Source: a bacterium
GTDB lineage: Bacteria > Electryoneota > RPQS01
Direction: 5' to 3'
Assembly (NCBI GenBank): GCA_016703065.1
Contig: JADJCU010000001.1
Coordinates: 296,526 to 360,525 of the forward strand
Length of the DNA stretch: 64,000 nt
The position numbers and the translations under genes are program-made. Shown one piece after another: positions 1 to 64,000 of the stretch. How positions within the stretch are numbered: the stretch's first letter is position 1; every line of letters starts with the position of its first letter. The notes under the pieces are model-generated. The model searched no databases and was not told where the DNA came from. It saw only the letters and a program-made list of their open reading frames with translations.

Positions 1-1050
1 CTGATTCGCACCGAAGAGGGTAACCGCTACCTTGTCAGGCTTGGAACAGGATACGACAAGGAAGAAGGCATGCACGTGTCCGGCAAGCTGACCGATCTCA
101 ATTTCTTCGGTCGCGGTCGCCGTTTCACGATGGACGTCTCGGCCTCCGACATTCTCGACGACACGCTCGCGGCGAGTCGCGGATTGCTGAACGACGAACG
201 CTTCATTGACCGCCGGGTCGGCTTTACGCTCTTCTGGCCGCACACGCCGCTCAATTCCACGGACATCTCCATCAAGCCGTCATGGGAATATGAGTTCAAG
301 GCCGGTACGATTATCCGCACCCAGTCGGCGACCACCCGACTCTCCGCACTCCCGCTGCCCAAAGTCGCTGCGTCCTTCGCCAATGAATTCGGCCGACAGG
401 ATGTGCTCGTTGACACCACCAACGCCGAAAACGTCGTGAGCACGATTTCTATCGAGACCATTGATCTCGCCTGGGACACCCGCGACAATCCCCTCGTCCC
501 CCGGCGCGGACATATGCTGAGTGCCACCTTCTCAGAATCCGGCGCGTTGTGGTCTCTGGAAAACCGCTGGTGGCGCGCCCAGTTCGCAGGGCGGGTGCTC
601 GTTCCGATAAACCAGTTCACAGTCTTTGCGATGCGCGGTGCCTTCGGCCTGATGGGACCACTCCATCAGTCTGCAGAAACCCCCGTGCAGGAGCGTCTCC
701 GGCTCGGTGGCGTCACCAATGTTCGAGGCTGGGGAAGAGACCTGCTCGCGCCGCGCGCCGATGACGACCAATCCATCGTGCTCGGAGGCGATCAGAGCGC
801 GTTCGCATCATTTGAAGTGCAACGCGATGTCTGGGGACCCGTCGGCCTCATTGTTTTCTCGGATTTGGGAAATGTGTGGACGAAAGCGCGCGAAACCCGC
901 TTGGATGATCTCTACACCACCGCCGGAGCCGGTCTGCGCTTTCTTACCCTTATCGGTCCGATTCGTCTTGACTTCGGCTATCAGCTGCGCCAGAATCCAT
1001 ACGGTGACAAACCGTGGGCTTATCATATCTTGCTCGGATCGGCCTTCTGA
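1..1050 (+). CDS. Omp85/BamA-TamA family outer-membrane protein, C-terminal beta-barrel part (5' end outside window)
   Basis: Frame 1 is open from nt 1; the listed ORF 70..1050 is only its first in-window ATG. The sequence is Gly/aromatic-rich and alternating, typical of surface-antigen (D15) barrels, and ends '...HILLGSAF' (aromatic C-terminus). Its TGA overlaps the ATG of the next gene (ATGA, 1048-1052). Confidence 0.7.
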   Translation: MIRTEEGNRYLVRLGTGYDKEEGMHVSGKLTDLNFFGRGRRFTMDVSASDILDDTLAASRGLLNDERFIDRRVGFTLFWPHTPLNSTDISIKPSWEYEFKAGTIIRTQSATTRLSALPLPKVAASFANEFGRQDVLVDTTNAENVVSTISIETIDLAWDTRDNPLVPRRGHMLSATFSESGALWSLENRWWRAQFAGRVLVPINQFTVFAMRGAFGLMGPLHQSAETPVQERLRLGGVTNVRGWGRDLLAPRADDDQSIVLGGDQSAFASFEVQRDVWGPVGLIVFSDLGNVWTKARETRLDDLYTTAGAGLRFLTLIGPIRLDFGYQLRQNPYGDKPWAYHILLGSAF

Positions 1051-4000
1051 TGCTGCGCGCTCTGACAAGACTGCTGCTCTGGCCGTTAGCCCTCGTCGCT
1101 GCGCTTCTCGCCAGCGCGTTCTTCCTGATTCAGCAGGAACCGGTGCAGCAGTATGTCGTCAAACACGCACTCACCATTCTCAATCGAAAGATCGCCGGCT
1201 CGCTTGAAATCAGCCACGCGGCTCTCCTGCTCGATGGACGCGTCTCCGCCTCGGATGTAGTCATACGTGACGGACTCGGAAACAAAATAGTCTCGGCCGA
1301 TCGTGTCCGCGGATGGATCGCGCCGTGGGATATCGCCCGCGGCAAGATTCACCTGCTCTCCGCCACCGTAGAGGGCCTGCGGGGCGAACTCAATTTTGAT
1401 TCCACCGGAAATTCGCTCGCCGCAGCCTTCGCTGCTCAATCTGCCAAACCCGATACGGCAACCAAGCCGCTTTGGATCCGCCTCGACAGAGTCGCCCTTG
1501 ACATCGATTCGCTCACGGTAAGAGTTGACACGTCCTTCACTCACGTCCTCCGCGATTGCGGCATTCACGCCGATTTGTTGGTCACCGACTCGGTCATTAC
1601 CTACGAAACCGCTGTCACCGCCGCCGCGCAATTCACGCTCCAAAGCGAAGGCGTCATCAGACCCTACTCAGATACGCTTTTCGCAGGTGACGTAACGCTC
1701 GAATGCGGCTCTCCCTACATCGCTGCGGCTTGGGCGACCGCGATGCCTGATCTCGGCGCAATCAGGCTATTCGCACAGGGCGACGTCCGTAAGAGCGACC
1801 TCGCTGCGGTCTTCCGCCTCGATGTCGAACATGTCGGCAAAATCAATGGCGATCTTGAAATTCTTGATTACGCCGGGCAGGCCCGCGCTTCCCTCGGCGC
1901 GCAATTCACCGAGTTAAGCCTCGCGCATTGGATCGGCGATTCGATTGCCCACAGCTTCAGCGGCCGCGCCGCACTCACCAAGACTAAGTCACCGTCATGG
2001 ATGCATGATTGGCTCGCCCGAATTGAACTCGACAGCTCGCACTACGGCGATATTCAAGCCGCCACTGATCTCGAAGCGGAACTCTACGAATCATCCGCCT
2101 TTCTCGCGGGCGCAATCCGCACCAGCGCCGGCACCTTCAATGTGCGCGTGAATAGCGATGGCCTCGAACCCGATTCGATTGCGCTCTTTGGAACCGCTTC
2201 GCTCGAGCAGGCCAATCTCCATGCGTTCGTTCCGGCAATGCCCGATTCGCTCTCGCCGCTTTCGGGCGATGTCGACTTCTATTTCGAACGGCAACCCGCG
2301 CGCGAGCCGCTCGTCGACGTAAGAATGACTCTCGGAACCGTCGCGCTTGGCCGCTATGCTCTGGACTCGCTCGCCTTCCATGCCAATGTGCGGGGCACGG
2401 CGTTCACTCTCGATTCCACGCGCATTCGCCTCGGCTCCGCTTCCGCGCTCCTGTTCGCTAAAGGAGATTACGCCGACAGCATCCGCGCGACCTTCACCGC
2501 CGATATTCCGCGTGTGCACGACTTTCGTGATCTCATGGGCTCGTTCGCGCCCGCGCTTGATTCACTGCGCGGAGACCTGGAGATCGACGCGTCCGCAACG
2601 CTTACCTTTCAAGGCGACTCCCTTCACGATGTCACTGCTCAGGGAATCGTGTCAAGCTCAGAGCTCGGGTACGGCGACTATCGTCTCTTCAACTCCGACC
2701 TCGCCGTTGATGAGCTGAACCTCGAAACGGAGACCCTTCACGCGAAGCTCTCTGCCGATTCGGCCCACGCTTTTGACGAGACCATTCAGCCGCTTACCCT
2801 TACGCTCGACGGCGGATGGTACGACCCGCTATTCTCCTGTACGTTCTCCGCCCGCCACGACACCGTGCGGGCGGCGGCGGCCGGGTCGTTCTCTTATGCA
2901 GAGTCGCCGATGCAGCTTATCATCGAGTCGCTCGCACTGAACGTGTTCGGCACCACGTGGTCCAATGACTATCCGATTGAGTTCGCCCTCGATAGCACGC
3001 ATTATGAAGTCGCTGCCCTTGTTCTCCGTTCCGATTTCGGCGTCCTTCGTGCCACAGGCTATGTTGAAAATCCCGGAAAACAGGACCTCGTCCTCGAGTT
3101 CTCCGGACTGCAAACCGGCAAACTGGTGCCGCTCCTGCGCACCGACATTCCCGATGGCAATCTCAACTTGCGCGTCCAGCTCTCCGGCCCCGATTCCGCT
3201 ATGGCGGGCCGCATCGAGCTCGCACTCGACAGCCTTGCCTACAAGAATGATCTGCTCGCCGACCGGATTACGATTAGCGCCGATTTTACTGATCGCCACA
3301 CGATGGATGCCGCTGCGCTCTATCTCTGGTATGGTGACACCGCCATCGTCGCCTCGGCCTCCGTGCCGGCGTTGCTCTCTATGCAAGACGGATTAACCGT
3401 TCCGGAGGGCGACGATCTCTCAGGCACTCTTCTCGTCGATTCACTTCCGCTGGGCAGGTTCAGTCCGTGGCTCGCTGCCGGAACTGTCGTGGACGGTTAC
3501 CTTACTTCCGATCTAAGCCTCTCCGGAAGCGCGCGCAAACCCAATTGGTCAGGCAGTATCAACCTGCACGACGGCTTCTATCGCGACACGCGCTACGGCA
3601 TTGCCTACAAATGGATCGTGCTTGACGCCGCGCTCGTCCGCGACTCACTCCGCATCAATACCTTTCGCGCCACCAGCCGCGGAACCCTCACTGGATCAGG
3701 CTTCGCGCGGCTCGGAGTCCCGTGGCCCGAAGAGCTCTCGCTCGACCTCAAGTTCGATCAGTTTGAAGCCGTCTCTTCGCGAATTCAAAAGGCGCGCCTC
3801 GATGGCATGCTCACTGTGACAGGCCCCTTTGATTCGCTTCACGCCGCCGGTAATCTCACGATCACCGAAGGACTCTACCGGATCACGCAATCCGCAACCA
3901 AGACCATTGAACCGATCAATATGGATAGCGTGCTGGCCGAACTGCGTGGCGATTCCCTCGAGCAGGGTTTCAATCCCGATGCATTCTATTTGTCGATGGG

Positions 4001-4736
4001 GCACGACGTCACCGTGTCCATTCCCGGAAATTTCTGGATTCGCGGCAGCGGACTTAACACTGAACTTTCCGGTAATCTGAAGCTCGAAAAGGACGCCTAT
4101 CAAGACCCGACCGCGAACGGTAAAATCGCGATCCGCAAAGGAACGGTGAAGTTTTACGGACAGGAACTGAGTATTCAGGACAACTCTACCTTGAGCTTCG
4201 ATGGCCCCGTTGGTGAACCTGATCTCGATATCACCGCTATCTATACCGGCATTGAACGGGCGCGCGGTCCCTTCGACGTCACCGTGCATCTAACCGGCAC
4301 ACCGGATAACTCCGCTGCAGCGTTCAGCGGAAAGTTCGCTAACGGCGCGGTCATGTCTGAAGACGAAGCCGTGCAAAGGCTCTTGCCCTTCATCGGCAAT
4401 ACGGGCGGAACCGCCGAACAGGCCGTCGCCGAAGCGGCAAGCGGACAAGTCTCTGACATTGTCAGCAAAGCCTCCGGTCTTGATGTCTTCGAATTTCGCC
4501 CCGGCGAAGAAGGCTTGAACGATCTGTCAACCGGTCAGCTCGAGATCGGAACCTATGTCACAGACAGGTTGTTCATTCGAGTGTATCAACCCGTGGACGA
4601 CATTCGCGCCGGGCAAAAAGTTTCGGTGGACTACCGCCTGCTCGATTGGATGAAATTCACTGCCGAGCAAACATCCGCCAAAAAAGAGGACACCGGCACC
4701 TCCTTTACGATCTACATGCAATTCGAGTGGCGCTGA
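1050..4736 (+). CDS. TamB-like translocation and assembly module protein (AsmA-like, DUF490-type C-terminus)
   Basis: Large ORF with an N-terminal membrane anchor (LLLWPLALVAALLASAFFLI) and a long beta-rich repetitive body. The C-terminus '..GQLEIGTYVTDRLFIRVYQPVDD..VSVDYRLLDWMKFTAEQTS' is typical of TamB/DUF490. It is flanked by Omp85 genes. The start could be GTG 1014 or ATG 1050; 1050 is preferred because of the stop/start overlap. Confidence 0.8.
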   Translation: MLRALTRLLLWPLALVAALLASAFFLIQQEPVQQYVVKHALTILNRKIAGSLEISHAALLLDGRVSASDVVIRDGLGNKIVSADRVRGWIAPWDIARGKIHLLSATVEGLRGELNFDSTGNSLAAAFAAQSAKPDTATKPLWIRLDRVALDIDSLTVRVDTSFTHVLRDCGIHADLLVTDSVITYETAVTAAAQFTLQSEGVIRPYSDTLFAGDVTLECGSPYIAAAWATAMPDLGAIRLFAQGDVRKSDLAAVFRLDVEHVGKINGDLEILDYAGQARASLGAQFTELSLAHWIGDSIAHSFSGRAALTKTKSPSWMHDWLARIELDSSHYGDIQAATDLEAELYESSAFLAGAIRTSAGTFNVRVNSDGLEPDSIALFGTASLEQANLHAFVPAMPDSLSPLSGDVDFYFERQPAREPLVDVRMTLGTVALGRYALDSLAFHANVRGTAFTLDSTRIRLGSASALLFAKGDYADSIRATFTADIPRVHDFRDLMGSFAPALDSLRGDLEIDASATLTFQGDSLHDVTAQGIVSSSELGYGDYRLFNSDLAVDELNLETETLHAKLSADSAHAFDETIQPLTLTLDGGWYDPLFSCTFSARHDTVRAAAAGSFSYAESPMQLIIESLALNVFGTTWSNDYPIEFALDSTHYEVAALVLRSDFGVLRATGYVENPGKQDLVLEFSGLQTGKLVPLLRTDIPDGNLNLRVQLSGPDSAMAGRIELALDSLAYKNDLLADRITISADFTDRHTMDAAALYLWYGDTAIVASASVPALLSMQDGLTVPEGDDLSGTLLVDSLPLGRFSPWLAAGTVVDGYLTSDLSLSGSARKPNWSGSINLHDGFYRDTRYGIAYKWIVLDAALVRDSLRINTFRATSRGTLTGSGFARLGVPWPEELSLDLKFDQFEAVSSRIQKARLDGMLTVTGPFDSLHAAGNLTITEGLYRITQSATKTIEPINMDSVLAELRGDSLEQGFNPDAFYLSMGHDVTVSIPGNFWIRGSGLNTELSGNLKLEKDAYQDPTANGKIAIRKGTVKFYGQELSIQDNSTLSFDGPVGEPDLDITAIYTGIERARGPFDVTVHLTGTPDNSAAAFSGKFANGAVMSEDEAVQRLLPFIGNTGGTAEQAVAEAASGQVSDIVSKASGLDVFEFRPGEEGLNDLSTGQLEIGTYVTDRLFIRVYQPVDDIRAGQKVSVDYRLLDWMKFTAEQTSAKKEDTGTSFTIYMQFEWR

Positions 4737-6007
4737 TGTTATTCCTCTATCTACTCTTCCTTGCCGCACCGCTCTTCGCCGCTCCGGAATTGCGCTTTCA
4801 GGTCGCCGAAATCTCCTTGATCGGCAACCACGTCACCAAACCGTGGGTTATTGAGCGCGAACTGCATTTCGACGTTGAAGACAGCGTCTCGGTTGACGAT
4901 CTTGAGGCCGCGCGCCTCCGGCTGCTGTCGCTTGGCATCTTCAACAATGTCCGCGTTGACCACGACGAGGAAGGCGCCGTTACGGTCGAAGTCTCGGAGC
5001 AGTTCCGTTTCATTCCCGTCTTTGGCGCTGATGCCGTCGAAGGTTCCTTCAACGACGCGTTGAAAGAGCCCAAACGCCTGATGGAGATTATCGTCTTCAC
5101 TGTCGGCGTTGCCGATCTCAATCACACGGGTGCGGCGGCCACCGTGAACGTGCTCGGTGAATTCGGCGCCCGCTCAGGTGTCAGCGTGGACTATCGGACC
5201 CGCTGGCTTGCGCAGCGAATGCCCTACTACCTTGGTTTCGGTCTTCGTTCACTTCGCATTTCCGATCGTCACGCCGCAGTCTTGGGCGTTTCGCGTAAAC
5301 TGCGCAATGACCGCGCCTACCTCGAGTTTGCGACGCGAAGCGGCGCGCCCTCACGACTCGGCCTCGCGCTGCGCTACGATCATGTCAAGGAAGAAGACCG
5401 CGCTCCCGCCGACGGGAATGAGTATCACACCGCGTGGGCGAATCCGTATATTGTCTTTGACCGCCGAAACCTCGAATGGTATCCCACGGATGGAGTCTTC
5501 GTGCGCGGCGATCTCGATCAGGCCTTCGGCACGATCCCATTCACGCGCTCCCGGGCCGTTGCCGCGGCGTATCTGCCGTTGGTCCACTGTTCGAGGGGAC
5601 CTGCCGTCGCCGCACGCGCCTATGGCGGCACGACACAAGACAAGACTCCGCCCTGGGCGCGCTACTACTTCGGCTTCGGCGAAAAATTCCGCGGCTATTC
5701 GAGTGTCAAAACCGAGGCCGCAAACTACCTTGCCGCCGAGTGCGAGCTGCGTTTTCCGATCACTCGCGAAATCACCTATGATGTCCCACTCGTCGGGCGC
5801 TACGGACAAGACATTCCCTTCTGGCTCGGCGGCTCACTCTTCATGCAGCGCGCGCAAACTCAGATTGACGGCACACGCACCGATATGTGGGCCTATGGCG
5901 CCGCGCTGCACATCCGCTTTCCCTATGTGCAGATTCTCGAAGCCAGCATCGCCCGCAACCGCGATGACGACCTTGATCTCGTGTTCTCAACCGGACTGCG
6001 ATTCTAA
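4736..6007 (+). CDS. Omp85-family outer-membrane protein with N-terminal POTRA domain
   Basis: ATG 4736 overlaps the TamB-like stop (TGATG). It has a signal peptide (MLFLYLLFLAAPLFAAPE) and a POTRA-like segment 'ISLIGNHVTKPWVIERELHF..LEAARLRLLSLGIFNNVRV'. The beta-barrel-like remainder ends '...VFSTGLRF'. Confidence 0.7.
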   Translation: MLFLYLLFLAAPLFAAPELRFQVAEISLIGNHVTKPWVIERELHFDVEDSVSVDDLEAARLRLLSLGIFNNVRVDHDEEGAVTVEVSEQFRFIPVFGADAVEGSFNDALKEPKRLMEIIVFTVGVADLNHTGAAATVNVLGEFGARSGVSVDYRTRWLAQRMPYYLGFGLRSLRISDRHAAVLGVSRKLRNDRAYLEFATRSGAPSRLGLALRYDHVKEEDRAPADGNEYHTAWANPYIVFDRRNLEWYPTDGVFVRGDLDQAFGTIPFTRSRAVAAAYLPLVHCSRGPAVAARAYGGTTQDKTPPWARYYFGFGEKFRGYSSVKTEAANYLAAECELRFPITREITYDVPLVGRYGQDIPFWLGGSLFMQRAQTQIDGTRTDMWAYGAALHIRFPYVQILEASIARNRDDDLDLVFSTGLRF

Positions 6008-6009
6008 TC

Positions 6010-7011
6010 TTGTATTCGCTCCTTAAGCCGATATTTTTCTCCCGAGACCCGGAAGAGGTGCACGAGCACGTCTTGCGAAGACTGGAACGCAGCTCGGCCT
6101 CGCGGTGGCAATTGGCCTTGCTGCGCGCGTTCGCAGGCGCCTGTCCTTCACAACCCGTCTCGGCATTGGGCCGCACCTTTCCACATCCTCTCGGCCTCGC
6201 CGCAGGCTTTGACAAAGATGCGCGCGCCATTCCTGCGCTCTGCGCACTCAATTTCGCCTTTGTTGAAATTGGCACAGTCACGCCGCTGCCGCAGCCGGGA
6301 AACGAGAAACCGCGCATCTGGCGCTTCCCCGAAGCCAATGCGCTCGTCAATGCGCTCGGCTTTCCCGGCGAAGGCATGCACGCGGTTAGACAGCGGCTCA
6401 CCATGCTCCGCGAACGTCATGCGCCGACTCGTCCCGTCGGCATAAATCTCGGCAAGAACGCCGTCACGCCGCTCGAACGAGCGGGAGACGACTATCAGGC
6501 TGTGCTGCGTGAACTGCTTGAACTCGGCGATTATTTTGTCGTCAACGTCTCTTCGCCCAACACTCCCGGTCTGCGTACTCTGCAAGAGCCAGACTCGTTG
6601 CGCAAACTGCTCGGTCCATTGCAGTCCATTACCGCACGCAAGCGCCCGCTGCTGCTCAAAGTCGCTCCCGATCTGGCCGACGAAGATCTGAACGTCGCCG
6701 CGCGAGTCGTCAATGAACTTGGTCTCGCGGGCATCGTCTCGGCCAACACCAGCGTTCGTCGCGCACTTGTGCCTGCTGCCGCATCGCTTCAGCGCGGCGG
6801 GCTCTCCGGCGCACCCATCTACCCGAGGATGCTCGAATGTCTGCGCCTGCTTAAATCTGAACTCAATTCAACGCGAATCGTCATCGCCGCCGGAGGAATT
6901 GACTCCGCTGCACGCGCCCGAGAAACGCTCGCTGCCGGCGCCGCGTTGCTGCAGGTTTACACAGCATTCATTTACCACGGTCCAAGGGTCGTAAGCAACC
7001 TGATCCGATGA
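6010..7011 (+). CDS. pyrD: dihydroorotate dehydrogenase (quinone), class 2
   Basis: Full-length match to the PyrD pattern: 'GLAAGFDK', 'FVEIGTVTPLPQPGN', 'NALGFPGEG', 'NVSSPNTPGLRTLQ', 'GGLSGAPI', 'IAAGGIDS'. Confidence 0.9.
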   Translation: MYSLLKPIFFSRDPEEVHEHVLRRLERSSASRWQLALLRAFAGACPSQPVSALGRTFPHPLGLAAGFDKDARAIPALCALNFAFVEIGTVTPLPQPGNEKPRIWRFPEANALVNALGFPGEGMHAVRQRLTMLRERHAPTRPVGINLGKNAVTPLERAGDDYQAVLRELLELGDYFVVNVSSPNTPGLRTLQEPDSLRKLLGPLQSITARKRPLLLKVAPDLADEDLNVAARVVNELGLAGIVSANTSVRRALVPAAASLQRGGLSGAPIYPRMLECLRLLKSELNSTRIVIAAGGIDSAARARETLAAGAALLQVYTAFIYHGPRVVSNLIR

Positions 7012-7517
7012 AACTGCTGCTCTATTTACTGTGTTCGGCGCTCGGGCTGGGCTGCTCCAAACCTGATCATTCCGCCCCCGGCGTCCAGACACTGCGCACT
7101 GTCTCCCGCGACGATTCACTCTTTCTCGCGGAAGACCTCACCGAGTGGGGCTTTGACTTCTATTCCTATGAGCAATGGGACTCCGGTCTGGTCAAGTTTA
7201 ATCTTGCGCTGTCGTACGACTCGACTAACTCTCAAGCCTGGCACGGCCGTGCGCTAATGCTCGACACCCTGCATTTTGAGCAGGATGCCGAGTTCGCCTA
7301 CCGACAAGCAGAGAAGTTAAACCCGCGCAATAAGCAGGCAATCTGGCACCTGGGCTGTTTTTATGCCCGCGCCGGCGAAAAGGACAAGGCGCTCCGGCAG
7401 CTCCGCACCGTCATTGCCCTCGACTCTTCTTATGCCATCGGCGTTCGCACCGAAGACTGTTGGACGCAACTCTGGCAGGACTCAGATTTCCTCCGAACCG
7501 TTGGCGCGCTGCCTTAG
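7008..7517 (+). CDS. TPR-repeat lipoprotein
   Basis: The ATG overlaps the pyrD stop (ATGA). It has a lipoprotein signal 'MKLLLYLLCSALGLGC|S' and TPR-like helices ('AWHGRALMLDTL..AEFAYRQAEKLNPRNKQAIWHLGCFYARAGEKDKALRQL'). Confidence 0.6.
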   Translation: MKLLLYLLCSALGLGCSKPDHSAPGVQTLRTVSRDDSLFLAEDLTEWGFDFYSYEQWDSGLVKFNLALSYDSTNSQAWHGRALMLDTLHFEQDAEFAYRQAEKLNPRNKQAIWHLGCFYARAGEKDKALRQLRTVIALDSSYAIGVRTEDCWTQLWQDSDFLRTVGALP

Positions 7518-7540
7518 CGCGAATCTACTACCTCAAATCA

Positions 7541-7566
7541 AAGCCCCCGGCATCGCGCCGGGGCTT
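7541..7566. terminator. bidirectional rho-independent terminator between convergent genes
   Basis: GC hairpin AGCCCCCGG..CCGGGGCT lies between the TPR gene (+) and the pepF-like gene (-). T-rich runs follow on both strands. Confidence 0.6.
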
Positions 7567-7574
7567 TCATCTAC

Positions 7575-9494
7575 TTAGTCAAGGCCTGACGATTTCCGTT
7601 TTGCTTTCGGCTTCGTTTCCTTGGCGGCCTTCTGCTCGGCAAGCAGAACTTCAAGCTCGTCCACCAACTCGCCAAACTTCTTCATGGCCGCTACTATCGG
7701 ATCGGGAGTGGACATATCCACGCCCGCGCCCTTCAGCAGCTCCAACGGATACTTCGACGAACCGCCCGACAGGAATCCGAGGTAATCCTTGAGCTCCTGC
7801 TCGCCGCCGTTCTGAACCCGCTCCGAAAGTGCAAGCGCCGCCGACATCGATGTCGCGTACTTATACACGTAGAAGTTCGAATAGAAATGCGGTATCCGTT
7901 CCCACGTGAAGTCATACTGCGGATCAATCACAACTTCCGGTGCATAATACTCCGAAGCCACCGTCCGGTATAACTCGCTCAACGACTCTGCCGTCAACGG
8001 CTCGCCGTTCTCGTACATCCGGTGCATTCTCAATTCGAAATCCGCAAACAGCGTCTGACGAATGATTGTGCCCTGAATATTGTCGATGTACTGATTCACA
8101 TAGATCAATCGCTTCTCCGGATCCGTCTCCGTCGCAAGCAGGTAGTCCATCAACAGCGCTTCATTAAACGTTGAAGCGACTTCCGCAACGAAGATCGCGT
8201 AGTCCGCGTAAATCTGCGGCTGATACTTGTACGTGTGCCACGTGTGCATCGTGTGGCCCAATTCGTGAGCATTGGTGAACACGTCATCCAACGTGCCGTG
8301 ATAGTTCAACAGCATATATGGATGGCTCTTGTAGCTGCCCCACGAATACGCGCCGCTGCGCTTCGCAGTGGTCTCATACACGTCGACCCAGCGCTTCGAG
8401 AAGACATCTTCTACTCCGCCCATGTACTCCGGACCAAGAGGTTGAAGGGCGTTCTTAATCGTCGCGATTCCGGTCTCATAGTCCCAGTTCGGAGCTTCGC
8501 CGACGATCGGCGCGCTGAAATCGTAGAAGTGCAGTTCTTCGAGTCCAAGCGCTTCCCGGCGCAGTTTCGCGTACTTCTGCAGCGGTGCCAGATTCGCCTT
8601 TACCGTCGTAATCAAATTCAGGTACACCGTCGTGTCGACGTTGTCATTGTCTACCGCCATGTGCAGCGCCGAATTGTAACCGCGAGCGCGCGCCTGAAAG
8701 ACCTCCGCACCCACGTTTGCCGCCATCAGGCTCGCCATCGTGTTCTTGTACTTCGAATACTCGTCGTGCAGCGCGACTGCCGCGGCCCGGCGGACCTTAG
8801 GACTCCCGCTCTCCATCAAGGCGCGGTATTTTCCTTCCGTCAGCTTGATCATCTTGCCGTCGTCGCCCTTGATTTCCGGAAACTGAATATCCGTGTTTCG
8901 CAGCGCTTCGGCAGCGGTCTCGGCCTGATTGAAGACCTCATTCGACATCGACATCAGCTTCTCTTCGTCCGACGACAGCACGTAAGCCTTCTGCCGCATC
9001 TCGTTCGCGATGTATTGCTTGTAAAGGTCGAGACCCTTAACATCCTTATACCACTTCGTCAAATTCGCGTCCGTGATCGAGGTCAACTCCGGAGCGAACC
9101 ACGACAATGTCGAGCCGAACTTCGCGGTAATAACATCCGATCGGTCACGCAGCGTAATGTACTCCTCTACACGCGTGTCCAAATGGTGCGACATGTTCGC
9201 ATACGTCGTCAGATTCTCCAAGTGACCGCCGACCTCAACCGACAAATCGAGAAATGCCTTCAGGTCCTTGCCGGATTTGCCAACCTTCCCTTTAAAGGCT
9301 TCCAATTCCGGAAGCTTGCTTTCGATCCACGCGTAGTCTGCTTCCCAGGCCGCGTTGTCTGCATACATCGCAGTCAAGTCCCACTTGTACTTATCCTCAA
9401 CGTCCGTCCGCTCTAATTCCTGCGCTTTCGCGACCCACACCAGACCAAGCACTGTCATCAAAATCCCGGCAAACCTGATGGTCCATGTTCTCAT
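7575..9494 (-). CDS. pepF: M3B family oligoendopeptidase F (secreted)
   Basis: Zinc motif 'HELGHTMH' within a full-length PepF-like sequence. The start is moved to ATG 9494, which gives a signal peptide (MRTWTIRFAGILMTVLGLVWVAKA); the listed ORF start at 9584 adds 30 non-hydrophobic residues. Confidence 0.85.
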   Translation of the reverse strand: MRTWTIRFAGILMTVLGLVWVAKAQELERTDVEDKYKWDLTAMYADNAAWEADYAWIESKLPELEAFKGKVGKSGKDLKAFLDLSVEVGGHLENLTTYANMSHHLDTRVEEYITLRDRSDVITAKFGSTLSWFAPELTSITDANLTKWYKDVKGLDLYKQYIANEMRQKAYVLSSDEEKLMSMSNEVFNQAETAAEALRNTDIQFPEIKGDDGKMIKLTEGKYRALMESGSPKVRRAAAVALHDEYSKYKNTMASLMAANVGAEVFQARARGYNSALHMAVDNDNVDTTVYLNLITTVKANLAPLQKYAKLRREALGLEELHFYDFSAPIVGEAPNWDYETGIATIKNALQPLGPEYMGGVEDVFSKRWVDVYETTAKRSGAYSWGSYKSHPYMLLNYHGTLDDVFTNAHELGHTMHTWHTYKYQPQIYADYAIFVAEVASTFNEALLMDYLLATETDPEKRLIYVNQYIDNIQGTIIRQTLFADFELRMHRMYENGEPLTAESLSELYRTVASEYYAPEVVIDPQYDFTWERIPHFYSNFYVYKYATSMSAALALSERVQNGGEQELKDYLGFLSGGSSKYPLELLKGAGVDMSTPDPIVAAMKKFGELVDELEVLLAEQKAAKETKPKAKRKSSGLD

Positions 9495-9798
9495 GCCGCT
9501 CGTCTCCTCGCTTCGCTGAATATGTAATTGCTCTGCCAATATTCTAAGAGACTGAATACTAACCCCTTTGTGGCAGAGTTGCAAGCCCCAAACACAACAT
9601 TTTCTTGGCTATTCTCAAACTCATAATATTCAATACTTTTGCGTAGATAATTGAGTTTAGTTTTTCGCAGGCGCGAACCCGCAGGAAGAGGCATTGCAAA
9701 CGGGCCTTGTCAAAACTGACTGGACATGTACCTAATTTGTCCGCCACTTACCGTGTTAGAGACCCGGTACATTCATGGTTTTCTCTGTGCAACATCCC

Positions 9799-9827
9799 TT
9801 GACTCCGCACTCGCCAACCCCGATATT
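9799..9827 (+). promoter_or_regulatory. sigma-70-like promoter with no ORF behind it
   Basis: TTGACT (9799-9804), a 17-nt spacer, then GATATT (9822-9827). Confidence 0.4.
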
Positions 9828-9833
9828 CTTGCT

Positions 9834-9990
9834 GTTAGCATTCAGCCGTGCAGGCGACGAGACGGACGATTATGCAGAGACTAATGTCGCGGTATTGTGT
9901 GAGATGATTTGATAGCTTGTTTACAGCATTGCGTTTGCTCTGGCGGATGGCGGCACAAGCCCCCGGTAATACCGGGGGCTTGTTGTTTGT
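9834..9990 (+). ncRNA. candidate small RNA (~155 nt) bounded by a promoter and a strong terminator; family unknown
   Basis: It lies between the 9799-9827 promoter and a perfect 12-bp hairpin CAAGCCCCCGGT/ACCGGGGGCTTG (9956-9982) followed by TTGTTTGT. There is no ORF of 60 aa or more on this strand. The next gene (10138) has its own promoter at 10055-10083. Confidence 0.25.
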
Positions 9991-10054
9991 CGGCACCTCG
10001 TCTCCGCGCGACAGCATCAGCGTTAGAGTATAACTCCATTGACCCCCAAACACG

Positions 10055-10083
10055 TTGACTTCTCGCAACTTCTTCCCTATCTT
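10055..10083 (+). promoter_or_regulatory. sigma-70-like promoter of the 10138 gene
   Basis: TTGACT (10055-10060), a 17-nt spacer, then TATCTT (10078-10083), about 55 nt upstream of ATG 10138. Confidence 0.4.
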
Positions 10084-10137
10084 TGCAATTCGCTTCTATT
10101 CTCGTATTTCAATCCTCAAACACGGCGGACATCCTTC

Positions 10138-11217
10138 ATGAACCTGTATCGCGCACTCTTTATTGCGGCCCTTTGCTGCGTATCGCTCGCCAACGCTACC
10201 ATCCGCTACGTGTCCCCCAACCCCGGATCGGCACCCTACGCGACCATTACCGCGGCACATGCCGCTGCCGTGACCGGTGACACCGTCGTCGTCGGACCCG
10301 GTAACTATCCCGAAGCCCTCGCCGTCTCGGGCAAGAAAATCCACCTGATCGGCGCCGGTTGGGATGTCTGCACCTGGCAGGGCTACCTGCAATTCCATAA
10401 CACCGTGGCCAACGGATCAGCCGTTGAAGGATTCCGCTTCACTGCGGCCGGCTCGCACTCGATATATTGCCTCACCAATGTCGACTCCGTCACGGTCCGC
10501 CGTTGCTTCATAACGCCTACCGCCAGCCTGATGTCCGTGTATTCAACCGCTGGAAGAATGTACGTCAGCGACTGCGTGCTGAATTCCAGCAGCAACGCTG
10601 CTTTCTACATTCAAAACAGCGCCAACGGCAATATCGTCATCCGCAACACCGCTTTCAACTGCGTTACCCCCAACAACGCCTACACCGCTATCGCCGGTCC
10701 CAACAACGGCACCGTCGAAATCTACAACTGTGTCTTCTTGAACTTCACTCGCCAATTCGATCTCTCCGGTGTCCCACAGGTCATCGGTCTCAACAACATC
10801 TTCTGGGATTGGAATACAACCGCTACTTACGGGAACTTGCCGGTCGGCTCCGTCTTCGAATACTCCGCCGCCGGACAGGGTGCACCGGCTTTCCCCGCCA
10901 ACTTCTCGAACAACATCTCGCTGGGAACAAACAATCCTTTCGTCAACTACGACAACACCAGCTACACATTCGGAACGACTGATCTGCATCTGAACACAAA
11001 TACAGGCGGGAATCTCTGTCGGGATGCGGGCTACCCGTCCATTCAAGACCTCGACAGCACGGCCTCTGACCTCGGTGTCTACGGCGGACCCAAGCCGATG
11101 GTCGATCTCGGCATTCCGGCCTTTCCCTTTGCACTGAGTCTGGTCATCGACAACCTCGTTGAAGTCGGCGACAGCGTCAACGTCACATCCACGGGCCGCA
11201 TCGGGCCGCGCTACTAA
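10138..11217 (+). CDS. secreted right-handed parallel beta-helix repeat protein
   Basis: Start moved to ATG 10138, giving the signal peptide MNLYRALFIAALCCVSLANA. 'IRYVSPNPGS..YATITAAHAAAVTGDTVVVGPGNYPE' plus repeated N/G-rich coils are typical of pectate-lyase-fold proteins. Confidence 0.6.
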   Translation: MNLYRALFIAALCCVSLANATIRYVSPNPGSAPYATITAAHAAAVTGDTVVVGPGNYPEALAVSGKKIHLIGAGWDVCTWQGYLQFHNTVANGSAVEGFRFTAAGSHSIYCLTNVDSVTVRRCFITPTASLMSVYSTAGRMYVSDCVLNSSSNAAFYIQNSANGNIVIRNTAFNCVTPNNAYTAIAGPNNGTVEIYNCVFLNFTRQFDLSGVPQVIGLNNIFWDWNTTATYGNLPVGSVFEYSAAGQGAPAFPANFSNNISLGTNNPFVNYDNTSYTFGTTDLHLNTNTGGNLCRDAGYPSIQDLDSTASDLGVYGGPKPMVDLGIPAFPFALSLVIDNLVEVGDSVNVTSTGRIGPRY

Positions 11218-11235
11218 GCGAGGGACATATATCCT

Positions 11236-12924
11236 ATGAAACGGAGCCTGCTGCTGCTCTGTCTGTTGTGTTGCGTGCAGGCGCTCTCCGCCCTTACGCT
11301 CACACAAGCCGAGTATTTCCTCAACACCGACCCCGGTCTGAGAAACGGCATCGCCATTCCTATCTCGCCGGGCGATGACGTAAGCATCACCTTGCTGATG
11401 ATCCCGTCCACAATGCTCGATTCAAATGCGTCCCATGACGTGTTCATCCGCTACCGTGCCGACGACGGCCTCTGGAGCAACACCGAGCGCCGGCACTTCT
11501 TCGCGCATTTCCCCATTGCCAGCGGATACGCCGGGCGCGATATCACCGCCGTTGAGTACTGGTTTGATGATCAATCTCCCATCTTTGTCGAAACCGACGA
11601 CGACCCGACCATGACGTGGGCCGCGCTGATTCCGACATCCGGCCTGACCACCAACCGCGCGCACAAGTTCTCCACCCGCTTCTTCGGGTCGCACGGACAA
11701 GTCGGTGCCGTCGAATCCCGTTACTTCTTTATTCACGAACCCATTCCCGGTATCTGGTACAGCCGTGATGTCACTCATGTCGAATACCAGTTCGACTCCA
11801 ATCCACCCGTGCTGATCGACCTTGTGAATAGTCAGGAGATTGACTGGATCAGCCTGCTCCCGACCACCGGGCTGCAGGTCAATATGCAGCACAAGCTCAC
11901 CGTCCGCTATTTCGATGAAGACGGCAAGTGGAGTAACCCGGAAGCCCGCTACTTCTTCGCAATTCAATCACAAAGCGGAACGGTCGAGTATTTCGAGATC
12001 ACGCATGTCGAATACTCCTACGACGACGTCAACCCCATGCTTGTAGACGTCACCGATGGCCAAAGCGTCAGCTACGCCGCGCTCATCGCGTCGCTCGGAC
12101 TGCAAGTCAACCATGCGCACAAACTCTCCGTCCGCTATCTCGACAGCCGCGGCCTCTGGAGTAATTCCGAAGCCCGCTACGTGTTCGTCCACGAAAGCCC
12201 CATCGGTGTGGTCACGTGGTTTGACGTGGCGGCCGTGGAATACTGGATCGACGGCGGCGCGCCGCTCCAAGTGGACATTGCCGATGCGCACAATGTCAGC
12301 TATGCTGGACTTGTGGCGCACAATGCCGGTCCGGGACCGCACCATTTCTACTTCCGCTATGTGGAAGCGAGCGGACAGGTGAGCAACACGGAGCACCTCC
12401 CCTTCTTTGTCTGGAGCGGAGCCGGCCCCAGCTCTGCCGCAAGACTCGCAGGAGCAGAGTACTTCGTCAACGCCGACCCCGGGATGGGCAACGGAGTGCA
12501 GATTACCTTCCCGCAGGATGGCGCATGGGACGAACAGGATGAAAACACGCTCACGGTCCTGACTGGTCTGCCGGTCGGCGTGCATCGCTTCGGTATTCGC
12601 TTCAAAGATGAAGTCGGCAACTGGAGTCACACGCTCGCCGATACCTTCGTCGTCGGCCCGGCCCTCGTGATTTCGATTTCGGGGAATGACATTGTCCTGA
12701 GTTGGATTGCCAACCCTGACAATATTCCCTTCCACATCTATCGCGCCCCCGGCGTCGAAGGTCCTTACACCGAAATCGGCACCTCGAATTCCTTGAGCTA
12801 CACCGACACCGGCATTCTCAACACTGAGTCCCGCCGCGTCTATCACATCACCACGACGAACAACGGCATCTTGTCGAGCTTTAGATTGCCGGAAACGCCA
12901 CCCGCGCAAAAACACATCGACTAA
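11236..12924 (+). CDS. secreted protein with six tandem ~65-70 aa modules and a C-terminal Fn3-like domain
   Basis: Signal peptide MKRSLLLLCLLCCVQALSA. There are six repeats of the pattern '(A/V)EY(F/W/Q/S)xDxxP..(V/I)..........L......G...H.(F/L)..R(Y/F)....G.WSN.E.R.FF'. The first and last start with 'AEYF(L/V)N(T/A)DPG'. Confidence 0.6.
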   Translation: MKRSLLLLCLLCCVQALSALTLTQAEYFLNTDPGLRNGIAIPISPGDDVSITLLMIPSTMLDSNASHDVFIRYRADDGLWSNTERRHFFAHFPIASGYAGRDITAVEYWFDDQSPIFVETDDDPTMTWAALIPTSGLTTNRAHKFSTRFFGSHGQVGAVESRYFFIHEPIPGIWYSRDVTHVEYQFDSNPPVLIDLVNSQEIDWISLLPTTGLQVNMQHKLTVRYFDEDGKWSNPEARYFFAIQSQSGTVEYFEITHVEYSYDDVNPMLVDVTDGQSVSYAALIASLGLQVNHAHKLSVRYLDSRGLWSNSEARYVFVHESPIGVVTWFDVAAVEYWIDGGAPLQVDIADAHNVSYAGLVAHNAGPGPHHFYFRYVEASGQVSNTEHLPFFVWSGAGPSSAARLAGAEYFVNADPGMGNGVQITFPQDGAWDEQDENTLTVLTGLPVGVHRFGIRFKDEVGNWSHTLADTFVVGPALVISISGNDIVLSWIANPDNIPFHIYRAPGVEGPYTEIGTSNSLSYTDTGILNTESRRVYHITTTNNGILSSFRLPETPPAQKHID

Positions 12925-12932
12925 CAACTAAA

Positions 12933-12960
12933 ACGGCGACCCGCGGGTCGCCGTTTCTTA
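12933..12960. terminator. bidirectional rho-independent terminator
   Basis: Perfect 10-bp stem ACGGCGACCC/GGGTCGCCGT followed by TTCTTA, with AAAA on the other side. It sits between convergent genes. Confidence 0.7.
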
Positions 12961-12980
12961 TGTGCAATTGCGTCAAGCTC

Positions 12981-13505
12981 CTACTTCGTCGGCTTCTGAA
13001 TCGTCTTGAGCGCCTTGACATAGTGGCTCTTCACACCATTGTTCTCTTCGCTCGCTGCCAATTTCTCGAAGACCGGCACGAGCTTTGCCCGCGTCTTGGG
13101 GTTGGCCTTGGCAATCGCGGCCAGCGCCAATGCTGCGGCCCAGCGGACAATCGTCCCGTCGTGTTTCGAATTTAAGAGCAACGACGGGATAGACGCAGAG
13201 ACTTCTGTGGGAAAGGCCTGGGCGCAGTTAGCAATCACCCGGCTGGCCTCGCGCTGAATCGCCGGGGCCAAGTTAGAAGTCTCGCCTATTATCCACTCGA
13301 GCTGACGTGCGGCGGTTTCGGGTTCCGTGCGCGTGACCTCCTCGATCGCTTCGAGAATCTGTGCTCGCTCAGGCCATTTTGCGCGCTCATAATACGTGCG
13401 CAGCTCGGCGATGCCTGTCTCCGCCGATCTCGCCCTATCGCACAGTACCGCAATTCGCGCTTTGCCTTTGTAGGTTTTGAAAATGGTGCCAATATCTGTC
13501 AGCAC
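12981..13505 (-). CDS. hypothetical protein, HEAT/armadillo-like helical repeats
   Basis: The ORF has coding-like composition. Helical repeats ('RWAAALALAAIAKANPKTRAKLVPVFEKL') resemble HEAT repeats. No diagnostic motif was recognised. Confidence 0.4.
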   Translation of the reverse strand: MLTDIGTIFKTYKGKARIAVLCDRARSAETGIAELRTYYERAKWPERAQILEAIEEVTRTEPETAARQLEWIIGETSNLAPAIQREASRVIANCAQAFPTEVSASIPSLLLNSKHDGTIVRWAAALALAAIAKANPKTRAKLVPVFEKLAASEENNGVKSHYVKALKTIQKPTK

Positions 13506-13526
13506 TTTGTCACCCTGTAAGAGCGG

Positions 13527-13907
13527 TCACCCGACTCGCATCACCCCTGCCGTACGTTCCGTCCCCAACACGATTTTGAACTTCCCCTTCTGCTCGGGAT
13601 AGAATGCAATCACCGTCGTGTGCCCCGCTGGCAGCAATTCGTAGATCTCAAGCTCGTTGATCTCGAGAATCTCGTCATCCGGCTCCGTGTCAAACCGGTG
13701 AATCAGCCATTGCACCGGCAGATTACACGTGATGTCGTACTCGACGGGCTCAAGGACTCCGTTCTTCAGTTTGGACTCAAACTGCTGCAGCTTGCGCTCC
13801 TCCCGAGGCACCCGGTGACCGGACCTGCCCCGAAAATAAAAATACCAAAAGACCGCCGCCACGAATGCCACCCCGGCAACCATCTTCCAAAAGCTTATAA
13901 TATCCAC
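13527..13907 (-). CDS. hypothetical single-pass membrane protein
   Basis: N-terminal transmembrane helix (FWKMVAGVAFVAAVFWYFYF) followed by a small beta-rich domain. It lies in tandem with the 12981 gene. Confidence 0.4.
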   Translation of the reverse strand: MDIISFWKMVAGVAFVAAVFWYFYFRGRSGHRVPREERKLQQFESKLKNGVLEPVEYDITCNLPVQWLIHRFDTEPDDEILEINELEIYELLPAGHTTVIAFYPEQKGKFKIVLGTERTAGVMRVG

Positions 13908-14127
13908 TTAACCCTCAATGTTCTATTCTGCAACCTAATTTATAACATTTCCTTAACAACGCAAGTCATAATTTAATTCAACATCAAAACACTTCACGTC
14001 CAAGTACTGAGCGGGCCTATGAGAAACCGGGAACATTCGTGAAAGCTGGTTCGTATTATTCTTGAAGCCGGAGGAATTCAGGGGCCTCCGTTGCTCGGCA
14101 GCCAATCAACACAGAAAGGACTGGACC

Positions 14128-14394
14128 ATGGTGATTCTCAGCGTACAAGAGGCTGCGAAGTTTCTCGGTAAAACCCCGGCCGCTCTTCGTAACGGGTATA
14201 AGCGGTGGGGTGTTCCACACTTCCGGCTCGGCGGGCAGATTAAGTTCACCCAAGAAGCCCTCCAAGAGTGGGTGGAAAAAGGGATGACCGTTGAGTCGGT
14301 CGACCCGGCCGCTGCGGCCAAGAATGGCCGGCGCGCCCGTCGGGCTCCGGTGGAAACTAAAGCGACTTCGCACTCTGGAACCCGCATCGGGTAA
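14128..14394 (+). CDS. helix-turn-helix DNA-binding protein (excisionase/MerR-superfamily HTH type)
   Basis: Start moved to ATG 14128, with an AAAGGA RBS upstream. 'LSVQEAAKFLGKTPAALRNGYKRWGVPHFRLGGQIKFTQEALQEWV' fits the excisionase-family HTH pattern, and the tail is basic. Confidence 0.6.
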   Translation: MVILSVQEAAKFLGKTPAALRNGYKRWGVPHFRLGGQIKFTQEALQEWVEKGMTVESVDPAAAAKNGRRARRAPVETKATSHSGTRIG

Positions 14395-14420
14395 ATCCGG
14401 AGCTAAGGACCTATGTACAG

Positions 14421-14452
14421 ACGGGCGGTAGACATACCGCCCGTTTCTCGTT
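14421..14452 (+). terminator. rho-independent terminator
   Basis: 10-bp stem ACGGGCGGTA/TACCGCCCGT with a GACA loop, followed by TTCTCGTT. Confidence 0.7.
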
Positions 14453-14513
14453 GACCCGGAACCGATCTTGGGGCGCACCCCGACTCCGGCAGAAATCTCT
14501 ATTTCCCTTGGAT

Positions 14514-14542
14514 TTGGAGATTCGACTTTTCTTTCGTATATT
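14514..14542 (+). promoter_or_regulatory. promoter of RRM gene 1
   Basis: TTGGAG (14514-14519), a 17-nt spacer, then TATATT (14537-14542). The same boxes and spacing recur at 15179-15207. Confidence 0.55.
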
Positions 14543-14548
14543 GATTTC

Positions 14549-14754
14549 CAGTATCACGGACGGGGCCTGCCCCGCTACCGTGAGACAAAGTTCGCGATTT
14601 CGGTTTGTGTTCCTGTCCGTTGTTTCGCCGATATGTCCCTCGTCGATTCCGCAGCAGTTTTCACGGAAGTCGTTCGAGGGCGTTTTGCTCTCAAAAATCT
14701 GATCTGTTGATTGCGCAAGTCGTTTATTCGCAGATTTTTAGGGACAATGGAGAA
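14549..14754 (+). promoter_or_regulatory. conserved long 5' leader of RRM gene 1 (candidate cis-regulatory RNA)
   Basis: About 205 nt lie between the predicted TSS and the ATG. Block 14618-14692 (GTTTCGCCGAT..TGTCCCTC..CGATTCCG..CACGGAAGTCGTT..GAGGGC..GCTCTC) is conserved in the second leader (15285-15358), as is GGGACAATGGAGAAATG at the start codon. Confidence 0.45.
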
Positions 14755-15039
14755 ATGACGATGGCAACACGTCTTTATGTCGGAAACCTCCCGTTCAGTG
14801 CAACGGAAGATGAAGTTCGTACCCTGTTCAGCGAATTCGGTACGGTTGAAACCGCAGAATTGGTCATGGATCGCGATACCGGTCGTCCGCGTGGCTTCGG
14901 CTTCGTGCAGATGGACGCCGAAGGCGCCGCAGCTGCGATCAAGAAGCTCGATGGCCGTGACATGGGCGGTCGGGCCCTGAACGTCAACGAGGCCAAGGAG
15001 CGTACCGCCTCCCGCCCCCGTCGCGAAAACAACTGGTAA
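14755..15039 (+). CDS. RNA-binding protein, single RRM (RNP-1/RNP-2) domain
   Basis: RNP-2 'LYVGNL' and RNP-1 'RGFGFV' motifs with a basic C-terminal tail. GGAG RBS before ATG 14755; ATG 14761 is also possible. Confidence 0.9.
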   Translation: MTMATRLYVGNLPFSATEDEVRTLFSEFGTVETAELVMDRDTGRPRGFGFVQMDAEGAAAAIKKLDGRDMGGRALNVNEAKERTASRPRRENNW

Positions 15040-15132
15040 CCAGCCTTCCGCTGGACCGGCTGTACTGACCCAGGCTCTTGCGGGCTGAGGCAGCGCGACA
15101 GCAAGGTTGGCAGCTTCAATGCAAGCCAAAAG

Positions 15133-15160
15133 GCCTGCCCCGGAAGGGGTGGGCTTTTTT
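15133..15160 (+). terminator. rho-independent terminator
   Basis: Hairpin GCCTGCCCC-GGAA-GGGGTGGGC followed by TTTTTT. Confidence 0.8.
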
Positions 15161-15178
15161 GCGCGCGGTCGAACGGAT

Positions 15179-15207
15179 TTGGAGATTCTGACTTTTCTTT
15201 GTATATT
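15179..15207 (+). promoter_or_regulatory. promoter of RRM gene 2
   Basis: TTGGAG (15179-15184), a 17-nt spacer, then TATATT (15202-15207). It duplicates 14514-14542. Confidence 0.55.
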
Positions 15208-15213
15208 GCGGCC

Positions 15214-15422
15214 GTATGATGGACGGGCATCCGGCTCGCAACCATCCTCTGCAAGATCGCGATTTCAGTTAGTGTCAGCCTGTACGTCGTTTCGCCGATT
15301 GTCCCTCAGCGATTCCGAAGCAGTGTCCACGGAAGTCGTTTGAGGGCATTTCGCTCTCGTAAGTTATCGTCCGCGAAAAGTCAAGAAACTTGTTCGCAGT
15401 AACCAAGAGGGACAATGGAGAA
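15214..15422 (+). promoter_or_regulatory. conserved long 5' leader of RRM gene 2
   Basis: About 209 nt long, sharing conserved blocks with the first leader (15285-15358 versus 14618-14692). Confidence 0.45.
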
Positions 15423-15713
15423 ATGGCAATGGCCACACGTCTGTATGTTGGTAACCTCCCGTTCAGCGCGACGGAAGACGAAATTCGCACCATGTTTGGC
15501 GAATTCGGCACGGTGGAAGCCGTGGAGTTGGTGATGGATCGTGAAACCGGTCGCCCGCGTGGTTTCGGTTTTGTCCAGATGGACGCCGAAGGCGCCGCCG
15601 CCGCGATCAAGAAGCTTGACGGTCAGAATCTGGGCGGTCGCCCCCTGAACGTCAATGAGGCTCGCGAGCGTACCGCTCGCCCGCCCCGCCAGCGCCGCGA
15701 AAGCAACTGGTAA
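15423..15713 (+). CDS. RNA-binding protein, single RRM domain (paralog 2)
   Basis: Near-identical to the 14755 gene ('LYVGNLPFSATEDE', 'RGFGFVQMDAEGAAAAIKKLDG'). Start at ATG 15423 behind GGAG. Confidence 0.9.
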   Translation: MAMATRLYVGNLPFSATEDEIRTMFGEFGTVEAVELVMDRETGRPRGFGFVQMDAEGAAAAIKKLDGQNLGGRPLNVNEARERTARPPRQRRESNW

Positions 15714-15774
15714 CCAGCGTTCCTCGCCGTTGTGGGTCGTCAGACCCGCAATCGTAGTCAGCCCGAACTAAAAA

Positions 15775-15800
15775 GCCTGCCCCGAAAGGGGCAGGCTTTT
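15775..15800 (+). terminator. rho-independent terminator
   Basis: Perfect hairpin GCCTGCCCC-GAAA-GGGGCAGGC followed by TTTT. Confidence 0.85.
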
Positions 15801-15850
15801 GTCTTTCGCATCTGTCGGCACCGCCGTAGCTTTGCAGATGTGATAAACGT

Positions 15851-17365
15851 CTACCGAAGCAAGATCGCTTTGGTTGAACGGATCGTCTCATTGGTTTGTA
15901 ATTGTATCCAATATGTTCCTGACGCGAGTCCTGCCATGTCAATCGGCACCTTGTGCGTTCCGGCGGGCAAGAAGATGTTCCGATTCATGCCGGCTGACCG
16001 TCCGAGCAAATCTTACATCGTGATTTGAGCAATGCCCGAAGTTTGTAAATCAAACTGGAGCGTCGCCTGCGCATTGAACGGATTGGGAAAGACGGACAGG
16101 TCGAGATTACCGGGCAACAATGGTTCGTACGGTGACACAGGACTCATGTCCGGACTCAAACGAATCAACCACATATCGCCGGTGGTATATGGCTCGAATC
16201 GAGTGTGCCAACCGGCAACTCCGGCCGCTGCAAAACCGCCATCTCGGAGGCTGATCAAGGCTTCGCCATCACGGTACAAATCTTGGAACCAGCTTCTGGC
16301 CCACACACTGTCTCCTGCGGAATCTACTTTGGCCATGTACAACGCTTGACCATTTGTCCCTGCCGGATCATCTCGTCCTGCTGCTATTACGCCCCCATCT
16401 TCCGTCGCCGCAAAGGCCTCAATCCCTAGTTGATTTATCCCCGCCAGATCCTTATCCCACATGTAATTCCCCATGGAATCCGTTCGTACAATCCACGCAT
16501 CGTCATACGTTTGACTCAGGCTGGCACTATACCCCCCCAAGAAAAATCCCCCGTCCGGTGCCAATGCGATGGCCCGCCCTTCTTCAGGACCTCCGTAACC
16601 GAATGTGCGGCTCCACAAGCTGTCCCCGTCAGGGGACACCTTGATCATCCAGAAGTCTGAGAACTCCCTGCACCATAAGAATCTGTAAAGCCGCAGGCAA
16701 CGTAGCCGCCTGTCTGGTGCAAGAGTGACAGCCCACCCGTAGTCCCACGCCGTGCTCCCACCGAATGATCGTGTCCAGAGCGTGTCACCGTCGCTACTGA
16801 ACTTCACCACCCAGAGGTCAGGCGAACCGCTCTACCTGCATCGGCCTGTTGCTACATAGTTTCCGTCCTCAACTGCAACCATGTCTTCAAACCATGTCCC
16901 GCCTCGTTCATCGCCAATCACGTTAGTCCAAACCGTGTCACCGTTCAAGCTGAGACGAAGCAACCAACCCAACGCTGGCTCCGGATTTGCCGGAGGGTAT
17001 CGTCCAATCTGGCCTGCGGCCATGTATCCGTCCTCCAGAACGAAAATCTTGGTGATGTAATCCGAGTATGCCCAGCCCCAACTATGGCTCCATTCTTCAT
17101 TGCCGAGCGAATCCACCTTAACCACATACGCATCAGCATTGCGCGTTTCAAATGTCTCGGCATTCCACGTTTCACCTGCGATGATGAACCCGCCATCAGG
17201 TGTCTGCGCAACAGAATGTGCAAGATCGTGATACTGCCTGCCGTATCTTCGCGTCCACAGCGTATCCGGTGGCTGGGCGTGCGCAAGAATGTTCCCACCC
17301 AACAACAAAAGCGCGAACCCCACCCGCTTCAAAAGATTGAAAACAGATAGAATTCGCGTGCTCAT
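15851..17365 (-). pseudogene. T9SS-sorted beta-propeller-like repeat protein, interrupted by two in-frame stops and one compensated frameshift pair
   Basis: Signal peptide (MSTRILSVFNLLKRVGFALLLLGGNILAHA) and repeated 'PDGG(F/Y)..AG......D.W(V/L/I)(V/I/R)K(V/L)...GD..W' blades. An in-frame TAG lies at 16832-16834. Frames shift by +1 and -1 between about 16660 and 16725; the alternative frame reads 'GGYVACGFTDSYGAGSS'. An in-frame TAA at 16013-16015 sits inside the T9SS tail ('PNPFNAQATLQFDLQTSGIAQITM*DLLGRSAG..LPAGTHKVPIDMAGLASGTYWIQLQ..ILLR'). It could instead be sequence error. Confidence 0.6.
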
Positions 17366-17456
17366 GTTCGTGGCCTCCGGGCTAAGTTGCTCCGACAGTT
17401 TCCCAAGACCTGAAGCAAAGGTACAACTTCGCCCGGTCCTTAGCAAATCCCCCCCG

Positions 17457-17813
17457 TCACATCACCTCCTCGTCCTCCGCTCGCCACGCCGGGTCAACTA
17501 TACACAAAAACTCTAAATCCCCGGGACCTAAACTGGTGATCCGCTGCGTTAAAGAGGGGGCAATATAAATGGTGTCCCCCGGCCCGACCTCGCTCAACTT
17601 GCCGTCCAGCTCCATCCGGCCCCGGCCAGCGAGAATGTAATACACCTCGCTGGTCCGAAGCCTGTGGAGTAAAGAGGTCAGCCCGGGAGCGAGTTTTGCA
17701 TGGGCCAGAGAATATCCAACGGACAAGACCCCCTTGTCGGGATGCAAAATCTCCCGCAATTGGGTCCCATCTCCAGCCGTAAACTCTTCACAATCAAGTA
17801 GTCGGCGTTTCAT
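17457..17813 (-). CDS. cupin domain protein
   Basis: 118-aa ORF with a cupin-like core ('HRLRTSEVYYILAGRGRMELDGK..VGPGDTIYIAP'). Confidence 0.6.
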   Translation of the reverse strand: MKRRLLDCEEFTAGDGTQLREILHPDKGVLSVGYSLAHAKLAPGLTSLLHRLRTSEVYYILAGRGRMELDGKLSEVGPGDTIYIAPSLTQRITSLGPGDLEFLCIVDPAWRAEDEEVM

Positions 17814-17870
17814 TCCCGTCCTCTCTACGGAAGCGCTGAGCTCTTATTCAAGTGTGGCATATCCGCCCCA

Positions 17871-18224
17871 CTACTTCTGCGAGAAAATCCCTAATTTGTA
17901 GCCATCGGGCATCTCAAACATCCCGATAAATCCCATATTATCAGGTAGCGGGCGCTTTTCCTGAATCGTTTTCGCCCCCAGTGCAACGGCCTTGGCAAGT
18001 GTGGCATCAATGTCGCTTACTTCGATGTAGTTCTGTCCCCCGCAATCCACAACCTCTTCGACGTGCAGCAGACCCCCCGACACCCCGGCGGGGTTGCCAT
18101 CAAGGTTGATCATCCAGTAGCCCTCCATCATGGGCCTGATCTCCCAGCCGAAGAGCTTGCGGTAAACCTCCGCCGACTGTTCCATGTTACTCGTGACCAA
18201 TTCGATGTGACAAAAACCGTGCAT
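17871..18224 (-). CDS. VOC (glyoxalase/bleomycin-resistance/dioxygenase) family protein
   Basis: Start moved to ATG 18224. 'HGFCHIELVTSNMEQSAEVYRKLFGWE' and a C-terminal 'GMFEMPDGYKLGIFS' are typical of the VOC fold. Confidence 0.7.
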   Translation of the reverse strand: MHGFCHIELVTSNMEQSAEVYRKLFGWEIRPMMEGYWMINLDGNPAGVSGGLLHVEEVVDCGGQNYIEVSDIDATLAKAVALGAKTIQEKRPLPDNMGFIGMFEMPDGYKLGIFSQK

Positions 18225-18381
18225 GGGTCCCTCCGGTGGGGTGTGGTTCGCGGGCCGAAAGATGAAAATTGAAACTTCGCGGCGGCCCTCCTGAGAATAG
18301 AACTTTTGCCGAATATTCGCAATCTTTTGACTACCGATTTTATCTTCACCCTCGATTTCGAAACCAGTTAGGACACATGGC

Positions 18382-19008
18382 ATGAAGTCCAGACGGAACT
18401 ATCTGATCCTTACCGCAATGACACTCGGCGTCCTGACCAGCGCCTTCCTCTTTCCCAGGAATATCTCCGCTGCCGCGCTCCAGATCGGTGCTACCGCACC
18501 CGCCTTTGAATTGAAAAATGTCGACGAAAAGCTGGTCTCGCTTGCCGGTGCCGCCGGTGAAAAAGGCACGCTCGTCGTCTTCACCTGCAACCACTGTCCG
18601 TTTGCCATTGCCTACGAGGACCGCCTGATTGCCCTGGCCAAGGAGTTTCAAGCACAAGGCATCAATTTCATCGCCGTCAGCCCCAACGATCCTCTGCTTC
18701 AGCCCAAAGACGGCTTCGCTGAAATGCAGCAGCGCGCCAAAGAGAAAAGCCTGCCCTATCCGTATCTCATCAATGAAGACGGTTCCGTCGCCAAAGCCTA
18801 CGGCGCGGCACGTACGCCTGAAGCATTCCTCCTCGATACCGAGCTGAAAGTCGTCTACACGGGCCGCATTGATGACAACACGGAAGTCAAAGACGTCAAG
18901 GTCAACGACCTGCGCAACGCGCTGACCAAACTCGTCCAGGGCAAGCCCGGCGATATCGATCCGAAAACCACGGCAGCTTTCGGTTGCACCATCAAATTCC
19001 GCAAATAA
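18382..19008 (+). CDS. periplasmic thioredoxin-fold thiol:disulfide oxidoreductase (TlpA/AhpC-TSA-like redoxin)
   Basis: Signal/anchor sequence (MKSRRNYLILTAMTLGVLTSAFLF) and a CxxC active site 'FTCNHCPF'. The thioredoxin-like layout includes 'PYPYLINEDGSVAKAYGA..TPEAFLLD'. Confidence 0.75.
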   Translation: MKSRRNYLILTAMTLGVLTSAFLFPRNISAAALQIGATAPAFELKNVDEKLVSLAGAAGEKGTLVVFTCNHCPFAIAYEDRLIALAKEFQAQGINFIAVSPNDPLLQPKDGFAEMQQRAKEKSLPYPYLINEDGSVAKAYGAARTPEAFLLDTELKVVYTGRIDDNTEVKDVKVNDLRNALTKLVQGKPGDIDPKTTAAFGCTIKFRK

Positions 19009-19009
19009 C

Positions 19010-20053
19010 TCTGTTGCTCTACTCGCGGCGCTGCTCTGCTGCGCGCCGCTTTGTTGGCGCGCTGAACCCTATGTCATCGGCTTCTCCGGCGCGCCCGGCA
19101 CGCAATCGTGCGCGTCGTCCTGTCACGGCGAAGGCAGCGGCTCTGTCGAAATTCACGGCTTCCCCGAGTCCTACGTTCCCGATTCGCTCTATCTCATCCA
19201 GATCGCAAGTAGCGGACTCCTGATCAAGAACTTCAATGCGTCCTGCCGCTACGGCAATGGCACACAGGAGGCCGGAACCCTGAGCGGCACCGGCGTCACT
19301 GAAGCCTATTCCGTCGCCGGAGAGCTTAACGGAATTCACCTCGCGGAGGTCGATCAAGATACCGTCGAATTTCTCTGGCAGGCTCCCACACACGGCGCCG
19401 GCGAAGTTCGGCTCTATCTCGCGGCGCATCAGGGGCACGACACCGGACCGAACAATGATCTGATGCTGATCGCTCAAGAACAGATCGTTCCGCAGCGGCC
19501 CGACGTGCCGCATCACCCGTTTCCGGCTGATAGTGCCGTCGCTGTGAGTGTTAACGTAACGCTGTCATGGGATGAAGTCGCGCGCGCCGATTCGTTCCGC
19601 GTTTACTTCGGAGTAGATTCCCTCCCCGAACTTGTCGCCACGCAGCGCCTCGTGCAATATACTCCGCCGGAACTGGTTCCCGAATCGCGCTACTATTGGC
19701 GCGTCGAGGCATTTAACGATGTCGGCACATCGTCCGGGCCGCGCTGGACCTTCGTCACCGAAGCGTCTTCAAACTCTAACACCGCATTTCCATTAGCATT
19801 CAAATTTCATTCTTCTTATCCCAATCCATTTAATCACTCAACCTCCTTTTCCCTCGAACTCTACTCTCCTCAATATCTCGTCATTAGTGTTGTGAATATG
19901 CTGGGCCACCGCGTAGCTACGCTGCATCAAGGACAACTAAGCAGCGGAACCTACAGGTTTGACTGGACACCGGACGGCGCGACAGGTCTATACTTCCTGT
20001 CCGTCCGCGGCACCCCTACCGACCAACTCTTCAAACTTCTCTATCTGAAGTAG
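19010..20053 (+). CDS. T9SS-sorted protein, paralog 1 of the CX3CH-domain family (start codon not identifiable)
   Basis: The listed ORF starts at 19463. The same frame is open back to 19010 and encodes the family N-domain ('GFSGAPGTQSCASSCHGEGSGSVEIHGFPESYVPDSLYLIQI..GEVRLYLAAHQG') preceded by a signal-like 'ALLAALLCCAPLCW'. There is no ATG, GTG or TTG in frame. One Fn3-like 'YYWRVEAFNDVGTSSGPRWTFVT' module and a T9SS tail ('YPNPFNHST..LLYLK') follow. Confidence 0.5.
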   Translation, partial: SVALLAALLCCAPLCWRAEPYVIGFSGAPGTQSCASSCHGEGSGSVEIHGFPESYVPDSLYLIQIASSGLLIKNFNASCRYGNGTQEAGTLSGTGVTEAYSVAGELNGIHLAEVDQDTVEFLWQAPTHGAGEVRLYLAAHQGHDTGPNNDLMLIAQEQIVPQRPDVPHHPFPADSAVAVSVNVTLSWDEVARADSFRVYFGVDSLPELVATQRLVQYTPPELVPESRYYWRVEAFNDVGTSSGPRWTFVTEASSNSNTAFPLAFKFHSSYPNPFNHSTSFSLELYSPQYLVISVVNMLGHRVATLHQGQLSSGTYRFDWTPDGATGLYFLSVRGTPTDQLFKLLYLK

Positions 20054-20155
20054 GCCGCCCAACGATGCGGCGCAATGGGACGCGAAAGCGTCCGCGCATC
20101 AACACTGAATTTCTGAGGAAGCAATTTTACATAACTATCTGTAGGAGAGTAGATC

Positions 20156-21328
20156 ATGAAACAGCTTTGGTTGTTCGTCCTTTTGATTGTCTCGAGCGTA
20201 AGTTTCGCCACCATTCACCCCGTGAATGTCAATGCGCTGTCGTTCTCGCCCGCAAATCTCACGGTGCAGCAGGGCGATACTGTCCGTTGGATCAAGACCG
20301 GTGGTTTTCACAATGTCTCCGAAGTCTCGAATCCGTCCGTCTTCCGCAGCGGTGAACCCACCGGAAGCGCTTTCACGTACGATTTCGCTTTCAATGCCCC
20401 GCTTTCAGGCACCTACAACTACGAGTGCGAAGTTCACGCCGGATCAGGCATGGTCGGGACCGTCACCGTCGAAGCCGGTGGTTCGCCGCCGGATGCGCCG
20501 ACTTACCTCGGACCGATGAATGGCGCAACCGATCTTGCAACTTCCGGCAGCTTGCAGTGGAATACTGCGCTTGGCGCTGACCACTACATCGTCCGCCTCG
20601 GCACCTCAAATCCGCCTGCAATTGTGGATGCTGACTTCAACGGTACGTCGTACGACTACTCCGGCCTGAGCAACGGCACACAGTATTTCTGGCAGATCAT
20701 CTCTGAAAATGATTTTGGCACGGCCGATGGCAATGTCTGGTCCTTCACCACAATCGATCCGCTGCCGGGGCAGGCGAACAGTCCATTCCCGGTTGACACC
20801 GCCACAAACGTCCCGATTACGACCTTCCTCGGTTGGGATCCTGCCGATTTCGCCGATAGCTATGAAGTCTTTATCGGAACGGCTGAGCCGCTCACATCCC
20901 TCGGCACAACGACGGAAACGACGATTACGCCGACGGCCGCACTGATCCACTCGACCAGTTATCTCTGGCGCGTGAACTCCACCAACGGTGCGGGCACGAC
21001 CACTGGTGCCACTTGGCACTTCACCACTGAAGCAGGTTCCGCAGTTGGTGATCGTCCCATCCCGACGGCCTTCGAACTCGGCGCGGCCTACCCCAATCCG
21101 TTCAACAGCAACGTTCGGATCAGCCTGAGTATTCCAACCGAGAGCTTCGCACTTGCGCGAGTCTATGCCATCACGGGCCGCGAAGTGGCCACGCTCCTGA
21201 CTGCGCTGATGTCCGCCGGAGCGCACGACCTCGAGTGGAATGCGGCCGGACAGTCCGCCGGTCTCTACTTCCTGAAGTGCGAGTGCGCCGGCCTTACGCA
21301 AACGCAGAAACTCATCTATCTGCCGTAG
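20156..21328 (+). CDS. T9SS-sorted type-1 copper (cupredoxin/plastocyanin-like) protein with three Fn3-like modules
   Basis: Signal peptide MKQLWLFVLLIVSSVSFA and a cupredoxin domain with ligands 'GFHNV' (His) and 'YECEVHAGSGM' (C-X2-H-X4-M). Three 'P..dgA.nv....L.W......Y.(V/I)..G...........YFW/YLWRV..N..G...G..W.FTT' modules precede the T9SS tail 'YPNPFNSNV..KLIYLP'. Confidence 0.8.
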   Translation: MKQLWLFVLLIVSSVSFATIHPVNVNALSFSPANLTVQQGDTVRWIKTGGFHNVSEVSNPSVFRSGEPTGSAFTYDFAFNAPLSGTYNYECEVHAGSGMVGTVTVEAGGSPPDAPTYLGPMNGATDLATSGSLQWNTALGADHYIVRLGTSNPPAIVDADFNGTSYDYSGLSNGTQYFWQIISENDFGTADGNVWSFTTIDPLPGQANSPFPVDTATNVPITTFLGWDPADFADSYEVFIGTAEPLTSLGTTTETTITPTAALIHSTSYLWRVNSTNGAGTTTGATWHFTTEAGSAVGDRPIPTAFELGAAYPNPFNSNVRISLSIPTESFALARVYAITGREVATLLTALMSAGAHDLEWNAAGQSAGLYFLKCECAGLTQTQKLIYLP

Positions 21329-21379
21329 TTCCTGCGAGACATCTAATCCACAGTTCTTGCTGCGGTTGACCAGTTCATG

Positions 21380-21420
21380 CCCCCCCATTCTCCGCCGTGA
21401 GAATGGGGGGAGTGCTTTTT
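21380..21420 (+). terminator. rho-independent terminator
   Basis: Perfect 12-bp stem CCCCCCATTCTC/GAGAATGGGGGG followed by AGTGCTTTTT. Confidence 0.8.
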
Positions 21421-21440
21421 CAATTCTGAGGTATTGCTCC

Positions 21441-22505
21441 ATGTTCCGCAACCTGTTCTTGGTCACAGCGCTTGTTTCGTTCGCCTCAATCGCCGCCGCC
21501 GACCCTGGCAATCGCGGCTACTCTGGTGCCCCCGGCACTCCGGGCCGTTGTGCCTCCGCCTGCCATGGGGTCAATGGCGGCACCGTCCAAATCACTGGAT
21601 TCCCGACGGAATATGTCCCGGACTCAACTTATCTGATTACCATTCAGGCCGTATCGGGATTGCCGATCAAGAACTTCAACGGCTCTGTGCGCCGGGGAAC
21701 ATCCACTGCCAACGCCGGTGTCATCACCGCTGCGACAAACACGACAACGTACAATGTCGTCAATGAAACCAACGGCATTCACCTCAATGCGCTCGACCGC
21801 CAAAGCGCCACCTTTAACTGGCGAGCCCCGGACGCCGGTACCGGAACGGTCCGGCTCTATGTCGGTGCCCATCAGGGCGAACGCCACACCGGGCCCAATA
21901 CCAATATCACCCTGATCTCTGACGAAGCTGTTCTGCCCGCCGCCCCCGGCCAGGCCCAGAATCCGAATCCTGCTGACGGCGCGTCAAACGTCGCCATGCC
22001 CGTGATCCTCCGCTGGAGCAGTGCCGCTGGCGCCGAAAGCTATGAAATTTTTCTCGGAACCGCCGAACCATTGCTCTCCATCGGCAGCTCGTTCGCAACG
22101 TCTATCGTCCCGCCGGATTTGCTCCCCGGTCAATACTACATCTGGCGAGTCGATGCAATCAACGATGGCGGGACGACACCCGGCGATATCTGGAGTTTCA
22201 CTACCGAGTCCGGTTCAGACGCACGAGAGCACGGTATCGTCCTGAACAGCTCACTCGTGTCAGCCTACCCCAATCCCTTTAACAGCACGGTAATTCTCTC
22301 CCTGACGCTGGCGAATTCCGGACTGACAACGGTCACTATATTTGACATTACCGGTCGCGAAATCGCGACTCTCGCCAATGAGTTTCTTGCGCAAGGTGAA
22401 CACCGGTTTGGCTGGAATGCCGCTGGATACGCCGCCGGTATCTATGTCTTCAGGTGCGATTGCGCAGGTTTGACACTCTCACAAAAAGTTGCTTTCTTAC
22501 CCTAA
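21441..22505 (+). CDS. T9SS-sorted protein, paralog 2 of the CX3CH-domain family
   Basis: Start at ATG 21441 (signal MFRNLFLVTALVSFASIAAA). N-domain 'GYSGAPGTPGRCASACHGVNGGTVQITGFPTEYVPDSTYLITI..GTVRLYVGAHQG', one Fn3-like module, and the T9SS tail 'YPNPFNSTV..KVAFLP'. Confidence 0.7.
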   Translation: MFRNLFLVTALVSFASIAAADPGNRGYSGAPGTPGRCASACHGVNGGTVQITGFPTEYVPDSTYLITIQAVSGLPIKNFNGSVRRGTSTANAGVITAATNTTTYNVVNETNGIHLNALDRQSATFNWRAPDAGTGTVRLYVGAHQGERHTGPNTNITLISDEAVLPAAPGQAQNPNPADGASNVAMPVILRWSSAAGAESYEIFLGTAEPLLSIGSSFATSIVPPDLLPGQYYIWRVDAINDGGTTPGDIWSFTTESGSDAREHGIVLNSSLVSAYPNPFNSTVILSLTLANSGLTTVTIFDITGREIATLANEFLAQGEHRFGWNAAGYAAGIYVFRCDCAGLTLSQKVAFLP

Positions 22506-22586
22506 CGCGTGACGGTCTTTCCGATCGGGGAAGTTGGCGAGACTCGCTTGTGTCTCGCTTAATTCTTCAATCAGGAGGCTCCTGTC

Positions 22587-23954
22587 ATGTTCCTCACTCG
22601 CACTGTTTGCCTGCTATTGCTTCTTTCTGTGGCAGGTACCGTCCTCGCGCGCTCGAACTTCCGGGCCTATTCGGGTGCTCCCGGCACGCTCGGATCCTGT
22701 GCCTCGTCCTGTCACGGACAATCAAACGGCACCGTAGAAATCACCGGCTTCCCGGAGAGCTACGTCCCCGACTCCACCTACCTCATCACGATTGCTGCCG
22801 TCAGCGGGCAGTCCATCAACAATTTCAACGCCTCCGTCCGGGTCGGTACGGGTTCAACGAACGCGGGAACCCTTTCCAACGGCGCAAACGTCTCTACGTA
22901 CAACGTTGCGCAAGAGACCAACGGCGTTCACTTCTCGACGAATAACCACACCAGCGGCACGTTTAACTGGCTCGCTCCCGCGGAAGGCACCGGAACCGTG
23001 CGGCTCTACGCTGGCTCCTTCCAAGGCACTAACGAAAACAGCGGTCAAAACTCGGAGTTTGTTCTCGTCGCCGAGGAAGACGTCATTGAAGCACCGCCCG
23101 GATTGGCAACCAATCCCTCGCCTCCAGATAGCGCGGTCGACGTCCCGGTGATGAACACCTTACTCGCATGGACTGCTGCAAACCGCGCGAATAGCTATGA
23201 GATCTTCATCGGCCTTGAAGATGCCTATTGGTCCATCGGCTCAACCACCGCGACCAATATCACAATTCCCGATGTGCTGAACTACGCCGCTGACTACGTT
23301 TGGCGAGTGGACCCGACCAACGACTTCGGCACAACCACCGGCACAACGTGGCACTTCAGCACCGAAGCCGAGCTGCCGCCGCTTCCTGATCAAGTCGCCA
23401 ACCCATCTCCTGCGAATGGCGCACAAAATGTCCCCGTCACCCTCACACTCGTGAGCTGGGGTGCCGCGAATGGCGCGGAGAGTTATCAAATCTATTGGGG
23501 ACTTACGTCTACCCCCGACTATCTCGGCGCGATACCGATGACGAACTTCGTCATGACGAATGACTTGCTCTTCGATACCATGTACTATTGGCGGATCAAT
23601 TCTGTCAATCAAGCCGGTGTCACGGAAGGCGCGCTGTGGAGCTTCCGCACCGAAGCGCAATCCGCTCTCGGCGATCAGCCGCTTGCCATCGAGTTCGTCG
23701 TCAGCCCTGCCTATCCGAATCCGTTTAACAGCTCCGTTCACATCGCGCTCAGCGTACCCGTGGCCGACCGCATTACCGCCCTCATCTACGACCGGCTGGG
23801 CCGTGCTGTTGCGACCCTCGCGGATAATCAACCCTTTGCCAGCGGTATCACGTTGCTGTCGTGGAATGCGCAAGCTCATGCCGCCGGAACCTACTTTTTG
23901 CGCGTAGAGTCTTCGCACAATGCACACACTCAGCGCCTGATCTATTTGCCGTAA
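22587..23954 (+). CDS. T9SS-sorted protein, paralog 3 of the CX3CH-domain family
   Basis: AGGAGG RBS and signal MFLTRTVCLLLLLSVAGTVLA. N-domain 'AYSGAPGTLGSCASSCHGQSNGTVEITGFPESYVPDSTYLITI..GTVRLYAGSFQG', two Fn3-like modules, and the T9SS tail 'YPNPFNSSV..RLIYLP'. Confidence 0.7.
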   Translation: MFLTRTVCLLLLLSVAGTVLARSNFRAYSGAPGTLGSCASSCHGQSNGTVEITGFPESYVPDSTYLITIAAVSGQSINNFNASVRVGTGSTNAGTLSNGANVSTYNVAQETNGVHFSTNNHTSGTFNWLAPAEGTGTVRLYAGSFQGTNENSGQNSEFVLVAEEDVIEAPPGLATNPSPPDSAVDVPVMNTLLAWTAANRANSYEIFIGLEDAYWSIGSTTATNITIPDVLNYAADYVWRVDPTNDFGTTTGTTWHFSTEAELPPLPDQVANPSPANGAQNVPVTLTLVSWGAANGAESYQIYWGLTSTPDYLGAIPMTNFVMTNDLLFDTMYYWRINSVNQAGVTEGALWSFRTEAQSALGDQPLAIEFVVSPAYPNPFNSSVHIALSVPVADRITALIYDRLGRAVATLADNQPFASGITLLSWNAQAHAAGTYFLRVESSHNAHTQRLIYLP

Positions 23955-23983
23955 TCGTCTCCCCGCAAAGTCCTCGACGCAGA

Positions 23984-24010
23984 AAGGGCTCGCATCACGC
24001 GAGCCCTTTT
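23984..24010. terminator. bidirectional rho-independent terminator
   Basis: Hairpin AAGGGCTCGC-ATCAC-GCGAGCCCTT with TTTT on the + side and TTCT on the - side, between convergent genes. Confidence 0.75.
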
Positions 24011-24032
24011 GTCATCCGAAACTGTCTTTACC

Positions 24033-25571
24033 CTACGGTCGAGAGCAGACGACAAAGAACTGCCGGTCATCCGCAATAGTGGCCGGATCAATGACCACCA
24101 TCGTATCTGTTGTCGTACTCACGAACGCGTACGGACCATCCGACGACGCCGAGGCCTTTAAGTCGTATTGTACGCCGGGCGGCGATCCTGTGGGCCGCTT
24201 CCAGCGGAGCTCAATCATCCCGCCCACAACGTGCGCCACCAGTTCCCCCGGCGGACCGGGCAGAACAACGTCACCAAACGGATACGCCCCGATGTCCGCC
24301 ACTGTGCCGTCGGGGTCATGCGGCCGCGACGGACTTGCGGCGTCAATGCACGTGGAGGCCGCAGTCAAATGCAAGTCCCGCGCTGCCGTGTCCGCAAACA
24401 ACGGATCATTGAACAGATTGTGATAGACGTCGCACGAGTCTCCGTTCGCGTTCAGCATTGATAGCTGGCCCAGACCCGGCGCTGCAAGCGTCGAGTCATC
24501 GCTCCAAAACCGAATGTTGCCGTTTGCGTTCCCGTAGAAGTCACAGTATTCGATGGTCGCGTTTTGATCCCACGTATTGTCTATCATCAGACCCGAGTTG
24601 CTCGAGAATGCGAAGATACAGCCGCTGATAACTGACGGCGACCAACAGTACATCTCCCCGCCGTACTCCGTCGCCCGGTTCAGCGCGAATGTGCAGTGGT
24701 AAAAGAACGTCGTATCTTCACTCAAATACACTGCTCCGCCATAGACCGCGCTATTGTCATAGAACACGCATTGGTCAAAGACCGGCTTGGGAGACGTGTA
24801 GTTTGCCAAAATCGCGCCGCCCCATTAGAACGCCGAGTTGCCCGCAAACACGCAACGATTGAATTGCGGAGCTGCGTAGAAGACCATGTTCACCGCGCCG
24901 CCGCCGCCGCCATAGAACTCATCGGCGTTCAATGTCGCTGAGTTACCGATGAAGTCGCAGTCGTTGAACACCGGGTCCGCCGACTGCTCCAAATTCACCG
25001 CGCCGCCGTACTGCGCATGATTATCCACGAAGTCACACGCTGTGAACACCGGGCTCGCTCCGTAAGTTGCACTCATGCCGCCGCCATAGTATGTCGGTGC
25101 AATGTTGTGCCGAATCGAGCAATGGGAAACGACAGGAGACGATGTTGAGAAGTAGAGGCCGCCGCCCTTTGTTTCCTCATATGGCCGCCAGTAATCTGAA
25201 GCCCGGGCATATTCTATCACACTGTACTCTAACCGCGAGGCGCTCGATCCTTCGGAAAAGCGTAGGCCGCCCCACCGCTCCTGAATTGCCGCCGTATCAC
25301 ACGTGAACGTCACGGAATCCGCAGCGGTCCCAAGCGCCTTCAGTATCCCGTACACGTCAACCTTATACCATCCCTCAAACCGGACTATGACTCCCGGTTC
25401 GATTATCAGAGAGTCCGCCGCATCAACATAGATATCGCCGCCGATCACAAAGGGACTGTTAGCCGTCACCCACATTCCGGAGACGGCACCGCCCGGTATC
25501 ACGGTGTCCGCACTGACGCTCTGCGCAATAGTCAGCACCGCGAAACATAACAGGAATTTTAGCTGCTTCAT
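24033..25571 (-). pseudogene. secreted right-handed beta-helix repeat protein with a single in-frame TAA
   Basis: Signal MKQLKFLLCFAVLTIAQSVSA (start ATG 25571). Repeated 'N.A..YGGA(V/I)' coils run straight through the stop at 24825-24827 ('CVFAGNSAF*WGGAILANYTSPKPVFDQCVFYDNSAVYGGAVYL'). The C-terminal domain is Fn3-like. It is paralogous to the 48413-50557 gene. Confidence 0.6.
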
Positions 25572-25728
25572 TTTCGCACCTATTTTGTCACAATTGAGGC
25601 ATGACAATATAAGTTACGTAACGCATCGCCGAGGTTCAAGCAAAAAGAAACCGCACATTCGGGCAATCGCGAACGATGAGTCGCTTTGCGCCGCACGTGC
25701 GGGTCAATGTGGTTCTATTCCCCTGCCG

Positions 25729-27164
25729 CTACATCAGATGAATCGACTTGATGACCAGCATCTTCTCGACTTGCATGTCCCGAATCGAATACGGTATTCC
25801 CCCCACGCCAAACCCCGAGTGCCTTAATCCCGCAAACGGCATCCAATCGACTCGAAACGCCGTATGCTCGTTGACCATCACCGCCGAGCCATTCAGCTTC
25901 GTGAACGCTTGCATCGCCGTATCAAGACTCCGGGTATACACTGCCGCCTGAAACACATACGGCGTGTTGTTTGCCCGCGTAATCGCCTCGTCCATGTCCT
26001 TGTATGGATACACGCACACCACTGGACCGAAAATCTCCTGCGTCGAAACTTTTGAACTGTCTTGCGCATTCCACAACACTGTGCAGCTATAGCACGTATC
26101 CGACACCGGCACGGCGCCCGACAACGGGACTGCTCCTCTGCAATCGCTTCACGCACCCACATGTTCACCCGCGTAACTTCCTGCGGTCTAATCAGCGGGC
26201 CTATATCTGTCTCCGACTGCGTTGGATTCCCGACAACTTGCTTCTTGGCCACTTCTGCCAGCGCATGCGCGAAATCCGCCGCAATCGAATCATGAACATA
26301 GATGCGCTGCGTTGAAACGCATACCTGCCCCGCATGGTAAAAGCTCGCCTTCGCCAACGGCCCGACCGCAGCGCGCCAATCCGCGTCTTCCGCTACGATC
26401 ACCGGCGCTATCCCGCCATGCTCCAAGGCACAGCGCGTCCCCGGCGCCAACTTCGACCGCAGCATCCAACCCACCTTTGCGCTGCCGATAAACGTCAGAA
26501 AACCGACGCGCCAATCCGTCGCGAGCTTCTCTGCAACGCTCAACTCGCTCGTGATACAGGCCTGACACCACGGCTCAGGCAGGCCCGCTTCATACAGCAT
26601 CCTCACAAACCGGAAACACGACAACGGCGCGTCATCGGCTGGCTTAACAACCACCGGGCAGCCGGCAGCAACTGCCGGACCCACCTGATGCGCAATCAGA
26701 TTCAGTGGATGATTAAACGCACTGATCGCCACCACCACGCCAATCGGCTCCCGCCGCGTCACCGCGAGCTTCCCGGACGATGCCGCATTTAAGTTCATCG
26801 CGATCTCCCGCCCCGCGTCTGTGCGCAGCGTCTCGATACACACCCGAATACTGTCCGCCGCGCGCAGCACCTCGACTCGTGAATCGACCAACGGCTTGCC
26901 CCCCTCACGAGATGCTTCAATCGCCAGATACTCCGCGCGCTCGAGAATCAACTTAGCCAGCTTCTCAAGGATCTCAAGTCGCTTGTGCACGGGAAGCCAG
27001 GCGTCCCGATCGCTGAACAACGCATGAGCGGTTGTTAGCGCGGCCTCGATGGCCTCGCCACCTGCCGTGTCCACGGTCGCAATCGGTGCCCGGTCGAACG
27101 GAGCGACCGCCTGCACGTGCCCGGATGCTTTCGCGCCCGGAATCATCAATGGATAATGTTCCAT
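25729..27164 (-). pseudogene. NAD(P)-dependent aldehyde dehydrogenase, frameshifted
   Basis: ALDH hallmarks ('AISAFNHPLNL', 'CALEHGGIAPVIV', 'AGQVCVSTQRIYV') run up to '..VREAIAE'. The family sequence then continues in another frame ('GAVPLSGAVPVSD..EIFGPVVCVYPYKDMDEAI..AVMVNEHTAFRVDWMPFAGLRHSGFG'). The shift is at about 26118-26135. Confidence 0.7.
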
Positions 27165-27381
27165 ACGTCAATCGCTAAAGGTGACTTTTCCCGCCCTCAT
27201 CAAAAAACCGGCAATCGTCTCGGCCGCAGCGGCAGGAAACTGCTGCTGCCCCGCTAATCGGTGAAAATAGCGATTTCCTGCCAAAAAACAAAGCTCAATG
27301 CCCCCCTGCCGTGCCCTTTACTTGCAAACCCCGCAGAAAAGGCTAAATTGAGACTATTGACCACCATTCACCGCGCATCTG

Positions 27382-28554
27382 ATGACTGAACCCCTGTTGA
27401 ACACTCCCGCGACCATTTTGGCTGTATTAGCCACTATCGCCGCTTGCTTCTTCTGGCTCGAAAAGAAGACTCGCTGGAAGCTCTTTGAGTATGTGCCGCC
27501 GCTCCTCTTCATCTACCTCATCCCCGTTGCGCTCTCAAACGGCGGTGTCATTCCCACTAAATCCCCCGTCTATGCGCAGCTCTCTGATCTCGCCCTGCCC
27601 ATGTTCCTCGTCCTGCTGCTCTTGAACGTAGACGTGGCAGGCACCTTCCGCGTCATGGGCAAAGGTCTGTTTGTTATGCTCGCCGGTACGGCCGGTGTCG
27701 TCATCGGTGCCCCGCTCGGGTATATGCTGGTCGCCTACAAGCTCGGACCCGAAACTTGGAAAGGCTTCGGCGCCCTTGCCGGAAGCTGGATCGGTGGAAC
27801 CGGAAACATGGCCGCCGTCGCCGAAGGGCTTGGCACAAACGGCACCGATTTCGGGCTCGCCGTCATCGCCGACAACGGTATCTATCTGATCTGGCTCCCC
27901 ATTCTGCTCGCCTCCAAGAACATCGCTCCGTGGTTCCATCGCTTCACCGGCGTCTCCAGCGACCGCGTCCAAAAAATGAAAGAGGCCGCAGCCTCGCTCC
28001 AAACTCAAAAAGAACCCGTGGCCATGCGCCACTTGGTTTACCTGTTTGCGCTCGGTCTCGGAGTCGCGGCACTCGCCGAACTCTTGTCGCCCCTGATTCC
28101 GGTCTGGGAACCCGTGATGACCGAAAAAATCTACCGCATCCTCGTTGTCACGACGTTCGGACTGCTGCTCTCTGCCACTCCTGCCAAGCGCATTCCCGGC
28201 TCACAAGAGCTCGCAATGGCCCTGATCTACCTCTTCGTGGCTAACATGGGCGCGAAAGCAAGCCTTGAAGGTCTGGCTGGTCAAGCGCCGTGGTTCCTGC
28301 TCGGAGCATTTGTCTGGATTTGTATTCATGGCGCTTTCCTGCTGCTCGCTGCCAAACTTCTAAAAGTCGACGTGCACACTGCCGCCATCGCCTCCGCCGC
28401 GAACATTGGCGGCGCTGCCTCGGCGCCCGTCGTCGCGGCGTGTCACGATGAACGACTCGTACCCGTCTCAATTCTCATGGCCATGATCGGCTACGCCCTC
28501 GGCAACTATGGAGGTGTCGCCGCGGCGTATCTCTGCAGTATTTTTGCTCCATGA
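27382..28554 (+). CDS. polytopic membrane protein (DUF819-like)
   Basis: 390-aa ORF with about 10 hydrophobic helices. My recollection of DUF819-family N-termini ('FWLEKKTRW..') supports the call only weakly. Its stop overlaps the next ATG (ATGA at 28551-28554). Confidence 0.5.
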   Translation: MTEPLLNTPATILAVLATIAACFFWLEKKTRWKLFEYVPPLLFIYLIPVALSNGGVIPTKSPVYAQLSDLALPMFLVLLLLNVDVAGTFRVMGKGLFVMLAGTAGVVIGAPLGYMLVAYKLGPETWKGFGALAGSWIGGTGNMAAVAEGLGTNGTDFGLAVIADNGIYLIWLPILLASKNIAPWFHRFTGVSSDRVQKMKEAAASLQTQKEPVAMRHLVYLFALGLGVAALAELLSPLIPVWEPVMTEKIYRILVVTTFGLLLSATPAKRIPGSQELAMALIYLFVANMGAKASLEGLAGQAPWFLLGAFVWICIHGAFLLLAAKLLKVDVHTAAIASAANIGGAASAPVVAACHDERLVPVSILMAMIGYALGNYGGVAAAYLCSIFAP

Positions 28555-30521
28555 GTCACGAAATTCCGATGTTCTATGATCTGGCGATCATTCTCGCCTG
28601 TGCGCTGCCGGTGCTTTTCCTGTCGCGTCGCGTCGGCCTGCCCCCCATCGCCGGATTCGTACTCACTGGAATTATCATCGGCCCCTCCGGTCTCGGATTC
28701 ATCAGGAATGTTGAGCATGTCGAAAGTTCCGCCGAAGTCGGCGTTGTGCTCCTGCTCTTTGTCGTCGGTCTTGAACTCTCGCTCTCAAGTCTCAAGAGCA
28801 CGCCGCTTCGCGTCTATATCACCGCCATTGCACAGGTCATCGGCACTGCCGCTTTGGTCACTATTCTCGCCCTCGCCTTCAATCTGCGCGGTGAACTCGC
28901 TCTGATTGCCGGATTCGTTGTGACCGTCTCGTCTTCCGCACTCGTCCTCAAAGGGCTCGCCGACAAAGGCGAACTCAATACGCCGTTGGGCCGCATGGTG
29001 GTTACAATCTGCGTCGTGCAAGACCTCGCGATTGTCCCCATGATGATGACCGTAAACGTGCTCTCGTCCGGAGTGCTCACCAACTACGAAATCACCGTGC
29101 GCGCCGCACTGATGCTCGCTTGGGTGCTCTCGCTCTACCTGTTGGGCCGCTGGATACTCCCCCGAATGATGCGTTGGCTCGTTCGCATTCAGGCCGCCGA
29201 AGCCATCCTGCTGTTCGCCATTCTCGTTATGCTCGTCGTCGGTGCGTTAAGCTCACTCGCCGGTCTGTCCGTCGCACTCGGCGCCTTTGCCGCCGGTGTC
29301 ATTCTCTCTGAAAACGAGTTCAGCTCGCACATCTACTCGCAGGTGCAGGCCTTCTCCACGCTCTTTTCCTCGCTCTTCTTTCTCTCCATCGGGATGCTGC
29401 TCGATCTGCGATTCGTGATCTCACATCTGGATACCGTTCTGCTCGTTGCGATTGCCATTCTGTTTGTGAAAGCGATTGTCATCATTGCGGTCAGCCAGCC
29501 GCTCACTCTGTCGTTGCGGCATCGCGTACAAGGAGGCGTCTATCTCGCGCAAACCGGCGAATTCTCCTTCCTCATCCTCAGCGCCGCGATGGCCGGCTCC
29601 CTGGTCACCAAAACGGAGTTCCAGTACCTGATTGCGGCATCAAGCTTGACTCTTGCCGTAACACCCCTCGTCATGCAGCTCGCGCCGCATGTTGCCTACC
29701 ACGCCGGACGCCGCATCGGTGCCGGAAAAACCGAAGAGACCACCCCAGAACCGCTGCCTGACCGCCCAAATCCCTGCGTCCTGATTGTCGGCTACGGACT
29801 CAACGGACACAACGTCGCCCGCGTGCTCCGCGAAGCCGGAATTTACTACGAAGTCCTTGAGTTCAATCCCAAGACCGTCCGTGAAGCCCGGCTCGATGGT
29901 GAAATCATTCACTACAGCGATGTCTCGCACGCCGAATTCCTGCGTCATCTCGGCCTCGCGCATTTCGATAGCGCGGTTATCGCAATCTCCGACCCCGCCG
30001 CCACGCGACGCGCCGTTACGACTATCCATCGCCTGAATCCGGACCTGCATCTTATTGTCCGTACCCGCTACGTCGCCGAAGTCGAAGAGCTCGAACGGCT
30101 CGGAGCAAAACTCGTCGTCCCCGAAGAATTTGAAACCTCGCTCCGCATCTTCGTCGAACTGCTCACGCACTATCACATTCCGCCGCATATCATCGCCGCG
30201 CAAGTCGAAGTCGTGCGCAGCCAAAGCTACGGCGCGCTCCGCGGCGCCGCCGTCAGCGGTGAACGGCTCGCCCAACTCCTCATGCAGCGCCTCGTCGAAG
30301 CCGTTCCCATTCATGAAAACAGCAAAGCGCGCACAATGACATTGCGCGCGCTCGGTTTCTCCCGCGAAAGCTCCTGTCAGGTCATTTCGCTCTTGCGGGA
30401 GGGCTTCATTTTTCAGGGTGAACAGCTTGACGTTCCACTCGCATCCGGGGATCTCGTCGTTCTTTATGGCGACCATGCGGCGCTTGACTCAGCCGTGCTG
30501 CTGCTCGGCGCGGTCCGTTGA
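28551..30521 (+). CDS. monovalent cation:proton antiporter-2 (CPA2, Kef-type) with TrkA-N/TrkA-C regulatory domains
   Basis: An Na+/H+-exchanger-like membrane domain is followed by the Rossmann motif 'VLIVGYGLNGHNVARVLREAG' and a C-terminal TrkA-C-like domain. Confidence 0.8.
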   Translation: MSHEIPMFYDLAIILACALPVLFLSRRVGLPPIAGFVLTGIIIGPSGLGFIRNVEHVESSAEVGVVLLLFVVGLELSLSSLKSTPLRVYITAIAQVIGTAALVTILALAFNLRGELALIAGFVVTVSSSALVLKGLADKGELNTPLGRMVVTICVVQDLAIVPMMMTVNVLSSGVLTNYEITVRAALMLAWVLSLYLLGRWILPRMMRWLVRIQAAEAILLFAILVMLVVGALSSLAGLSVALGAFAAGVILSENEFSSHIYSQVQAFSTLFSSLFFLSIGMLLDLRFVISHLDTVLLVAIAILFVKAIVIIAVSQPLTLSLRHRVQGGVYLAQTGEFSFLILSAAMAGSLVTKTEFQYLIAASSLTLAVTPLVMQLAPHVAYHAGRRIGAGKTEETTPEPLPDRPNPCVLIVGYGLNGHNVARVLREAGIYYEVLEFNPKTVREARLDGEIIHYSDVSHAEFLRHLGLAHFDSAVIAISDPAATRRAVTTIHRLNPDLHLIVRTRYVAEVEELERLGAKLVVPEEFETSLRIFVELLTHYHIPPHIIAAQVEVVRSQSYGALRGAAVSGERLAQLLMQRLVEAVPIHENSKARTMTLRALGFSRESSCQVISLLREGFIFQGEQLDVPLASGDLVVLYGDHAALDSAVLLLGAVR

Positions 30522-30779
30522 CGCGCGTTCCTTCTTCCGGAAAAAGATCGTCCCCAGCTTCTCGCCGCTTTCTTTGAACTTATTCAGATACCGCCGCGCC
30601 CACGCGTACTCCGTCGCGAGAATTGCCAGCCCAATCGGAATCACGACTACCGCAGGGCCCGGTAAAACGACCATGACGACGCCCACCAGCAACACGCTGA
30701 AGCCGAGAATCGTCCGCACAAGTTTGAGAGCTGCATTAAATGCCGCACTGCGCGGCTTGCTTGGAATCGAGTTCGTCAT
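30489..30779 (-). CDS. small membrane protein with PGPGW-type motif
   Basis: 'VVLPGPAVVVIPIGLAILATEYAWARRYL' matches the PGPGW transmembrane family pattern. It overlaps the Kef 3' end on the opposite strand by about 30 nt. Confidence 0.5.
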   Translation of the reverse strand: MTNSIPSKPRSAAFNAALKLVRTILGFSVLLVGVVMVVLPGPAVVVIPIGLAILATEYAWARRYLNKFKESGEKLGTIFFRKKERASTDRAEQQHG

Positions 30780-30811
30780 GGATCGCCGTTATTCAATCTT
30801 TACTCCTGCAA

Positions 30812-31717
30812 ATGCCTGATCGCACTATCGCCCGCGTCGCCACAATCGCCCGCCGCACCTGTCTACTGCATTTCAACAGCGGAGCGCGCGCGTCTGCCAT
30901 CCTGCGCGGCAAACTCTTCGATTACGACGGCAGCGGCGTCGCTGTCGGCGACCGCGTGCATGCCGTCTGCGAGAATGAGCAATGGGCCGTCGAAGAGGTG
31001 CTCGAACGCGACAATGCCTACTTGCGAAAGGGCCTGCGCCGCGAAAAACAGGTCATGTTCGCCAACGCCGACCGCGTCCTGATCATTGCCTCGCTCGCGC
31101 AGCCTTCGACCAAAATTGCCGCACTCGACCGCTTCCTCGTCGCCGCTCTCTTCGGCGGTGTACCCGCCGTGTTCGTGCTCACCAAGCTCGACCTCGACAT
31201 GGCCGGAAATCGCGTCCGCGAAATTAACTCTATCTACGAGTCCTTTGATCTCCGCATTTTTCCCGTCAGCAACATCACGGGCGAGGGGATCGAGCCGCTG
31301 CGCGAACTGCTGCAAGATGGAGTGTCCGCGATTATCGGAAACTCCGGCGTCGGAAAGACGTCTCTCACCAATGCGCTGATCCCCGAACTCGATTTGCAGG
31401 TCCGCGAAGTCAGCGCATGGTCCGGCAAAGGCACACACACGACAACTGCCGCGCTCTATCTTCCGTTCGGCGAGCGCGCCGCTTTGATTGACACGCCCGG
31501 CATGAAGAGCTTCGTCCCGTACGGATTGGGTAGAGACAATCTCACCGCACTCTTTCCCGACATTCAAGAGCTTACGCGAGCCTGCCGCTTCCGCAACTGC
31601 AAACATGTCGCAGAACCTGACTGTGCCGTGCTCGAAGCGCTGGAAGAGCAAACCTTGCCTGCGTCACGCTACAAGAGCTACCACCGCCTGCTGAGCGAGC
31701 TCGAAGAAGATTACTAA
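30812..31717 (+). CDS. rsgA: ribosome small-subunit-dependent GTPase A
   Basis: Circularly permuted GTPase motifs ('VLTKLDL', 'GNSGVGKTSLTNALIP', 'DTPGMKSF') and the zinc knuckle 'CRFRNCKHVAEPDCAV'. Start moved to ATG 30812. Confidence 0.85.
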   Translation: MPDRTIARVATIARRTCLLHFNSGARASAILRGKLFDYDGSGVAVGDRVHAVCENEQWAVEEVLERDNAYLRKGLRREKQVMFANADRVLIIASLAQPSTKIAALDRFLVAALFGGVPAVFVLTKLDLDMAGNRVREINSIYESFDLRIFPVSNITGEGIEPLRELLQDGVSAIIGNSGVGKTSLTNALIPELDLQVREVSAWSGKGTHTTTAALYLPFGERAALIDTPGMKSFVPYGLGRDNLTALFPDIQELTRACRFRNCKHVAEPDCAVLEALEEQTLPASRYKSYHRLLSELEEDY

Positions 31718-31805
31718 CCTCTCGTCACGCGGCGGCAGCGGTCGACACCTGATCCGCTGGCCAACAGCGCCTGAGTCCGAAATCCATCCTCGATTCTCCC
31801 AAGTG

Positions 31806-31830
31806 AAAAGACGGCTCGCGCCGTCTTTTC
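31806..31830. terminator. bidirectional rho-independent terminator
   Basis: Hairpin AAAAGACGGC-TCGC-GCCGTCTTTT between convergent rsgA and the CBS gene. Confidence 0.8.
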
Positions 31831-31834
31831 TGCG

Positions 31835-33274
31835 TCAAGACTTGTCCGGCGCGGTGGTTCGATGCAGCAGATAGTCGATCAGATCGATCTTCGTGATGAT
31901 CGCGCGCGGAACGTCCTCACGCAGCACCATCACGGCATCATGCGGCATCCGTGTAAACACCTGACTCACCGAATCGAGTGAGGTCTCTTCCGTCACCGTC
32001 GGGAAATCTGTCTGCACAATCGGACCGATACTCGAATGCGCCGTCCCTACACCGGAGAGCATGAACTTCAAAAGGTCACTCTCGTGAATCAGGCCGATCA
32101 CGCGATCGTTCTCCACCACCGGCATCTGACTGATCCCCGTCTCCTTCAAGTGCAGAATCACGTCACCCACCTTGTCGCCCTTCTGCGCCGAAATCAGGCT
32201 ATGCGGAGCGCGCGCCGATAACAGCTCGCGCACCGTGCCGAGCGGTGACTGCTCATCGAGCATTCCGTTGTCGCGCATCCACTCGTCGTTAAACATTTTC
32301 GAGAGATAGCGCGAGCCGCTGTCCGGCAGCACCGTGACAATCACAGAACCCGGTGCCACTCGCTTCGCAAGCTCCGCCGCCGCCCACACCGCCGTGCCCG
32401 ATGAACCGCCTGCGTAAATCCCTTCTTCGCGCGCCAGCCTCCGCCCCATCATAAACGAATCCTTGTCGGCCACTTGAATCATGTCGTCTACGAGCTTGAA
32501 ATCAATGTTGCCCACAAGCTGATCCTGTCCAATCCCCTCAACCTTGTACGCGTACATCTCGCCAAATTCGCCGCTCTTCCAATAGTTCGTCAGCATCGAA
32601 CCGAAAGTGTCGACACCCACGCACTGAACTCTCGGATTCTTCTCCTTCAAATACGTGGCGATCCCCGTAAACGTGCCGCCCGTCCCCAGGCCCGCCACGA
32701 AATAGTCAATCTTCCCCTCTGTCTGTTCCCAGATTTCCGGCCCCGACAAGGTGTAATGCGCCTCCGTGTTCAACCGATTGTGATATTGATTCACATAATA
32801 GCTCCCCGGAGTCTCACGGTGAATCCGCTTCGCTGTTTCATAGTAACTGAGCGGGGACTCCGCATCCACATTCGCCGGGCACACGACTACTTTCGCGCCG
32901 AACACCTTGAGCCCGTCCACTTTCTCCTTGCTCATCTTGTCTGAAATCGTAAACACACAGCGGTAACCCTTAACAGCCGCGGCCATGCCCATCGCCGCGC
33001 CCGTGTTGCCGCTCGTGTTCTCCACGATCATTCCGCCCGGCTTCAAGTCGCCTGCGCCAGCGGCCTTGTCGAGCATATAACTCGCCATACGATCCTTCAC
33101 CGATCCTGAAGGATTCATCTGCTCGCACTTGACCCAAATCTCGCCCGGAAGCCCGGCGCCAATCTTGTTCAACCTAACGAGCGGCGTATTCCCGATCGCG
33201 TCCGTAATACTGCCTAAACGATTGTGTGCTTTGGATGGCTGCATGGAAAATGGTCTGGTGTATGGGTTATTCAA
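31835..33274 (-). CDS. cystathionine beta-synthase (PLP-dependent CysK/CBS fold plus tandem CBS domains)
   Basis: PLP-lysine motif 'NPSGSVKDRMA', 'TSGNTGAAMGMAAA', 'GTGGTFTG', and a C-terminal CBS pair ('GISQMPVVENDRVIGLIHESDLL'). Confidence 0.85.
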   Translation of the reverse strand: MNNPYTRPFSMQPSKAHNRLGSITDAIGNTPLVRLNKIGAGLPGEIWVKCEQMNPSGSVKDRMASYMLDKAAGAGDLKPGGMIVENTSGNTGAAMGMAAAVKGYRCVFTISDKMSKEKVDGLKVFGAKVVVCPANVDAESPLSYYETAKRIHRETPGSYYVNQYHNRLNTEAHYTLSGPEIWEQTEGKIDYFVAGLGTGGTFTGIATYLKEKNPRVQCVGVDTFGSMLTNYWKSGEFGEMYAYKVEGIGQDQLVGNIDFKLVDDMIQVADKDSFMMGRRLAREEGIYAGGSSGTAVWAAAELAKRVAPGSVIVTVLPDSGSRYLSKMFNDEWMRDNGMLDEQSPLGTVRELLSARAPHSLISAQKGDKVGDVILHLKETGISQMPVVENDRVIGLIHESDLLKFMLSGVGTAHSSIGPIVQTDFPTVTEETSLDSVSQVFTRMPHDAVMVLREDVPRAIITKIDLIDYLLHRTTAPDKS

Positions 33275-33281
33275 TCACAAA

Positions 33282-34119
33282 TCACAAAGAAGATGCAAGA
33301 ACCGTGGCAGCCCGCTCCTGATGCTCCAAAAACAAATACGGCTCGATCAACTCAAGCTCCATCAAAACAAACTCCCCGCCGCGCAGAATGCCATCCACTC
33401 GCGCATACAGCGGCGTTTCAGCCATAGGAATCTGCGCGAGAATCTTGCGCCCCTGCTCGATGACCGAACCTGATACTTCAATCGCTTCCGTCTGTCCCCC
33501 GAAGCGCGGCTGCACTCGATAGTCACCGGAGCCGGCGTCTTCAATACCGCGTGCGAAAACTCGCCGCGAAAGTAGATCAGCGCATATTCACCCGGATTTA
33601 CGACTTCAGGGATGAAGGTCTGAAGCATCAGCTCCTTTTCCGCCGCGACTCCTTTGAGATGCTCCGCAACTGCAAGCACACTGTCGGGCGTCACGCGATA
33701 CGTGTCCTTCGCTCCTCCCGACACCGTCGGCTTGATGACGCACGGCTCCGTTACCATACTCATCAGCAGCTCCGGCGTCAACGTCCCACGGGATATCCAC
33801 GTCGTGTCCGGAATGGAAACTCCGCGCGCCGCAAGATCACGCATATACGTCTTGTCACAATTCCAGCGCACAACTTCTGCAGGGTGTGCAGCCGAATCCC
33901 CGCCTTTTCAACGTCATCAATCCAAGTCAAGAAGCGCGGCAGGTGGTTGCTGTAGTCCCACGTGCACCGGATGATGATCTGCGAGCACGACCGCCACGCC
34001 TCCTGCGGATCATCCCAGATCACAACTGCGCACGCCGCGCGCCGCGACAACTCCTGATACAAGAGCTGTTCACCGCCCGACAGCTCCGGCAACTCCCGCG
34101 ACGTCGCCAGACCGATCAC
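33282..34119 (-). pseudogene. ATP-grasp (RimK/glutathione-synthetase-like) enzyme, two frameshifts
   Basis: The family sequence is spread over three frames: 'IGLATSRELPELSGGEQ..WDYSNHLPRFLTWIDDVEKAGIRLH', then 'PAEVVRWNCDKTYMRDLAARGV..CVIKPTVSGGAKDTY..ALIYFRGEFSHAVLK', then 'GDYRVQPRFGGQTEAIEV..LYARVDGIL..GEFVLMELELIEPYLF'. Shifts are at about 33878-33886 and 33520-33545. The GTG start overlaps the stop of the upstream gene (GTGA). Confidence 0.6.
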
Positions 34120-34819
34120 TTCGCCTCGGCCAGCAAGCGCGGTTCGTCCGTAATCACTCCACTCACTCCGAGCTCGACGACGCGCCGGAATTCCGCAAGG
34201 TCGTTCACCGTCCACGTGAACAGCGGCACGTTATGAATCTTGAAGAACCCGGCAAGTTCCGGCGTGATCAATTCATGATAAAACGCAATCCCGTTGCCAT
34301 GAACGCGGTGAATCGTATTCAACTCGTCTTCAAGCGTCATCCGTTCCGCGACGATCCAGATTGCCGGAACATCCGGCGCGAGCGCGCGGTATGTCGCGAC
34401 AACATCGGGCAAGAAACTCGAAAAAAGAAACGTCTCCTTCTTCAGCGTCGTGCGCGCCAGTTCAAGTACCGTCTTCTCGTGACCCGGAACCTTGATCTCA
34501 ATATTCACGAATCCCCGGCCCGATAGATCGCGCAGCACCTCCTCCAACGTGTGCATTTGCCGCCCGACCCTTCAAGAAGGGCCTGCATCTCGGCCAACGA
34601 CAGGTCGCAAAGTCTTTCGCCCGTGGCCAGCTCCTCGTCGTGACAGACCACCGGAATACCGTCACGAGTGATCTGCACATCGAGCTCAACTCCGTCGGCG
34701 CCCTCGTCCAGCGCCAATCGAAAAGACGCCAGCGTGTTCTCTCGCGCAATCTTCGGTGAGCCGCGATGCCCAAGAATGATCGCGCGCCCGCTGACTATTT
34801 GTCGAAATCTATCTGCCAC
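34116..34819 (-). pseudogene. glycerophosphodiester phosphodiesterase, frameshifted
   Basis: 'ILGHRGSPKIARENTLASFRLALDEGADGVELDVQITRDGIPVVCHD' in one frame, then 'MHTLEEVL..VNIEIK..' to the end in another. The shift is at about 34553-34565. Confidence 0.7.
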
Positions 34820-34854
34820 GATTTGGAATTGTAGAGTTGTGTTGCCGCAAGAAC

Positions 34855-35993
34855 CTACCTAAGCCGCTGCATCGCCAATGCTATTCTTTCAAGCGATTGC
34901 GTCAGCGCCAACCGAATATACCCGCCTCCTTCTTTGCCGAAGCCGCGCCCCGGCGTGACCACTACGTCGTGATCGAGTGCCCGCTGCACAAATGGCAGCT
35001 CGTCGTCTCCCACTCGTGCCCATACATAAAACGTCGCCGGACTTTCGATCACATCCAACCCGAGTTCACGCAGCGCCCTTTCGCTGAACGCTCTCCGCTC
35101 ACCGTATATCTTGCGAATCTCCTTGACTTCTTTGGGCGGCACCTGTCCGCAATAGCCCGCCAGCCCGTCCGCCATGGCGCGCTGAATCATCAACGGTGCG
35201 CCGGAATCGATCTGCGATTTGGCCTTCACCAGGTCCGAGATATAGTCCGCGCGTCCGACGCAGAACCCGATGCGAAATCCCGTCGCGTTAAACACCTTCG
35301 ACAGCGAGTGCATCTCCACTGCGTTGCTCGTGTATTGCAGGAACGACGGCGCGACATAATCGCCAAAGGTCATCTCGCTGTATGCGTGATCGTGGCAAAC
35401 CACGGTCTCGGGATGCGTGTCCGCAAACTCCGCCAACTGCCGCCAAAAGTACTCGGTCGCAATTGCCCCCGTCGGATTATTCGGATAGTTACAGAAGAGC
35501 ATCTTGCACCCTTCGGCTAAAGTCAAATCCGGCAAGAATCCGTTCTCTTTCGTCAGCGGCATCGTCTTCACGTGACCATCGCACAACGTCGCCACCCCCT
35601 GCGCATACACGGGATACGCCGGCGACGGACAAGCAACGGTGTCACCCGGATTCACCACCGCCCGGCCCAGCGACGACAGACCTTCCTTGCCCCCCAGCAC
35701 CACGCAAATCTGCGAGTCTGGATCGAGTTCGACTCCGAACCTCCCTTGAAGTACGTCGCTATCGCCGCGCGAACGCCGCGATCCCCGCGCGACGATGAAT
35801 AGAAGTGCGCATCCGAATCCGCTGCGTGCTCCTGCAAACTCTTCGTGAACGAATCCGGCGGCATCAAATCCGGGTCGCCAATCCCAAGATTGATTACGTC
35901 CCGCCCTGCGGCAGTCTTCTCCGCGATCTTCTGCTCAAGATCGGCAAACAAATATTCTGGTAGGCGCGTTAAGCGCGTGGCTGGTGTCGACAA
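34855..35993 (-). pseudogene. dapL: class I/II PLP aminotransferase, LL-diaminopimelate aminotransferase-like, frameshifted
   Basis: The N-terminus 'LPEYLFADLEQKIAEKTAAGRDVINLGIGDPDLMPPDSF' fits the DapL pattern as I recall it. After '..AAIATYFK' the sequence continues in another frame ('RFGVELDPDSQICVVLGGKEGL..NYPNNPTGA..SLSKVFNATGFRIG'). The shift is at about 35741-35748. dapF lies 1.1 kb away. Confidence 0.6.
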
Positions 35994-36048
35994 AATTTGA
36001 AATGATGTTGTTTAAGAGAAACGTGCCTTACTCGAGGCGGCACGCGGC

Positions 36049-37077
36049 CTACGGTTGAGACTCGAAATACTCGAATGCATCGACCAAATCGAGATACACG
36101 CCGTCAAAGCCCGAATTCAAAATTCGCTGTGTGTAACTCGAGTCGGTTCCCACAATAATACTCTGCCACTCCGGCTGCCAATATTCAACTTTGTAGTTCC
36201 CCGGCCAATCCGGATTCTCGGTTCCCAACCATGACGGCGGAGTCGTCGACCACGAGGGCTGCCAATAGTAGCGGTAATCCTCCGCCTCACCGATACTCAT
36301 GTAACAGATCACCAATCGCGTCCCGCCGTTCGCCTTTTGTCTAAGCGAATTCACATCCGCAGCCGTGAGTTGATCTTCCCAAAAGAATAAATCCACTACT
36401 ACCGCGTCGTGATTCGTCGCCGCGACCACGTCCAGAAACTCCTGCTTGTCCGCAAAGTTCGGATTGATCAGATACAGGAAATTCTGCGCCTGACCAAGTG
36501 TCGTGATGTGATTGGCATTCCCGTTGTACGGTTGCGCGGGATAGGCCGGAACGTTGTCCAAATCGCGATGATCCGCCGCGAATGAGATCAACCCGTGCGC
36601 CGCGCTCTGCGCATATGAGTTGTTGACAAACGACTGCGTCCAGCAATAGTCAATCACTAACGCTTGCACACCGGCGGCCTCGCAGCGGTCCATATACGCA
36701 AGCATATAGTCGCGGTCCGCTGCCGGAGTCGCCACATTATCTGCCGTGTAGCCGTAGAACAGGTCTTCCCGCGCCTGCCCTCCGATCAGCGACACGTACG
36801 ATTGCGCCAGCGGCCCGTTCGACGTGCTGTCCGTCGTAATCAGCTCCTGACCATTCTGCGGAATCACAAAAAACTCGGCATCCGTTGCCACCGCGAAGGT
36901 GCGAATACTCACTATGAAGTCCCGCATCTCCTGCCGGTAGTTCAGCGGCCCCTCGGGCATATCTTCCGTCGCGTTCTTCACGTCGCACGCAGCCAACAGC
37001 AGATTCATCACCGCGCTCACGGCCGTAAGAACCATCACTCTAAACATGTTCATCCTCTCACTCGCCATATTCATCAT
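36049..37077 (-). CDS. TM1410/MJ1477-family putative glycoside hydrolase (GH114-like TIM barrel), lipoprotein
   Basis: Lipobox '..LLLAAC'. 'FFVIPQNGQEL', 'VICYMSIGEAEDYRYYW', 'NPDWPGNYKVEYWQPEW' and 'GFDGVYLDLVDAFEY' match the family pattern as I recall it. The exact start (one of several ATGs at 37050-37077) is uncertain. Confidence 0.6.
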   Translation of the reverse strand: MMNMASERMNMFRVMVLTAVSAVMNLLLAACDVKNATEDMPEGPLNYRQEMRDFIVSIRTFAVATDAEFFVIPQNGQELITTDSTSNGPLAQSYVSLIGGQAREDLFYGYTADNVATPAADRDYMLAYMDRCEAAGVQALVIDYCWTQSFVNNSYAQSAAHGLISFAADHRDLDNVPAYPAQPYNGNANHITTLGQAQNFLYLINPNFADKQEFLDVVAATNHDAVVVDLFFWEDQLTAADVNSLRQKANGGTRLVICYMSIGEAEDYRYYWQPSWSTTPPSWLGTENPDWPGNYKVEYWQPEWQSIIVGTDSSYTQRILNSGFDGVYLDLVDAFEYFESQP

Positions 37078-37124
37078 GCGTTCGACATCTCGTTACCACG
37101 ACCCTTTGCCGATTCCAATCCCTC

Positions 37125-37922
37125 CTACAGATAAACTTCCCCCGCACATACCCGTTCTGCAATACTCCGCTGCCGAATCTCCTTGAAATCCGTCGCTACC
37201 GTGATATGCAGCGCCCCCCCGGGCTGATGAATCGCAATCGGCCGGTCAACCACCGCACACCCCGCACACGCCGTCGCCACTGAACCAGATCCGCACGCCA
37301 GCGTAATCCCCGCGCCGCGCTCCCACACCACAAGTTGCGCCGCATCGCGCGCCAGTACCTTCACAAACTCAATATTCGCTCCCTGCGGAAATGCCCCGTT
37401 CCTCTCCAAACTCGGACCATACTTCTCCGCAAACGGAATATCGCGCGCTTCGCCGAAAATCACGCCGTGCGGATTCCCCACATTCACAGACAAAACATCA
37501 AACGTTAAGTCGTGTGCCGTCAGCTTCAACTGCGACGGGCCACCCGTTTTTGCGAAGTCCGGCGCGGGCATCGTTGTCTCAAATACGTTGTCCCCTTTGT
37601 GCCACGCAGAGAGGACTCCGCCTCCCGTCTCGATCTGAACACCTTGAGAAACATCGTACCCCGAGTCCTTCAAGAAGTGCACAAAGCAGCGCAATCCGTT
37701 CCCTGAGATCTCCGCGCTCGACCCATCCGCGTTCCACAATAGCATCCGGTGATTCGCCCGCTCGCTCTTCGTCCGCAGCAGAATCCCATCCGCTCCAACT
37801 CCCGTGTGCCGCTGGCATAACCGCCGCACTAACTCCGAAGTAAAATACTCTTGCGGAATGGTGCGCTCGTCGAATAACAGAAAATCGTTGCCTAATCCGT
37901 GATATTTTGTGAAGTAGATCAT
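37125..37922 (-). CDS. dapF: diaminopimelate epimerase
   Basis: 'YHGLGNDF', 'GADGIL', catalytic 'SGNGLRC' and 'ACGSGSVA'. Start moved to ATG 37922. Confidence 0.85.
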   Translation of the reverse strand: MIYFTKYHGLGNDFLLFDERTIPQEYFTSELVRRLCQRHTGVGADGILLRTKSERANHRMLLWNADGSSAEISGNGLRCFVHFLKDSGYDVSQGVQIETGGGVLSAWHKGDNVFETTMPAPDFAKTGGPSQLKLTAHDLTFDVLSVNVGNPHGVIFGEARDIPFAEKYGPSLERNGAFPQGANIEFVKVLARDAAQLVVWERGAGITLACGSGSVATACAGCAVVDRPIAIHQPGGALHITVATDFKEIRQRSIAERVCAGEVYL

Positions 37923-38025
37923 GGTTATTTTGCGGAGCCTGCAAAGCGCCAGCCGCGCGTTTCTTGAATCTGTGGCAATCGTGTCCGACGAACCAAGAAC
38001 ACAATATAGCAGGATTTCCCCAACG

Positions 38026-38041
38026 TGGCAACTCTCTTGCA
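38026..38041 (+). promoter_or_regulatory. sigma-54 (-24/-12) type promoter
   Basis: TGGCAA-CTCTC-TTGCA has exact consensus spacing (GG and GC 12 nt apart). It lies 78 nt upstream of ATG 38119. Confidence 0.5.
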
Positions 38042-38118
38042 CCCACCCAAATCGTTGTGTATATTGCCTTAGTCTTGTCCATCATGCCACGCTTCACTCC
38101 CCTCGGAAAGGTTTGCCG

Positions 38119-39405
38119 ATGCGCAAATTGTTGTGCCTCATTCTCCTCTTCTGCGCTGTCTTCGCCTCCACTGCCTTCGCCCGCCCGCAGTATAGCGCCC
38201 TCTTCGGCCAAAGCTGCTTCCTCTGCCACGCAAACCCCACTGGCAACGGCATGCGCACCCTACGGCAGTCAGTTCTTTGGCCCGCAATACCTCCCCGTCA
38301 AACCGGTTTCATACGAGCTGATCAATAAGCTCAAACCCCAACTCTCCGAGTCCGTCACCATCGGCGCCGACCTGCGAACGATCTGGATTGCCACGAATAC
38401 CCAGAAAGATGAAGCCGGGCGCGCCCCGAAGAGGGAACGTCCGGCTCCTTTTCAACAAACACCGGCACCGTTGCGCAGATGGAAGGCAACATGTATCTCG
38501 AAATCCGCCCGACCGAGCAGTTCATGCTCTATCTGTCGCGTGGCGTCGCAGATGTCAGCGGCCGCATGGAAGCGTACGGTATGGCCAATCTGAAGGGCTT
38601 CAAGGCGTGGGTCAAGGGCGGACAGTTTCAGGAGAACTACGGCTACCGCTTCGCCGACCATACGGCCTATACCCGCACCGGCCTTTGGTCCGAGTACGAC
38701 GGCTTCGCGAACAGCCCGCCTCTGCCCCCGCACTACGGTGTCGGTTTGGAAGCGGGCACCAGAATCGCAACTTTCGACCTGAGCGGCTCCTACACTGCGG
38801 CCCAGTCCAATATCCCTTCAGACCGCGACCAGCAGAAGCGCTGGGTGGCCCGCGCTTACGGCCAACGCCGGCTGCCCTTTGCGCAGAAGTTCGTGGTCAA
38901 CGGCGGAGCAAGTTGGTATCACTCCCCGGCCAAAGCTCCCGATTCCGAGCTCCCGTTCTCCCAGCGGCGACACAAGACCACCGCCTGGGGCGGCTTTGGC
39001 GGTATCGCGTTTGAAGGCATTCACGGGAAGATGGGAACAGGCGGTGGAGCCTCAAACTTCGGCTGGCTGGCAACCACTCTCCTCTTCGAGTATGACCGCA
39101 AGAACTGGGTTCCGGCCTTTGCCTCTGCACCCATTACCAGTGCCTATTCGACCACGCAGCTCGAAGTGATGGTTTATCAGGGCCTCTGGCTGCAGGCAGC
39201 CTACGACTGGCTCGACAATGCCGAAACCTCTGGCGTAGCCGGGGAGGCCGAGCGCACGTCCATCGGCCTCGGGTCCTTCGTCCTCCCGTGGGTTGAGGTA
39301 TCCGTGAAACACCGGCTCTATTCCTCTGCCGGAAGCACCCAGGACGGTTCTGTGCAGACCCGCAACAAGCAGCAAATCGAAGCTCAGATGCACGTGTTTT
39401 TCTAA
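38119..39405 (+). pseudogene. Cyc2-like fused monohaem cytochrome c / outer-membrane porin, with a compensated frameshift pair
   Basis: Signal MRKLLCLILLFCAVFASTAFA and a single CXXCH (CFLCH, 38215-38229). About 390 aa of beta-barrel-like sequence follow, ending '..EAQMHVFF'. Nucleotides ~38260-38425 must be read in the +1 frame ('PYGSQFFGPQYLPVKPVSYELINKLKPQLSESVTIGADLRTIWIA..'), after which the original frame resumes. Confidence 0.55.
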
Positions 39406-39424
39406 GCTTACGACAAGAGTGTGG

Positions 39425-39451
39425 AAAGCCCGCCTCGCTGGCGGGCTTTTT
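39425..39451 (+). terminator. rho-independent terminator
   Basis: Hairpin AAAGCCCGCC-TCGCT-GGCGGGCTTT followed by TTTAATTT. Confidence 0.8.
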
Positions 39452-39564
39452 AATTTCCAGTCACTTAGAACTTGACATTTTGGGTCATCTATGGCACATT
39501 GATGCAATACGTGGCCATACCTCGTGGACCTCGATCACCAGCCTTACACCTGAGGGAGTTTAGG

Positions 39565-40149
39565 ATGAACAAATTTCTGACGCTTGTCGTACTTTGCGTC
39601 GCGTCCACCGCGTTCGCAACGATCCACAATGTGACCGTGTCCGGGCTCTCGTTTACGCCCGCGAACATCACTATTCAACAGGGAGACACGGTGCGCTGGA
39701 CCAAAGGCGGCGGGCTTCACAATGTCGCTGAAGTAACCGCAACACCGGTGTTCCGCAGTGGGAATCCCACCAGTAGTCCCTTTGTCTATGACTTCGCATT
39801 CAATGCGCCGTTAGCCGGTACATATAACTATGAGTGTGAAGTGCATTTCAGCGTCGGGATGGTCGGCACTGTGACCGTCGAAGTCCCGCCGCCACCCTGC
39901 CTTGACCCAACCGACCTTGTCATCAAGTGGGAGGCCGCCGATCAGGTACACGTCTACTGGCAGGCTCCGCAGATGGGCCACTATGTCGTCTATGGCACTG
40001 CCGATGCCACTCTGGCCACGACCCCGCCCGGCCCCGGCTGGTCCGTCGCTGCGGAAGTTGATGTTGCCGCGATTGGACAGGCCGATGTCGTCATTACAGG
40101 ACTCTCCGACCAACAGTTCTTCGTCGTCGTGCAAGACTGCACACCGTAG
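39565..40149 (+). CDS. secreted type-1 copper protein (cupredoxin) with a C-terminal Fn3-like domain
   Basis: GAGGGAG RBS and signal MNKFLTLVVLCVASTAFA. The cupredoxin domain closely resembles that of the 20156 gene; its ligands are 'GLHNV' and 'YECEVHFSVGM'. There is no T9SS tail. Confidence 0.8.
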   Translation: MNKFLTLVVLCVASTAFATIHNVTVSGLSFTPANITIQQGDTVRWTKGGGLHNVAEVTATPVFRSGNPTSSPFVYDFAFNAPLAGTYNYECEVHFSVGMVGTVTVEVPPPPCLDPTDLVIKWEAADQVHVYWQAPQMGHYVVYGTADATLATTPPGPGWSVAAEVDVAAIGQADVVITGLSDQQFFVVVQDCTP

Positions 40150-40168
40150 ATAACACCTCCCTAAATCA

Positions 40169-40204
40169 AAACGGGCCGCGCTTCTCTGCGTGGCCCGTTT
40201 TCTC
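40169..40204. terminator. bidirectional terminator between convergent genes
   Basis: Imperfect hairpin AACGGGCCGCG..CGTGGCCCGTT with TTTCTC on the + side and AAA upstream. Confidence 0.6.
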
Positions 40205-41039
40205 ATTCATCCCTCATCCGTTTCAACGTAGCAATACTCGAAGGAGTATCCTCCTCCGGCAGTTCCGTCGTCCCCGGAAGCCCCGCAAACCGCGCATCCG
40301 TCGCCAGCAGCTTGAATCCCGATTCCCCGATGAAACCCTGGCCAATCGCAGCATGACGATCGCGATGCTTGCCCAACTCAAACTTCGAATCGTTCAGATG
40401 AAACGCGCGCAGGTATTTCAATCCTATCTGCTCGTCAAACTGCTTCCACGTTGCCTTATACGCATCCGCAGTCCGAAGATCATACCCCGCCGCGAAGATG
40501 TGGCACGTGTCCACGCACACACCCATTCGCTCGTCAGCTTTGCACTCGCCGATCAAATATCCTAAGTGCTCGAACTTCGCTCCCAAATCTCCCCCCTGTC
40601 CCGCCGTCGTTTCGAGCAGGATTCCTACTCCGAGCTGTTCCGTCCGGGCAAGCACTTCTTTCAGCGACGCCGCGCAATTCTTGAGTCCAACCTCTTCACC
40701 AGACCCTTTGTGTGATCCCGGATGTGTATTCACCCACGGAATCCCCAGGAGTGCCGCACGCTCAAGCTCATACACAAACCCATCAACGGATTTCTGGCGC
40801 AGCTCCGGCTCCGGCGATGAGAGATTGATCAAATAGCTGTCATGGACCAACACCGGCGGCTTTCCCGCCTCTTCCCACGCGGAGAACCACTTCTCAATCG
40901 CTTCCGGCTCGATCTCCTTGGCCTTCCACTGCAGCTGGCTCTTCGTGAAGACCTGAATGGGCTCGCAGCCGAATTTCGTCCCCCACTCAAAGGCCTTGTA
41001 GAGACCGCCCGCCGTCGATGTATGCGCCCCAAATAGCAT
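40203..41039 (-). CDS. nfo: deoxyribonuclease IV (endonuclease IV)
   Basis: 'MLFGAHTSTAGG', 'HDSYLINL', 'VNTHPGSH', 'LLETTAGQG', 'GVCVDTCHIFAAGYD' and 'HLNDS' motifs. Start moved to ATG 41039. Confidence 0.85.
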   Translation of the reverse strand: MLFGAHTSTAGGLYKAFEWGTKFGCEPIQVFTKSQLQWKAKEIEPEAIEKWFSAWEEAGKPPVLVHDSYLINLSSPEPELRQKSVDGFVYELERAALLGIPWVNTHPGSHKGSGEEVGLKNCAASLKEVLARTEQLGVGILLETTAGQGGDLGAKFEHLGYLIGECKADERMGVCVDTCHIFAAGYDLRTADAYKATWKQFDEQIGLKYLRAFHLNDSKFELGKHRDRHAAIGQGFIGESGFKLLATDARFAGLPGTTELPEEDTPSSIATLKRMRDE

Positions 41040-41131
41040 TCCTGACTCTCCCGTTTTGTGTCCGCCCAAAGTAAGCATGTCTGCCCGGACTTGCAAGCGT
41101 TTCAGGAACAGGAATTGCTCCGCCAATTCCC

Positions 41132-41305
41132 ATGCGGGATATCATCGTTTCCACCCTCGCCTTCATCCCCCTGAGCATTCTACTCCATCGTCGACTGGAC
41201 GACTGGGGTCTCGATCCGGGCGCTTCGCGCACTTTGCTGGTCGCGGTCATGGCCGGTGCGCTGTCCTATGCAGTCGCCTTCATAGTCGAACTGCTCCTCG
41301 CATAA
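41132..41305 (+). CDS. possible small (57 aa) two-helix membrane protein
   Basis: An ATG-to-TAA ORF below the ORF-track cutoff: MRDIIVSTLAFIPLSILLH..LLVAVMAGALSYAVAFIVELLLA. No homology was recognised. Confidence 0.25.
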   Translation: MRDIIVSTLAFIPLSILLHRRLDDWGLDPGASRTLLVAVMAGALSYAVAFIVELLLA

Positions 41306-41327
41306 CCCACGCACAACCCCAAAATAA

Positions 41328-41433
41328 GGCGGGCCGGACATTCCTGTCCGGCCCGCCGTGCTTGCCTATCCAGCCCAATCCGCCAGAGCCCTTGCGCCAC
41401 CGCACTGGGTGCAGCGTCTGCGCTTGCGCAGGC
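41328..41433 (-). repeat. family C repeat copy 1: shared 3'-UTR plus terminator module
   Basis: A ~100-nt block about 93% identical to 42554-42652. It starts directly after the stop of the vWA gene and ends (minus strand) in the hairpin GGCGGGCCGGACA..TGTCCGGCCCGCC followed by TTATTTT. Confidence 0.8.
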
Positions 41434-42467
41434 TATGGACACGGCACACTGAAGGAAAACTGCCCTTCAGCCGTGCGCCCGTCAGCCGTAACGGCAACCG
41501 TGCCGCACACGACGTCATTGCACTGGATGCTGTTGGCTCCTGTTCCACTCAGCACCACCTGAAAGTCCGCGTAGCCCAACGACACTGCGGCGGCAATCGC
41601 ATTATAAATCTGCTCGATGGCATTCAAATCCTGAATGCCCACGTATGTTCCGCCAGAGCACACTGCTATCGCGCGCATCTCTTGCGTCGCTGAATTTGAG
41701 GTGGTCGCATCCGAGGCCGGTCCCAGGCCGATTGAGTAGATCGGGATCGCCAAACTAACCGCCAAATCGCAAACGTCTTCGCGGTAGTAGGAATCGCCCG
41801 GTTCACCGTCGCTCAACAGAACAATCGCCCGCTCATACTGCGCCGCCGGCACCTGCGTCTCCATGTATTCCAATACCTCGCCCAGTGACGTGTACGTCGG
41901 CGTGCCCGTATACTGCCCCGCGAGGTCACAGGCCGCTCGCAGACTGTCCGCGTTGTCCGTGAAACCTGCCAGCATGTCGCAGGCGTTGAAGTTCCCCATC
42001 CCGTGATACCGGTCGTACGCAAACACCGCCGCACGGTAGTTCACCCCAAGCTCCTCGAGCTTGTCGACGAAGGCCTTCGCTCCATCCACCCGCAAACGGT
42101 TCGGATCATTGCTTACCATGCTGCCGCTTTGATCGATGTGGAGCACGACTGCTAACGGGCGACCCGACGGCTCGACGATGTCCTCGATGACTACTTCCGC
42201 ATTCACGCCGCTCTGGCAAGTGATATGCACGTTGACCCCAAGGTCAGGACGAAGTATTGCGCTATTGTCCTCACTCATCGGTGTGGCCCGGACGGTGAAT
42301 CTCCTCGTCTGCATGAAATCCGTGGCCACCTCGGTGCCGATGACCAATACCTCAGTCAGAACCTGCTCCCCGGGACACGTGCACTGCTCGTCCGTGTCAC
42401 ATCCCACCCCAAATAGCACCGCCAGCATGATCGCCAGCACTACCGCTAACTTCATTTCCCGTTCCAT
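41433..42467 (-). CDS. von Willebrand factor type A (vWA) domain lipoprotein
   Basis: AAGGAG RBS before ATG 42467 and lipobox 'LFGVGC'. MIDAS motif 'DQSGSM' in 'LAVVLHIDQSGSMVSNDPNRLRVDGAKAFVDKL', plus '..VLLSDGEPG'. Confidence 0.7.
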   Translation of the reverse strand: MEREMKLAVVLAIMLAVLFGVGCDTDEQCTCPGEQVLTEVLVIGTEVATDFMQTRRFTVRATPMSEDNSAILRPDLGVNVHITCQSGVNAEVVIEDIVEPSGRPLAVVLHIDQSGSMVSNDPNRLRVDGAKAFVDKLEELGVNYRAAVFAYDRYHGMGNFNACDMLAGFTDNADSLRAACDLAGQYTGTPTYTSLGEVLEYMETQVPAAQYERAIVLLSDGEPGDSYYREDVCDLAVSLAIPIYSIGLGPASDATTSNSATQEMRAIAVCSGGTYVGIQDLNAIEQIYNAIAAAVSLGYADFQVVLSGTGANSIQCNDVVCGTVAVTADGRTAEGQFSFSVPCP

Positions 42468-42553
42468 TTTGTTCTCCTTGTGATAGGGTTTCACCGCCTT
42501 ACGACAAGGATATCTGACCACCCCCGAGATCTTACACAACCCCCAAGAGAAAA

Positions 42554-42652
42554 GGCGGGCCGGACATTGCTGCCCGGCCCGCCGCGCTTACCTAGCCAGC
42601 CCAATCCGCCAGAGCCCTTGCGCCAGCGCACTGGGTGCAGCGTCTACGCTGC
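42554..42652 (-). repeat. family C repeat copy 2: shared 3'-UTR plus terminator module
   Basis: See 41328-41433. It directly follows the stop of the 905-aa gene. The terminator hairpin GGCGGGCCGGGCA..TGTCCGGCCCGCC is followed by TTTTCTC (minus strand). Confidence 0.8.
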
Positions 42653-45370
42653 CTACTTCATCAGGACCATCTTCTGCTGGAACGACAGGCCATTGACGTC
42701 CATCTTGTACAGATAGAGACCCGACGACAGCGTCGCGGCGTCAAACGCTACGACGTGACGACCGGCTTCCATACGGCCATTCACCAGCTCCGCAACCTTC
42801 TGACCGAGCAGGTTGAACACGCTAATGTTCACATTGCCAGCCTCAACCATGTCGAACGCGATGTTCGTGGTCGGGTTGAACGGGTTCGGGTAGTTCTGAT
42901 GCAGAGCGTACTCGGAAACAACCGCCGAACCAAAGCTCGGGGTCGCGCTCTGAGTCGCAAGCTCCTGACGAGCACCAGTCACATCCACCGACACCAGATT
43001 GTAGCTGTAGGCGGTGCCGTTGGTCAGGTTCTCATCCGTGAAGCTGTAGGTCGAGCCAGTCGCGTTGTTCGTCGCTGCAACTTCGCCAACCTTGGCGCCG
43101 TCACGCAGAATCTCAAACTTCGCAACGTTCGTCTCAGACATCGTGTTCCAATTCAACGTCACTTCACGGTCACCCGCGACGACGTCAAGGCTGCCAAACG
43201 CAACCGGCAAGATGATGTCATACGTGAACTCGAGGCAGACATTGTTCAACCAGCCGACGTCGCCACCGAAGTAGTCGGTGATCGTCAGCGTCCAGTTGCC
43301 AACCGCGTTCTCGCCGTCAACTGCCGACAACGGGCTGTCCGGCTGGAAGCTGCCGCTGAACGGAGCAACACCCAGAGCAACCGCCGTCGATGCTTCGTCG
43401 TCAAACGTTGTGCAGGTGAAGTTGTCACCACCGCCGCCATTCTGATAGGACAGCGTGACCACTGTACCCAACGGGGACGTCAGCGTGATGCCCAGGTCGC
43501 CGTCGTACGTGTGAACGATATCCAAGCAGACGTTCAGATCCGTGATCTGATACTCGATCGGCACATTGATCGTCACAACCGTCGGCGGAAGCGCGCTGTC
43601 GATCGGATACGTTGTGTTGTCAACAGCATACGTGCAATGCGAGTTCGCGGCTTCGCCGCAATGGCAGACGAACGGCTCAGAGCACGGCATGCAGCCAACT
43701 TGCAGGACGTACTGGCTGCCGCAAGCAACCGTGTTACCTGCAGCCGAGGCCACGAAGATCCAGTACTGACCCGCCGGCAAGCAGCCAACGAAGCACTGAG
43801 TTTCGCAAGACAGCGAAACCACATTGTACAGAATCACCAGAGCATTACAGTCGCCAACCGGAATGATCGCCAACTGCGTCGGAGCATCGCCCGCCACACA
43901 GACAAACACGCTGTCGTTGTCGTCAGCGACGTTCAGCAGGTACCAATCGGTGTCACGAACGCCTGCGCCGGTGCTGTTCAGGTGCGTACCATAGGTACCG
44001 CAAACCAACGCGCCGCAGTCGATCGGCGTGATGCTGCCGCCGAATACGTCGTTGCAGCCGCCATTGTAGATGTCGTCGTAACCGTCAAAGCAAACCGGCT
44101 CGCCTTCCGGAGTCGCTTCCGGCGGGCAAACCACGTCGCACGGAGTGCACTCTTCCAACGTCAACGTATAGTCGCCGAAGTCAGCAGAGCTGTAACCGTC
44201 AACGACGATGCAGTACGAGTGGCCGGCATAAAGCTGCACGCACTCGAGGTACGAACGGTAGTTGCCAGTCGCGCCGGGGCACGGGCTGGCGTCGTCGTTA
44301 CATGCACTTTCGCCGCCTGGAACCGGTGCGCCGTCATAGATGTAAATCTTCGTGTCGTAGCCAGACAGACACAGGCTGAACGTCACCAACTGATCAACAG
44401 CCGGAGTGTAGCCGTACGTAACATCCGGAGCGCCGGTCACGTTGTAGGGGCATACAGCATGATAATTATCGTTGTAACCAGCCGTCGTACCCGAAACACT
44501 GTACGGAACGCCCGGAATCGGCAACGCATTGCAGCAGAGATCGCCAGGCAGCGGAACCGGGCACGGGGTCGCCGTACACGTCGTCGCCGGGTCAAACGAA
44601 CCACCCAGAGCGGCACAATCCGCTTGGAGCAGGTCAGCGCACAGCGGAGCACAGGGGTCCGTGCCATAGCAGCAGCGGCCCGGAGTCTGCGGAGTCAACT
44701 CCAACGTGATATCATCAAGATAGATACCCAGAGCGTCAAGGCTCGTTGCACGCCAGCCGATGTAGTGGACACCCGTCACCGACGGCGTGAACGTCACGAC
44801 GTCCTGAACGTAGGTAACACTGTTGAACGAGTAGAGGGGCTTGATCACGGTCGAAAGACCCGCAACGTCCGGTGTCGTCGAGCTCAAGAGCACCGTCAAC
44901 TGTTCAGAGTACGACGAGCTCGCCGCACGGCGCCAGAACTTCAGATCATACGACGTACCACCCGTCAGCGTGACCGCCGGCGAAATCAGGTAGTCGTCCA
45001 GAGCGGGGGCGCTCCAGGAAATACGAATCTTCTGCGTGCCCGTCTTGGCAGAACCCGTCGAGGTTCCCCACGTCGCCGCTGGGCTTGAGGCGTCAACACT
45101 GATTTCCGTCCAGCAAGCCGGAAGGGCCGGAACAACCGTCGGCGCTTCCGCGCCTTCGGGGAACGGAACCGCGCAGTCATCAAGGCTGTTCCGCGATTCC
45201 GCGGTCGCCCACAACGAAGCGTCGTTCAACGTCGCGGCCTTCTCGGCCGTAATTGCGATTGCCTTTGCAGACACTGGAACCTGATTGCTCAGGTTCGCCG
45301 TTTCCTTGCCAGCCATAGCCGCCGTCGCGACCAAAGCCAGCATAATACAGACAGTCAAAAGCTTCTTCAT
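42653..45370 (-). CDS. large T9SS-sorted surface protein with a proprotein-convertase P-domain
   Basis: Signal MKKLLTVCIMLALVATAAMA and Cys-rich repeated modules. P-domain signature 'IVHTYDGDLGITLTSPLGTVVTLS..GENAVGNWTLTITDYFGGDVGWLNNVCLEF', an Fn3-like domain, and the T9SS tail 'YPNPFNPTTNIAF..FNLLGQKVAEL..SGLYLYKM..KMVLMK'. Confidence 0.75.
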   Translation of the reverse strand: MKKLLTVCIMLALVATAAMAGKETANLSNQVPVSAKAIAITAEKAATLNDASLWATAESRNSLDDCAVPFPEGAEAPTVVPALPACWTEISVDASSPAATWGTSTGSAKTGTQKIRISWSAPALDDYLISPAVTLTGGTSYDLKFWRRAASSSYSEQLTVLLSSTTPDVAGLSTVIKPLYSFNSVTYVQDVVTFTPSVTGVHYIGWRATSLDALGIYLDDITLELTPQTPGRCCYGTDPCAPLCADLLQADCAALGGSFDPATTCTATPCPVPLPGDLCCNALPIPGVPYSVSGTTAGYNDNYHAVCPYNVTGAPDVTYGYTPAVDQLVTFSLCLSGYDTKIYIYDGAPVPGGESACNDDASPCPGATGNYRSYLECVQLYAGHSYCIVVDGYSSADFGDYTLTLEECTPCDVVCPPEATPEGEPVCFDGYDDIYNGGCNDVFGGSITPIDCGALVCGTYGTHLNSTGAGVRDTDWYLLNVADDNDSVFVCVAGDAPTQLAIIPVGDCNALVILYNVVSLSCETQCFVGCLPAGQYWIFVASAAGNTVACGSQYVLQVGCMPCSEPFVCHCGEAANSHCTYAVDNTTYPIDSALPPTVVTINVPIEYQITDLNVCLDIVHTYDGDLGITLTSPLGTVVTLSYQNGGGGDNFTCTTFDDEASTAVALGVAPFSGSFQPDSPLSAVDGENAVGNWTLTITDYFGGDVGWLNNVCLEFTYDIILPVAFGSLDVVAGDREVTLNWNTMSETNVAKFEILRDGAKVGEVAATNNATGSTYSFTDENLTNGTAYSYNLVSVDVTGARQELATQSATPSFGSAVVSEYALHQNYPNPFNPTTNIAFDMVEAGNVNISVFNLLGQKVAELVNGRMEAGRHVVAFDAATLSSGLYLYKMDVNGLSFQQKMVLMK

Positions 45371-45462
45371 GCTTGTCCTCTGTTAGTTATGGGTTCGGAT
45401 CCGAATTTGTTGAAAATACCTCTTCCACAAGCATAACTAATATATTTCTTATCTCCCCGCTT

Positions 45463-45478
45463 AGCAATGGTTCCGCCA
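45463..45478 (-). promoter_or_regulatory. sigma-54 (-24/-12) type promoter
   Basis: The minus strand reads TGGCGG-AACCA-TTGCT with consensus spacing, about 93 nt upstream of ATG 45370. Confidence 0.45.
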
Positions 45479-45835
45479 CATTTTTGCACAATGTTGACGC
45501 CTCAAAACTATGGGTTTCCAGTACTTTAACTTTAGTAAACTCTTGGCTTACATGATTGCCTGGGTCAGTCACACTAACAACCTTCCCTGCAACGGAGGCA
45601 ATCCTACCCTAAACCTCCAATGCAAGGAGCACCCCCGCTGTGGCCCTATTCTTGCCCCCTAAGTTCACGCTGCGTCTTGACTTTCAAAGACCAATTGGTT
45701 AGCTTTGAATGCTGAAATCTTATGCAATCGCCCTGATCAGGGCCGCGTAAGTCCAGCCCGCATTAACCTTGCATCTACGCCAACCAGGCGACTCCCACAT
45801 AGAGTTACACATAATACTTGCCGCAGAGTCCTAAG

Positions 45836-46382
45836 TTGTCACCTAAACTCCGCCATTTTGCCGCCGCGCTGTGCCTGTTGCCTCTGTGCCTCTGGGCACA
45901 ACGCTAAACTCGGCCAATTCCTGAGCACGAATTTCCCGGGAGCGACGACCATCGTGGCCTTCAACGGATTCGCTGGGCAGCCAACTCTCGGAACCGGCAC
46001 GCTTGCCGAATCCGGTACAATGATCTCGACCACCTACATCCGGGCTGTCCGGCAGTATCTCTATTCGCCGCCGATCAATTCCGATCAGCCCATTGCCCTA
46101 CCCGCCCGATTCGAGTTGGGTCAGAACTTCCCCAACCCGTTCAACCCGTCTACGGTTATCCCCTTCGCTCTGGACAAATCGGCGCAGGGCCAAATCGCGA
46201 TCTACAACCTCACCGGTCAGATCGTCAGGAGCTTTGACCTGCACGGCTACGCGGCGGGCGAATACCAGCTCGTTTGGGACGGCAAGAACTCGAACGGATT
46301 TGCCGTGCCCAGCGGACAATACTTTGCGCGCTTGTCACACGACGCGCGTGTTCAAGTCCGCAAACTCACTCTGATTAAGTAA
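45836..46382 (+). pseudogene. small T9SS-sorted protein; signal peptide and mature part are in different frames
   Basis: The signal-like 'SPKLRHFAAALCLLPLCLWAQ' (TTG 45836, frame 2) ends at a TAA. Frame 0 continues from about 45900 with 'NAKLGQFLSTNFPGATTIVAFNG..' and a T9SS tail 'FPNPFNPSTVIPF..IYNLTGQIVRSF..SGQYFARL..KLTLIK'. Confidence 0.45.
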
Positions 46383-46409
46383 ACACCTCTACATATCGGG
46401 ATTTCTCAC

Positions 46410-47289
46410 ATGAGATTCGCTGCTCTCCTGTTTGCCGTGGTGCTGGTCGTTACCGCCGCCTTCGCCGTCGTGCCGACCACCATGTCCTATCAGGCCGTCT
46501 TCACGGACACTGAAGGTAATGTCATGCCGGACGGCGTTTACACGATTGGCTTCCATATCTTCCCCTCAGCAGCAGGCGGCCCGCCCGTCTGGTCTGAGTG
46601 GCAGGATGTTACCGTCTCAAACGGCGTATTCGAAGTCATTCTCGGCGCGCTCTTCCCCCTCGATCCGTCGGATTTTCTGGACCCCGAAGGCGATGGACAG
46701 TGGATCAGCATCTCCTACGAAGACACCTGGATGCATCCGCGCCAGTTTATCTCCTCCGTGCCCTATGCATTCATCTCTTGCTGGGCCGACTCGGCGCGCA
46801 GCTCCGCCAATGTCGGATCGCTGTCAGAGCAAGAACTGATTGATAACGTAAATCAGGTTGATAACCATGAAACGCGTATCGACGCGTTAGAGGCCGCAGA
46901 GTTCGGTATGTTTTCGCAAAATGCCAACGGTGGTATCGTCGGCACAACGCCTGTCGCCTTTCCAAGCTTCACATTCGACGTTGGAGGACCTGCCTCCATT
47001 ATTTTCTTCGCACAGGTGATCAATGACGGCATGGATCACTCCGCGTGGAAAGCATTGCTCCAGTTGCAGGATGTCGACAATGGTTCTATCGTCTCCGGAA
47101 ACGGCGTATGAATATCGAGCCGAAGGAGTTACGGATATCCACCTGCAAAAAACTTTTCCTAACGGCATCGGGGTTGGAACGTATCGCATTATTGTCGAGG
47201 TCCAAGCGGTAGACGGCGAGGTTGACGTCGATGATATCGAGTTCGGGGCAATGTGGATTCCTTCTAACGTCCCCGCGACCCGGCGGTAA
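46410..47289 (+). pseudogene. secreted hypothetical protein, frameshifted near its 3' end
   Basis: Signal MRFAALLFAVVLVVTAAFA. The first frame stops at 47111 ('..IVSGNGV*'), while a second frame continues coherently ('YEYRAEGVTDIHLQKTFPNGIGVGTYRIIVEVQAVDGEV..') to 47289. The shift is at about 47095-47110. Confidence 0.45.
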
Positions 47290-47311
47290 CATCTAACCCA
47301 AAGTGTTCCCC

Positions 47312-47342
47312 AAAGCCCCGCTTCAACTCGCGGGGCTTTTGC
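47312..47342 (+). terminator. rho-independent terminator
   Basis: Hairpin GCCCCGC-TTCAACTC-GCGGGGC followed by TTTTGCTT. Confidence 0.75.
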
Positions 47343-47352
47343 TTAAACAACT

Positions 47353-48270
47353 ATGGAATCACTGCAGCACTCCCACACCTTCGGGCAAGATCAACTCCGC
47401 GCCGGCGAACGCCGCACGCTGATCGTGGTCTTCATCACCCTGACCATGATGGCGGTCGAAATCTCCGCCGGTATTCTGTACGGGTCAATGGCTCTGCTCG
47501 CAGACGGACTGCACATGGCGTCACACGCCCTCGCCCTGACGCTGAGCTATGCCGCATACGTCCTCGCCCGCAAGTATGCTCACGATAACCGCTTCAGCTT
47601 TGGAACCGGCAAGATCAACAACCTCGCGGCCTTTGCCAGTGCGCTGATGCTCGGCTTCTTCGCCCTGGTCATGGCCTACGAAAGTGTTCTGCGCTTGCTG
47701 CATCCGATCCCCATTGTTTTCAATCAGGCGATTCTCGTTGCCGTAATCGGCTTAGTCGTCAACGGCGTCAGCGCCCTGATTCTCGGGCACGAACATGACC
47801 ACGACCATGACCACGGGCATCAGCATCACGACCACGAACATGGCAAGCACGAAGACCACAATCTCCGCGCCGCCTATCTGCATGTGCTCGCGGATGCGCT
47901 AACGTCCGTGACCGCAATCTCCGCACTGCTGGCCGCAAAGTACTTCGGCTGGATCTGGATGGACCCCGTGATGGGCATCGTCGGTGCCATCCTCGTAAGC
48001 AGTTGGGCCATCGGGCTGCTGTTCGACTCCGGAAAAGTCCTGCTCGACCGCCAAGCACCGCAGGCCGTGATCGAGTCGATCCGCGAGGCCGTCGAGACGA
48101 ACTCCGACGCCAAAGTCGCCGACATTCACGTCTGGTCTATTGGCTCCGGAAGATACGCCTGCGAATTGTGGCTCGCGTCTAACGAAGACCTGTCCCCTGA
48201 CCATTACAAATCACTCCTGCCCGGGCACTCCGGAATTGTTCACGTCACCGTGGAAATTCACCGCCGATAG
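47353..48270 (+). CDS. cation diffusion facilitator (CDF) family divalent-metal efflux transporter
   Basis: Six-transmembrane CDF layout ('LLADGLHMASHALAL', 'HVLADALTSV') with a His-rich loop 'GHEHDHDHDHGHQHHDHEHGKHEDH' and a C-terminal cytoplasmic domain. Confidence 0.85.
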   Translation: MESLQHSHTFGQDQLRAGERRTLIVVFITLTMMAVEISAGILYGSMALLADGLHMASHALALTLSYAAYVLARKYAHDNRFSFGTGKINNLAAFASALMLGFFALVMAYESVLRLLHPIPIVFNQAILVAVIGLVVNGVSALILGHEHDHDHDHGHQHHDHEHGKHEDHNLRAAYLHVLADALTSVTAISALLAAKYFGWIWMDPVMGIVGAILVSSWAIGLLFDSGKVLLDRQAPQAVIESIREAVETNSDAKVADIHVWSIGSGRYACELWLASNEDLSPDHYKSLLPGHSGIVHVTVEIHRR

Positions 48271-48280
48271 ACTTTCTCCC

Positions 48281-48304
48281 GGTGGCACCCGCTGCGGGTG
48301 CCCC
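48281..48304. repeat. family B palindromic repeat, copy 1
   Basis: GGTGGCACCCGCTGCGGGTGCCCC, with core inverted repeat GGCACCCGC-T-GCGGGTGCC. Near-identical copies lie at 59246, 59874 and 62841. Confidence 0.85.
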
Positions 48305-48326
48305 GATCTCTATGCGATACCAACAC

Positions 48327-48360
48327 AAAAGCCCCGCGAAAAATCGCGGGGCTTCTTCTG
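48327..48360 (+). terminator. rho-independent terminator of the CDF gene
   Basis: Hairpin GCCCCGCGA-AAAA-TCGCGGGGC followed by TTCTTCT. Confidence 0.8.
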
Positions 48361-48404
48361 ATCTCCCCCCAAAGTTGCCGCAACTTTGGGGGGACTAAGG
48401 GGGG
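48360..48404 (+). repeat. family A nested-hairpin repeat, copy 1
   Basis: GATCTCCCCCCAAAGTTGCCGCAACTTTGGGGGGACTAAGGGGGG, with a 14-bp perfect stem and a second G6 tract. Confidence 0.85.
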
Positions 48405-48412
48405 CTTCAGGG

Positions 48413-50557
48413 TCAAGGCAACGCAAACACGACGTACGTCCGCTGTTCCGTCGCTGTAAGCAACACATCGTCATCCGTAAACGTCGTTGCCGCCGTCGTG
48501 CCAATCAGCACACTGTTCCCCGGCTCATACTCCTGTGTGTCACCTGCATAAATCTCATAGCCGCTCGCCCCCGGCACCGCGCCCCAATTGAGCAGGATGT
48601 CGTTGTTCGCCGTGTCGTGGTAAATGACCAAGTCATCTACCACCAATGCGCCGCGCTCATATGCGCCGATGTCTGAAAACGCTCCGCTGGGCCGCGCCGT
48701 TCCGTCAAAATCACGCGCAATCATACTCGCCGGATCCGCAGCGTTCACACACGCGCTCGTTCCGCCCAAATGCAAATCTCCGTTTGCGGCATCCGCATAC
48801 TCAGGATCAACATAGAGATTGAAATACTGATCGCACGTATCTCCGTTCACATTCGTCGTCGAAATCGTCCCTAATCCCACCGGGGGAACGCCCCGGAAAT
48901 TCTGACCCGAAAGACCGAAGAAGTCGCAATACTCAATGTCGCCCGTGGCCCCCAAATCAAAATAGATCGCACAGCTCGCCGTGGAATGCGACACAATGCA
49001 GCTCGTCATGGTCAGACTTCCCCCATCCATGAAGATCACTCCGCCCGGATGACCACTCGCGCTGTTATCATACATCGTGCAAAACTCAAACGACGGGCTG
49101 CCGCCTGCGCTATACAGCACGCTGCCCGTGCCATATTGTATTCCTCGATTGAGGTCGTTCCCCGCAAACACGCTGTTCACAATGTACGGCGAAGCCTCTG
49201 CGTAGCAATACAGCGCCGCGCCGAATGTGCTCAGTGTGTTCCATTCCTCTGTCCCCTCTTCATCCCAGACCAGGTAACTCGTGTTCCCGTCGAACTTGAA
49301 GTGACTTACCGTGTCCGCCCCCGAGAAAAAAGACGATTGCCCCTCCCACTCCGTTTCCGTAGTTACCGAGATGCGGACCCCAGCTGCTCGCCACGTTCTC
49401 TTCAAACACGCAGCCGGTAAACCAGTTCCCACCCTTCGAATACACCGCTCCATCTGAAGAGTGGTTGTTGCGAAATGTGCAATTCGTGAAGGTGGTATTC
49501 TCACACAAACTTGCCGCCCCGTATTCTCCAATGTTTCCTTCAAACACGGAATTTGAAATCTCCGCTGTGATCGGATCGAATATCCCCACTCCGCTGCTCC
49601 CGCCTGTCTCATTGGGACCAATCCAACTTGCGCTGTTATTCCTGAGCGTACATGCGTCCATCGTCAACGCCGCGCCGACACACCGCATGCCCCGTCAAAA
49701 CCAAAAGCGGCATGATGATTCGAGATTGTCGTCCCCGTCAGCGACACCACGGAGGTCGGTTCAGCCATGACTCCGCCCAACCCTCCGTCGGGAGTCTGAT
49801 TGTCGTCAATCAAGCATGTGTCAATCGTCGCGACCGTTCCCTCGCGCAAGTAGAGTCCACCGATTACTATGCCCGGACGATTCGATTGAATCTTGCAGTG
49901 CCGCAGGTGAATGGTCGCATTGAGCGTCGCAAACCCACCCCCCTTGGTATTGTATACATAACCGTCGCCGTATACCGTCCCGCCGTTATGCGTGATATCC
50001 GTGTATTCGAGTTCAACATCGCTTTGCTCAAAATACGCTCCGCAACCTCCGCCCGCGTTTGCGGGACTTCCGCCCGCGTGACAGTGGTGAATCCTACTAC
50101 GCGCAATCTCCAAGTCCGTATTGTAGCAATACAATCCGCCACCATAACTTAATGCCCCCGGCCCCGTCGCGCCGCTGTATGTGATACTGCAATAACGCAA
50201 CTCACAATCGGCGTCAGCGTCCACAAACCGTAGCCCCCGCCAACGCGTCGGCGAATCGTAGGGAAACCCACTCGCATCCCCCGTAAACCAAATTGAATCG
50301 CTTTCCGTACCTATCGCTTGCAGTAGGCCATTAATAACCATTTTGAATGAGCCTGCGAAATAAACCCGCACACCCGGCTCAATCTGCAAGGCCTCGCCCG
50401 TCACAACGGTGATGTCTCCACCGTGCACGACATACGGTGAACCCGAGGCGGGCCACACGCCGCTCACATTCCCGGAGGCCACCCAGGTCGTGTCTGCCTG
50501 TGCTGCTTCTCCCCACCACAGAACTACCAATCCGATTAGAACTTGAATAATCTTCAT
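48413..50557 (-). pseudogene. secreted right-handed beta-helix repeat protein, two frameshifts (frame 1 to 2 to 1)
   Basis: Signal MKIIQVLIGLVVLWWGEAAQA. The N-terminus is paralogous to the 24033-25571 gene ('VSG.W....SPY.V.GDI.V......I.PGV.V.F'). The sequence is spread over ORFs 49664..50557, 49260..49688 and 48413..49621. The second shift falls in an A6/T6 run at 49326-49331 ('GGAIVFF|SGADTVSHFKF'). The C-terminal part has 'DLHLGGTSACVNAADP' and an Fn3-like end. Confidence 0.6.
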
Positions 50558-50608
50558 CTTAGCCCTCGATTCGTACCTTTTTCAAGTTGTCCTTGAGCTG
50601 TCCTTCAA

Positions 50609-50635
50609 AATATACTCTAAACCCCCCATTGTCAA
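50609..50635 (-). promoter_or_regulatory. sigma-70-like promoter for the 50557 gene
   Basis: The minus strand reads TTGACA (50630-50635), a 15-17 nt spacer, then TATATT(TT) (50607-50614). Confidence 0.35.
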
Positions 50636-50704
50636 CAGCCATTTTATCGCTCATCCGCAACTTCGGACGCGCCACTGGTCCAGCGCATACTCTGGTGGTG
50701 CAAA

Positions 50705-50720
50705 TGGCCCTGTTGTTGCT
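50705..50720 (+). promoter_or_regulatory. sigma-54 (-24/-12) type promoter upstream of the EBP gene
   Basis: TGGCCC-TGTTG-TTGCT has consensus spacing, 50 nt upstream of ATG 50770. Confidence 0.4.
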
Positions 50721-50769
50721 GTATGAATTCCCGGCAAAGTGGTTCAACGCAACAAACCCGGCGAAAAAC

Positions 50770-52200
50770 ATGCAGGCAACGTTATTAGTAGTGGACGACG
50801 ACCGCGATATTCGCGAAATCATTCGGCAGGTCGCGGAAATCAAAGACTACGAAGTTATTGAGGCTGAAGATGCTACGGTCGGCCTCGAAAAAATGCGCAC
50901 GATGGCACCCGATCTGTCCATCATAGACGTCGGATTGCCGGGCGGAATTGACGGTGTTGAACTCTGTCAACAGATTCATGAAGTCGCACCGCAACATCCC
51001 GTGCTCATTATCAGCGGACAGGCCACGCCCGAAAAGGCCGTGGAGGCGCTCAAGCACGGCGCATTTGACTACCTCGGCAAGCCGCTTAATCTCGAAAAGC
51101 TGATGCTCTTGGTTGATCGCGCCCTCTCGAATGTCGCCACCGCCCGCGAAATCGAGCGCGTCGCCGATGAACGCAAGGCCGTCTACGGCTTTGACCGTCT
51201 GGTCGGCGACTGCAAGCAGATGAATCAGGTCAAAGAGACGGGCCGCAAAGTCGCCGCTGTCCCCTTTGCTACCGTACTGCTAACAGGTGAATCGGGAACT
51301 GGCAAGGAACTCGTGGCGCATGCGGTTCACCTGGCCTCGCCCAATGCCGACAAACCGTTCGTCGAAGTGAACTGCGCCGCCATGCCCGAGAATCTACTCG
51401 AAGCTGAGCTCTTCGGCTATGAGAAGGGCGCGTTCACCGATGCCAAACAACGCAAACGCGGACTCTTTGAAATCGCCGCCGGCGGGACCTTCTTCCTCGA
51501 CGAAATCGGCGAAATGCCGCTCAATCTGCAAGTGAAGCTGCTCAAGGTCATCGAAGAGCGCACCTTCCGCAGAGTCGGGGGCACCCAGCCATTGCAAATG
51601 AAATTCAGATTGATCGCCGCGACCAATGCCAATCTGATGGAGCAGATTGAGTCCGGGAAATTCCGCCGCGATCTCTACTATCGACTTGCCGTCTTCTCGA
51701 TTCATCTGCCGCCGCTGCGGGAACGCGCTCACGATACCGTCGACATCGCGCTCCACTTTATCGAAAAATTCAACCGCGAATTCGGCAAAACCATCAAGGG
51801 TATCGCTCCTGATGCTGAGCGGCTGCTCGTCAGCTACAACTGGCCCGGCAATATCCGCGAACTTCGTAATGCCGTCGAGCGCGCCGTGCTGATTGGCGCT
51901 GGACCCTATATCCAAGCGGCCGACCTGGCCATCCTGCCGATGCAGGAGACGCCCACCCCGAGTCTCGCGTCTGTCCCCGAAAAGGACGTCGACGCGATGC
52001 TCAACAATCCCGACGGCTTCTCCATTGACGTCCCCTCAACCGGTGTCAACATGGAAGAAGTTGAAAAGCAGCTCATCCGAATTGCCATGCGCCACTCTCA
52101 CAACAATGCCTCCGCCGCCGCGAGATTCCTGCGCATGACCCGTGAAACACTCCGCTACCGCCTGAAAAAATACGGCATCCGCGAAGAAATCGAATCCTAA
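50770..52200 (+). CDS. sigma-54-dependent response regulator (NtrC family enhancer-binding protein)
   Basis: Receiver domain ('LLVVDDDRDIRE..DLSIIDVGLPG'), an AAA+ sigma-54 interaction domain ('GESGTGKELVA', 'GAFTDA', 'TFFLDEIGEM', 'RRDLYYRL') and a C-terminal Fis-type HTH. Start moved to ATG 50770. Confidence 0.9.
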   Translation: MQATLLVVDDDRDIREIIRQVAEIKDYEVIEAEDATVGLEKMRTMAPDLSIIDVGLPGGIDGVELCQQIHEVAPQHPVLIISGQATPEKAVEALKHGAFDYLGKPLNLEKLMLLVDRALSNVATAREIERVADERKAVYGFDRLVGDCKQMNQVKETGRKVAAVPFATVLLTGESGTGKELVAHAVHLASPNADKPFVEVNCAAMPENLLEAELFGYEKGAFTDAKQRKRGLFEIAAGGTFFLDEIGEMPLNLQVKLLKVIEERTFRRVGGTQPLQMKFRLIAATNANLMEQIESGKFRRDLYYRLAVFSIHLPPLRERAHDTVDIALHFIEKFNREFGKTIKGIAPDAERLLVSYNWPGNIRELRNAVERAVLIGAGPYIQAADLAILPMQETPTPSLASVPEKDVDAMLNNPDGFSIDVPSTGVNMEEVEKQLIRIAMRHSHNNASAAARFLRMTRETLRYRLKKYGIREEIES

Positions 52201-52263
52201 CCAGCGTACCGCTGGACCTAATCCGCTGACGCAAGCGCTTCTTGACTTGACTCGAAATACAAA

Positions 52264-52300
52264 GCGGCCCGCACAACTCGTGCGGGCCGTCCTGTTTCTG
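52264..52300 (+). terminator. rho-independent terminator of the EBP gene
   Basis: Hairpin GGCCCGCAC-AACTC-GTGCGGGCC followed by GTCCTGTTTCT. Confidence 0.7.
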
Positions 52301-52346
52301 ATCTCCTCCCAAACCTGCGTCGCAGCTTTGGGAGGATTAAGGGGGG
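52300..52346 (+). repeat. family A nested-hairpin repeat, copy 2
   Basis: GATCTCCTCCCAAACCTGCGTCGCAGCTTTGGGAGGATTAAGGGGGG. The C6 arm is CCTCCC and its partner is GGGAGG, a compensatory pair. Confidence 0.85.
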
Positions 52347-52414
52347 TCAAACCGTAGTCACGCCCGCCGCCCAAAAGCGTGCAGCGCAGCGCACTGGGTC
52401 CAGCGGCACGCCGG

Positions 52415-53834
52415 TTACTTCGTTCTTACGAAATCAATCCGGCGATTCTGCTGACGACCTTCGTCGGTGTCGTTCGTCGCAATCGGCTTATCCGGACCGA
52501 AGCCCTTCGTCGTCATGCGTGTCGCTTCGATACCCTTGGCCGCCAACCACGCCTTTACACTTTCCGCGCGCGCCAGCGAGAGCTTCTGATTCATCCCTTT
52601 CTTGCCGCGATTGTCCGTGTGGCCCTGAATCTCAACTTCAAGGTCCGGATTCAGCTTCAGCGTATTGTAAGCCTTCATCAAAATCGCTTCCGACTCCGGC
52701 TTGATGTCCGACTTCGCGGTCTCAAACACGATGCCTTCAAGCGTAATCGCCTGACCCACTTCAGTCACCACGAGCTTCTCGACGTCGTCCTCAGGATTCA
52801 GCGGATTGTCGCCCTTCTTCACTTCCGTGCCGTCGTCAATCGAACCCTTGTCCGTGTCGTTATTCAGCGGATCCGTCTTGTGCGTGTTCACTTCAACACC
52901 ATCCGACAGTCCGTCGCCGTCGCAATCCGCGCGCTTCGGATCCGTCTTGTGCGTCGTCAACTCCGCGCCGTCCTGCAGACCATCGCCGTCCGTATCCGGA
53001 TTTAGCGGATCGGTCGTATACGTCGTGACCTCTTCGCCGTCCTTCAGGCCGTCACCATCCGTATCGGCCTTCAGCGGATCGGTCTTGTGCGTCATCACTT
53101 CCGCGCCGTCCGTCAAACCATCGCCATCCGTATCCGGATTCTTCGGATCGGTCTTCAGCGTGTAATACTCTTCGCCGTCCTTCAGGCCGTCACCGTCCGT
53201 GTCCGGATTCTTCGGATCGAGCCCCAGCTTCTTCTCGTCGCGGTCTGTGATGCCGTCGCCGTCGGTATCCTTGTTCGGATTACCGCGGTGAATACGCAGA
53301 CCGGCCAGAATATTCATGTACGCATCGTCCGTGTCGTCATAGACAGGGTTGATGTCATCCGAGAAGATCATGTTGTAGCCGCCGTGCACGTCAAGCGAGA
53401 TATTCGTCAAGATGATATTGAACACCCAGGCCCAGGGGTACCATGGCATTCCACGAATCCCGCTTCGCTTCCGGGTCGGCCGCCGCCGGTACATCCGACA
53501 CATCGTGATGCAGCATGCCTAAACCCGCGTAGACAAACGGGAACCACTTCTCCTGATGGAACGGCGCGAACCGGGCGCGCAGGTCAATCGGCATGACTTC
53601 GCCCGAGTAGTCGTCGGCTTTCAACCGCGCGAACGCGATCCCTAATTCGAGCTGCAGCGGGTCCAAAATCGGGTAGGCGAAGCTGTGCCGCACGTTTAGA
53701 CCCATGTCCGCACCCTCGGATTCGTTGGTCGGCATGGCGATGCCGGCGCCGAGGTAACCCTCGAGGCCCAGCTCGGTAAACTGCGCCGTCGCAATCAGCG
53801 GCACCAACAGCGACAGCAAAACAATACTTTTCAT
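52415..53834 (-). pseudogene. OmpA-family outer-membrane protein with thrombospondin type-3 repeats, frameshifted
   Basis: The signal MKSIVLLSLLVPLIATAQ plus an 8-strand-barrel-like N-domain lie in ORF 53391..53846. After a shift at about 53418-53440 the protein continues ('NIILTNISLDVHGGY..'). It then has about 7 'DTDGDGL(K/T/Q/S)DG(E/A)E' calcium-binding repeats and an OmpA C-terminal peptidoglycan-binding domain ('GHTDNRGKKGMNQKLSLARAESV'). Confidence 0.7.
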
Positions 53835-53900
53835 CAATTTACACATAGGACACCTGTATGTAGGTTAACACCAATGGCGGACTTCTGGATAAGGTTTAAC

Positions 53901-53929
53901 AATATATCACATCCTACTAACTTCTTCAA
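53901..53929 (-). promoter_or_regulatory. sigma-70-like promoter of the OmpA-family gene
   Basis: The minus strand reads TTGAAG (53924-53929), a 17-nt spacer, then TATATT (53901-53906). Confidence 0.4.
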
Positions 53930-53960
53930 GTTCCCCGGCTTGCAGTTCCGCCCGCCCTCT

Positions 53961-54030
53961 GGTCTCCCCCCAAAGCTTGCCCTCGAACGTAGTGAAGGGT
54001 CGTCCGCGGTTTTGGGGGGACAAAGGGGGG
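53961..54030 (+). repeat. family A nested-hairpin repeat, copy 3 (with ~24-nt internal insertion)
   Basis: GGTCTCCCCCCAAA[GCTTGCCCTCGAACGTAGTGAAGG]GTCGTCCGCGGTTTTGGGGGGACAAAGGGGGG. The flanks (CGCCCGCCCTC.. and ..CCTC) match copy 6. Confidence 0.8.
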
Positions 54031-54202
54031 CCTCGGAAACATGTACGCCGAGCCGGGTTAAGTGCAACGCAACCCGGCCCGAATCTGCAAGGGCGGCAGA
54101 ACAGGCGGCCCCCGCAGCGGAGAGTTTCTCCAATTCCTTCGTTGCCTTGCGCTTCCCCTTTGTCTGCCATACATTGCTTATACAAACTGGAGGAGCACAA
54201 CC

Positions 54203-55306
54203 ATGATTAGAACTTGCATCGGCATATCGCTCGTCTGCATTCTCTTCACTGCGTGTACTGAAGAGGGCGACACATACATCACCAACGTCACATCCCCCGA
54301 AGATTGGCAACCACCGCAAATCGAATGGCGCACTCAACCCGATCCCGAACTGCGCGGCACGGTTGGTGTGGACTTCGCCATCACGGATAGCTCCGAAGTC
54401 ACGGCCATTCGGGCCTATTTGGACGGAGTCGCAACAGACTCAGCATTCACATCACCCTATCGTTTCTCGCTCATTACGGATTCATTGCTCGACGGTGTCC
54501 ACATCGTCGAAATTCGCGCAACCGACGAGTATGGTAATCTCGGAATCAGCCCGATCCTGCGCATAAATGTATCCAACTCCGTCGCCCAGGGACCCCGCCT
54601 AATCTGGGTTCCCGATGAGTTTGCGCGTATTCAGGATGCCATCAACGCCGCCACTGATTTCGATACCATTCGAGTCCGATCAGGAACCTACTACGAAACG
54701 CTGAATACGTTCGGAAAAGGAATCTGGCTCGAATCGGAACATGGGCCGCTTTCATGTAGTATTAATGCTGACGGGGCGAGCAACAGCATCTACTGCCCTG
54801 CATCAGACCAATTTGTTTGTGTCCGCGGCTTTCACATGACGGGTGGTACATACTTGGTGTATCTGGGCGACGGCTCCCGCGTAAACTTCTACAACAACTA
54901 CCTTGCCTTGGATTCAGTGCGTTGGCTAATGGTCACCAGTTATTCAAACGGAGACATTGCAAACAACTTGTTTTCTGGTTCACGCACGGCCATACAGCTT
55001 AGCTACCACTGGGGCAGCTTTTTCAATAACATACTTCAGCTTGCATCAAATGTCGCGCTTTGGAACGCAGCTTTGGCGAGGAACCCGGTCGAGTACGGAC
55101 ACAATTTGTTCTGGCAGAATCATCAGAATTACCAATCATTTGAGCCGGGAATCGGAGATTTGGACTCGGACCCCTTTTTGGATCTGATTGATGGCAGACT
55201 CATGGATGGTTCTCCCGCTTTCGACGCTGGTGATCCCCGAGTCCTTGATCGAGATAGCTCCATATCAGATATCGGGCCCTTTGGTGGACCGTGGGCATAC
55301 TACTAA
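54203..55306 (+). CDS. lipoprotein with an Ig-like N-domain and right-handed beta-helix repeats
   Basis: GGAGGAG RBS, start at ATG 54203 and lipobox 'ILFTAC'. 'IRVRSGTYYETL' plus a C-terminal 'DPFLDLIDGRLMDGSPAFDAGDP..DIGPFGG' are typical of beta-helix proteins. Confidence 0.55.
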   Translation: MIRTCIGISLVCILFTACTEEGDTYITNVTSPEDWQPPQIEWRTQPDPELRGTVGVDFAITDSSEVTAIRAYLDGVATDSAFTSPYRFSLITDSLLDGVHIVEIRATDEYGNLGISPILRINVSNSVAQGPRLIWVPDEFARIQDAINAATDFDTIRVRSGTYYETLNTFGKGIWLESEHGPLSCSINADGASNSIYCPASDQFVCVRGFHMTGGTYLVYLGDGSRVNFYNNYLALDSVRWLMVTSYSNGDIANNLFSGSRTAIQLSYHWGSFFNNILQLASNVALWNAALARNPVEYGHNLFWQNHQNYQSFEPGIGDLDSDPFLDLIDGRLMDGSPAFDAGDPRVLDRDSSISDIGPFGGPWAYY

Positions 55307-55328
55307 TCAAGCGGAAAAGGAGTTGATT

Positions 55329-56657
55329 ATGTCATGGGGTAACGCACAGAACGCTTGGAACGATCAGGATATGAATTCAAGCGGCAAGAAACTCGCTGTT
55401 ACTGGAGATTCAGGAGGAACCAACTTTCAAGCTGAATTCGCGGACACCAATGCCGCGGGTAACGCCGTTAAGGTGGACGGCAAAATCCAAATTGCACGGG
55501 GAGGAGATACGTTCGGGGTCATCAAACCCGACACGGTGGGCGAGCGAGAAATTGCGATCAACACGAGCGATGGGGATCCCAACATCCGCATTGGTAGCGC
55601 GGGTGCGCAGGGCAATACTTGCTACATCAACTCGCAGAAGACGTACATCGGAGGCGTAACGGCCGATGAGCAGTACCGCGCAGCAATCAAGGGACCGCTA
55701 AAAGTCGGCGTGGATGACATCAACGAAACTGCCCTCAACGTGCACGGCAATGCCGAAGTCCTGAGTACAATCTACACTGACAAAGTGGACTCACTCGCTG
55801 TCGGGCATGACCTGATCCTTGGCGACATCGACGCAACTTCCAACGTACATGTGGGGAGGTTCGCCTCGAATATCTTGCTGGCGGCGCAGGGTGCAGGCGC
55901 GATCGTCTCAATCAGAGGCCCGGTCATTGTCAGCGACGGCGGACAACAGCGTCCCGCAAGCTTGTCTGTCGCGGGAAATATCACCGGTGACTCATTGGGC
56001 AGTGGTGGCGACCTCGACGTCGCGGGCGAACTCGATTGTGAAGGCAACGCCGACATCGCCGGAAGCACGCAAATGCACGGCGCCCTGACGGTTGGAACAT
56101 CCCAAGCAAACGCGAACGCAACGATCAACGGTACTCTAACCACCGCCAATGCAGAGGTTACCGATACTCTAACCACTGCCAATGCGGAAGTCAACGGCAC
56201 TCTAACCACAGATAATGCGACCGTGAACGGCATTCTGACTGCTGACTCACTTCTTGCCGGTGATTTGACCGTTAATGGCGCTGTCGAAGTGCCGAACAAA
56301 TTCAAGATTTCAGACGCAATCGAATGTCAAGTGGACGCTCACTTCGGAGCCGATGCCTACGTGTCGGGTAAGACGAATCTCGACAATGACCTTGCGGTCG
56401 CCGGGCGAGCGGCCCTCAATGAAGATGTTGATGTGGGTGGCAAGTTCACGGCCTCGGGTGCCACCTCTCTGAACGGGGAACTCGAAGTCCAACAGCAATC
56501 CCAATTTCATGCACGGACCCATCACTTGAACGGCGTTGGGCTGACCGCTCCCGGAACGAGCTTCACCGGAATCATCTCCCAGAATAACCGACTCGAGATG
56601 TTCGTCGGTGGAGCCATGCGCTTCTACGTAGACAGCACCGGAGGTCACAATGCATAG
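55329..56657 (+). CDS. hypothetical beta-solenoid/fibre-like protein without signal peptide
   Basis: AAAGGAG RBS before ATG 55329. Repetitive 'xGxLTTxNAxVxGxLT' segments (e.g. 'INGTLTTANAEVTDTLTTANAEVNGTLTTDNATVNGILTADSLLAGDLTVNGAVEV') suggest a solenoid. No family was recognised. Confidence 0.45.
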   Translation: MSWGNAQNAWNDQDMNSSGKKLAVTGDSGGTNFQAEFADTNAAGNAVKVDGKIQIARGGDTFGVIKPDTVGEREIAINTSDGDPNIRIGSAGAQGNTCYINSQKTYIGGVTADEQYRAAIKGPLKVGVDDINETALNVHGNAEVLSTIYTDKVDSLAVGHDLILGDIDATSNVHVGRFASNILLAAQGAGAIVSIRGPVIVSDGGQQRPASLSVAGNITGDSLGSGGDLDVAGELDCEGNADIAGSTQMHGALTVGTSQANANATINGTLTTANAEVTDTLTTANAEVNGTLTTDNATVNGILTADSLLAGDLTVNGAVEVPNKFKISDAIECQVDAHFGADAYVSGKTNLDNDLAVAGRAALNEDVDVGGKFTASGATSLNGELEVQQQSQFHARTHHLNGVGLTAPGTSFTGIISQNNRLEMFVGGAMRFYVDSTGGHNA

Positions 56658-56708
56658 GCTCCCCCCCCCCCGCGCAAAGAAGACTGACGTAATTCCCCCA
56701 AACTAAAA

Positions 56709-56735
56709 CGGCGACCCCATCGGGCCGCCGCTTTT
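56709..56735 (+). terminator. rho-independent terminator
   Basis: Hairpin GGCGACCC-CATC-GGGCCGCC (one mismatch) followed by GCTTTTACTT. Confidence 0.55.
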
Positions 56736-56808
56736 ACTTACTGCGCCTGCGAAGCGCTCTGGCGTCTACGTTTCAAGTGGCATAGCGCAACACCCGCTTA
56801 TCAAGCGG

Positions 56809-57402
56809 TTAGTTCGTCGGACGATTGAATTCGAGTTCGAGCTCGACATCCACGTTATCGCCCACGACCAAGCCGCCTGCGTCCAGCGTCTTGTTCCAGC
56901 TCACGCCGAAGTCCTGACGATTGATCGTCGTCTTCGCGGTGCCGCCCGTCACCACCGCGCCGCCCCACGGCGACGGAATCTCCTGATTGAAACCTTCCAC
57001 CTCAAACGTCACGCCCTTCGTGACGCCGCGAATCGTCAGATCCCCCGTCAGCGTCGCCTTGCCCGGCGCCGTCTGCTTCGCGCTCTTCGAGACAAACGTC
57101 ATCGTCGGGAACTTCTCGACGTCAAAAAAGTCCGCGCTCTTCAAATGGCCGTCGCGCTTCTCATCGCGCGTGTCCACCGAACCTACCTGCACCGTGAAGT
57201 TCGCCTGCATTGTCGAAAGGTCCGCCGGATTAAAGCTCGCGGTACCCGCGTAGTCCTTGAACTCGCCGCGTGTCGTCGACACCACGAGGTGCTTCACCGC
57301 AAAATTCACCGACGAGTGTCCCGTGTCCAAATTCCAGTCCGCCGCAAACGCGTTCGCTCCGGCAATCACCAATCCCAATGCGATCAGCTTCAGTGTCTTC
57401 AT
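56809..57402 (-). CDS. YceI family periplasmic polyisoprenoid-binding protein
   Basis: Signal MKTLKLIALGLVIAGANAFA. 'W.LD..HS.V.F.V.HL.VS...G.F' and the rest of the YceI lipocalin-like pattern are present. Confidence 0.85.
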   Translation of the reverse strand: MKTLKLIALGLVIAGANAFAADWNLDTGHSSVNFAVKHLVVSTTRGEFKDYAGTASFNPADLSTMQANFTVQVGSVDTRDEKRDGHLKSADFFDVEKFPTMTFVSKSAKQTAPGKATLTGDLTIRGVTKGVTFEVEGFNQEIPSPWGGAVVTGGTAKTTINRQDFGVSWNKTLDAGGLVVGDNVDVELELEFNRPTN

Positions 57403-57504
57403 CAGGGTGTCTCCCTTTTCATGTGTGAATTGTGTTTCTATCGTCTATGCGCGATCTTCTCTTCTAAACTCGTGCGGAGCCTCCTCCCTCATCATCCCCC
57501 GCTA

Positions 57505-57963
57505 TCAAGCGGGTCCAGCGGCACGCTGGCCTACTTGTCTTAAGTACTCCGCCATCTTCTCAAGCTCAAACGGCGACAGCACCACCATCGAGTCCGTAAT
57601 CACCGGCACAATCTCCGGGAAGACCGTCTTGATGAACGCCTCCCCCGTCTTAGTCAGCCGCACCCACACGAACCGCCGATCCTCACTCGACCGCTCCCGA
57701 GTAATCAGCTTCCGCTTCTCCAGATTGTCCACCACCAGCGTGATGTTCCCGCTGCTCTTCAGCAGCTTCTGCCCCAGCTCGTTCTGATGCAGCTCGCCCA
57801 AATGCAGCAGCGCCTCCAACACGCCAAACTGACTGATCGTCAGATCGTGCTTGGCCAACGCCCGCGTCACCCGCGCCGTCACCGAGTCCGCCGCCCGCAT
57901 CAGCTTGATGTATGCGTCCAAGGCTCGTACCTCTGACGCGCTTCCCGTGTGCTTGGTTCCCAT
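57505..57963 (-). CDS. MarR family transcriptional regulator
   Basis: Winged-HTH pattern 'LTISQFGVLEALLHLGELHQNELGQKLLKSSGNITLVVDNLEKRKLITRERSSEDRR'. It lies directly upstream of the YceI gene on the same strand. Confidence 0.8.
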   Translation of the reverse strand: MGTKHTGSASEVRALDAYIKLMRAADSVTARVTRALAKHDLTISQFGVLEALLHLGELHQNELGQKLLKSSGNITLVVDNLEKRKLITRERSSEDRRFVWVRLTKTGEAFIKTVFPEIVPVITDSMVVLSPFELEKMAEYLRQVGQRAAGPA

Positions 57964-57978
57964 ATATGCCGATGTTAG

Positions 57979-57993
57979 TTAGTTTAATACTAA
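57979..57993. promoter_or_regulatory. palindrome, candidate MarR operator
   Basis: TTAGT-TTAAT-ACTAA lies 16-30 nt upstream of the MarR start codon. Confidence 0.3.
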
Positions 57994-58135
57994 GATAATC
58001 AGTTTTAGCAATTCCGCAAGTAGTTCGCAGTGCATTGTAAATTCGTGAGTTGGATTTTGAGCCGAGACGTGGCAAGATGTGGCCCTTTGAGGGGTCACCA
58101 ATCTGAGGAGGCGAGAGGAGTGGTTTGATGTGAAA

Positions 58136-59221
58136 CTATCGGCTCGGATGCCTCAACAGTGAGCGGTCCAGCGCAGGGATGTTCGGCCGTCCGCACAGGG
58201 CCATCGCGATCTTCAGTTCGGTCAACAGCAGATCGACGATGCGATTCACCCCTGCCGCGCCCGAGACCGTCAGCCCCCAGATATAGGGCCGACCGATCAG
58301 CACCGCCGTCGCACCGGCGGCCAGCGCTTTCAGGATGTCCGTCCCGCGCCGAATTCCCCCGTCGAACAGCACCGGAATCCGGTCATCTACGGCATGAGCC
58401 ACCTCCGGAAGCATTTCGATTGTTGCGGGTGCCGTATCGAGGTTCCGCGCCCCGTGATTGCTCACGATGAGTCCGTGTACACCCACATGCACGGCCTGTT
58501 CCGCGTCCTTGGGATGCAGGATCCCTTTCAAGAGCACCGGAATCTTTGCCACGCCGAGCATCCATTCGATGTCCTTCCACGTCATCGCCGGATTTACCAG
58601 CGGGTAGTAGATGCCGTCGAGGTCGGTACCATGTCCCGTGACTTTCTGTGCTTCGGGGACATCCCGCAGCATCGCCCGTTCCAGACCCGCTGGCAGGGCG
58701 AATCCCGCGCGGGTTTCGCGCACGCGGTTTCCCAGCACCGGCGTATCGACTGTAATGATGAGCGCCTTCGCTCCCGCTCGTTCGACCCGGGCGATGAGCT
58801 CTTTCGTGCATTCCCGATCGCGCTGCACGTAGAGCTGATACCACAGCCGCGCCTCCGGCACCTCTTTGGCGATCTCCTCAATCGTCAGGTTCGCCATCGT
58901 GCTCACGCAGTACGTCGCATCGGCCCACACCGCCCCCTGTGCCGTCTCGATCTCCCCTTGCGGGTGAAACAGCTTATGATAGGCCACCGGCGCGAGCAGA
59001 ATCGGATGCGCATAGCGCTGTTCGAGGAACGACACGCTCGTGTCGATTTGCGACACGTCGCGCAGCACATTTGGCAGCAGCTGAATGCGGTCGAACGCCT
59101 GTCGATTCTCGGCCAGCGTCAGTTCATCCCCGGCGCCGCTATCGAGGTATTCCCACGCCATCGCCGTCATCCGCTCCCGCGCCGGCGCGGCGAAATCGTT
59201 CACTTGCAAAGTTGGATACAT
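58136..59221 (-). CDS. FMN-dependent alpha-hydroxy acid dehydrogenase/oxidase (L-lactate dehydrogenase / glycolate oxidase family)
   Basis: 'AWEYLDSGAGDE', 'ITVDTPVLGNR', 'KGILHPKDA', 'VSNHGARNLD' and 'DGGIRRGTDILKALAAGA'. Start moved to ATG 59221; the longer ORF merely reads through repeat B2. Confidence 0.85.
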   Translation of the reverse strand: MYPTLQVNDFAAPARERMTAMAWEYLDSGAGDELTLAENRQAFDRIQLLPNVLRDVSQIDTSVSFLEQRYAHPILLAPVAYHKLFHPQGEIETAQGAVWADATYCVSTMANLTIEEIAKEVPEARLWYQLYVQRDRECTKELIARVERAGAKALIITVDTPVLGNRVRETRAGFALPAGLERAMLRDVPEAQKVTGHGTDLDGIYYPLVNPAMTWKDIEWMLGVAKIPVLLKGILHPKDAEQAVHVGVHGLIVSNHGARNLDTAPATIEMLPEVAHAVDDRIPVLFDGGIRRGTDILKALAAGATAVLIGRPYIWGLTVSGAAGVNRIVDLLLTELKIAMALCGRPNIPALDRSLLRHPSR

Positions 59222-59245
59222 AGTAAAGTCTTCTCTTTTCTTCCC

Positions 59246-59269
59246 GGCGGCACCCGCTGCGGGTGCCCC
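59246..59269. repeat. family B palindromic repeat, copy 2
   Basis: GGCGGCACCCGCTGCGGGTGCCCC, in the 5' leader of the 58136-59221 gene. Confidence 0.85.
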
Positions 59270-59811
59270 GCCTATCAACTACAAGGTCGTGCTTCCAAGT
59301 ACGACGCACTTCTCAAACAATCGGCCACTCCGGTATTGCCGCGTCAATCTCTTTCATCAATCGAATCGTCTCGCCCAGCGCCATCACCGTTTTCGCATAG
59401 TGCCGAATCTCATCAAACGCGAGCGTCCGCTCTTTGCGGTCCTTGAGCCACTTGTTGCAAACCTGATAACCCCCGACATGAAACTCCCACACTTCAGGCG
59501 CAACAGGCTCGAACCACTGCTTCTTGTTGATATACACGCGCCGCAGTTGATCATTGTATTCCACCTTCACCACCATGTTATCTCCCTTTTCAGGAAACAC
59601 CACCGGAGCTTTGTCAAGTTTCGGATGCTCCAAGAGATGATACTGCACCAACTCATACCCCAGCGGCACCAGCTTGCTGAACAATTCAAGATTCGATGTC
59701 AGCGGCACACGCGGAAAATCAATTTTCAAAAACTCCTTATACCGCTCCCGATAAGTCGGCGCATGAAACACCGCGTAGATATAATAAAAAATGTCTTCGG
59801 GGCCAAACTCT

Positions 59812-59857
59812 GATCTCCCCCCAAATCTGTCCGCAGATTTGGGGGGATTAAGGGGGG
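59812..59857 (+). repeat. family A nested-hairpin repeat, copy 4 (inside the RM coding sequence)
   Basis: GATCTCCCCCCAAATCTGTCCGCAGATTTGGGGGGATTAAGGGGGG, translated on the minus strand as 'PLNPPKSADRFGGRSE'. Confidence 0.85.
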
Positions 59858-59873
59858 TTGCCTTCTTCTTCGC

Positions 59874-59897
59874 GGCGGCACCCGCTGCGGGTGCCCC
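59874..59897. repeat. family B palindromic repeat, copy 3 (inside the RM coding sequence)
   Basis: GGCGGCACCCGCTGCGGGTGCCCC, translated as 'GAPAAGAA'. Confidence 0.85.
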
Positions 59898-61916
59898 GCT
59901 TTTCCCCCTCGCTTTAGCGGGGGGGGCAGGGGGGGGTAATCCACTTCCCCCCTCCTCCACAAACGTCAACCCCAACTTCCCCGCAAACTCCGCCACAAAC
60001 TTCGCATCCAAATTCGGCTTCCGCGGTGAGCCGTCGGCGGGGTAAAGGTAGAGAGGGAAAAAGTAATTGACCTCTTTCATTGAAACGGTATGATGTGTCG
60101 AAATTTGCCTCGTACACAATACATGCTCGAAACCGCGACTAATCTCCACTGTCCTAGTTGTTGACAGTGCAAGGTTTGGTCCCGCGAGCATGTGTTGCAT
60201 AACTTCGATGCGGGGCCGCTCAATTTCAGGAGGATAATAGAAGATGCATCTCATATCAAAAGGCCGGTAGAGAACTTGTGGGAATGAAGCATCTTCTTTG
60301 ACAGCCTTCTTTAGTTGTTTGACCATGCGCGCCTGGACTTCGTCATCGGTGATTCGAAATGCGCGCAAAGTGTCATCTTCAGTCTTGATCGCGGAGTTGA
60401 TTCTCTTGGTCAACACTCTTCTCGATCAAAGTCTATTAAGAAGGAATCGTTGGCAGTAACCAACCCCACAGAATTGGTATTGAATACTTTTTGAACAGAG
60501 GCGCCTTCGTTGTATTCGTCACCTTCTTCAGATTCAGACTTCGTAAACATGTAGAACGGTTTGCTCGGTTCAATCCTCTGCCATTCCGTATCCTTGTGGT
60601 CGTGCGCACCCAGCCACTCATATTTACTCTCTCGCTTACCCCATAACTCGCCTCGCTGAATAACAGCGTCGTCATTGTCGTGAGATTTGACAAAAAGGCC
60701 AACGGATACACCCTGCATAATATCAAAAACATTCTCGTCCTTGCCGCCGTCAGGAGATTGCTCTTTCTTCTTGCTATTGCCATGCAAATCTAACAAGTAA
60801 AGTTCATCAAACGTGCGTTGCAAACTGCGCCTCATCCCGCGAAACGTTGGATTGTCAAGATATCCATGACTTGTTATGAACGCTAAGATACCTTCTGCTC
60901 TTGTATCCCCAACTGCCCATTGCGCTATCCGCCATTGCCCATACCGTAAGAACTTTACATAATCATCCTGTAGCCACTTGGGGTTCTTTTCACCAAGCGG
61001 CTCCCCGTCAACAAAATAGTAATCTTTAATCAGTTTGCTAATCCACGGGCCGCTATTTGCCGAGTGGCCTGAATAAGGTGGATTACCAAGCACAACCATG
61101 ATCGGCAAACGATTCTTGACCGTTGCGGCGGCGTTTGCTTCTTGCGATATGATCCTCATTGTACCAAAGAACTCTTCGGCTTCATAGATCGTCTCCTCCA
61201 AACTATTCGTCAGATACACATGCAGACGCTGATCCTTTTCAATCTCGTACCCCCACTTTTCGCGGAGCTTCGGGTCAAGGTCGTGTCCGGCCAATTGCAT
61301 CGCCAACTTCAGATGCGCAACCGCATACGGAGCCATCTGCAACTCAAAGCCGTAGATGCGCGGAATCAAATGGTCTTTGACAAACGCCTGCCACGACCCC
61401 GCGTCGTTACGCTCCATGAACCGGTTGCGAATCAAATCCACGACCGCATAGAGAAACGTCCCCGTCCCGCACGCCGGATCAAGAATCAATATTTTGGGCA
61501 GTTTCCGCTTGACAAATTTATCTCCCTCTTTGACCTCAACTTCAATCGTGGACGTATCGGCCAAGCCGTCCTTCAAGCCGAACTTTTCCTTTAGCAGAAT
61601 ATCCACCGACCGCACGATATACGACACCACCGGCTCCGGCGTGTAATAGACACCGCGCCGCTTGCGCTCCTTGGGATCGTATTCAGACAGAAACGTCTCG
61701 TAGAAATGCAGAATCGGGTCTTCCTGCTTCGTGCGCTTCCCAAATGAAGCCAAAATCGCCTCAATATCCGAATGCGCCAGCACGGCCGTCAAGTCATCCA
61801 CAAACCCGATAAACGGCTCATCTTCGAGCGAGGTGGAGTGCATGGTCTCGAAGAGATTGCGGAGGAAGGGATTGCTCTTGGGGATTTCGCGGGCTGCTCC
61901 GGTGCGGGTGAACTCC

Positions 61917-61962
61917 GGTCTCCCCCCAAGTCCGTCTGCGGATTTGGGGGGACTAAGGGGGG
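61917..61962 (+). repeat. family A nested-hairpin repeat, copy 5 (inside the RM coding sequence)
   Basis: GGTCTCCCCCCAAGTCCGTCTGCGGATTTGGGGGGACTAAGGGGGG, translated as 'PLSPPKSADGLGGRP'. Confidence 0.85.
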
Positions 61963-62737
61963 CGTCTGCGTGTTGTATTCGCGCCGCAAACAATCCATAT
62001 CCGAGGGTTTGCGCGAACATATCCGCGAATTGCGCGTCGGTAATGTCCGGCAACAAGGTGCGCTCAAAAGCGGACTTCAGGTCCTGCATCAGTTCGGACG
62101 GTGTCCCGTCCGCAAACGTATTCGTAATCACCCGGTCAATGTTCTTGCACAAACCGGCCATGCGGGAAGCCAGCTCTTTGGGCGAATTAATTTCCCGCAC
62201 GTCCTGAGCCAGAAACGACTCGAGTAACTCGGTGAGTTCAGCTTCGCCATCCTTCAGAATTTTAATCTTCTTACCGGACTTCTTCGCCAGCCGCACCGTC
62301 CGCCGCTTTTCACCCTTGACATACCAGCGGAACTCGAGATAATCGGTCAAGATGAGATTCGGAAGCTGCAAGTAGCGTTCAAGCTGCTCTGACTTCTCAA
62401 TCTTGCTCAACTCTTCGCCGACCTTTTTGGTCTCGACATACCCCACCGGCAGATGAATCTGTCCCCGCACCTTTCTTCGAATCACAAAATCCGGCGCGCC
62501 GACCTTGATCTGCTTAGGGTCGTTCGACACGAGCAACTCTTTGCCGAATGATTCCAATAAGCCCTGAATCGCAGGCCTGTGCGTGTGCTCCGTATCATCT
62601 CCCAGCGCGATCTTCTCTTGCAGGGATTTCAAATAGTTCTTCAGCGCGTCCGGCATGTGCCTCAATTCCAATCTGTGATTCCGCTTTCCTCCTAATCTAC
62701 TCCCCTCACCCCACTTCCGCAAGCGCGCCCGCCCTCA

Positions 62738-62783
62738 GGTCTCCCCCCAAAATCGTCTGCGGTTTTGGGGGGACAAAGGGGGG
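62738..62783 (+). repeat. family A nested-hairpin repeat, copy 6
   Basis: GGTCTCCCCCCAAAATCGTCTGCGGTTTTGGGGGGACAAAGGGGGG, in the 5' leader of the RM gene. Confidence 0.85.
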
Positions 62784-62840
62784 CCTCCGCTCTCCCCGTC
62801 CTCCGTTCACGCGGGAAGGGCCGGCGGATGGGGTTCCCCC

Positions 62841-62864
62841 GGCGGCACCCGCTGCGGGTGCCCC
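62841..62864. repeat. family B palindromic repeat, copy 4
   Basis: GGCGGCACCCGCTGCGGGTGCCCC, in the 5' leader of the RM gene. Confidence 0.85.
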
Positions 62865-62913
62865 AATCCTTTGTTCTCGCCTCTCTATCTCTTGCCCAAA
62901 TGTATAACATATT

Positions 62914-62942
62914 AATTATGTTACTCTGCCTATGCTTGACAA
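62914..62942 (-). promoter_or_regulatory. sigma-70-like promoter facing the RM gene
   Basis: The minus strand reads TTGTCA (62937-62942), a 17-nt spacer, then ATAATT (62914-62919). The -10 lies inside the palindrome TAACATA-ATTAA-TATGTTA. Confidence 0.4.
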
Positions 62943-62964
62943 ATCCCGATTTATGTATTATATT
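62936..62964 (+). promoter_or_regulatory. near-consensus sigma-70 promoter with no downstream ORF
   Basis: TTGACA (62936-62941), a 17-nt spacer, then TATATT (62959-62964). Its -35 overlaps the -35 of the divergent promoter. It points at the 3' end of the convergent kinase gene. Confidence 0.45.
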
Positions 62965-63135
62965 AGCGTCAGCTATCCAAACAAAACCGCCCCGGAGGAA
63001 CCCGGCGGAAAAGGCCAACCACACGGCCTGAACGGGCGGTCCAGTCTGATCAGCAAAGAACCTGTCGTGCTGGCACGCCCCTCCGAGTACCCAAGGGGAA
63101 ACCGAGACCACTACCACAGACGACCGCTTAGAAAA

Positions 63136-64000
63136 TCACTTCGGAAGCCGCAGCGAAAACACACTTCCCCGTCCAAGCTGCGTATCCACATGCACCGTCC
63201 CGCCATGCGCAAGCGCCGCATGTTTTACAATCGCCAACCCTAACCCCGTCCCACCGTACTTGCGATTGCGCGACGCCTCAATCCGATAAAAGCGCTCGAA
63301 TATCCGCGATAGATGCTTCTCCGCAATCCCCGGCCCGCGATCCTCTACCGCAATCACCAACACCCCCTCCGCGACTCCCGCCCGCACGTCGATCCGCGTC
63401 CCCTCCGGACTGTATTTCGCCGCATTGTCAATCAGATTCACCACCGCCTGCCGGATCAAAAACGCGTTCACCGAGGCCGTAACCTCCGGCGAACAGTCGA
63501 GCACCACCTGCTGACCGCGCGAGTCCGCCGCCGAGGACGCCGCATCCACCGCATCCTTCAAGATCGGCAAGATCGCCTGCCGCTCCGCGGCGAGCTTCTG
63601 CGCATCCGACACCTGCTCGATCCGGGCCAACGTCAACAAATCCTCGATAATCGACTGTAAATAGTCTGCCTGCCGGGACATAATGTCGAGGAATCGCTCC
63701 GCATCACGCGGATTCTCCATCGCCCCCTCGCGCAGCGTCTCGATCGATCCGATAATCGCCGTCACCGGTGTCTTGAGCTCGTGACTCGCGTTTGCCACAA
63801 ACTCCCGCCGCGTCTCCTCAATCCGCCGCATCTGCGTCACGTCACTAATCACAATCACCACACCCAACACCTCGCCCACCGCGATAATCGGGTTCCCCCG
63901 CATCTGCAGAATCCGCTCGTCCGGCATGAAGCGCGCAACCTCGCGTTCGACAGGTCCCCCGGCCGTCAGTGTGTCGCGAATGAAACGATGAATGTCCGTG
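63136..64000 (-). CDS. sensor histidine kinase (PAS-HisKA-HATPase_c), N-terminus outside window
   Basis: H-box 'NASHELKTPVTAIIGSIETL', N-box 'LIDNAAKYS' and G-boxes 'EDRGPGI' and 'GGTGLGLAIV'. The frame stays open upstream of the listed ATG (63927) to the window end. Confidence 0.8.
   Translation of the reverse strand, partial: TDIHRFIRDTLTAGGPVEREVARFMPDERILQMRGNPIIAVGEVLGVVIVISDVTQMRRIEETRREFVANASHELKTPVTAIIGSIETLREGAMENPRDAERFLDIMSRQADYLQSIIEDLLTLARIEQVSDAQKLAAERQAILPILKDAVDAASSAADSRGQQVVLDCSPEVTASVNAFLIRQAVVNLIDNAAKYSPEGTRIDVRAGVAEGVLVIAVEDRGPGIAEKHLSRIFERFYRIEASRNRKYGGTGLGLAIVKHAALAHGGTVHVDTQLGRGSVFSLRLPK

Follow-up and report, generated by a model that had tools for sequence, protein, structure and literature searches.

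Reeler-fold surface proteins with an invariant Cys-Cys-His motif, encoded beside a blue-copper protein, are candidate monohaem c-type cytochromes

Three paralogous proteins encoded in a 64-kb stretch of bacterial DNA (the window) are probably unrecognised cell-surface cytochromes, because nearly the only invariant residues of their N-terminal head form a haem-c attachment motif. We assume that they are surface-displayed monohaem c-type cytochromes built on a β-sandwich of the Reeler fold (choice-of-anchor V), and we give this reading a probability of about 0.55. The same-strand block of five genes that an earlier note had described at 18382-23954 is real: every reading frame is present on the plus strand at the coordinates listed in Table 1.

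Table 1. Features of the gene block and further cupredoxin genes; positions are those of the window.
Feature	Position	Strand	Parts and remarks
Secreted or anchored thioredoxin-fold CxxC protein (redoxin), 208 aa	18382-19008	+	Pfam AhpC-TSA/Redoxin; C69-N-H-C72 at 18586-18597
Paralogue 1	19010-20053	+	head ~19079-19489; C-x3-C-H at 19109-19126; one Fn3-like module ~19553-19738; T9SS CTD ~19817-20050
Type-1 copper protein, predicted to be T9SS-sorted	20156-21328	+	cupredoxin head ~20225-20473; two Fn3-like modules ~20498-21040; CTD ~21089-21328
Terminator-like hairpin in the gap between the cupredoxin gene and paralogue 2	21381-21410	+	12-bp stem with 8 GC pairs; T-rich tail
Paralogue 2	21441-22505	+	signal peptide; head 21504-21935; C-x3-C-H at 21549-21566; one Fn3-like module; T9SS CTD ~22266-22505
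Paralogue 3	22587-23954	+	signal peptide; head 22650-23090; C-x3-C-H at 22698-22715; two Fn3-like modules ~23091-23651; T9SS CTD ~23712-23954
Further cupredoxin gene	13527-13907		
Further cupredoxin gene	39472-40149		

The three paralogues are ~40% identical overall, and their alignment recovers the common N-terminal domain that had been proposed for them, with 'G(Y/F)SGAPG..C(A)S(S/A)CHG' and '..VRLY..' in each. Paralogues 2 and 3 begin with hydrophobic Sec-type signal peptides that, by inspection, carry no twin-arginine motif. All four cargo proteins exceed the cut-off (23 bits) of TIGR04183, the T9SS type A sorting domain (compare PF18962), with 28.9 bits for paralogue 1, 32.8 for the cupredoxin, 35.1 for paralogue 2 and 35.0 for paralogue 3, the last of which also matches Por_Secre_tail with 35 bits. 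Matches to fn3 are weak in all four (E 3.6e-5 in paralogue 1). The Fn3-like modules and sorting domains suggested before are thus present, and the display of the four proteins on the cell surface by the T9SS continues to be predicted from their sequences. Paralogue 2 is identical to the NCBI protein P0180, a 'T9SS type A sorting domain-containing protein'.

The N-terminal domain is NCBIfam NF041895 (choice-of-anchor V), a bacterial Reeler fold that is already catalogued with no function assigned to it; the guess of a 'choice-of-anchor' domain was therefore correct. Against a curated cut-off of 42 bits, full-length paralogue 1 reaches 43.6 bits, and 43.4-43.8 bits are obtained for the N-domain of paralogue 2. 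No match to this profile was reported for paralogue 3 or for the trimmed domain of paralogue 1, so that membership is borderline at the sequence level. It is supported through the family profile, to which paralogue 3 belongs: 87 of 103 relatives match NF041895 (best E 2.7e-35), and 33 of the 103 also match MXAN_6652_fam (NF041894). The heads of the window are the same domain as these two families, whose name covers the architecture only, and their Cx3CH subfamily is a divergent branch within choice-of-anchor V. A profile search with the N-domain returned 919 representative proteins, and a domain that defines a family of this size is not a product of chance. The head is N-terminal in the relatives and is combined with alternative C-terminal tails, namely T9SS type A (57/103), CHU_C (7/103), IPTL-CTERM (P0005), MXYO-CTERM family matches and dockerin-like tails. 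The names found for such proteins are 'T9SS type A sorting domain-containing protein', 'choice-of-anchor V domain-containing protein' and 'hypothetical protein'; none of the sources calls NF041895-type proteins cytochromes.

The Pfam Reeler profile (PF02014, gathering cut-off 21 bits) is matched below its cut-off by paralogue 2 (16.5-18.7 bits) and paralogue 3 (18.1 bits, E 0.004) and has no match in paralogue 1; among the relatives it is matched by 42 of 103, with up to 36 bits and a best E of 9.7e-10. An AlphaFold2 (AF2) model of the N-domain of paralogue 2 (pLDDT 93.6) was aligned by Foldseek with the Reeler domain of F-spondin (TM 0.67/0.72, rmsd 3.8 Å; E 5e-9, and 1.5e-8 for 2ZOT_A), and each of the eight best PDB matches was an F-spondin Reeler domain. 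Weak fold matches (TM ~0.45) were obtained to the copper-binding β-sandwich YcnI. The fold is thus Reeler, with no haem protein among the structural matches of the model, which speaks against the redox set suggested in the earlier note; we know of no redox role for the Reeler fold. With the F-spondin/reelin N-terminal domains (2ZOT, 2ZOU, 3COO) the heads have in common the β-sandwich and the core motifs GxP..Y.PG..Y and F.W.AP..GTG. GFP..Y.P...Y and F.W.AP..GTG, the motifs of the heads, are found as well in F-spondin, which carries no haem, and are therefore marks of the fold. The solved Reeler domains contain no cofactor, whereas the heads of the window type carry the CxnCH segment as an N-terminal addition. 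This segment lies outside the Pfam Reeler alignment, in which the profile matches begin at position 19-25, and is absent from F-spondin; in the AF2 model, C19-x3-C23-H24 forms part of a short helix that precedes the sandwich.

The Cys-X3-Cys-His motif reads CASSCH in paralogues 1 and 3 and CASACH in paralogue 2, and is indeed invariant among them. It occurs once per protein, always N-terminally and near the mature N-terminus. Of the best 153 of the 919 profile matches, 130 cover the N-terminus (the remaining 23 are fragments that result from truncation or a frameshift), and Cys, Cys and His occupy the same columns in 130/130. An alignment of 103 sequences with a mean column identity of 12% has four invariant columns, three of which are C, C and H; this alignment was pre-selected for the motif, the 130/130 count was not. 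The two cysteines of the 130 proteins are separated by three residues in 84, by two (the canonical CxxCH) in 39, by four in 4 and by one in 2, so that the final CH is fixed while a spacer of mostly 2-4 residues varies at one alignment position. This is the pattern of a haem-c site, and CxxxCH and CxxxxCH are recognised variants of the haem-c motif (PMC7901989). The haem attachment that had been considered for CX3CH is strengthened by relatives that carry CxxCH, Cx3CH or Cx4CH and always keep the CH, as far as sequence comparison can tell. A second histidine ('ETNGIH') is present in ~70% of the members and is replaced by arginine in several orthologues of paralogue 2; no distal ligand is conserved across the family members compared. 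The lack of a conserved distal ligand counts against a haem, as do the two family members with C-x-CH, a spacing that to our knowledge has no place in haem binding.

The fold allows the head to be taken as a binding or adhesion module whose Cys-Cys-His is structural, as a disulfide or a metal site; the paralogues would then be ordinary T9SS adhesins, and the cupredoxin and the redoxin mere neighbours. The F-spondin Reeler domain matched by the model binds heparin, the head is fused in relatives to PKD, CARDB, Big_5, HYR and MAM stalks, most of the distant members are solitary genes with no redox neighbours, and the Reeler domain of CYBDOM proteins has been described as an adhesion module of unknown function (PMC10691727). 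We nevertheless regard this explanation as unlikely. A structural disulfide would leave unexplained why His directly follows the second Cys in 130/130 proteins and why the spacer may have two, three or four residues next to a fixed CH. Moreover, the conserved Reeler core does not include the motif, which F-spondin lacks, and the adjacency of the redoxin and the exchange of the head for a cupredoxin would have to be coincidental. Two observations on the architecture do count against a haem: most domains to which the head is fused in relatives resemble those of adhesins (Ig, PKD or CARDB), and the best fold match is the haem-free F-spondin Reeler domain.

The cupredoxin had been credited with a complete set of type-1 copper ligands. 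It matches Pfam Copper-bind (PF00127) with 41.9 bits (cut-off 21.2), and in an alignment with plastocyanin 1BXU its His52, Cys91, His94 and Met99 match the ligands, which bears out that assignment. Over the 287 amino acids of stalk and CTD its identity is 47% with paralogue 2 and 38% with paralogue 3; judged by sequence, the copper protein is the stalk of the paralogues with a different head. Since stalk and sorting tail are common to them, the array gives the impression of one-electron heads on the cell surface, with haem iron or with copper, that can replace one another. The interchangeability of the cupredoxin and CxnCH heads is suggested by analogy. In the pairs plastocyanin/cytochrome c6 and pseudoazurin/cytochrome c551, single electrons can be carried by either of two proteins, one of them blue-copper and the other a small monohaem cytochrome. 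The likeness consists in a cupredoxin and CxnCH heads on homologous stalks and tails in one gene array; the known carriers, however, are soluble, periplasmic or lumenal, and have known partners, whereas for the proteins of the window a tethered position on the outer side of the outer membrane is predicted. Cytochrome f and the fused cytochrome-porins of the Cyc2 type have one CxxCH near the mature N-terminus followed by an all-β body, and Cyc2 partners a cupredoxin (rusticyanin) in iron oxidation. The single N-terminal CxxCH-type motif and the all-β body are shared with the heads, as an analogy and not as membership: no sequence or fold match of the window heads to cytochrome f or Cyc2 was found, and the Reeler sandwich that forms their body is soluble and stalk-borne, unlike a porin or the membrane-anchored subunit of a complex.

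The cupredoxin also bears on the possibility that Cys-Cys-His binds copper or another soft metal and that the heads are surface scavengers or chaperones serving the cupredoxin, with thiols reduced by the redoxin in a TlpA/Sco-like manner. Cysteine and histidine are good Cu(I) ligands, and the weak fold matches to YcnI, the adjacent cupredoxin, the two further cupredoxin genes in the window and, at a distant locus (L023), a Cu-type P-ATPase that adjoins two Reeler genes would all fit. We consider this rather improbable, because metal-chaperone motifs are normally fixed in spacing and the spacer here has two to four residues, the adjacent invariant CH is the haem-c signature, Met- or His-rich tracts are absent, and the linkage to a cupredoxin is not seen beyond one clade.

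The redoxin matches Pfam AhpC-TSA (E 6.9e-21) and Redoxin (E 8.2e-19), starts with a signal or anchor sequence and has C-N-H-C as its active site. The earlier note had called it TlpA/ResA/CcmG-like. The secreted CxxC thioredoxin fold stands, but the protein is a superfamily relative only: it scores 43.1 bits against ResA (cut-off 170), 19.5 against DsbE (123) and 16.9 against PRK15412 (359), and its best PDB relatives are the uncharacterised thioredoxin-like proteins 2YWI (E 2e-34), 2CVB and 3U5R, while ResA follows at only E 1e-5. Orthology to ResA, CcmG or TlpA was rejected because the ResA and DsbE cut-offs are missed. With ResA, CcmG (DsbE) and TlpA it shares the secreted thioredoxin fold and the CxxC, and its gene is located directly upstream of that of a CxnCH protein; it differs from them in the failed cut-offs, the CNHC active site and the nearest structures.

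A redoxin gene lies directly upstream of a Reeler-CxnCH gene in the window and at eight further loci (L001, L003, L004, L005, L008, L012, L018 and L020). The pair is kept in KSB1/Calditrichota-like MAGs with a redoxin identity of 54-88%; in L003 they are joined by an ATGA overlap, and the KSB1 locus L018 has the pair with just one Reeler gene. The conserved linkage to copper or haem proteins raised in the earlier note was found for the cupredoxin within one narrow clade but not for distant family members, whose neighbours are heterogeneous and unrelated. Neither a Cyc2, Ccm or Ccs gene nor a reading frame with multiple CxxCH motifs was detected in the 64-kb window. In a close relative (L020, ~67-76% nucleotide identity), a gene 2.6 kb upstream codes for a lipoprotein in which CxnCH occurs 10 times, so that the lineage is presumably able to mature c-type cytochromes. 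The conserved redoxin-Reeler pair, the stalk common to the cupredoxin and the paralogues and this presumed capacity count in favour of the haem reading. The lack in the window of Ccm and Ccs genes and of a frame with multiple CxxCH motifs, a redoxin that lacks orthology to ResA, CcmG or TlpA and the heterogeneous neighbours of distant members count against it. Three distant members (L014, L017, L022) adjoin genes for TonB-receptor-like proteins (Plug, CarboxypepD_reg), for FeoA, or for an ECF sigma factor with a TonB_C protein. This would suit a head that binds haem or iron non-covalently in the manner of a haemophore and feeds TonB-dependent receptors for iron or haem acquisition at the surface, and all-β haem binders such as HmuY and NEAT domains do exist. 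We judge this very improbable: the proximity of TonB genes is weak evidence because TonB-dependent receptors are very numerous in Bacteroidota, neighbours of this type are absent from the window and its close relatives, and CxxCH is not used by known haemophores.

For the proposed monohaem cytochromes we envisage the following maturation. Each paralogue would be exported by Sec, and in the periplasm one haem would be covalently joined to both cysteines of C-x3-C-H, with the histidine as proximal ligand; the motif would be located in the short helix, with ~17 residues between it and the mature N-terminus. Before attachment, the two cysteines may be kept reduced by the secreted CxxC thioredoxin-fold protein encoded alongside. 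The folded holoprotein would then be passed to the T9SS by its C-terminal sorting domain and displayed on the Fn3-like stalks, where haem heads would stand beside the cupredoxin head of the neighbouring protein, built on the same plan of stalk and sorting tail, and may take part in electron transfer. One haem on a long non-conducting stalk offers no obvious electron path to the cell, which counts against the haem reading. We found no T9SS-exported c-type cytochrome in the literature, a further point against it.

A wider proposal, which we put forward tentatively and at somewhat less than even odds, is that the bacterial Reeler/choice-of-anchor V domains are a widespread, unrecognised class of monohaem c-type cytochromes with a new fold, delivered to the surface by the T9SS and other sorting systems. 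In this lineage the class would have expanded in number and gained a blue-copper head as partner, carried by a stalk of the same kind, which would make a surface redox toolkit of haem iron and copper. As a weaker corollary, the Reeler domain of the eukaryotic CYBDOM ferric reductases (Reeler, DOMON and cytochrome b561) may descend from a redox and not from an adhesion module. If true, a function would be given to a domain family of 919 representative clusters in many phyla (Bacteroidota, Ignavibacteria, KSB1/Calditrichota, Zixibacteria, Acidobacteria and myxobacteria) that is now annotated as 'sorting domain' or 'choice-of-anchor' only, and the c-type cytochromes would gain a fold. The T9SS would export haem-loaded redox proteins, which would matter for electron transfer outside the cell, for the cycling of metals and for the oxidative breakdown of polymers in little-known phyla of sediment and soil, and the role of Reeler in ferric-reductase-type proteins of animals and plants could be probed. 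Should the motif bind no haem, what is left is a common type of T9SS surface-protein cluster that has an unusual metal or disulfide site.

The hairpin between the cupredoxin gene and paralogue 2 is suggestive only, because such sites are in total not more common than in shuffled sequence. Paralogue 1 has an open frame from 18926 onwards, in which no ATG, GTG or TTG occurs before 19463; the gene is therefore without a recognisable start in the window and keeps only a hydrophobic N-terminal region. The orthologues of paralogue 1 (L003_p1, L004_p1 and L005_p1, 52-54% identical) each possess both a start codon and a signal peptide of their own. Further interrupted genes are present elsewhere in the assembly.

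Five reading frames lie on the plus strand between 18382 and 23954, which confirms the same-strand block of a redoxin, three paralogous T9SS cargo proteins and a cupredoxin described in the earlier note. The redoxin has a C69-N-H-C72 motif and a hydrophobic signal or anchor sequence at its N-terminus. It had been called TlpA/ResA/CcmG-like; however, it scored below the membership thresholds for ResA and CcmG and at most works like these proteins. Overall identity among the three paralogues is ~40% and their common N-domain comprises ~145 residues with the consensus G(Y/F)SGAPG...C-x3-C-H-G...GFP..YVPDS.YLI...VRLY; an NCBI MAG protein is identical to paralogue 2. The T9SS sorting domains predicted for all four cargo proteins were recovered by the type A sorting-domain model (28.9-35.1 bits, cut-off 23), and each of these proteins contains weakly fn3-like modules with a Y.WRV signature. 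The complete type-1 copper ligand set of the cupredoxin also stood (Pfam Copper-bind 41.9 bits, cut-off 21.2), with His52, Cys91, His94 and Met99 falling on the ligand sites when aligned to plastocyanin. In its stalk of Fn3-like modules and its sorting tail the cupredoxin shares 47% identity with paralogue 2 and, over 287 aa, 38% with paralogue 3: it is the chassis of the paralogues (stalk plus tail) with a swapped head. A strong terminator-like hairpin between cupredoxin and paralogue 2 suggests that the five genes need not share one transcript; together with a second hairpin in the gap between paralogues 2 and 3 it indicates that the array may comprise several transcription units.

Features of the window and of related loci (positions with an L number refer to that locus)
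Feature	Position	Strand	Remarks
Redoxin	18382-19008	+	208 aa; AhpC-TSA E 6.9e-21, Redoxin E 8.2e-19
Paralogue 1	19010-20053	+	C-x3-C-H N-domain
Cupredoxin	20156-21328	+	T9SS-sorted
Hairpin	21381-21410		12-bp stem, 8 GC pairs
Paralogue 2	21441-22505	+	C-x3-C-H N-domain
Hairpin	22536-22559		
Paralogue 3	22587-23954	+	C-x3-C-H N-domain
Beta-helix protein	24033-25607	-	split ~24810-24825
Aldehyde dehydrogenase	25729-27164	-	split; overlapping frames 25893-27164 and 25729-26124
T9SS-tailed protein	16013-17446	-	apparently split ~16810-16832
Small Cupredoxin_1 protein	13527-13907	-	N-terminal membrane segment
HEAT-repeat protein	12981-13505		adjoins Cupredoxin_1 gene
RRM-type proteins, tandem	14605-15039, 15390-15713	+	small, RNA-binding
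Plastocyanin-like protein	39472-40149	+	225 aa; without T9SS tail
Omp85/TamB pair	70-4736		
Lipoprotein	L020 865-2229	-	454 aa; ten CxnCH motifs; 2.6 kb upstream of redoxin
Three tandem Reeler-CxnCH genes	L019 4533-8608		
Two tandem Reeler-CxnCH genes	L006 8413-10918		
Reeler-CxnCH genes, one fused to NosD-like beta-helix	L023 6001-9968		Bryobacteraceae; fused gene adjoins heavy-metal P-type ATPase

A word-based search with the N-domain gave just six close matches; an exhaustive profile search yielded 919 representative proteins with E <= 1e-3, of which 77 reached E <= 1e-30. The suspicion that this might be a 'choice-of-anchor' domain proved correct, since NCBIfam NF041895 (choice-of-anchor V) is matched by paralogue 1 with 43.6 bits and by the domain of paralogue 2 with 43.4-43.8 bits (cut-off 42); matches to Pfam Reeler are below threshold. 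Among 103 aligned members, 87 carry choice-of-anchor V, 42 Reeler, 33 the MXAN_6652 family and 57 a T9SS tail, and the proteins go by the names 'T9SS type A sorting domain-containing protein', 'choice-of-anchor V domain-containing protein' or 'hypothetical protein' in the sources. The N-domain belongs to the catalogued choice-of-anchor V, Reeler-like family, which assigns no function to it, and a literature search for choice-of-anchor V, MXAN_6652 or Reeler with haem found nothing relevant on the bacterial domain. An AlphaFold2 model from the 103-sequence alignment (pLDDT 93.6, pTM 0.89), which replaced a first run on 9 sequences with pLDDT < 50 in the motif region, features a short helix (19-24) carrying C-x3-C-H, followed by a nine-strand sandwich. 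The fold check proposed earlier thus returned a confident Reeler fold, the best eight PDB matches all being the F-spondin Reeler domain (top TM 0.67/0.72, rmsd 3.8 Å), but no haem protein among the PDB fold matches. A PDB sequence profile search gave a weak F-spondin match (E 0.047) and spurious ferredoxin matches. Such a fold would be compatible with an adhesion head in which Cys and His form a structural site, a reading that we consider unlikely though deserving of some weight, and one that would have to accommodate the following conservation pattern.

Cys, Cys and His occupy the same columns in 130 of 130 N-terminus-covering proteins among the best 153 of the 919 profile hits, the remaining 23 being N-terminally truncated or frameshifted fragments. 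Three residues separate the cysteines in 84 proteins, two in 39 (canonical CxxCH), four in 4 and one in 2. Cys, Cys and His again account for three of the four invariant columns in the alignment of 103 sequences, whose mean column identity is 12%; this alignment was pre-selected for the motif, whereas the count of 130 is free of such selection. The other conserved N-domain residues are also present in haem-free F-spondin and therefore mark the fold. The motif segment lies outside the Reeler-aligned part (matches start at profile position 19-25), and the CxnCH segment, as we write the motif with its variable spacer, does not align to the N-terminus of the Pfam profile, which leaves homology of the motif to the N-termini of eukaryotic Reeler domains without support. 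An invariant CH combined with two to four residues between the cysteines is the pattern of covalent haem c attachment, and CxxxCH and CxxxxCH are listed among variant haem-binding motifs (PMC7901989). Each family protein has exactly one motif copy, and multihaem fusions were not found across the family. Against a simple cytochrome speaks the lack of a conserved distal ligand in the family: the only candidate, the His of 'ETNGIH', is found in ~70% of members, with Arg in its place in several orthologues of paralogue 2, so that bis-His ligation is ruled out as a general family feature. Non-covalent capture of haem or iron is a further reading, which we regard as very improbable.

Our preferred reading, with a probability of roughly 0.55, is that the three paralogues are surface-displayed, covalently haem-bearing proteins exported by the T9SS, next to a blue-copper protein that shares their chassis. 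The paralogues would be exported by Sec and, in the periplasm, bind one haem covalently through CxnCH; the motif cysteines would plausibly be kept reduced by the neighbouring CxxC protein. The holoprotein would then leave by the T9SS and be displayed on its Fn3-like stalks, with the blue-copper protein alongside, possibly for electron transfer. Gene structure, fold, family assignment, motif statistics and synteny are established, while haem binding, what the redoxin does, location at the surface and electron transfer are inferred. The analogy with cytochrome f and Cyc2 is confined to architecture, and plastocyanin and cytochrome c6 provide a functional analogy for the exchange of haem and copper heads. 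That the domain is a c-type cytochrome, and moreover one exported by the T9SS, is proposed neither in annotations nor in the literature searched; a literature search for T9SS with c-type cytochromes found nothing relevant.

The Ccm system of E. coli handles CX3CH and CX4CH variants and is not known to mature CXCH. Neither Ccm or Ccs maturation genes nor Cyc2, multihaem or other cytochrome genes were found in the 64-kb window. Locus L020 of a close relative (~67-76% nucleotide identity to the window) encodes a lipoprotein rich in CxnCH motifs, and on this ground the lineage can be presumed to mature c-type cytochromes; for this lipoprotein there is neither a recorded Pfam annotation nor a PDB relative, and the window lacks a counterpart.

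Related loci were sought with a trimmed 5-sequence alignment. The array redoxin, Reeler 1, cupredoxin, Reeler 2, Reeler 3 is also present in L003 (Calditrichaeota MAG), L004, L005 and L020, is fragmented in L012 and lacks paralogue 1 in L001, whereas in L008 and in locus L018 of a KSB1 genome the redoxin is followed by a single Reeler gene and nothing more of the array. The redoxin together with a Reeler gene thus forms the conserved core, and paralogue expansion and cupredoxin are restricted to one clade. L018 shares the flanks of the window, with cupin and glyoxalase genes on the upstream side and an aldehyde dehydrogenase gene on the downstream side. The redoxin is 54-88% identical to those of relatives. 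Orthologues share 52-61% identity per paralogue versus 39-47% between paralogues, which indicates that the triplication is old. Of the copper linkage that the earlier note had wished to see checked, the cupredoxin part holds in one clade, but distant CxxCH members are mostly solitary genes, with TonB-receptor-like neighbours at three and a Cu-ATPase at one. A copper or other metal-handling site at the motif is improbable in our view. In relatives, the domains to which the head is fused are chiefly Ig-like stalks. Reeler-CxnCH genes also occur in tandem in other lineages, and some of these have a '...Y.VTA..P'-type C-terminus and no T9SS tail.

Paralogue 1 begins 1 nt past the redoxin stop codon (TAA, 19006-19008) and keeps just the hydrophobic part of a signal peptide, immediately 3' of that stop; its frame is open from 18926 and contains no ATG, GTG or TTG before 19463. 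In relatives, paralogue 1 has a start and a signal peptide of its own; a spacer lies between it and the redoxin in L004 and L005, and an ATGA overlap joins the two in L003. A programmed +1 frameshift fusing both proteins is thus unlikely. Given other split genes in the assembly, the missing start may be explained by an indel from sequencing or assembly, by a genuine deletion or by use of a rare start codon. The split aldehyde dehydrogenase (intact in relatives, 477-537 aa), beta-helix and T9SS-tailed genes are either assembly frameshifts or pseudogenes.

With the array cupredoxin, the Cupredoxin_1 gene (syntenic in L001 and L018) and the plastocyanin-like gene, the 64-kb window has three blue-copper genes. 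Cargo genes with a T9SS tail are frequent (16013-16810, 42653-45370 and 45705-46382 besides the four of the array). The RRM-type pair ('MATRLYVGNLPFSATEDE...') is annotated as PF00076 RRM_1 in syntenic L001. An Omp85/TamB pair was also noted. GC skew is negative in all 2-kb windows but one (cumulative -4.28), with genes on both strands.

Follow-up and report, generated by a model that had tools for sequence, protein, structure and literature searches.

The question raised by this locus is whether the gene located at positions 38119 to 39405 (forward strand) of the window, that is, of the whole stretch of 64,000 nucleotides that was analysed, encodes a Cyc2-type Fe(II) oxidase of the outer membrane that is expressed from a sigma-54 promoter and works with a rusticyanin-like cupredoxin encoded next to it, as was put forward in the original prediction. 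Cyc2 is the main genetic marker on which the calling of iron oxidisers in metagenomes is based.

As sequenced, the gene is broken and cannot yield the full protein. Starting at the ATG at 38119, frame 1 is closed by a TAA at 38326 and meets a further stop at ca. 38410; the homologous reading lies in frame 2 from ca. 38258 and is back in frame 1 at 38428, ending at the stop at 39405. An exact look-up of the 308-aa ORF of the window and of the window cupredoxin found neither in the public gene collection. Alignment of the DNA to two intact orthologues located the two lesions, a 2-nt deletion in a (GC)n run at 38254-38257 (GGCAT--GCGCACCC vs GGCATGAGAGCGCCC and GGCATGCGCGAACTC) and a 1-nt deletion at 38427-38428 (CCCC-GAAG vs CCCCGGAAG) that restores the original frame, and so confirmed the compensated pair of frame changes noticed previously. 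The repaired gene encodes 429 aa. Intact orthologues are 42-87% identical to the repaired protein and have an invariant CXXCH; the one with 87% identity is also 429 aa long, and its gene order (dapF-porin-cupredoxin-nfo) is that of the window. The value of dN/dS is 0.078 over the whole gene and, with respect to the orthologue of locus L001, 0.044 in the 57 codons of the shifted segment. These low values indicate that the breaks are recent or are assembly errors, and on them was rejected the reading as an old decayed relic, an outcome that the original prediction had contemplated for a gene lacking any intact allele.

Both deletions sit at simple-repeat sites, and errors of the consensus or assembly, or else an inactivation of very recent date, are more probable origins for them than old decay. 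It can also be the case, though we find it doubtful, that two slippage deletions did inactivate the gene in the organism, leaving a true pseudogene and a locus that would have no current function in this strain. Both indels and the stops that follow in frame 1 are there in the sequence, and at least three other genes of the window encoding secreted or surface proteins are disrupted, which could mean real gene loss under relaxed selection. Against this stand the dN/dS of the shifted segment, the lack of further lesions across 1.29 kb, and the position of the indels in a (GC)n run and a CCCCGG run, typical of consensus errors, as is a like frame-restoring pair in a second window gene, one switch of which is at a T6 run. 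Elsewhere in the window, too, genes are broken, either at a homopolymer or GC run or by a stop within the frame.

The repaired protein bears a signal peptide (MRKLLCLILLFCAVFASTAFA, encoded at 38119-38181), a single CXXCH (CFLCH, residues 33-37, nt 38215-38229) that stands 11-12 residues past the cleavage site, and a barrel from ca. residue 80. In an AlphaFold2 model of the 87%-identical orthologue (P0001) the barrel has 16 strands (pTM 0.74), the N-terminal 17-58 residues being modelled at low confidence, and Foldseek matched it to 16-strand porins of the OprP and OmpF types with E values down to 3e-11, OprP (2o4v) being the best. The architecture is therefore the one initially proposed, i.e. 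a signal peptide, one N-terminal haem motif and a 16-strand porin. Porins and other outer-membrane barrels made up all of the 50 best Foldseek matches listed, with no Cyc2-like structure among them. A search of PDB sequences with the family profile rendered only marginal matches in the signal/haem region (E 0.06 or weaker), and scans of Pfam and NCBIfam gave no family model for the repaired protein, for distant family members or for Cyc2.

Membership in the Cyc2 family, on the other hand, does not stand. Cyc2 was defined by Keffer et al. (2021; PMC8406198) by a signal peptide and one N-terminal CXXCH, the motif AXPXFAR[Q/K][T/Y] preceding the CXXCH, a PXL ca. 4 residues after it, a 16-strand barrel and a length of at least 365 aa. 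In the family of the window protein, which comprises 1,769 clusters at 50% identity (E<=1e-3), PxFAR[QK][TY] was found in 0 of 205 members, vs 88 of 120 Cyc2 sequences, and PxL after the haem motif in 0 of 205 vs 114 of 120; the window protein reads A-R-P-Q-Y-S-A-L-F at the first of these motifs. A Cyc2 HMM that we built from 44 cluster-2-centred homologues gave the repaired protein just 2.3 bits (E 0.76). A comparison of profiles by hhalign was positive: the broad family profile aligned to Cyc2 with 96.6% probability and an E value of 6.8e-10 over 132 columns, which cover the haem motif and the first strands. A narrow alignment, compared with one Cyc2 sequence or with a Cyc2 alignment, matched in 34-43 N-terminal columns only, and was not convincing until the broader profile was used. 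The comparison with the broad profile shows a distant homology between the family and Cyc2, at the superfamily level only.

The family is, as judged from its sequences, a large, unannotated and distant sister of Cyc2. Its CXXCH is conserved in 100% of 180 diverse members, and 171 out of 184 have exactly one. The motif is part of a signature, CxxCH-V-N-P-T-G-G-G-M-R or, more loosely, CxxCH-x-N-P-T-G-x-G-M-R, which in the window is CH-A-N-P-T-G-N-G-M-R, and three further residues are conserved in the family (M122, H182 and H426), H182 lying in the loop between strands 5 and 6, at the L3 position of porins. It is improbable, then, that the gene encodes a bona fide Cyc2 with a rusticyanin-like acceptor under sigma-54 control. 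The shared architecture and best structural template, the alignment of the N-terminal module, and the FeGenie-type Cyc2 matches reported in MAGs of Calditrichota, KSB1 and Bacteroidota (PMC9769843) speak for such an assignment, but the lack of both defining motifs throughout the family and the score with the Cyc2 HMM built here speak against it, as do the neighbouring cupredoxin and the promoter region.

A secreted type-1 copper protein was expected just downstream, behind a terminator, and this expectation proved right. The cupredoxin gene (39565-40149, forward strand) starts 159 nt 3' of the porin gene, past the terminator of the latter, and encodes 194 aa with a signal peptide, a type-1 copper domain (H52, C91, H94, M99), a PPPP linker and a C-terminal domain of ca. 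85 aa bracketed by two conserved Cys. The copper domain scores 39.7 bits with PF00127 (gathering cut-off 21.2), and its four ligands are invariant in 8 sequences. The protein is of the plastocyanin type: it reaches 42 bits with TIGR02656, and its best solved relatives are cyanobacterial plastocyanins (E 2.5e-9). An identity as rusticyanin was rejected, since the score with TIGR03095 is 15 bits for a cut-off of 146.7. No match of this cupredoxin to Por_Secre_tail or CHU_C was found, even at E<=1. Hence, of the analogy with the rus operon that had been drawn, the cupredoxin neighbour remains and the rusticyanin-like, co-encoded unit does not; the conserved terminator between the genes and the plastocyanin-like nature of the cupredoxin make the analogy a weak one.

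The proposed sigma-54 element, TGGCAA-N5-TTGCA, is indeed present at 38026-38041 (TGGCAACTCTCTTGCA), where it fits TGGCA-N6-TTGC with the correct GG-N10-GC spacing, and a gene for a sigma-54 activator is found in the window at 50563-52200. Chance alone would nevertheless give 0.34 such patterns per window, and at least one turns up in 30% of shuffled sequences. The GG-N10-GC spacing is kept only in the window and in L001; in the other seven of nine orthologous loci (L002, L026-L030 and L032) there is one extra base, the distance from GGCA to TTGC varying between N7 and N8, and the clade with 45-57% identity has no GG-N10-GC element upstream of the porin gene. What holds its spacing, in every close-clade locus shown, is a pair of divergent TTGCxx-17-TATATT sites. 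One, on the reverse strand at 38003-38031, would serve dapF (TTGCCA, 17 nt, TATATT; 10/12 matches, with TG before the -10) and has the same spacing in the loci compared by eye (e.g. L002). The other, on the forward strand at 38037-38065, would serve the porin gene, with TTGCAC at 38037-38042 and TATATT at 38060-38065; its 17-nt spacer is identical in the window, L001, L002, L026-L030 and L032, and a TATATT or similar sequence is kept also in the 45-57% identity clade. A sigma-54 promoter is rejected on this basis, and TGGCAA-N5-TTGCA is best read as the -35 hexamers, placed back to back, of two divergent promoters of the sigma-70 type, 'TGGCAA' being the -35 of dapF on the other strand and 'TTGCA' that of the porin gene.

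A second string close to a sigma-54 site (TGGCACATTGATGCA, ca. 39493-39507), upstream of the cupredoxin gene, is one base off and not conserved, and was also discarded. In the same region, a -35-like TTGACA (39472-39477, forward strand) was found, whose CTTGAC does not vary among 6 orthologous intergenic regions, with a nearby TGGCAC that is not conserved. On the forward strand, an intrinsic terminator hairpin followed by a U-rich tract lies after the porin gene (39422-39452; -23.7 kcal/mol, z -3.6) and is conserved in L001 and L002; another lies after the cupredoxin gene (40168-40201; -27.1 kcal/mol, z -9.3). The porin and cupredoxin genes appear to be separate units, each with its own sigma-70-type promoter-like site and terminator.

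With regard to function, the genes that adjoin family members are informative. In the family loci, cupredoxins or small c-type cytochromes (with CXXCH) are the products of 24 of the 40 adjacent same-strand genes, vs 1 of the 271 other genes, and this association supports a role of the porin in electron transfer. The partners were confirmed as PF00127, PSCyt1, CytoC_RC-like or Temptin_C with a tail for the type IX secretion system (T9SS); the small electron carriers adjoining family genes represent three unrelated folds. Most are plain small cytochromes, and many loci have no redox neighbour. A cupredoxin, bearing a T9SS tail, is found even next to a family member of only ca. 25% identity (L063); in the clade with 45-57% identity the cupredoxin is absent or replaced. 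T9SS-tailed partners lie directly upstream of family members in L090, L092, L098 and L106. The window itself encodes a T9SS-tailed paralogue of the cupredoxin (20153-21328) that, with two T9SS-tailed CXXCH proteins, spans 20153-23954, and the presence of several Por_Secre_tail proteins agrees with the T9SS-bearing lineage inferred earlier.

Taking these data together, we consider it probable (roughly 60%) that the product of 38119-39405 is an outer-membrane pore with one covalent haem c that would pass single electrons between external redox species and a small carrier, the two genes being separate units. The short N-terminal peptide carrying the haem, fused to the 16-strand porin, would be placed in or under the lumen of the barrel, with M122, H182 or H426 probably providing the sixth ligand of the haem, and single electrons would cross the outer membrane between the carrier and a soluble redox species on the outside, for which Fe(II) is the leading candidate because of the analogy with Cyc2. 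In the clade of the window the carrier would be the adjoining plastocyanin-like cupredoxin; in other clades its place would be taken by a small cytochrome c with one or two haems, which in some cases bears a T9SS sorting tail. The T9SS tails of some partners suggest that at least some carriers are located outside, rather than in the periplasm as in the Cyc2/rusticyanin scheme.

The flow of electrons might also be outward, from the periplasm to surface cytochromes or cupredoxins exported by the T9SS, in which case the protein would take part in extracellular electron transfer rather than in Fe(II) uptake. We regard this as unlikely: the T9SS-tailed partners encoded beside family members and the T9SS-tailed redox proteins of the window would fit it, but the cupredoxin adjoining the window porin has no detectable T9SS tail, plain small cytochromes predominate among the partners, and a single haem bridges a short distance; direction, besides, is not readable from sequence. 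Less likely still is that the haem does not relay electrons at all, the protein being a specialised porin whose haem peptide is a plug, a sensor or a catalytic centre (e.g. for peroxide/NO detoxification or iron/haem acquisition). The window porin gene does lie between the housekeeping genes dapF and nfo, as a single copy whose place beside dapF is conserved, with no respiratory genes nearby, and the family is very widely spread, including in presumed heterotrophs, and often lacks a redox partner. The strong and repeated adjacency to small carriers of three unrelated folds speaks against this, as does the homology to Cyc2, a protein shown to oxidise Fe(II) (PMC8406198).

Beyond the preferred reading of this gene as a single-haem electron pore, the family might represent a second family of fused monohaem cytochrome-porins, with ca. 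1,770 clusters at 50% identity in MAGs of Calditrichota/KSB1-like bacteria, Ignavibacteriales, Kapabacteria, Bacteroidota and other groups. Combined with small carriers that can replace one another (cupredoxins, cytochromes with one or two haems, and surface haem proteins exported by the T9SS), it would make up a minimal electron conduit across the outer membrane, different from both Cyc2 and the Mtr-type complexes. This generalisation is tentative; if true, it would tie type IX secretion to extracellular redox chemistry in bacteria of the FCB group. Nothing relevant was found in the literature on cytochrome-porins and type IX secretion or on the T9SS and extracellular electron transfer, and the Cyc2 survey literature examined does not mention the lineages of the family. 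Since this sister family shares the architecture of Cyc2 yet fails both its motif definition and the HMM built here, surveys may miss or mislabel a common class of outer-membrane redox proteins. Concrete partner pairs are provided by the repeated occurrence of family genes beside those for cupredoxins, small cytochromes or haem proteins with a T9SS tail, from which it also seems possible that T9SS-bearing heterotrophs display redox proteins on their surface; the window copy itself is of lower value, because it is broken as sequenced and the sigma-54 idea fails.

Compared with known systems, the window cupredoxin shares with plastocyanin and pseudoazurin (PF00127) the ligand set His, Cys-x2-His-x4-Met, and differs from plastocyanin in its bacterial, non-photosynthetic context, in its Cys-bracketed C-terminal domain and in having paralogues or relatives with T9SS tails. 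The rus operon of A. ferrooxidans (cyc2-cyc1-orf-coxBACD-rus) also has genes for an outer-membrane haem-porin and a cupredoxin on the same strand of one locus; here, in contrast, there are only two genes, separated by a terminator and each with a promoter-like site, both Cyc1 and an oxidase are lacking, and the cupredoxin is plastocyanin-like with an extra domain. The porin-cytochrome complexes MtrAB/MtoAB and PCC3, to which no sequence similarity was found, presumably perform the same task, taking electrons through an outer-membrane barrel, but in them two proteins come together, a cytochrome of ten or more haems being placed inside a 26-strand barrel (PMC10734462), whereas the window protein has one haem fused to a 16-strand barrel. 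The closest counterpart is Cyc2 (A. ferrooxidans Cyc2, Mariprofundus Cyc2PV-1, and FeGenie clusters 1-3). In both, a Sec signal peptide is followed, 11-12 residues past its cleavage site, by a single CXXCH, and the two share an A-x-P-x-[F/Y]-[A/S]-N7-CxxCH stretch with 13 positions from A-x-P to the first haem Cys, a 16-strand barrel for which OprP (2O4V) is the best template, as reported for Cyc2 (PMC8406198), and small electron carriers encoded nearby. They differ in that the window protein has YSALF in place of FAR[Q/K][T/Y], in that the family signature replaces the PxL of Cyc2, in the median length (385 aa in the family vs 478 aa for Cyc2), and in the conserved M122, H182 and H426, which have no counterpart among the invariant positions of Cyc2.

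The gene at 38119-39405 (+), which encodes the haem-porin (a signal peptide, a single CXXCH and a porin), reads in frame 1 from an ATG at 38119 as MRKLLCLILLFCAVFASTAFA-RPQYSALFGQSCFLCHANPTGNGMR, beyond which it turns to nonsense and meets a TAA at 38326; the sense sequence is carried on in frame 2 (PYGSQFFGPQYLP...DEAGRAP) and, back in frame 1 at 38428, continues as EEGTSGSF...QMHVFF* to its end at 39405. When the DNA was aligned with that of two orthologous loci that are intact, the lesions proved to be a 2-nt deletion at about 38254-38257, within a run of GC dinucleotides, and a 1-nt deletion at 38427/8 (CCCC-GAAG versus CCCCGGAAG). The repaired protein has 429 aa, the same length as its closest intact homologue. 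The sequence features noted in the original prediction (ORFs, frame changes, haem motif, cupredoxin, terminators and promoter-like string) were all found at the locus, and a look-up of the window's own proteins returned no record elsewhere.

Among about 5.8 billion proteins searched, 59 relatives came up. Of these, 51 are close, at 42-87% identity and with about 415-440 aa where full length; they come from MAGs named Calditrichaeota, KSB1 or merely "bacterium", and are always annotated as hypothetical. The CXXCH is invariant down to members at 24-28% identity, and the closest loci have a common gene order of dapF (divergent), haem-porin, cupredoxin and nfo (convergent). Comparison with the 87%-identical orthologue gave a dN/dS of 0.078 over the gene as a whole and of 0.044 over the 57 codons whose frame is shifted in the window. 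These ratios indicate that strong purifying selection has acted on the gene, read in its proper frame, throughout essentially the entire divergence from that orthologue, and they rule out that the copy is an old relic. The breaks in the copy as sequenced probably stem from an error or from a very recent event. Further genes of the window are broken too. An in-frame TAA at 24825-24827 cuts a right-handed beta-helix repeat protein (24033-25613, -) mid-repeat (CVFAGNSAF*WGGAILANY), with Beta_helix domains on either side; what is apparently one repeat-containing protein (16013-17461, -), neither half of which matched Pfam, carries an in-frame TAG at 16832-16834 (GNYVATGRCR*SGSPDLWVVKFSSDGDTLW); and a beta-helix protein (48413-50581, -) has a frame-restoring pair of changes separated by about 365 nt, one lying in a GC-rich run near 49680-49700 (about 49690) and one in a T6 run near 49335, a defect of the same kind as that of the haem-porin gene. 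Since every indel falls within a simple repeat and the damage extends to several genes, a consensus or assembly error is somewhat more likely than true inactivation. The window also encodes a large MmeI-like N6 DNA methyltransferase or type IIL-like enzyme (60410-62734, -; N6_Mtase, MmeI_Mtase), which could be relevant if methylation-related base-calling errors helped to cause the in-frame stops.

The proposed cytochrome-porin architecture, a signal peptide and N-terminal CXXCH ahead of a 16-strand barrel, holds. An AlphaFold2 model of the 87%-identical orthologue, made from a 53-sequence alignment, has a pTM of 0.74 and sixteen beta strands between residues 80 and 428, the haem peptide (residues 17-58) being of low confidence in a model from which the cofactor was left out. 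A Foldseek search of the PDB with this model found 16-strand porins, with OprP (2o4v) first (E 3e-11), the same protein that served as the Cyc2 template in Keffer et al. (PMC8406198).

The size of the family was gauged by searching 1.84 billion cluster representatives exhaustively with a profile: the matches comprise 1,769 clusters at E<=1e-3, falling to 725 at <=1e-10 and to 202 at <=1e-30, and lengths are mostly 360-430 aa. Its N-terminal consensus is A-[LV]-P-R-[FY]-[AS]-x-R-x-G-x-x-C-x-x-C-H-V-N-P-T-G-G-G-M-R-x-x-Y-G. Members with a named source come from, among others, Ignavibacteriales, Kapabacteria, Bacteroidota, Calditrichaeota, KSB1 and a Nitrospiraceae-labelled MAG, and their annotation is "hypothetical protein" throughout. 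We found no Pfam model for either this family or Cyc2, no NCBIfam match for the window haem-porin, and no published account of the family as a distinct one, of the motif proper to it, or of a pairing with cupredoxins and T9SS-tailed haem proteins. Outside the haem motif, M122 (93%), H182 (93%) and H426 (94%) are conserved, H182 lying in the strand 5-6 loop, the position that the lumen-folding L3 loop takes in classical porins; by inference only, the three are candidate sixth ligands. About 8 of 184 members (including P0058, P0059, P0216 and P0284) bear a second CXXCH in an N-terminal extension and would be dihaem variants of the cytochrome-porin.

The string TGGCAACTCTCTTGCA (38026-38041), with its TGGCAA-N5-TTGCA, is present as described, but control by sigma-54 did not withstand comparison. 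Such a pattern is expected by chance 0.34 times per window; GG-N10-GC is kept only in the window and its nearest relative, one extra base being found in seven other orthologous loci, and the element is absent from more distant orthologues. Strictly conserved are TTGC(A/G)x-17 nt-TATATT (38037-38065, +) and TTGCC(A/T)-17 nt-TATATT (38031-38003, -; 10/12 in a promoter scan), so that TGGCAA and TTGCA are best taken as the -35 hexamers of putative back-to-back divergent sigma-70-type promoters of dapF and the haem-porin gene. A further sigma-54-like string upstream of the cupredoxin gene, TGGCACATTGATGCA (39493-39507, +), has GG-N9-GC and is unconserved (TGGTTC in L001, the locus of the 87%-identical orthologue, and in the family locus L031; TTGCAA in L002, another such locus). 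An NtrC-type sigma-54 activator with receiver, Sigma54_activat and HTH_8 domains (50563-52200, +; 11 kb from the haem-porin gene) and the C-terminal end of a histidine kinase (63136-63999, -) indicate that sigma-54 regulation is present in the organism; no link between these genes and the haem-porin locus was found. Strong hairpin terminators lie 3' of both the haem-porin and the cupredoxin genes, and just past the first of them is an invariant TTGACA belonging to the cupredoxin gene, so that the two genes are predicted to be separate transcription units; a rus-like operon organisation is not borne out.

The pairing itself with a cupredoxin holds. The ORF at 39565-40149 (+) matches the plastocyanin/azurin family above the Pfam gathering score, its closest solved structures are cyanobacterial plastocyanins (E 2.5e-9), and the type-1 copper ligands H52, C91, H94 and M99 are invariant across the orthologues, the window paralogue and the cupredoxin of the distant locus L063. 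It is not a rusticyanin, the rusticyanin model scoring far under its cut-off. The copper domain is followed by a PPPP linker and a C-terminal domain of about 85 aa between two conserved Cys, in which neither a Pfam match nor a T9SS signature was found. Three secreted proteins of the window end alike (...QQFFVVVQDCTP, 40120-40146; ...RQFFVVCSRP and ...RTYVVFALP, 24033-24060 and 48413-48440), which may point to a C-terminal domain or sorting signal common to the three and unlike the Por_Secre_tail endings (...QKLIYLP) elsewhere in the window.

Same-strand ORFs within 200 nt of the haem-porin gene were classified in a census of 82 family loci (n=40): 10 encode cupredoxins, 14 CXXCH proteins and 16 other proteins, CXXCH occurring in just 1 of the 271 other ORFs of those loci. 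The ten cupredoxins include nine from the close clade, which do not count as independent; the remaining one (L063), with a T9SS sorting tail, is the neighbour of a member of only about 25% identity. In the clade at 45-57% identity, either nothing or the gene of another T9SS protein lies between the haem-porin gene and nfo. The cytochrome partners are PSCyt1-type monohaem proteins, CytoC_RC-like dihaem proteins, and proteins of about 225 aa with a T9SS tail and a Temptin_C domain containing CXXCH, which sit directly upstream of distant family members (L106 5110-5799; L090 3281-3967 and 2298-3227; L092 3293-3967; L098 3192-3893). The CXXCH of the latter, e.g. LSCGTCHVSAAGGGARTAFG, recalls the haem motif of the haem-porin. 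The main evidence for a role in electron transfer is that electron carriers of unrelated folds recur next to the gene, an adjacency that is silent on substrate and direction. Elsewhere in the window, three consecutive genes for T9SS-tailed secreted proteins (20153-23954, +) resemble a group of redox proteins displayed at the surface. The first encodes a second plastocyanin-type cupredoxin (20153-21328, +; PF00127 1.4e-10 and Por_Secre_tail); the other two (about 21441-22505 and 22587-23954, +) are paralogues that combine an N-terminal CXXCH (CASACH, CASSCH) with Fn3-like repeats, Por_Secre_tail and a weak Reeler-like domain.

Cyc2 has been defined by AXPXFAR[Q/K][T/Y] before the CXXCH, PXL about four residues after it, and a 16-strand porin (Keffer et al., PMC8406198). 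Cyc2-like hits, presumably FeGenie-type calls, are already on record for Calditrichota, KSB1 and Bacteroidota MAGs (PMC9769843), and bona fide homologues exist in FCB-group MAGs (e.g. a Kryptoniota protein, E 3.5e-56 to Acidithiobacillus Cyc2), so that proposing a Cyc2-type protein for such lineages is not in itself new. For comparison, genuine cyc2 genes were obtained via rusticyanin in Acidithiobacillus genomes and the rus operon upstream of it, and 389 homologues were gathered, 44 of which were aligned. The haem-porin motif region, A-R-P-Q-Y-S-A-L-F-G-Q-S-C, has the same spacing from A-x-P to the first Cys as the A-L-P-S-F-A-R-Q-T-G-W-S-C of Cyc2, but lacks both FAR[Q/K][T/Y] and PXL. PxFAR[QK][TY] occurs in 0/205 members of this family and 88/120 of the Cyc2 set, CXXCH-N3/4-PxL in 0/205 and 114/120, and CXXCH-x-x-[P..]-[TS..]-G in 179/205 and 0/120; a common core, Px[FY][AST]-N6/7-CXXCH, is found in 158/205 and 117/120. 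By these counts, the motif split between the two is discrete. The repaired haem-porin scored only 2.3 bits (E 0.76, database of about 200 sequences) against a Cyc2 HMM built here, and together with the absence of the defining motifs this argues against the Cyc2 membership originally predicted. Profile-profile comparison did detect a relationship, at 92% probability with a narrow alignment (E 5.8e-7, 43 columns) and at 96.6% with a 180-sequence family profile (E 6.8e-10, 132 columns); the 132 aligned columns span the signal peptide, haem motif, linker and about the first three strands. In our reading, the haem-porin shares architecture and a distant common ancestry with Cyc2 but stands outside the published Cyc2 family.

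Follow-up and report, generated by a model that had tools for sequence, protein, structure and literature searches.

We found that the 64-kb stretch of DNA analysed here (the window) carries a short repeat, designated family A, whose folded structure is conserved while much of its sequence is not, and that this repeat is, on balance, best interpreted as a non-autonomous REP-like miniature hairpin element. The original prediction of a structured, mobile (REP/MITE-like) repeat is supported by compensatory changes in the stem, by the presence of the repeat in relatives and by a 39-nt insertion or deletion that distinguishes related alleles.

Structure and distribution of the family A repeat

The six copies that had been predicted were all present at their coordinates on the plus strand. 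A covariance model built from 20 copies returned exactly six full-length matches in the window (56–81 bits), all on the plus strand, and none in positions 1–48,000, in agreement with the earlier observation that the first 48 kb lack the repeat. The 3' half, TTGGGGGGAYWAAGGGGGG, occurs 6 times as compared with 0.05 expected from shuffles, and the 5' end, TCTCCCCCCAA, with at most one mismatch, occurs 9 times as compared with 1.26 expected. The 6 copies of the window fall within 14.4 kb, and relatives have several per 8-kb locus. Pairwise identity among the window copies is 65–93%, a range that gives no sign of a recent burst.

Each copy begins with a short 5' foot (CNGR-TCTC), followed by a hairpin of 13–15 bp with a C6/G6 outer stem and an inner stem of variable sequence in which pairing is kept, and ends with an unpaired 3' tail in which a 5-nt, A/T-rich linker precedes a second G6. 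When 20 copies, drawn from this genome and from relatives, were aligned over a 14-bp hairpin, 96% of the cells were paired and 5 of the 14 pairs were changed on both sides; none of 500 shuffles attained the observed covariation score. The inner-stem variants were as originally described, and these compensatory changes indicate that the structure, not the sequence, is conserved. The predicted folding energies of the copies range from -23.5 to -30.7 kcal/mol, with z values of -2.5 to -3.3 in five of the six and of -0.8 in copy 3, which contains a nested insert. The second G6 is invariant among the aligned copies.

Copy 1 (48360–48404, plus strand; GATCTC-C6-AAAGTTG-CCG-CAACTTT-G6-ACTAA-G6; 80 bits, -24.9 kcal/mol) lies 8 nt past the stop codon (48413–48415) of a minus-strand beta-helix gene, and immediately follows a hairpin at 48331–48352 with T-rich tails on both strands. 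Copy 2 (52300–52346, plus strand; 66 bits) immediately follows a bidirectional terminator at 52264–52290, between convergent genes for a sigma-54 activator (plus strand) and an OmpA/TSP3 protein (minus strand); its C-tract, CCTCCC, is matched by GGGAGG, as had been noticed, and this compensation is confined to the first G-tract. The proposed location of these two copies directly after terminators was thus correct, a GC-rich hairpin with T-rich tails preceding each of them. Copy 3 (53961–54030, plus strand; 56 bits) occupies a divergent intergenic region, and the internal insertion of about 24 nt ascribed to it is real: its loop holds a nested 24-nt hairpin insert, TGCCCTCGAACGTAGTGAAGGGTC, at 53978–54001. 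The same hairpin-in-loop nesting was found at locus L060. Copy 6 (62738–62783, plus strand; 73.6 bits) is situated about 80 nt upstream of the start of a restriction-modification gene and also downstream of a histidine-kinase gene. Family A lands beside other hairpins, including terminators and further small repeats. The C-rich complement is on the minus strand for every window copy that is embedded in or adjacent to a gene.

The two remaining copies lie inside coding sequence, as predicted, and we additionally found that both are in frame within the restriction-modification gene. Copy 4 (59812–59857, plus strand) is within the minus-strand ORF 59313–60416 (Type_ISP_C domain) and is translated as TPLNPPKSADRFGG, and copy 5 (61917–61962, plus strand) is within the minus-strand ORF 60410–62722 (N6_Mtase) and is translated as APLSPPKSADGLGGRPE. 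At these two sites, different genomes carry differing small hairpin repeats; the protein site of copy 5 is occupied by a short-loop variant in the related locus L118 and by a different hairpin repeat (family B) in the related locus L117. An older three-tract element at 59904–59939 (plus strand; C5-TCGCTTTAGC-G8-CA-G8-TAA; 11 bits), with the in-frame reading LPPPAPPAKARG, has an ortholog at L118 12720–12752 and is absent from L117. In-gene copies persist only where the reading frame is kept, in flexible protein linkers. No family A copy was detected in 676 kb of control DNA, namely unrelated metagenomic loci with 80 distant homologues of the restriction-modification gene, indicating that the repeat is not a feature of that gene family.

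Filled sites, empty sites and the replication strand

A comparison of filled and empty sites yielded one clean case, copy 4. The related L117 and L118 alleles lack the segment 59820–59858, which represents a clean insertion or deletion of 39 nt without a target-site duplication. On one flank, an identity of 89% over 150 nt stops exactly at the junction, and on the opposite flank the adjoining 14 nt are identical. In both L117 and L118 the empty site already contains the left-flank motif of this copy, GATCTCCC (59812–59819), and it shares 11 nt with the left flank of other copies. The empty alleles contain TCTGATCTCCC at this single clean junction, and the flank there is possibly the remnant of an older copy; because L118 carries GATCTCCCCC at the site, the shared left flank could be such a remnant instead of a target. 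The left flank CTCNG(A/G) is recurrent, as originally noted, but CTCNGR/TCTCCC appears to be, at least in part, target sequence that existed before insertion and not a portion of the element.

In the relatives, family A was found at both orthologous and non-orthologous positions. Copy 6 has an ortholog at L118 9753–9795 (minus strand) in which the inner-stem differences are compensated; L117, unlike the window and L118, has no copy at this site ahead of the restriction-modification gene. The window shares two inner-stem types, GTTG/CAAC and TCTG/CAGA, with a related metagenome-assembled genome, and a viral contig carries family A with a third compensated stem. Family A is acquired or lost copy by copy, each as a discrete unit, with no duplication of the target site. 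Several copies occupy orthologous positions although the restriction-modification proteins are only 63–69% identical, which could instead mean selection at the level of the host.

The statement that all copies share one orientation regardless of gene direction was borne out, and the orientation was found to follow the replication strand as judged by GC skew, which is negative in the window in plus-strand and minus-strand gene blocks alike. When loci with an absolute skew of at least 0.05 were counted, the G-rich strand of the repeat was on the locally C-rich (lagging) strand at 12 of 12 loci in relatives (32 copies versus 0, p = 0.0005). Across all taxa the bias was 31 loci versus 13 (p = 0.01). 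Gene direction is only weakly linked to the orientation of family A. As read from GC skew, the uniform orientation reflects the replication strand rather than chance.

Relation to known mobile elements and alternative explanations

Family A resembles REP/REPIN sequences, which are mobilised by RAYT (TnpA-REP, an HUH Y1 nuclease), in being a short (21–65 nt) hairpin conserved in structure, with a short conserved unpaired foot 5' of the stem, and in its many scattered copies, most of which lie downstream of genes. A further likeness is that a gene occasionally contains a copy in frame; both in-frame REP insertions and REP-like hairpins with non-GTAG feet are documented. Published accounts describe REPs as magnets for other insertion elements, and modules of the family A design in Cyanobacteria likewise serve as targets for these. 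However, the 3' tail (A/T linker and second G6) has no counterpart in REPs, and whereas the best-studied mobile REP units are inverted pairs, family A in this lineage consists of singlets that all point the same way, both in the window and in related loci, pairs being limited to the cyanobacterial versions. No RAYT or other transposase gene was found in the 64 kb of this genome that were analysed, and a scan of 1.2 Mb of fetched loci for the HUH...Y motif was negative; these loci also contained no full-length relative. The mark of the GTAG super-family, GT[AG]G at 0–2 nt 5' of the hairpin foot, is absent from all 20 aligned copies (neither GTAG nor GTGG), whose 5' side reads CNGR-TCTC-C6.

CGTC-tagged REPs, including the Rickettsia palindromic elements RPE-4 and RPE-6, are comparable in being tagged stem-loops without a dedicated transposase, in their presence in the Bacteroidetes/Chlorobi group among others and in their in-frame insertion in functional genes; degeneration of their tag to CCTC is frequent (Di Nocera et al. 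2013, PMC3733652). Their published families have 8–9 bp stems starting with two A-T pairs, loops of 4–5 nt and a CCA tail (PMC3733652). In contrast, the family A stem starts with C6/G6 and spans 13–15 bp, its foot is TCTC after CNGR and its tail is AYWAA-G6; it has no terminal CGTC, TGTC or CCTC, and CYTC motifs are found in the outer flanks only. The atypical, non-GTAG hairpins associated with class 3 TnpA-Y1 have a 5' CnGA foot and can reach a high copy number (Quentin et al. 2018, PMC6006769). Family A likewise has CNGR (CTGA, CCGA, CAGA, CCGG and others), but 4 nt before the stem and with G as often as A in the last position; C6/G6 hairpins were not found in the supplementary table of PMC6006769, nor was a class 3 TnpA-Y1 gene seen in the fetched loci.

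As in IS200/IS605 elements, the single clean junction of family A lacks a target-site duplication and has on one flank a conserved sequence that already exists at the empty site, which may be a target or an older remnant; the hairpin would likewise be recognised as a structure, and the orientation is tied to the replication strand. These elements need two different end hairpins, whereas family A has one, without coding capacity, tnpA or tnpB, and its conserved flank is longer than 4–5 nt and contributes to the stem. Nor does the strand bias have the sign simply expected for IS608, as the strand with the conserved 5' flank would lie on the leading-strand template. The small dispersed repeats of Nostoc, attributed to Elhai et al. 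(2008), are reportedly shorter than 50 nt and apparently mobile by an unknown mechanism, and are said to insert into the hairpins of other repeats and to leave genes intact. Family A is likened to them by description, not by sequence, and differs in its three-tract C/G/G design and in its host, an uncultivated bacterium that possesses a type IX secretion system. In keeping with the original remark that family A was not recognised as a described family, there was no Rfam match at the gathering score in the window and 16 related or other loci, an E-value search gave only sub-threshold chance matches, the exact sequences had no match in the literature searched, and the published REP tags are lacking.

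Whatever its origin, such a hairpin might be kept by the host at particular gene boundaries as an RNA or DNA structural element, for mRNA 3'-end stability, termination, or sequestration of a ribosome-binding site in translational coupling. Effects on mRNA stability, termination and translation are known for REPs; copies 1 and 2 each have a stop codon on one side and a bidirectional terminator on the other, many of those in relatives begin or end 6–13 nt past a stop codon, and intergenic sites are convergent more often than divergent (18 versus 8). Orthologous copies also persist with compensated stems, and at locus L050 the element terminates the upstream ORF and places its GGAGGG arm 8 nt before the ATG of the next gene. 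We nevertheless consider this explanation rather unlikely, as orientation tracks replication rather than transcription, copies occur in either sense relative to flanking genes, the protein-linker copies and the 39-nt allele difference have no obvious regulatory logic, and a simple stabiliser hairpin leaves the invariant second G6 unexplained. It is more doubtful still that the C6 tract alternates between the two G-tracts as a two-state RNA switch of the riboswitch or attenuator type, which we regard as highly improbable despite the invariant second G6 and the two copies upstream of genes. The two mutually exclusive hairpins of the original prediction were not upheld: the only compensated tract change, in copy 2, pairs C6 with the first G-tract, and in the predicted ensemble the first hairpin (14 bp, about -25 kcal/mol) is dominant. 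Copies also lie in antisense within genes and after terminators, with neither a consistent downstream gene nor an Rfam match.

Spread might also proceed without a dedicated enzyme if microhomology such as TCTGATCTCCC seeds template switching or gene conversion at stalled forks, with slippage and palindrome correction maintaining the C/G tracts. The 11 nt shared at the empty site of copy 4, the absence of target-site duplication and the tie between orientation and replication are consistent with this, as are the visibly mosaic restriction-modification gene and the swapping of subfamilies at the same sites (one following a cation-efflux gene, the other being the N-terminal site in the restriction-modification gene). 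We judge it unlikely, as the right side of the copy 4 junction lacks matching homology, and neither the same polar design in distant phyla nor insertions at sites with unrelated flanks are easily explained. Movement as a DDE cut-and-paste miniature transposon, with the C6AAA/TTTG6 arms as terminal inverted repeats, is very unlikely. The arms do form inverted repeats of 13–15 bp, and several copies have direct repeats of the form CYTCNG on their flanks (e.g., CCTCCG on both sides in L118), but the right-hand CYTCNG is missing in about a third of the copies and the clean copy 4 junction has none of the duplication expected of a MITE. Moreover, the inner arms covary instead of being conserved, the element is asymmetric with a conserved tail on one side, and strand-specific orientation is unexpected for double-strand cut-and-paste. 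We favor the REP-like element, which would be recognised as a folded single strand during replication and copied or moved by a trans-acting enzyme, for which an HUH/Y1 nuclease of the RAYT or IS200 type is the most plausible candidate. The TCTCCC in the flank would be the target or would base-pair with the element, its CCC completing the C6 arm of the stem.

Three-tract modules in other phyla

The core design, a C-tract, loop, G6, A/T linker and G6, is also found, with its polarity kept, in Cyanobacteria, Bacteroidota, Chloroflexota and others; of 127 copies, 103 have the C-tract upstream and 1 has it downstream. The cyanobacterial modules occur as inverted pairs, as REPINs do, and their loops hold other inserted elements with inverted ends and 8–9 bp duplications. 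The lineage of the window is one branch of a much wider set of elements with this polar design. We tentatively raise the possibility that the three-tract module (C5-6, loop, G6, A/T-rich linker of 3–7 nt, G6) constitutes an undescribed REP-like super-family beside the GTAG and CGTC classes, present in these three phyla, several uncultivated lineages and some phages, and moving in single-stranded form, with no target duplication, beside a TCTCCC-type motif by which the stem of the element is completed. The invariant second G-tract could serve as a tail for recognition or cleavage. Another possibility is that it folds back and forms an intramolecular purine-motif triplex with the C6/G6 stem, because Y-loop-R-loop-R is the classic foldback-triplex layout. 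Within the region studied here, the copies of family A are probably passengers, not regulators.

The repeat unit and its hairpin

Family A showed the same unit at all six sites in the window (copies 1-6 at 48360-48404, 52300-52346, 53961-54030, 59812-59857, 61917-61962 and 62738-62783), consisting of G(A/G)TCTC-C6-AAA, a short variable palindrome, and TTT-G6-A(C/T)(T/A)AA followed by a second G6, with the exceptions in copy 2 of CCTCCC in place of C6 and GGGAGG in place of the first G6. The 3' half of the unit occurs 6 times in the window against a chance expectation of 0.05, and its 5' end 9 times against 1.26. A covariance model trained on 20 copies (all six window copies plus fourteen taken from related genomes) was run over the 64-kb window and gave exactly six full-length matches, all on the + strand and all past 48 kb, which confirms the number, orientation and distribution of the original prediction. 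Weaker matches of the model were family A hairpins on the opposite strand, a relic at ~59.9 kb and, at 21381-21410, a terminator hairpin of the ordinary kind. In unrelated metagenomic DNA (676 kb) the model had no match. The repeat is real, and its first interpretation was essentially right.

In the alignment of the 20 copies, a 14-bp helix was paired in 96% of cells, with five pairs changing on both sides. The observed covariation was not reached by any shuffle, and the signal was lost when the partner column was slid. The inner stems GTTG/CAAC and TCTG/CAGA were present in the window and in one related metagenome-assembled genome, and a third type, ATACCC/GGGATAT, was found on a viral contig. 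The predicted folding of the window copies ranged from -23.5 to -30.7 kcal/mol, with z = -2.5 to -3.3 in five of the six and z = -0.8 in copy 3, which carries a nested insert; for copies 1, 4 and 5, the complementary strand was predicted to fold with about equal strength. Stem mismatches, compared as a pointer to the strand that folds, numbered five for G·T and three for A·C and favored neither strand; for this comparison the collection scan is biased by its search pattern. The family A hairpin is under structural constraint, and the covariation bears out the claim that structure rather than sequence is conserved.

The prediction of two mutually exclusive hairpins was unsupported, because the second G6 is invariant yet unpaired, the sole compensated tract change (copy 2) affects the first G-tract, and hairpin 1, formed by C6 with the first G6, dominates the predicted ensemble. 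A riboswitch-like two-state switch, for which the invariance of the second G6 might speak, is unlikely. Covariation was absent both from a C6 pairing with the second G6 instead of the first and from a GGUC/GGCC stem that closes some predicted folds, and the two were dropped.

Genomic settings and companion repeats

The window belongs to an uncultivated bacterium. One of its proteins has the same sequence as MBK6765030.1 (a "MAG: bacterium" record), and sorting tails for type IX secretion are present on many. Copies 1 and 2 are located between convergent genes, 8-68 nt past the stop of the minus-strand gene, and each directly adjoins a GC-rich hairpin that has a T-rich tail on either strand. 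Copy 3 lies in a divergent intergenic region, copy 6 is ~80 nt upstream of a restriction-modification gene encoding N6_Mtase and Type_ISP_C domains, and copies 4 and 5 are within this gene, where they are tolerated in frame and translated as ..TPLNPPKSADRFGGRSE.. and ..APLSPPKSADGLGGRPE.., respectively. The corresponding protein sites are linkers, which in homologues are length-variable and P/G/A-rich. The gene, which is type ISP/IIG-like, consists of two minus-strand ORFs of 770 and 367 aa (60410-62722 and 59313-60416) with a 7-nt overlap at 60410-60416, and its homologues are single proteins of ~1,100 aa; the split gene is either a frameshifted pseudogene or the result of a sequencing error in the assembly. 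Tandem 69-nt repeats at 52850-53228, within a minus-strand OmpA-family gene, are coding repeats of an ordinary kind, specifying the calcium-binding repeats of bacterial TSP3 (thrombospondin type 3) type.

Family A clusters with terminators and with other small hairpin repeats. Family B, a perfect palindrome GGCGGCACCCGCTGCGGGTGCC with conserved flanks, has four copies (48273-48311, 59238-59276, 59866-59904 and 62833-62871), all in the last 16 kb of the window and three of them no more than 100 nt away from family A; its in-frame reading in the restriction-modification ORF is GAPAAGAAAKK. The possibility that family B is a sigma-54 promoter (TGGCAC...TGC) was rejected by inspection, as the spacing is wrong. 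Family C, a third small hairpin repeat with a consensus of roughly GTCATCCTGAAC-N-AGTGAAGGAT, was found at 53978-54001 in the window, where it is the insert nested in the loop of copy 3, and at five other loci (L118, L011, L091, L043 and L060). Its copies in relatives are frequently found immediately 5' of a family A copy, and it is nested in family A also in an unrelated marine assembly (L060). A 99-nt repeat at 41326-41424 and 42552-42650 starts with the hairpin GGCGGGCCGGACA...TGTCCGGCCCGCC; its two copies are 93% identical, and a tail fragment recurs at 52387-52405, just right of copy 2.

Gain and loss of copies at orthologous sites

The syntenic relatives L117 (GCA_964269295.1) and L118 were fetched via the restriction-modification protein, and elements of the same design were found at orthologous places in the window and both relatives. 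After the cation-efflux gene, the window has a long-loop form, and L117 and L118 have a short-loop form. The site upstream of the restriction-modification gene is filled in the window, empty in L117, and filled with compensated stem differences in L118. The N-terminal linker of the protein holds copy 5 in the window, a family B palindrome in L117, and a short-loop form in L118, and the C-terminal linker holds an older three-tract relic together with copy 4 in the window, the same relic without copy 4 in L118, and neither of them in L117.

A comparison of window 59313-62722 with L117 10001-13255 and L118 10001-13321 revealed a mosaic gene, in which DNA blocks 90-99% identical to the relatives lie beside blocks of ~45% identity, suggesting recent recombination or domain swapping between lineages. 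Because of this mosaic structure, the C-terminal site is informative. Its sequence in the empty alleles is GAAGAAGAAGGCA^GGGAGATCAGA, and the window has 39 nt added at ^ (59820-59858), with no target duplication at this junction as compared with the empty alleles. The motif TCTGATCTCCC (+ strand), which resembles the left end of the element, is already present at the empty site, and once the site is filled, its CCC makes up one half of the C6 arm. Judging from this single junction, the motif would be either a target or the stump of an older copy (GATCTCCCCC in L118). Flanking CYTCNG direct repeats were considered as a target duplication, which is contradicted by the copy 4 junction; they are also missing in about one-third of copies. 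Gain and loss affect copies as discrete units and leave no target duplication, as seen in one filled/empty pair. The proposal of a mobile, REP-like structured element held in essence.

A metagenome search for filled/empty pairs among close relatives of the restriction-modification gene gave a best match of 49% identity and none that was usable. In 80 distant homologues (44-49% identity, 676 kb), no family A module was found. It follows that the elements go with the genome lineage rather than with the gene family, and the idea that family A is intrinsic to this gene family was rejected.

Replication strand, distribution and mode of spread

The + strand of the window is C-rich throughout (skew about -0.13), in blocks of + and - genes alike, and the G-rich strand of every window copy is on +. 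In the window lineage and long-loop relatives, orientation was concordant with skew at 12 of 12 loci with an absolute skew of at least 0.05 (32 copies versus 0, p = 0.0005), and across all taxa, among the matches listed in the collection scan, the concordance was 31 loci versus 13 (p = 0.01). The G-rich strand therefore lies on the lagging-strand sequence, that is, the leading-strand template, and the orientation of family A is tied to the replication strand. Based on crude gene calls, orientation relative to flanking or enclosing genes was weakly biased, and convergent sites numbered 18 versus 8 divergent ones. The strand bias suggests either a single-strand step linked to replication or that selection disfavors the G-strand, which readily forms structures, on the lagging-strand template; its sign differs from the simplest IS608-type expectation.

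A scan for the design with the pattern TTGGGGGGAYWAAGGGGGG, using one genome per species and not demanding the upstream C-tract, gave at least 116 loci, as compared with ~17 chance matches in the whole collection estimated assuming uniform base composition. Among the matches listed, the 80 titled loci comprised ~26 cyanobacterial, ~25 Bacteroidota and 5 Chloroflexota loci with the remainder scattered, and 8 of the 80 came from two "Alphaproteobacteria"-labelled assemblies that actually share synteny with the window. A C-tract was present within 40 nt upstream in 103 of the 127 distinct copies listed and downstream in one, and loop lengths among these matches were bimodal (2-8 or 16-22 nt). One Bacteroidota assembly has perfect palindromes, C6-TTTAT-C6-loop-G6-ATAAA-G6. 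In Cyanobacteria the modules occur in inverted pairs resembling REPINs, and some of their loops have been hit by other transposons (130-230 nt, with inverted ends, e.g., GCAGGGCYGTTTCRTT, and 8-9 bp duplications), which split the C-arm from the G-arm at L056 (~7360-7677), L105 (~5040-5357), L006 and L018. This marks the loop of the hairpin as a hot spot for insertion, and the same behavior has been published for REPs.

Core matches were also found on 32 viral contigs, one of them a bona fide long-loop copy. A Mu-like prophage region in a related assembly (L050 1-8000, CAZPKG01) carries 4-5 copies at gene junctions, in a prophage-type operon encoding a 552-aa DDE-like transposase, a 441-aa AAA protein and small phage genes. 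These copies terminate upstream ORFs in frame (..TPLNPPVNGGRPE*), and their GGAGGG arm, which is ribosome-binding-like, lies 8 nt ahead of the next ATG. A shorter motif, TTTCCCC-TT-GGGGGG-ATTAA-GGGGGG-TTTTA, was observed in several viral or enterobacterial loci, among them L139, L144 and L035. Its position is the same in related phage contigs and in a genome of Enterobacter, and its G6-N5-G6 core may be a coincidence, the motif then being a regulatory site of phages with no relation to family A.

Family A is a structured, polar repeat family, and we infer that it is a non-autonomous REP-like element. It would be handled as folded single-stranded DNA by a trans-acting enzyme, most plausibly an HUH/Y1 nuclease, and the flanking TCTCCC may help to set the insertion point; a scan of all fetched DNA for HUH/Y1 motifs found none. 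Enzyme-free spread through template switching or gene conversion is a less likely alternative, with which the mosaic gene and the lack of a target duplication at copy 4 are consistent. Another less likely alternative is a host-selected role in translational coupling or at the 3' ends of transcripts, with which the terminator-abutting copies and the L050 junctions are consistent; copies 4 and 5 lie inside a coding sequence. A DDE-type miniature transposon is unlikely, the copy 4 junction showing no duplication.

Rfam gave nothing meaningful, either at the gathering threshold (the window plus 16 loci) or by E-value (48-63.2 kb), and a literature search with the exact sequence of six forms of the G6-N5-G6 core matched no searchable paper, in agreement with the initial view that no described family was recognizable. 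Family A is REP-like in its workings but departs from both published super-families in their defining features, having neither the GT[AG]G foot of the GTAG super-family nor the 8-9 bp A-T-started stem and CCA tail of the CGTC family (PMC3733652). Its CNGR, separated from the stem by 4 nt, is reminiscent of the CnGA foot in hairpins associated with class 3 Y1 nucleases; the table of the paper on these hairpins contains no C6/G6 hairpins (PMC6006769). Family A is a previously undescribed version of a known kind of element.

The closest repeats in behavior are reportedly the small dispersed repeats of Nostoc described by Elhai. Bacterial genomes are shaped by small hairpin repeats, which change where transcripts end, give rise to rearrangements, draw in insertion sequences and can extend proteins by peptide segments. 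For annotation, the family A repeats yield spurious or extended ORFs and P/G-rich inserts ("PLNPP...GGRPE") in metagenome-assembled genomes. To our knowledge, a worked-out mechanism exists among such repeats for the GTAG/RAYT class alone. Family A offers an unusually clean insertion junction, a perfect strand bias in all informative loci and a design recurring across phyla, and the enzyme and the strand used by non-GTAG REP-like hairpins are therefore directly testable.
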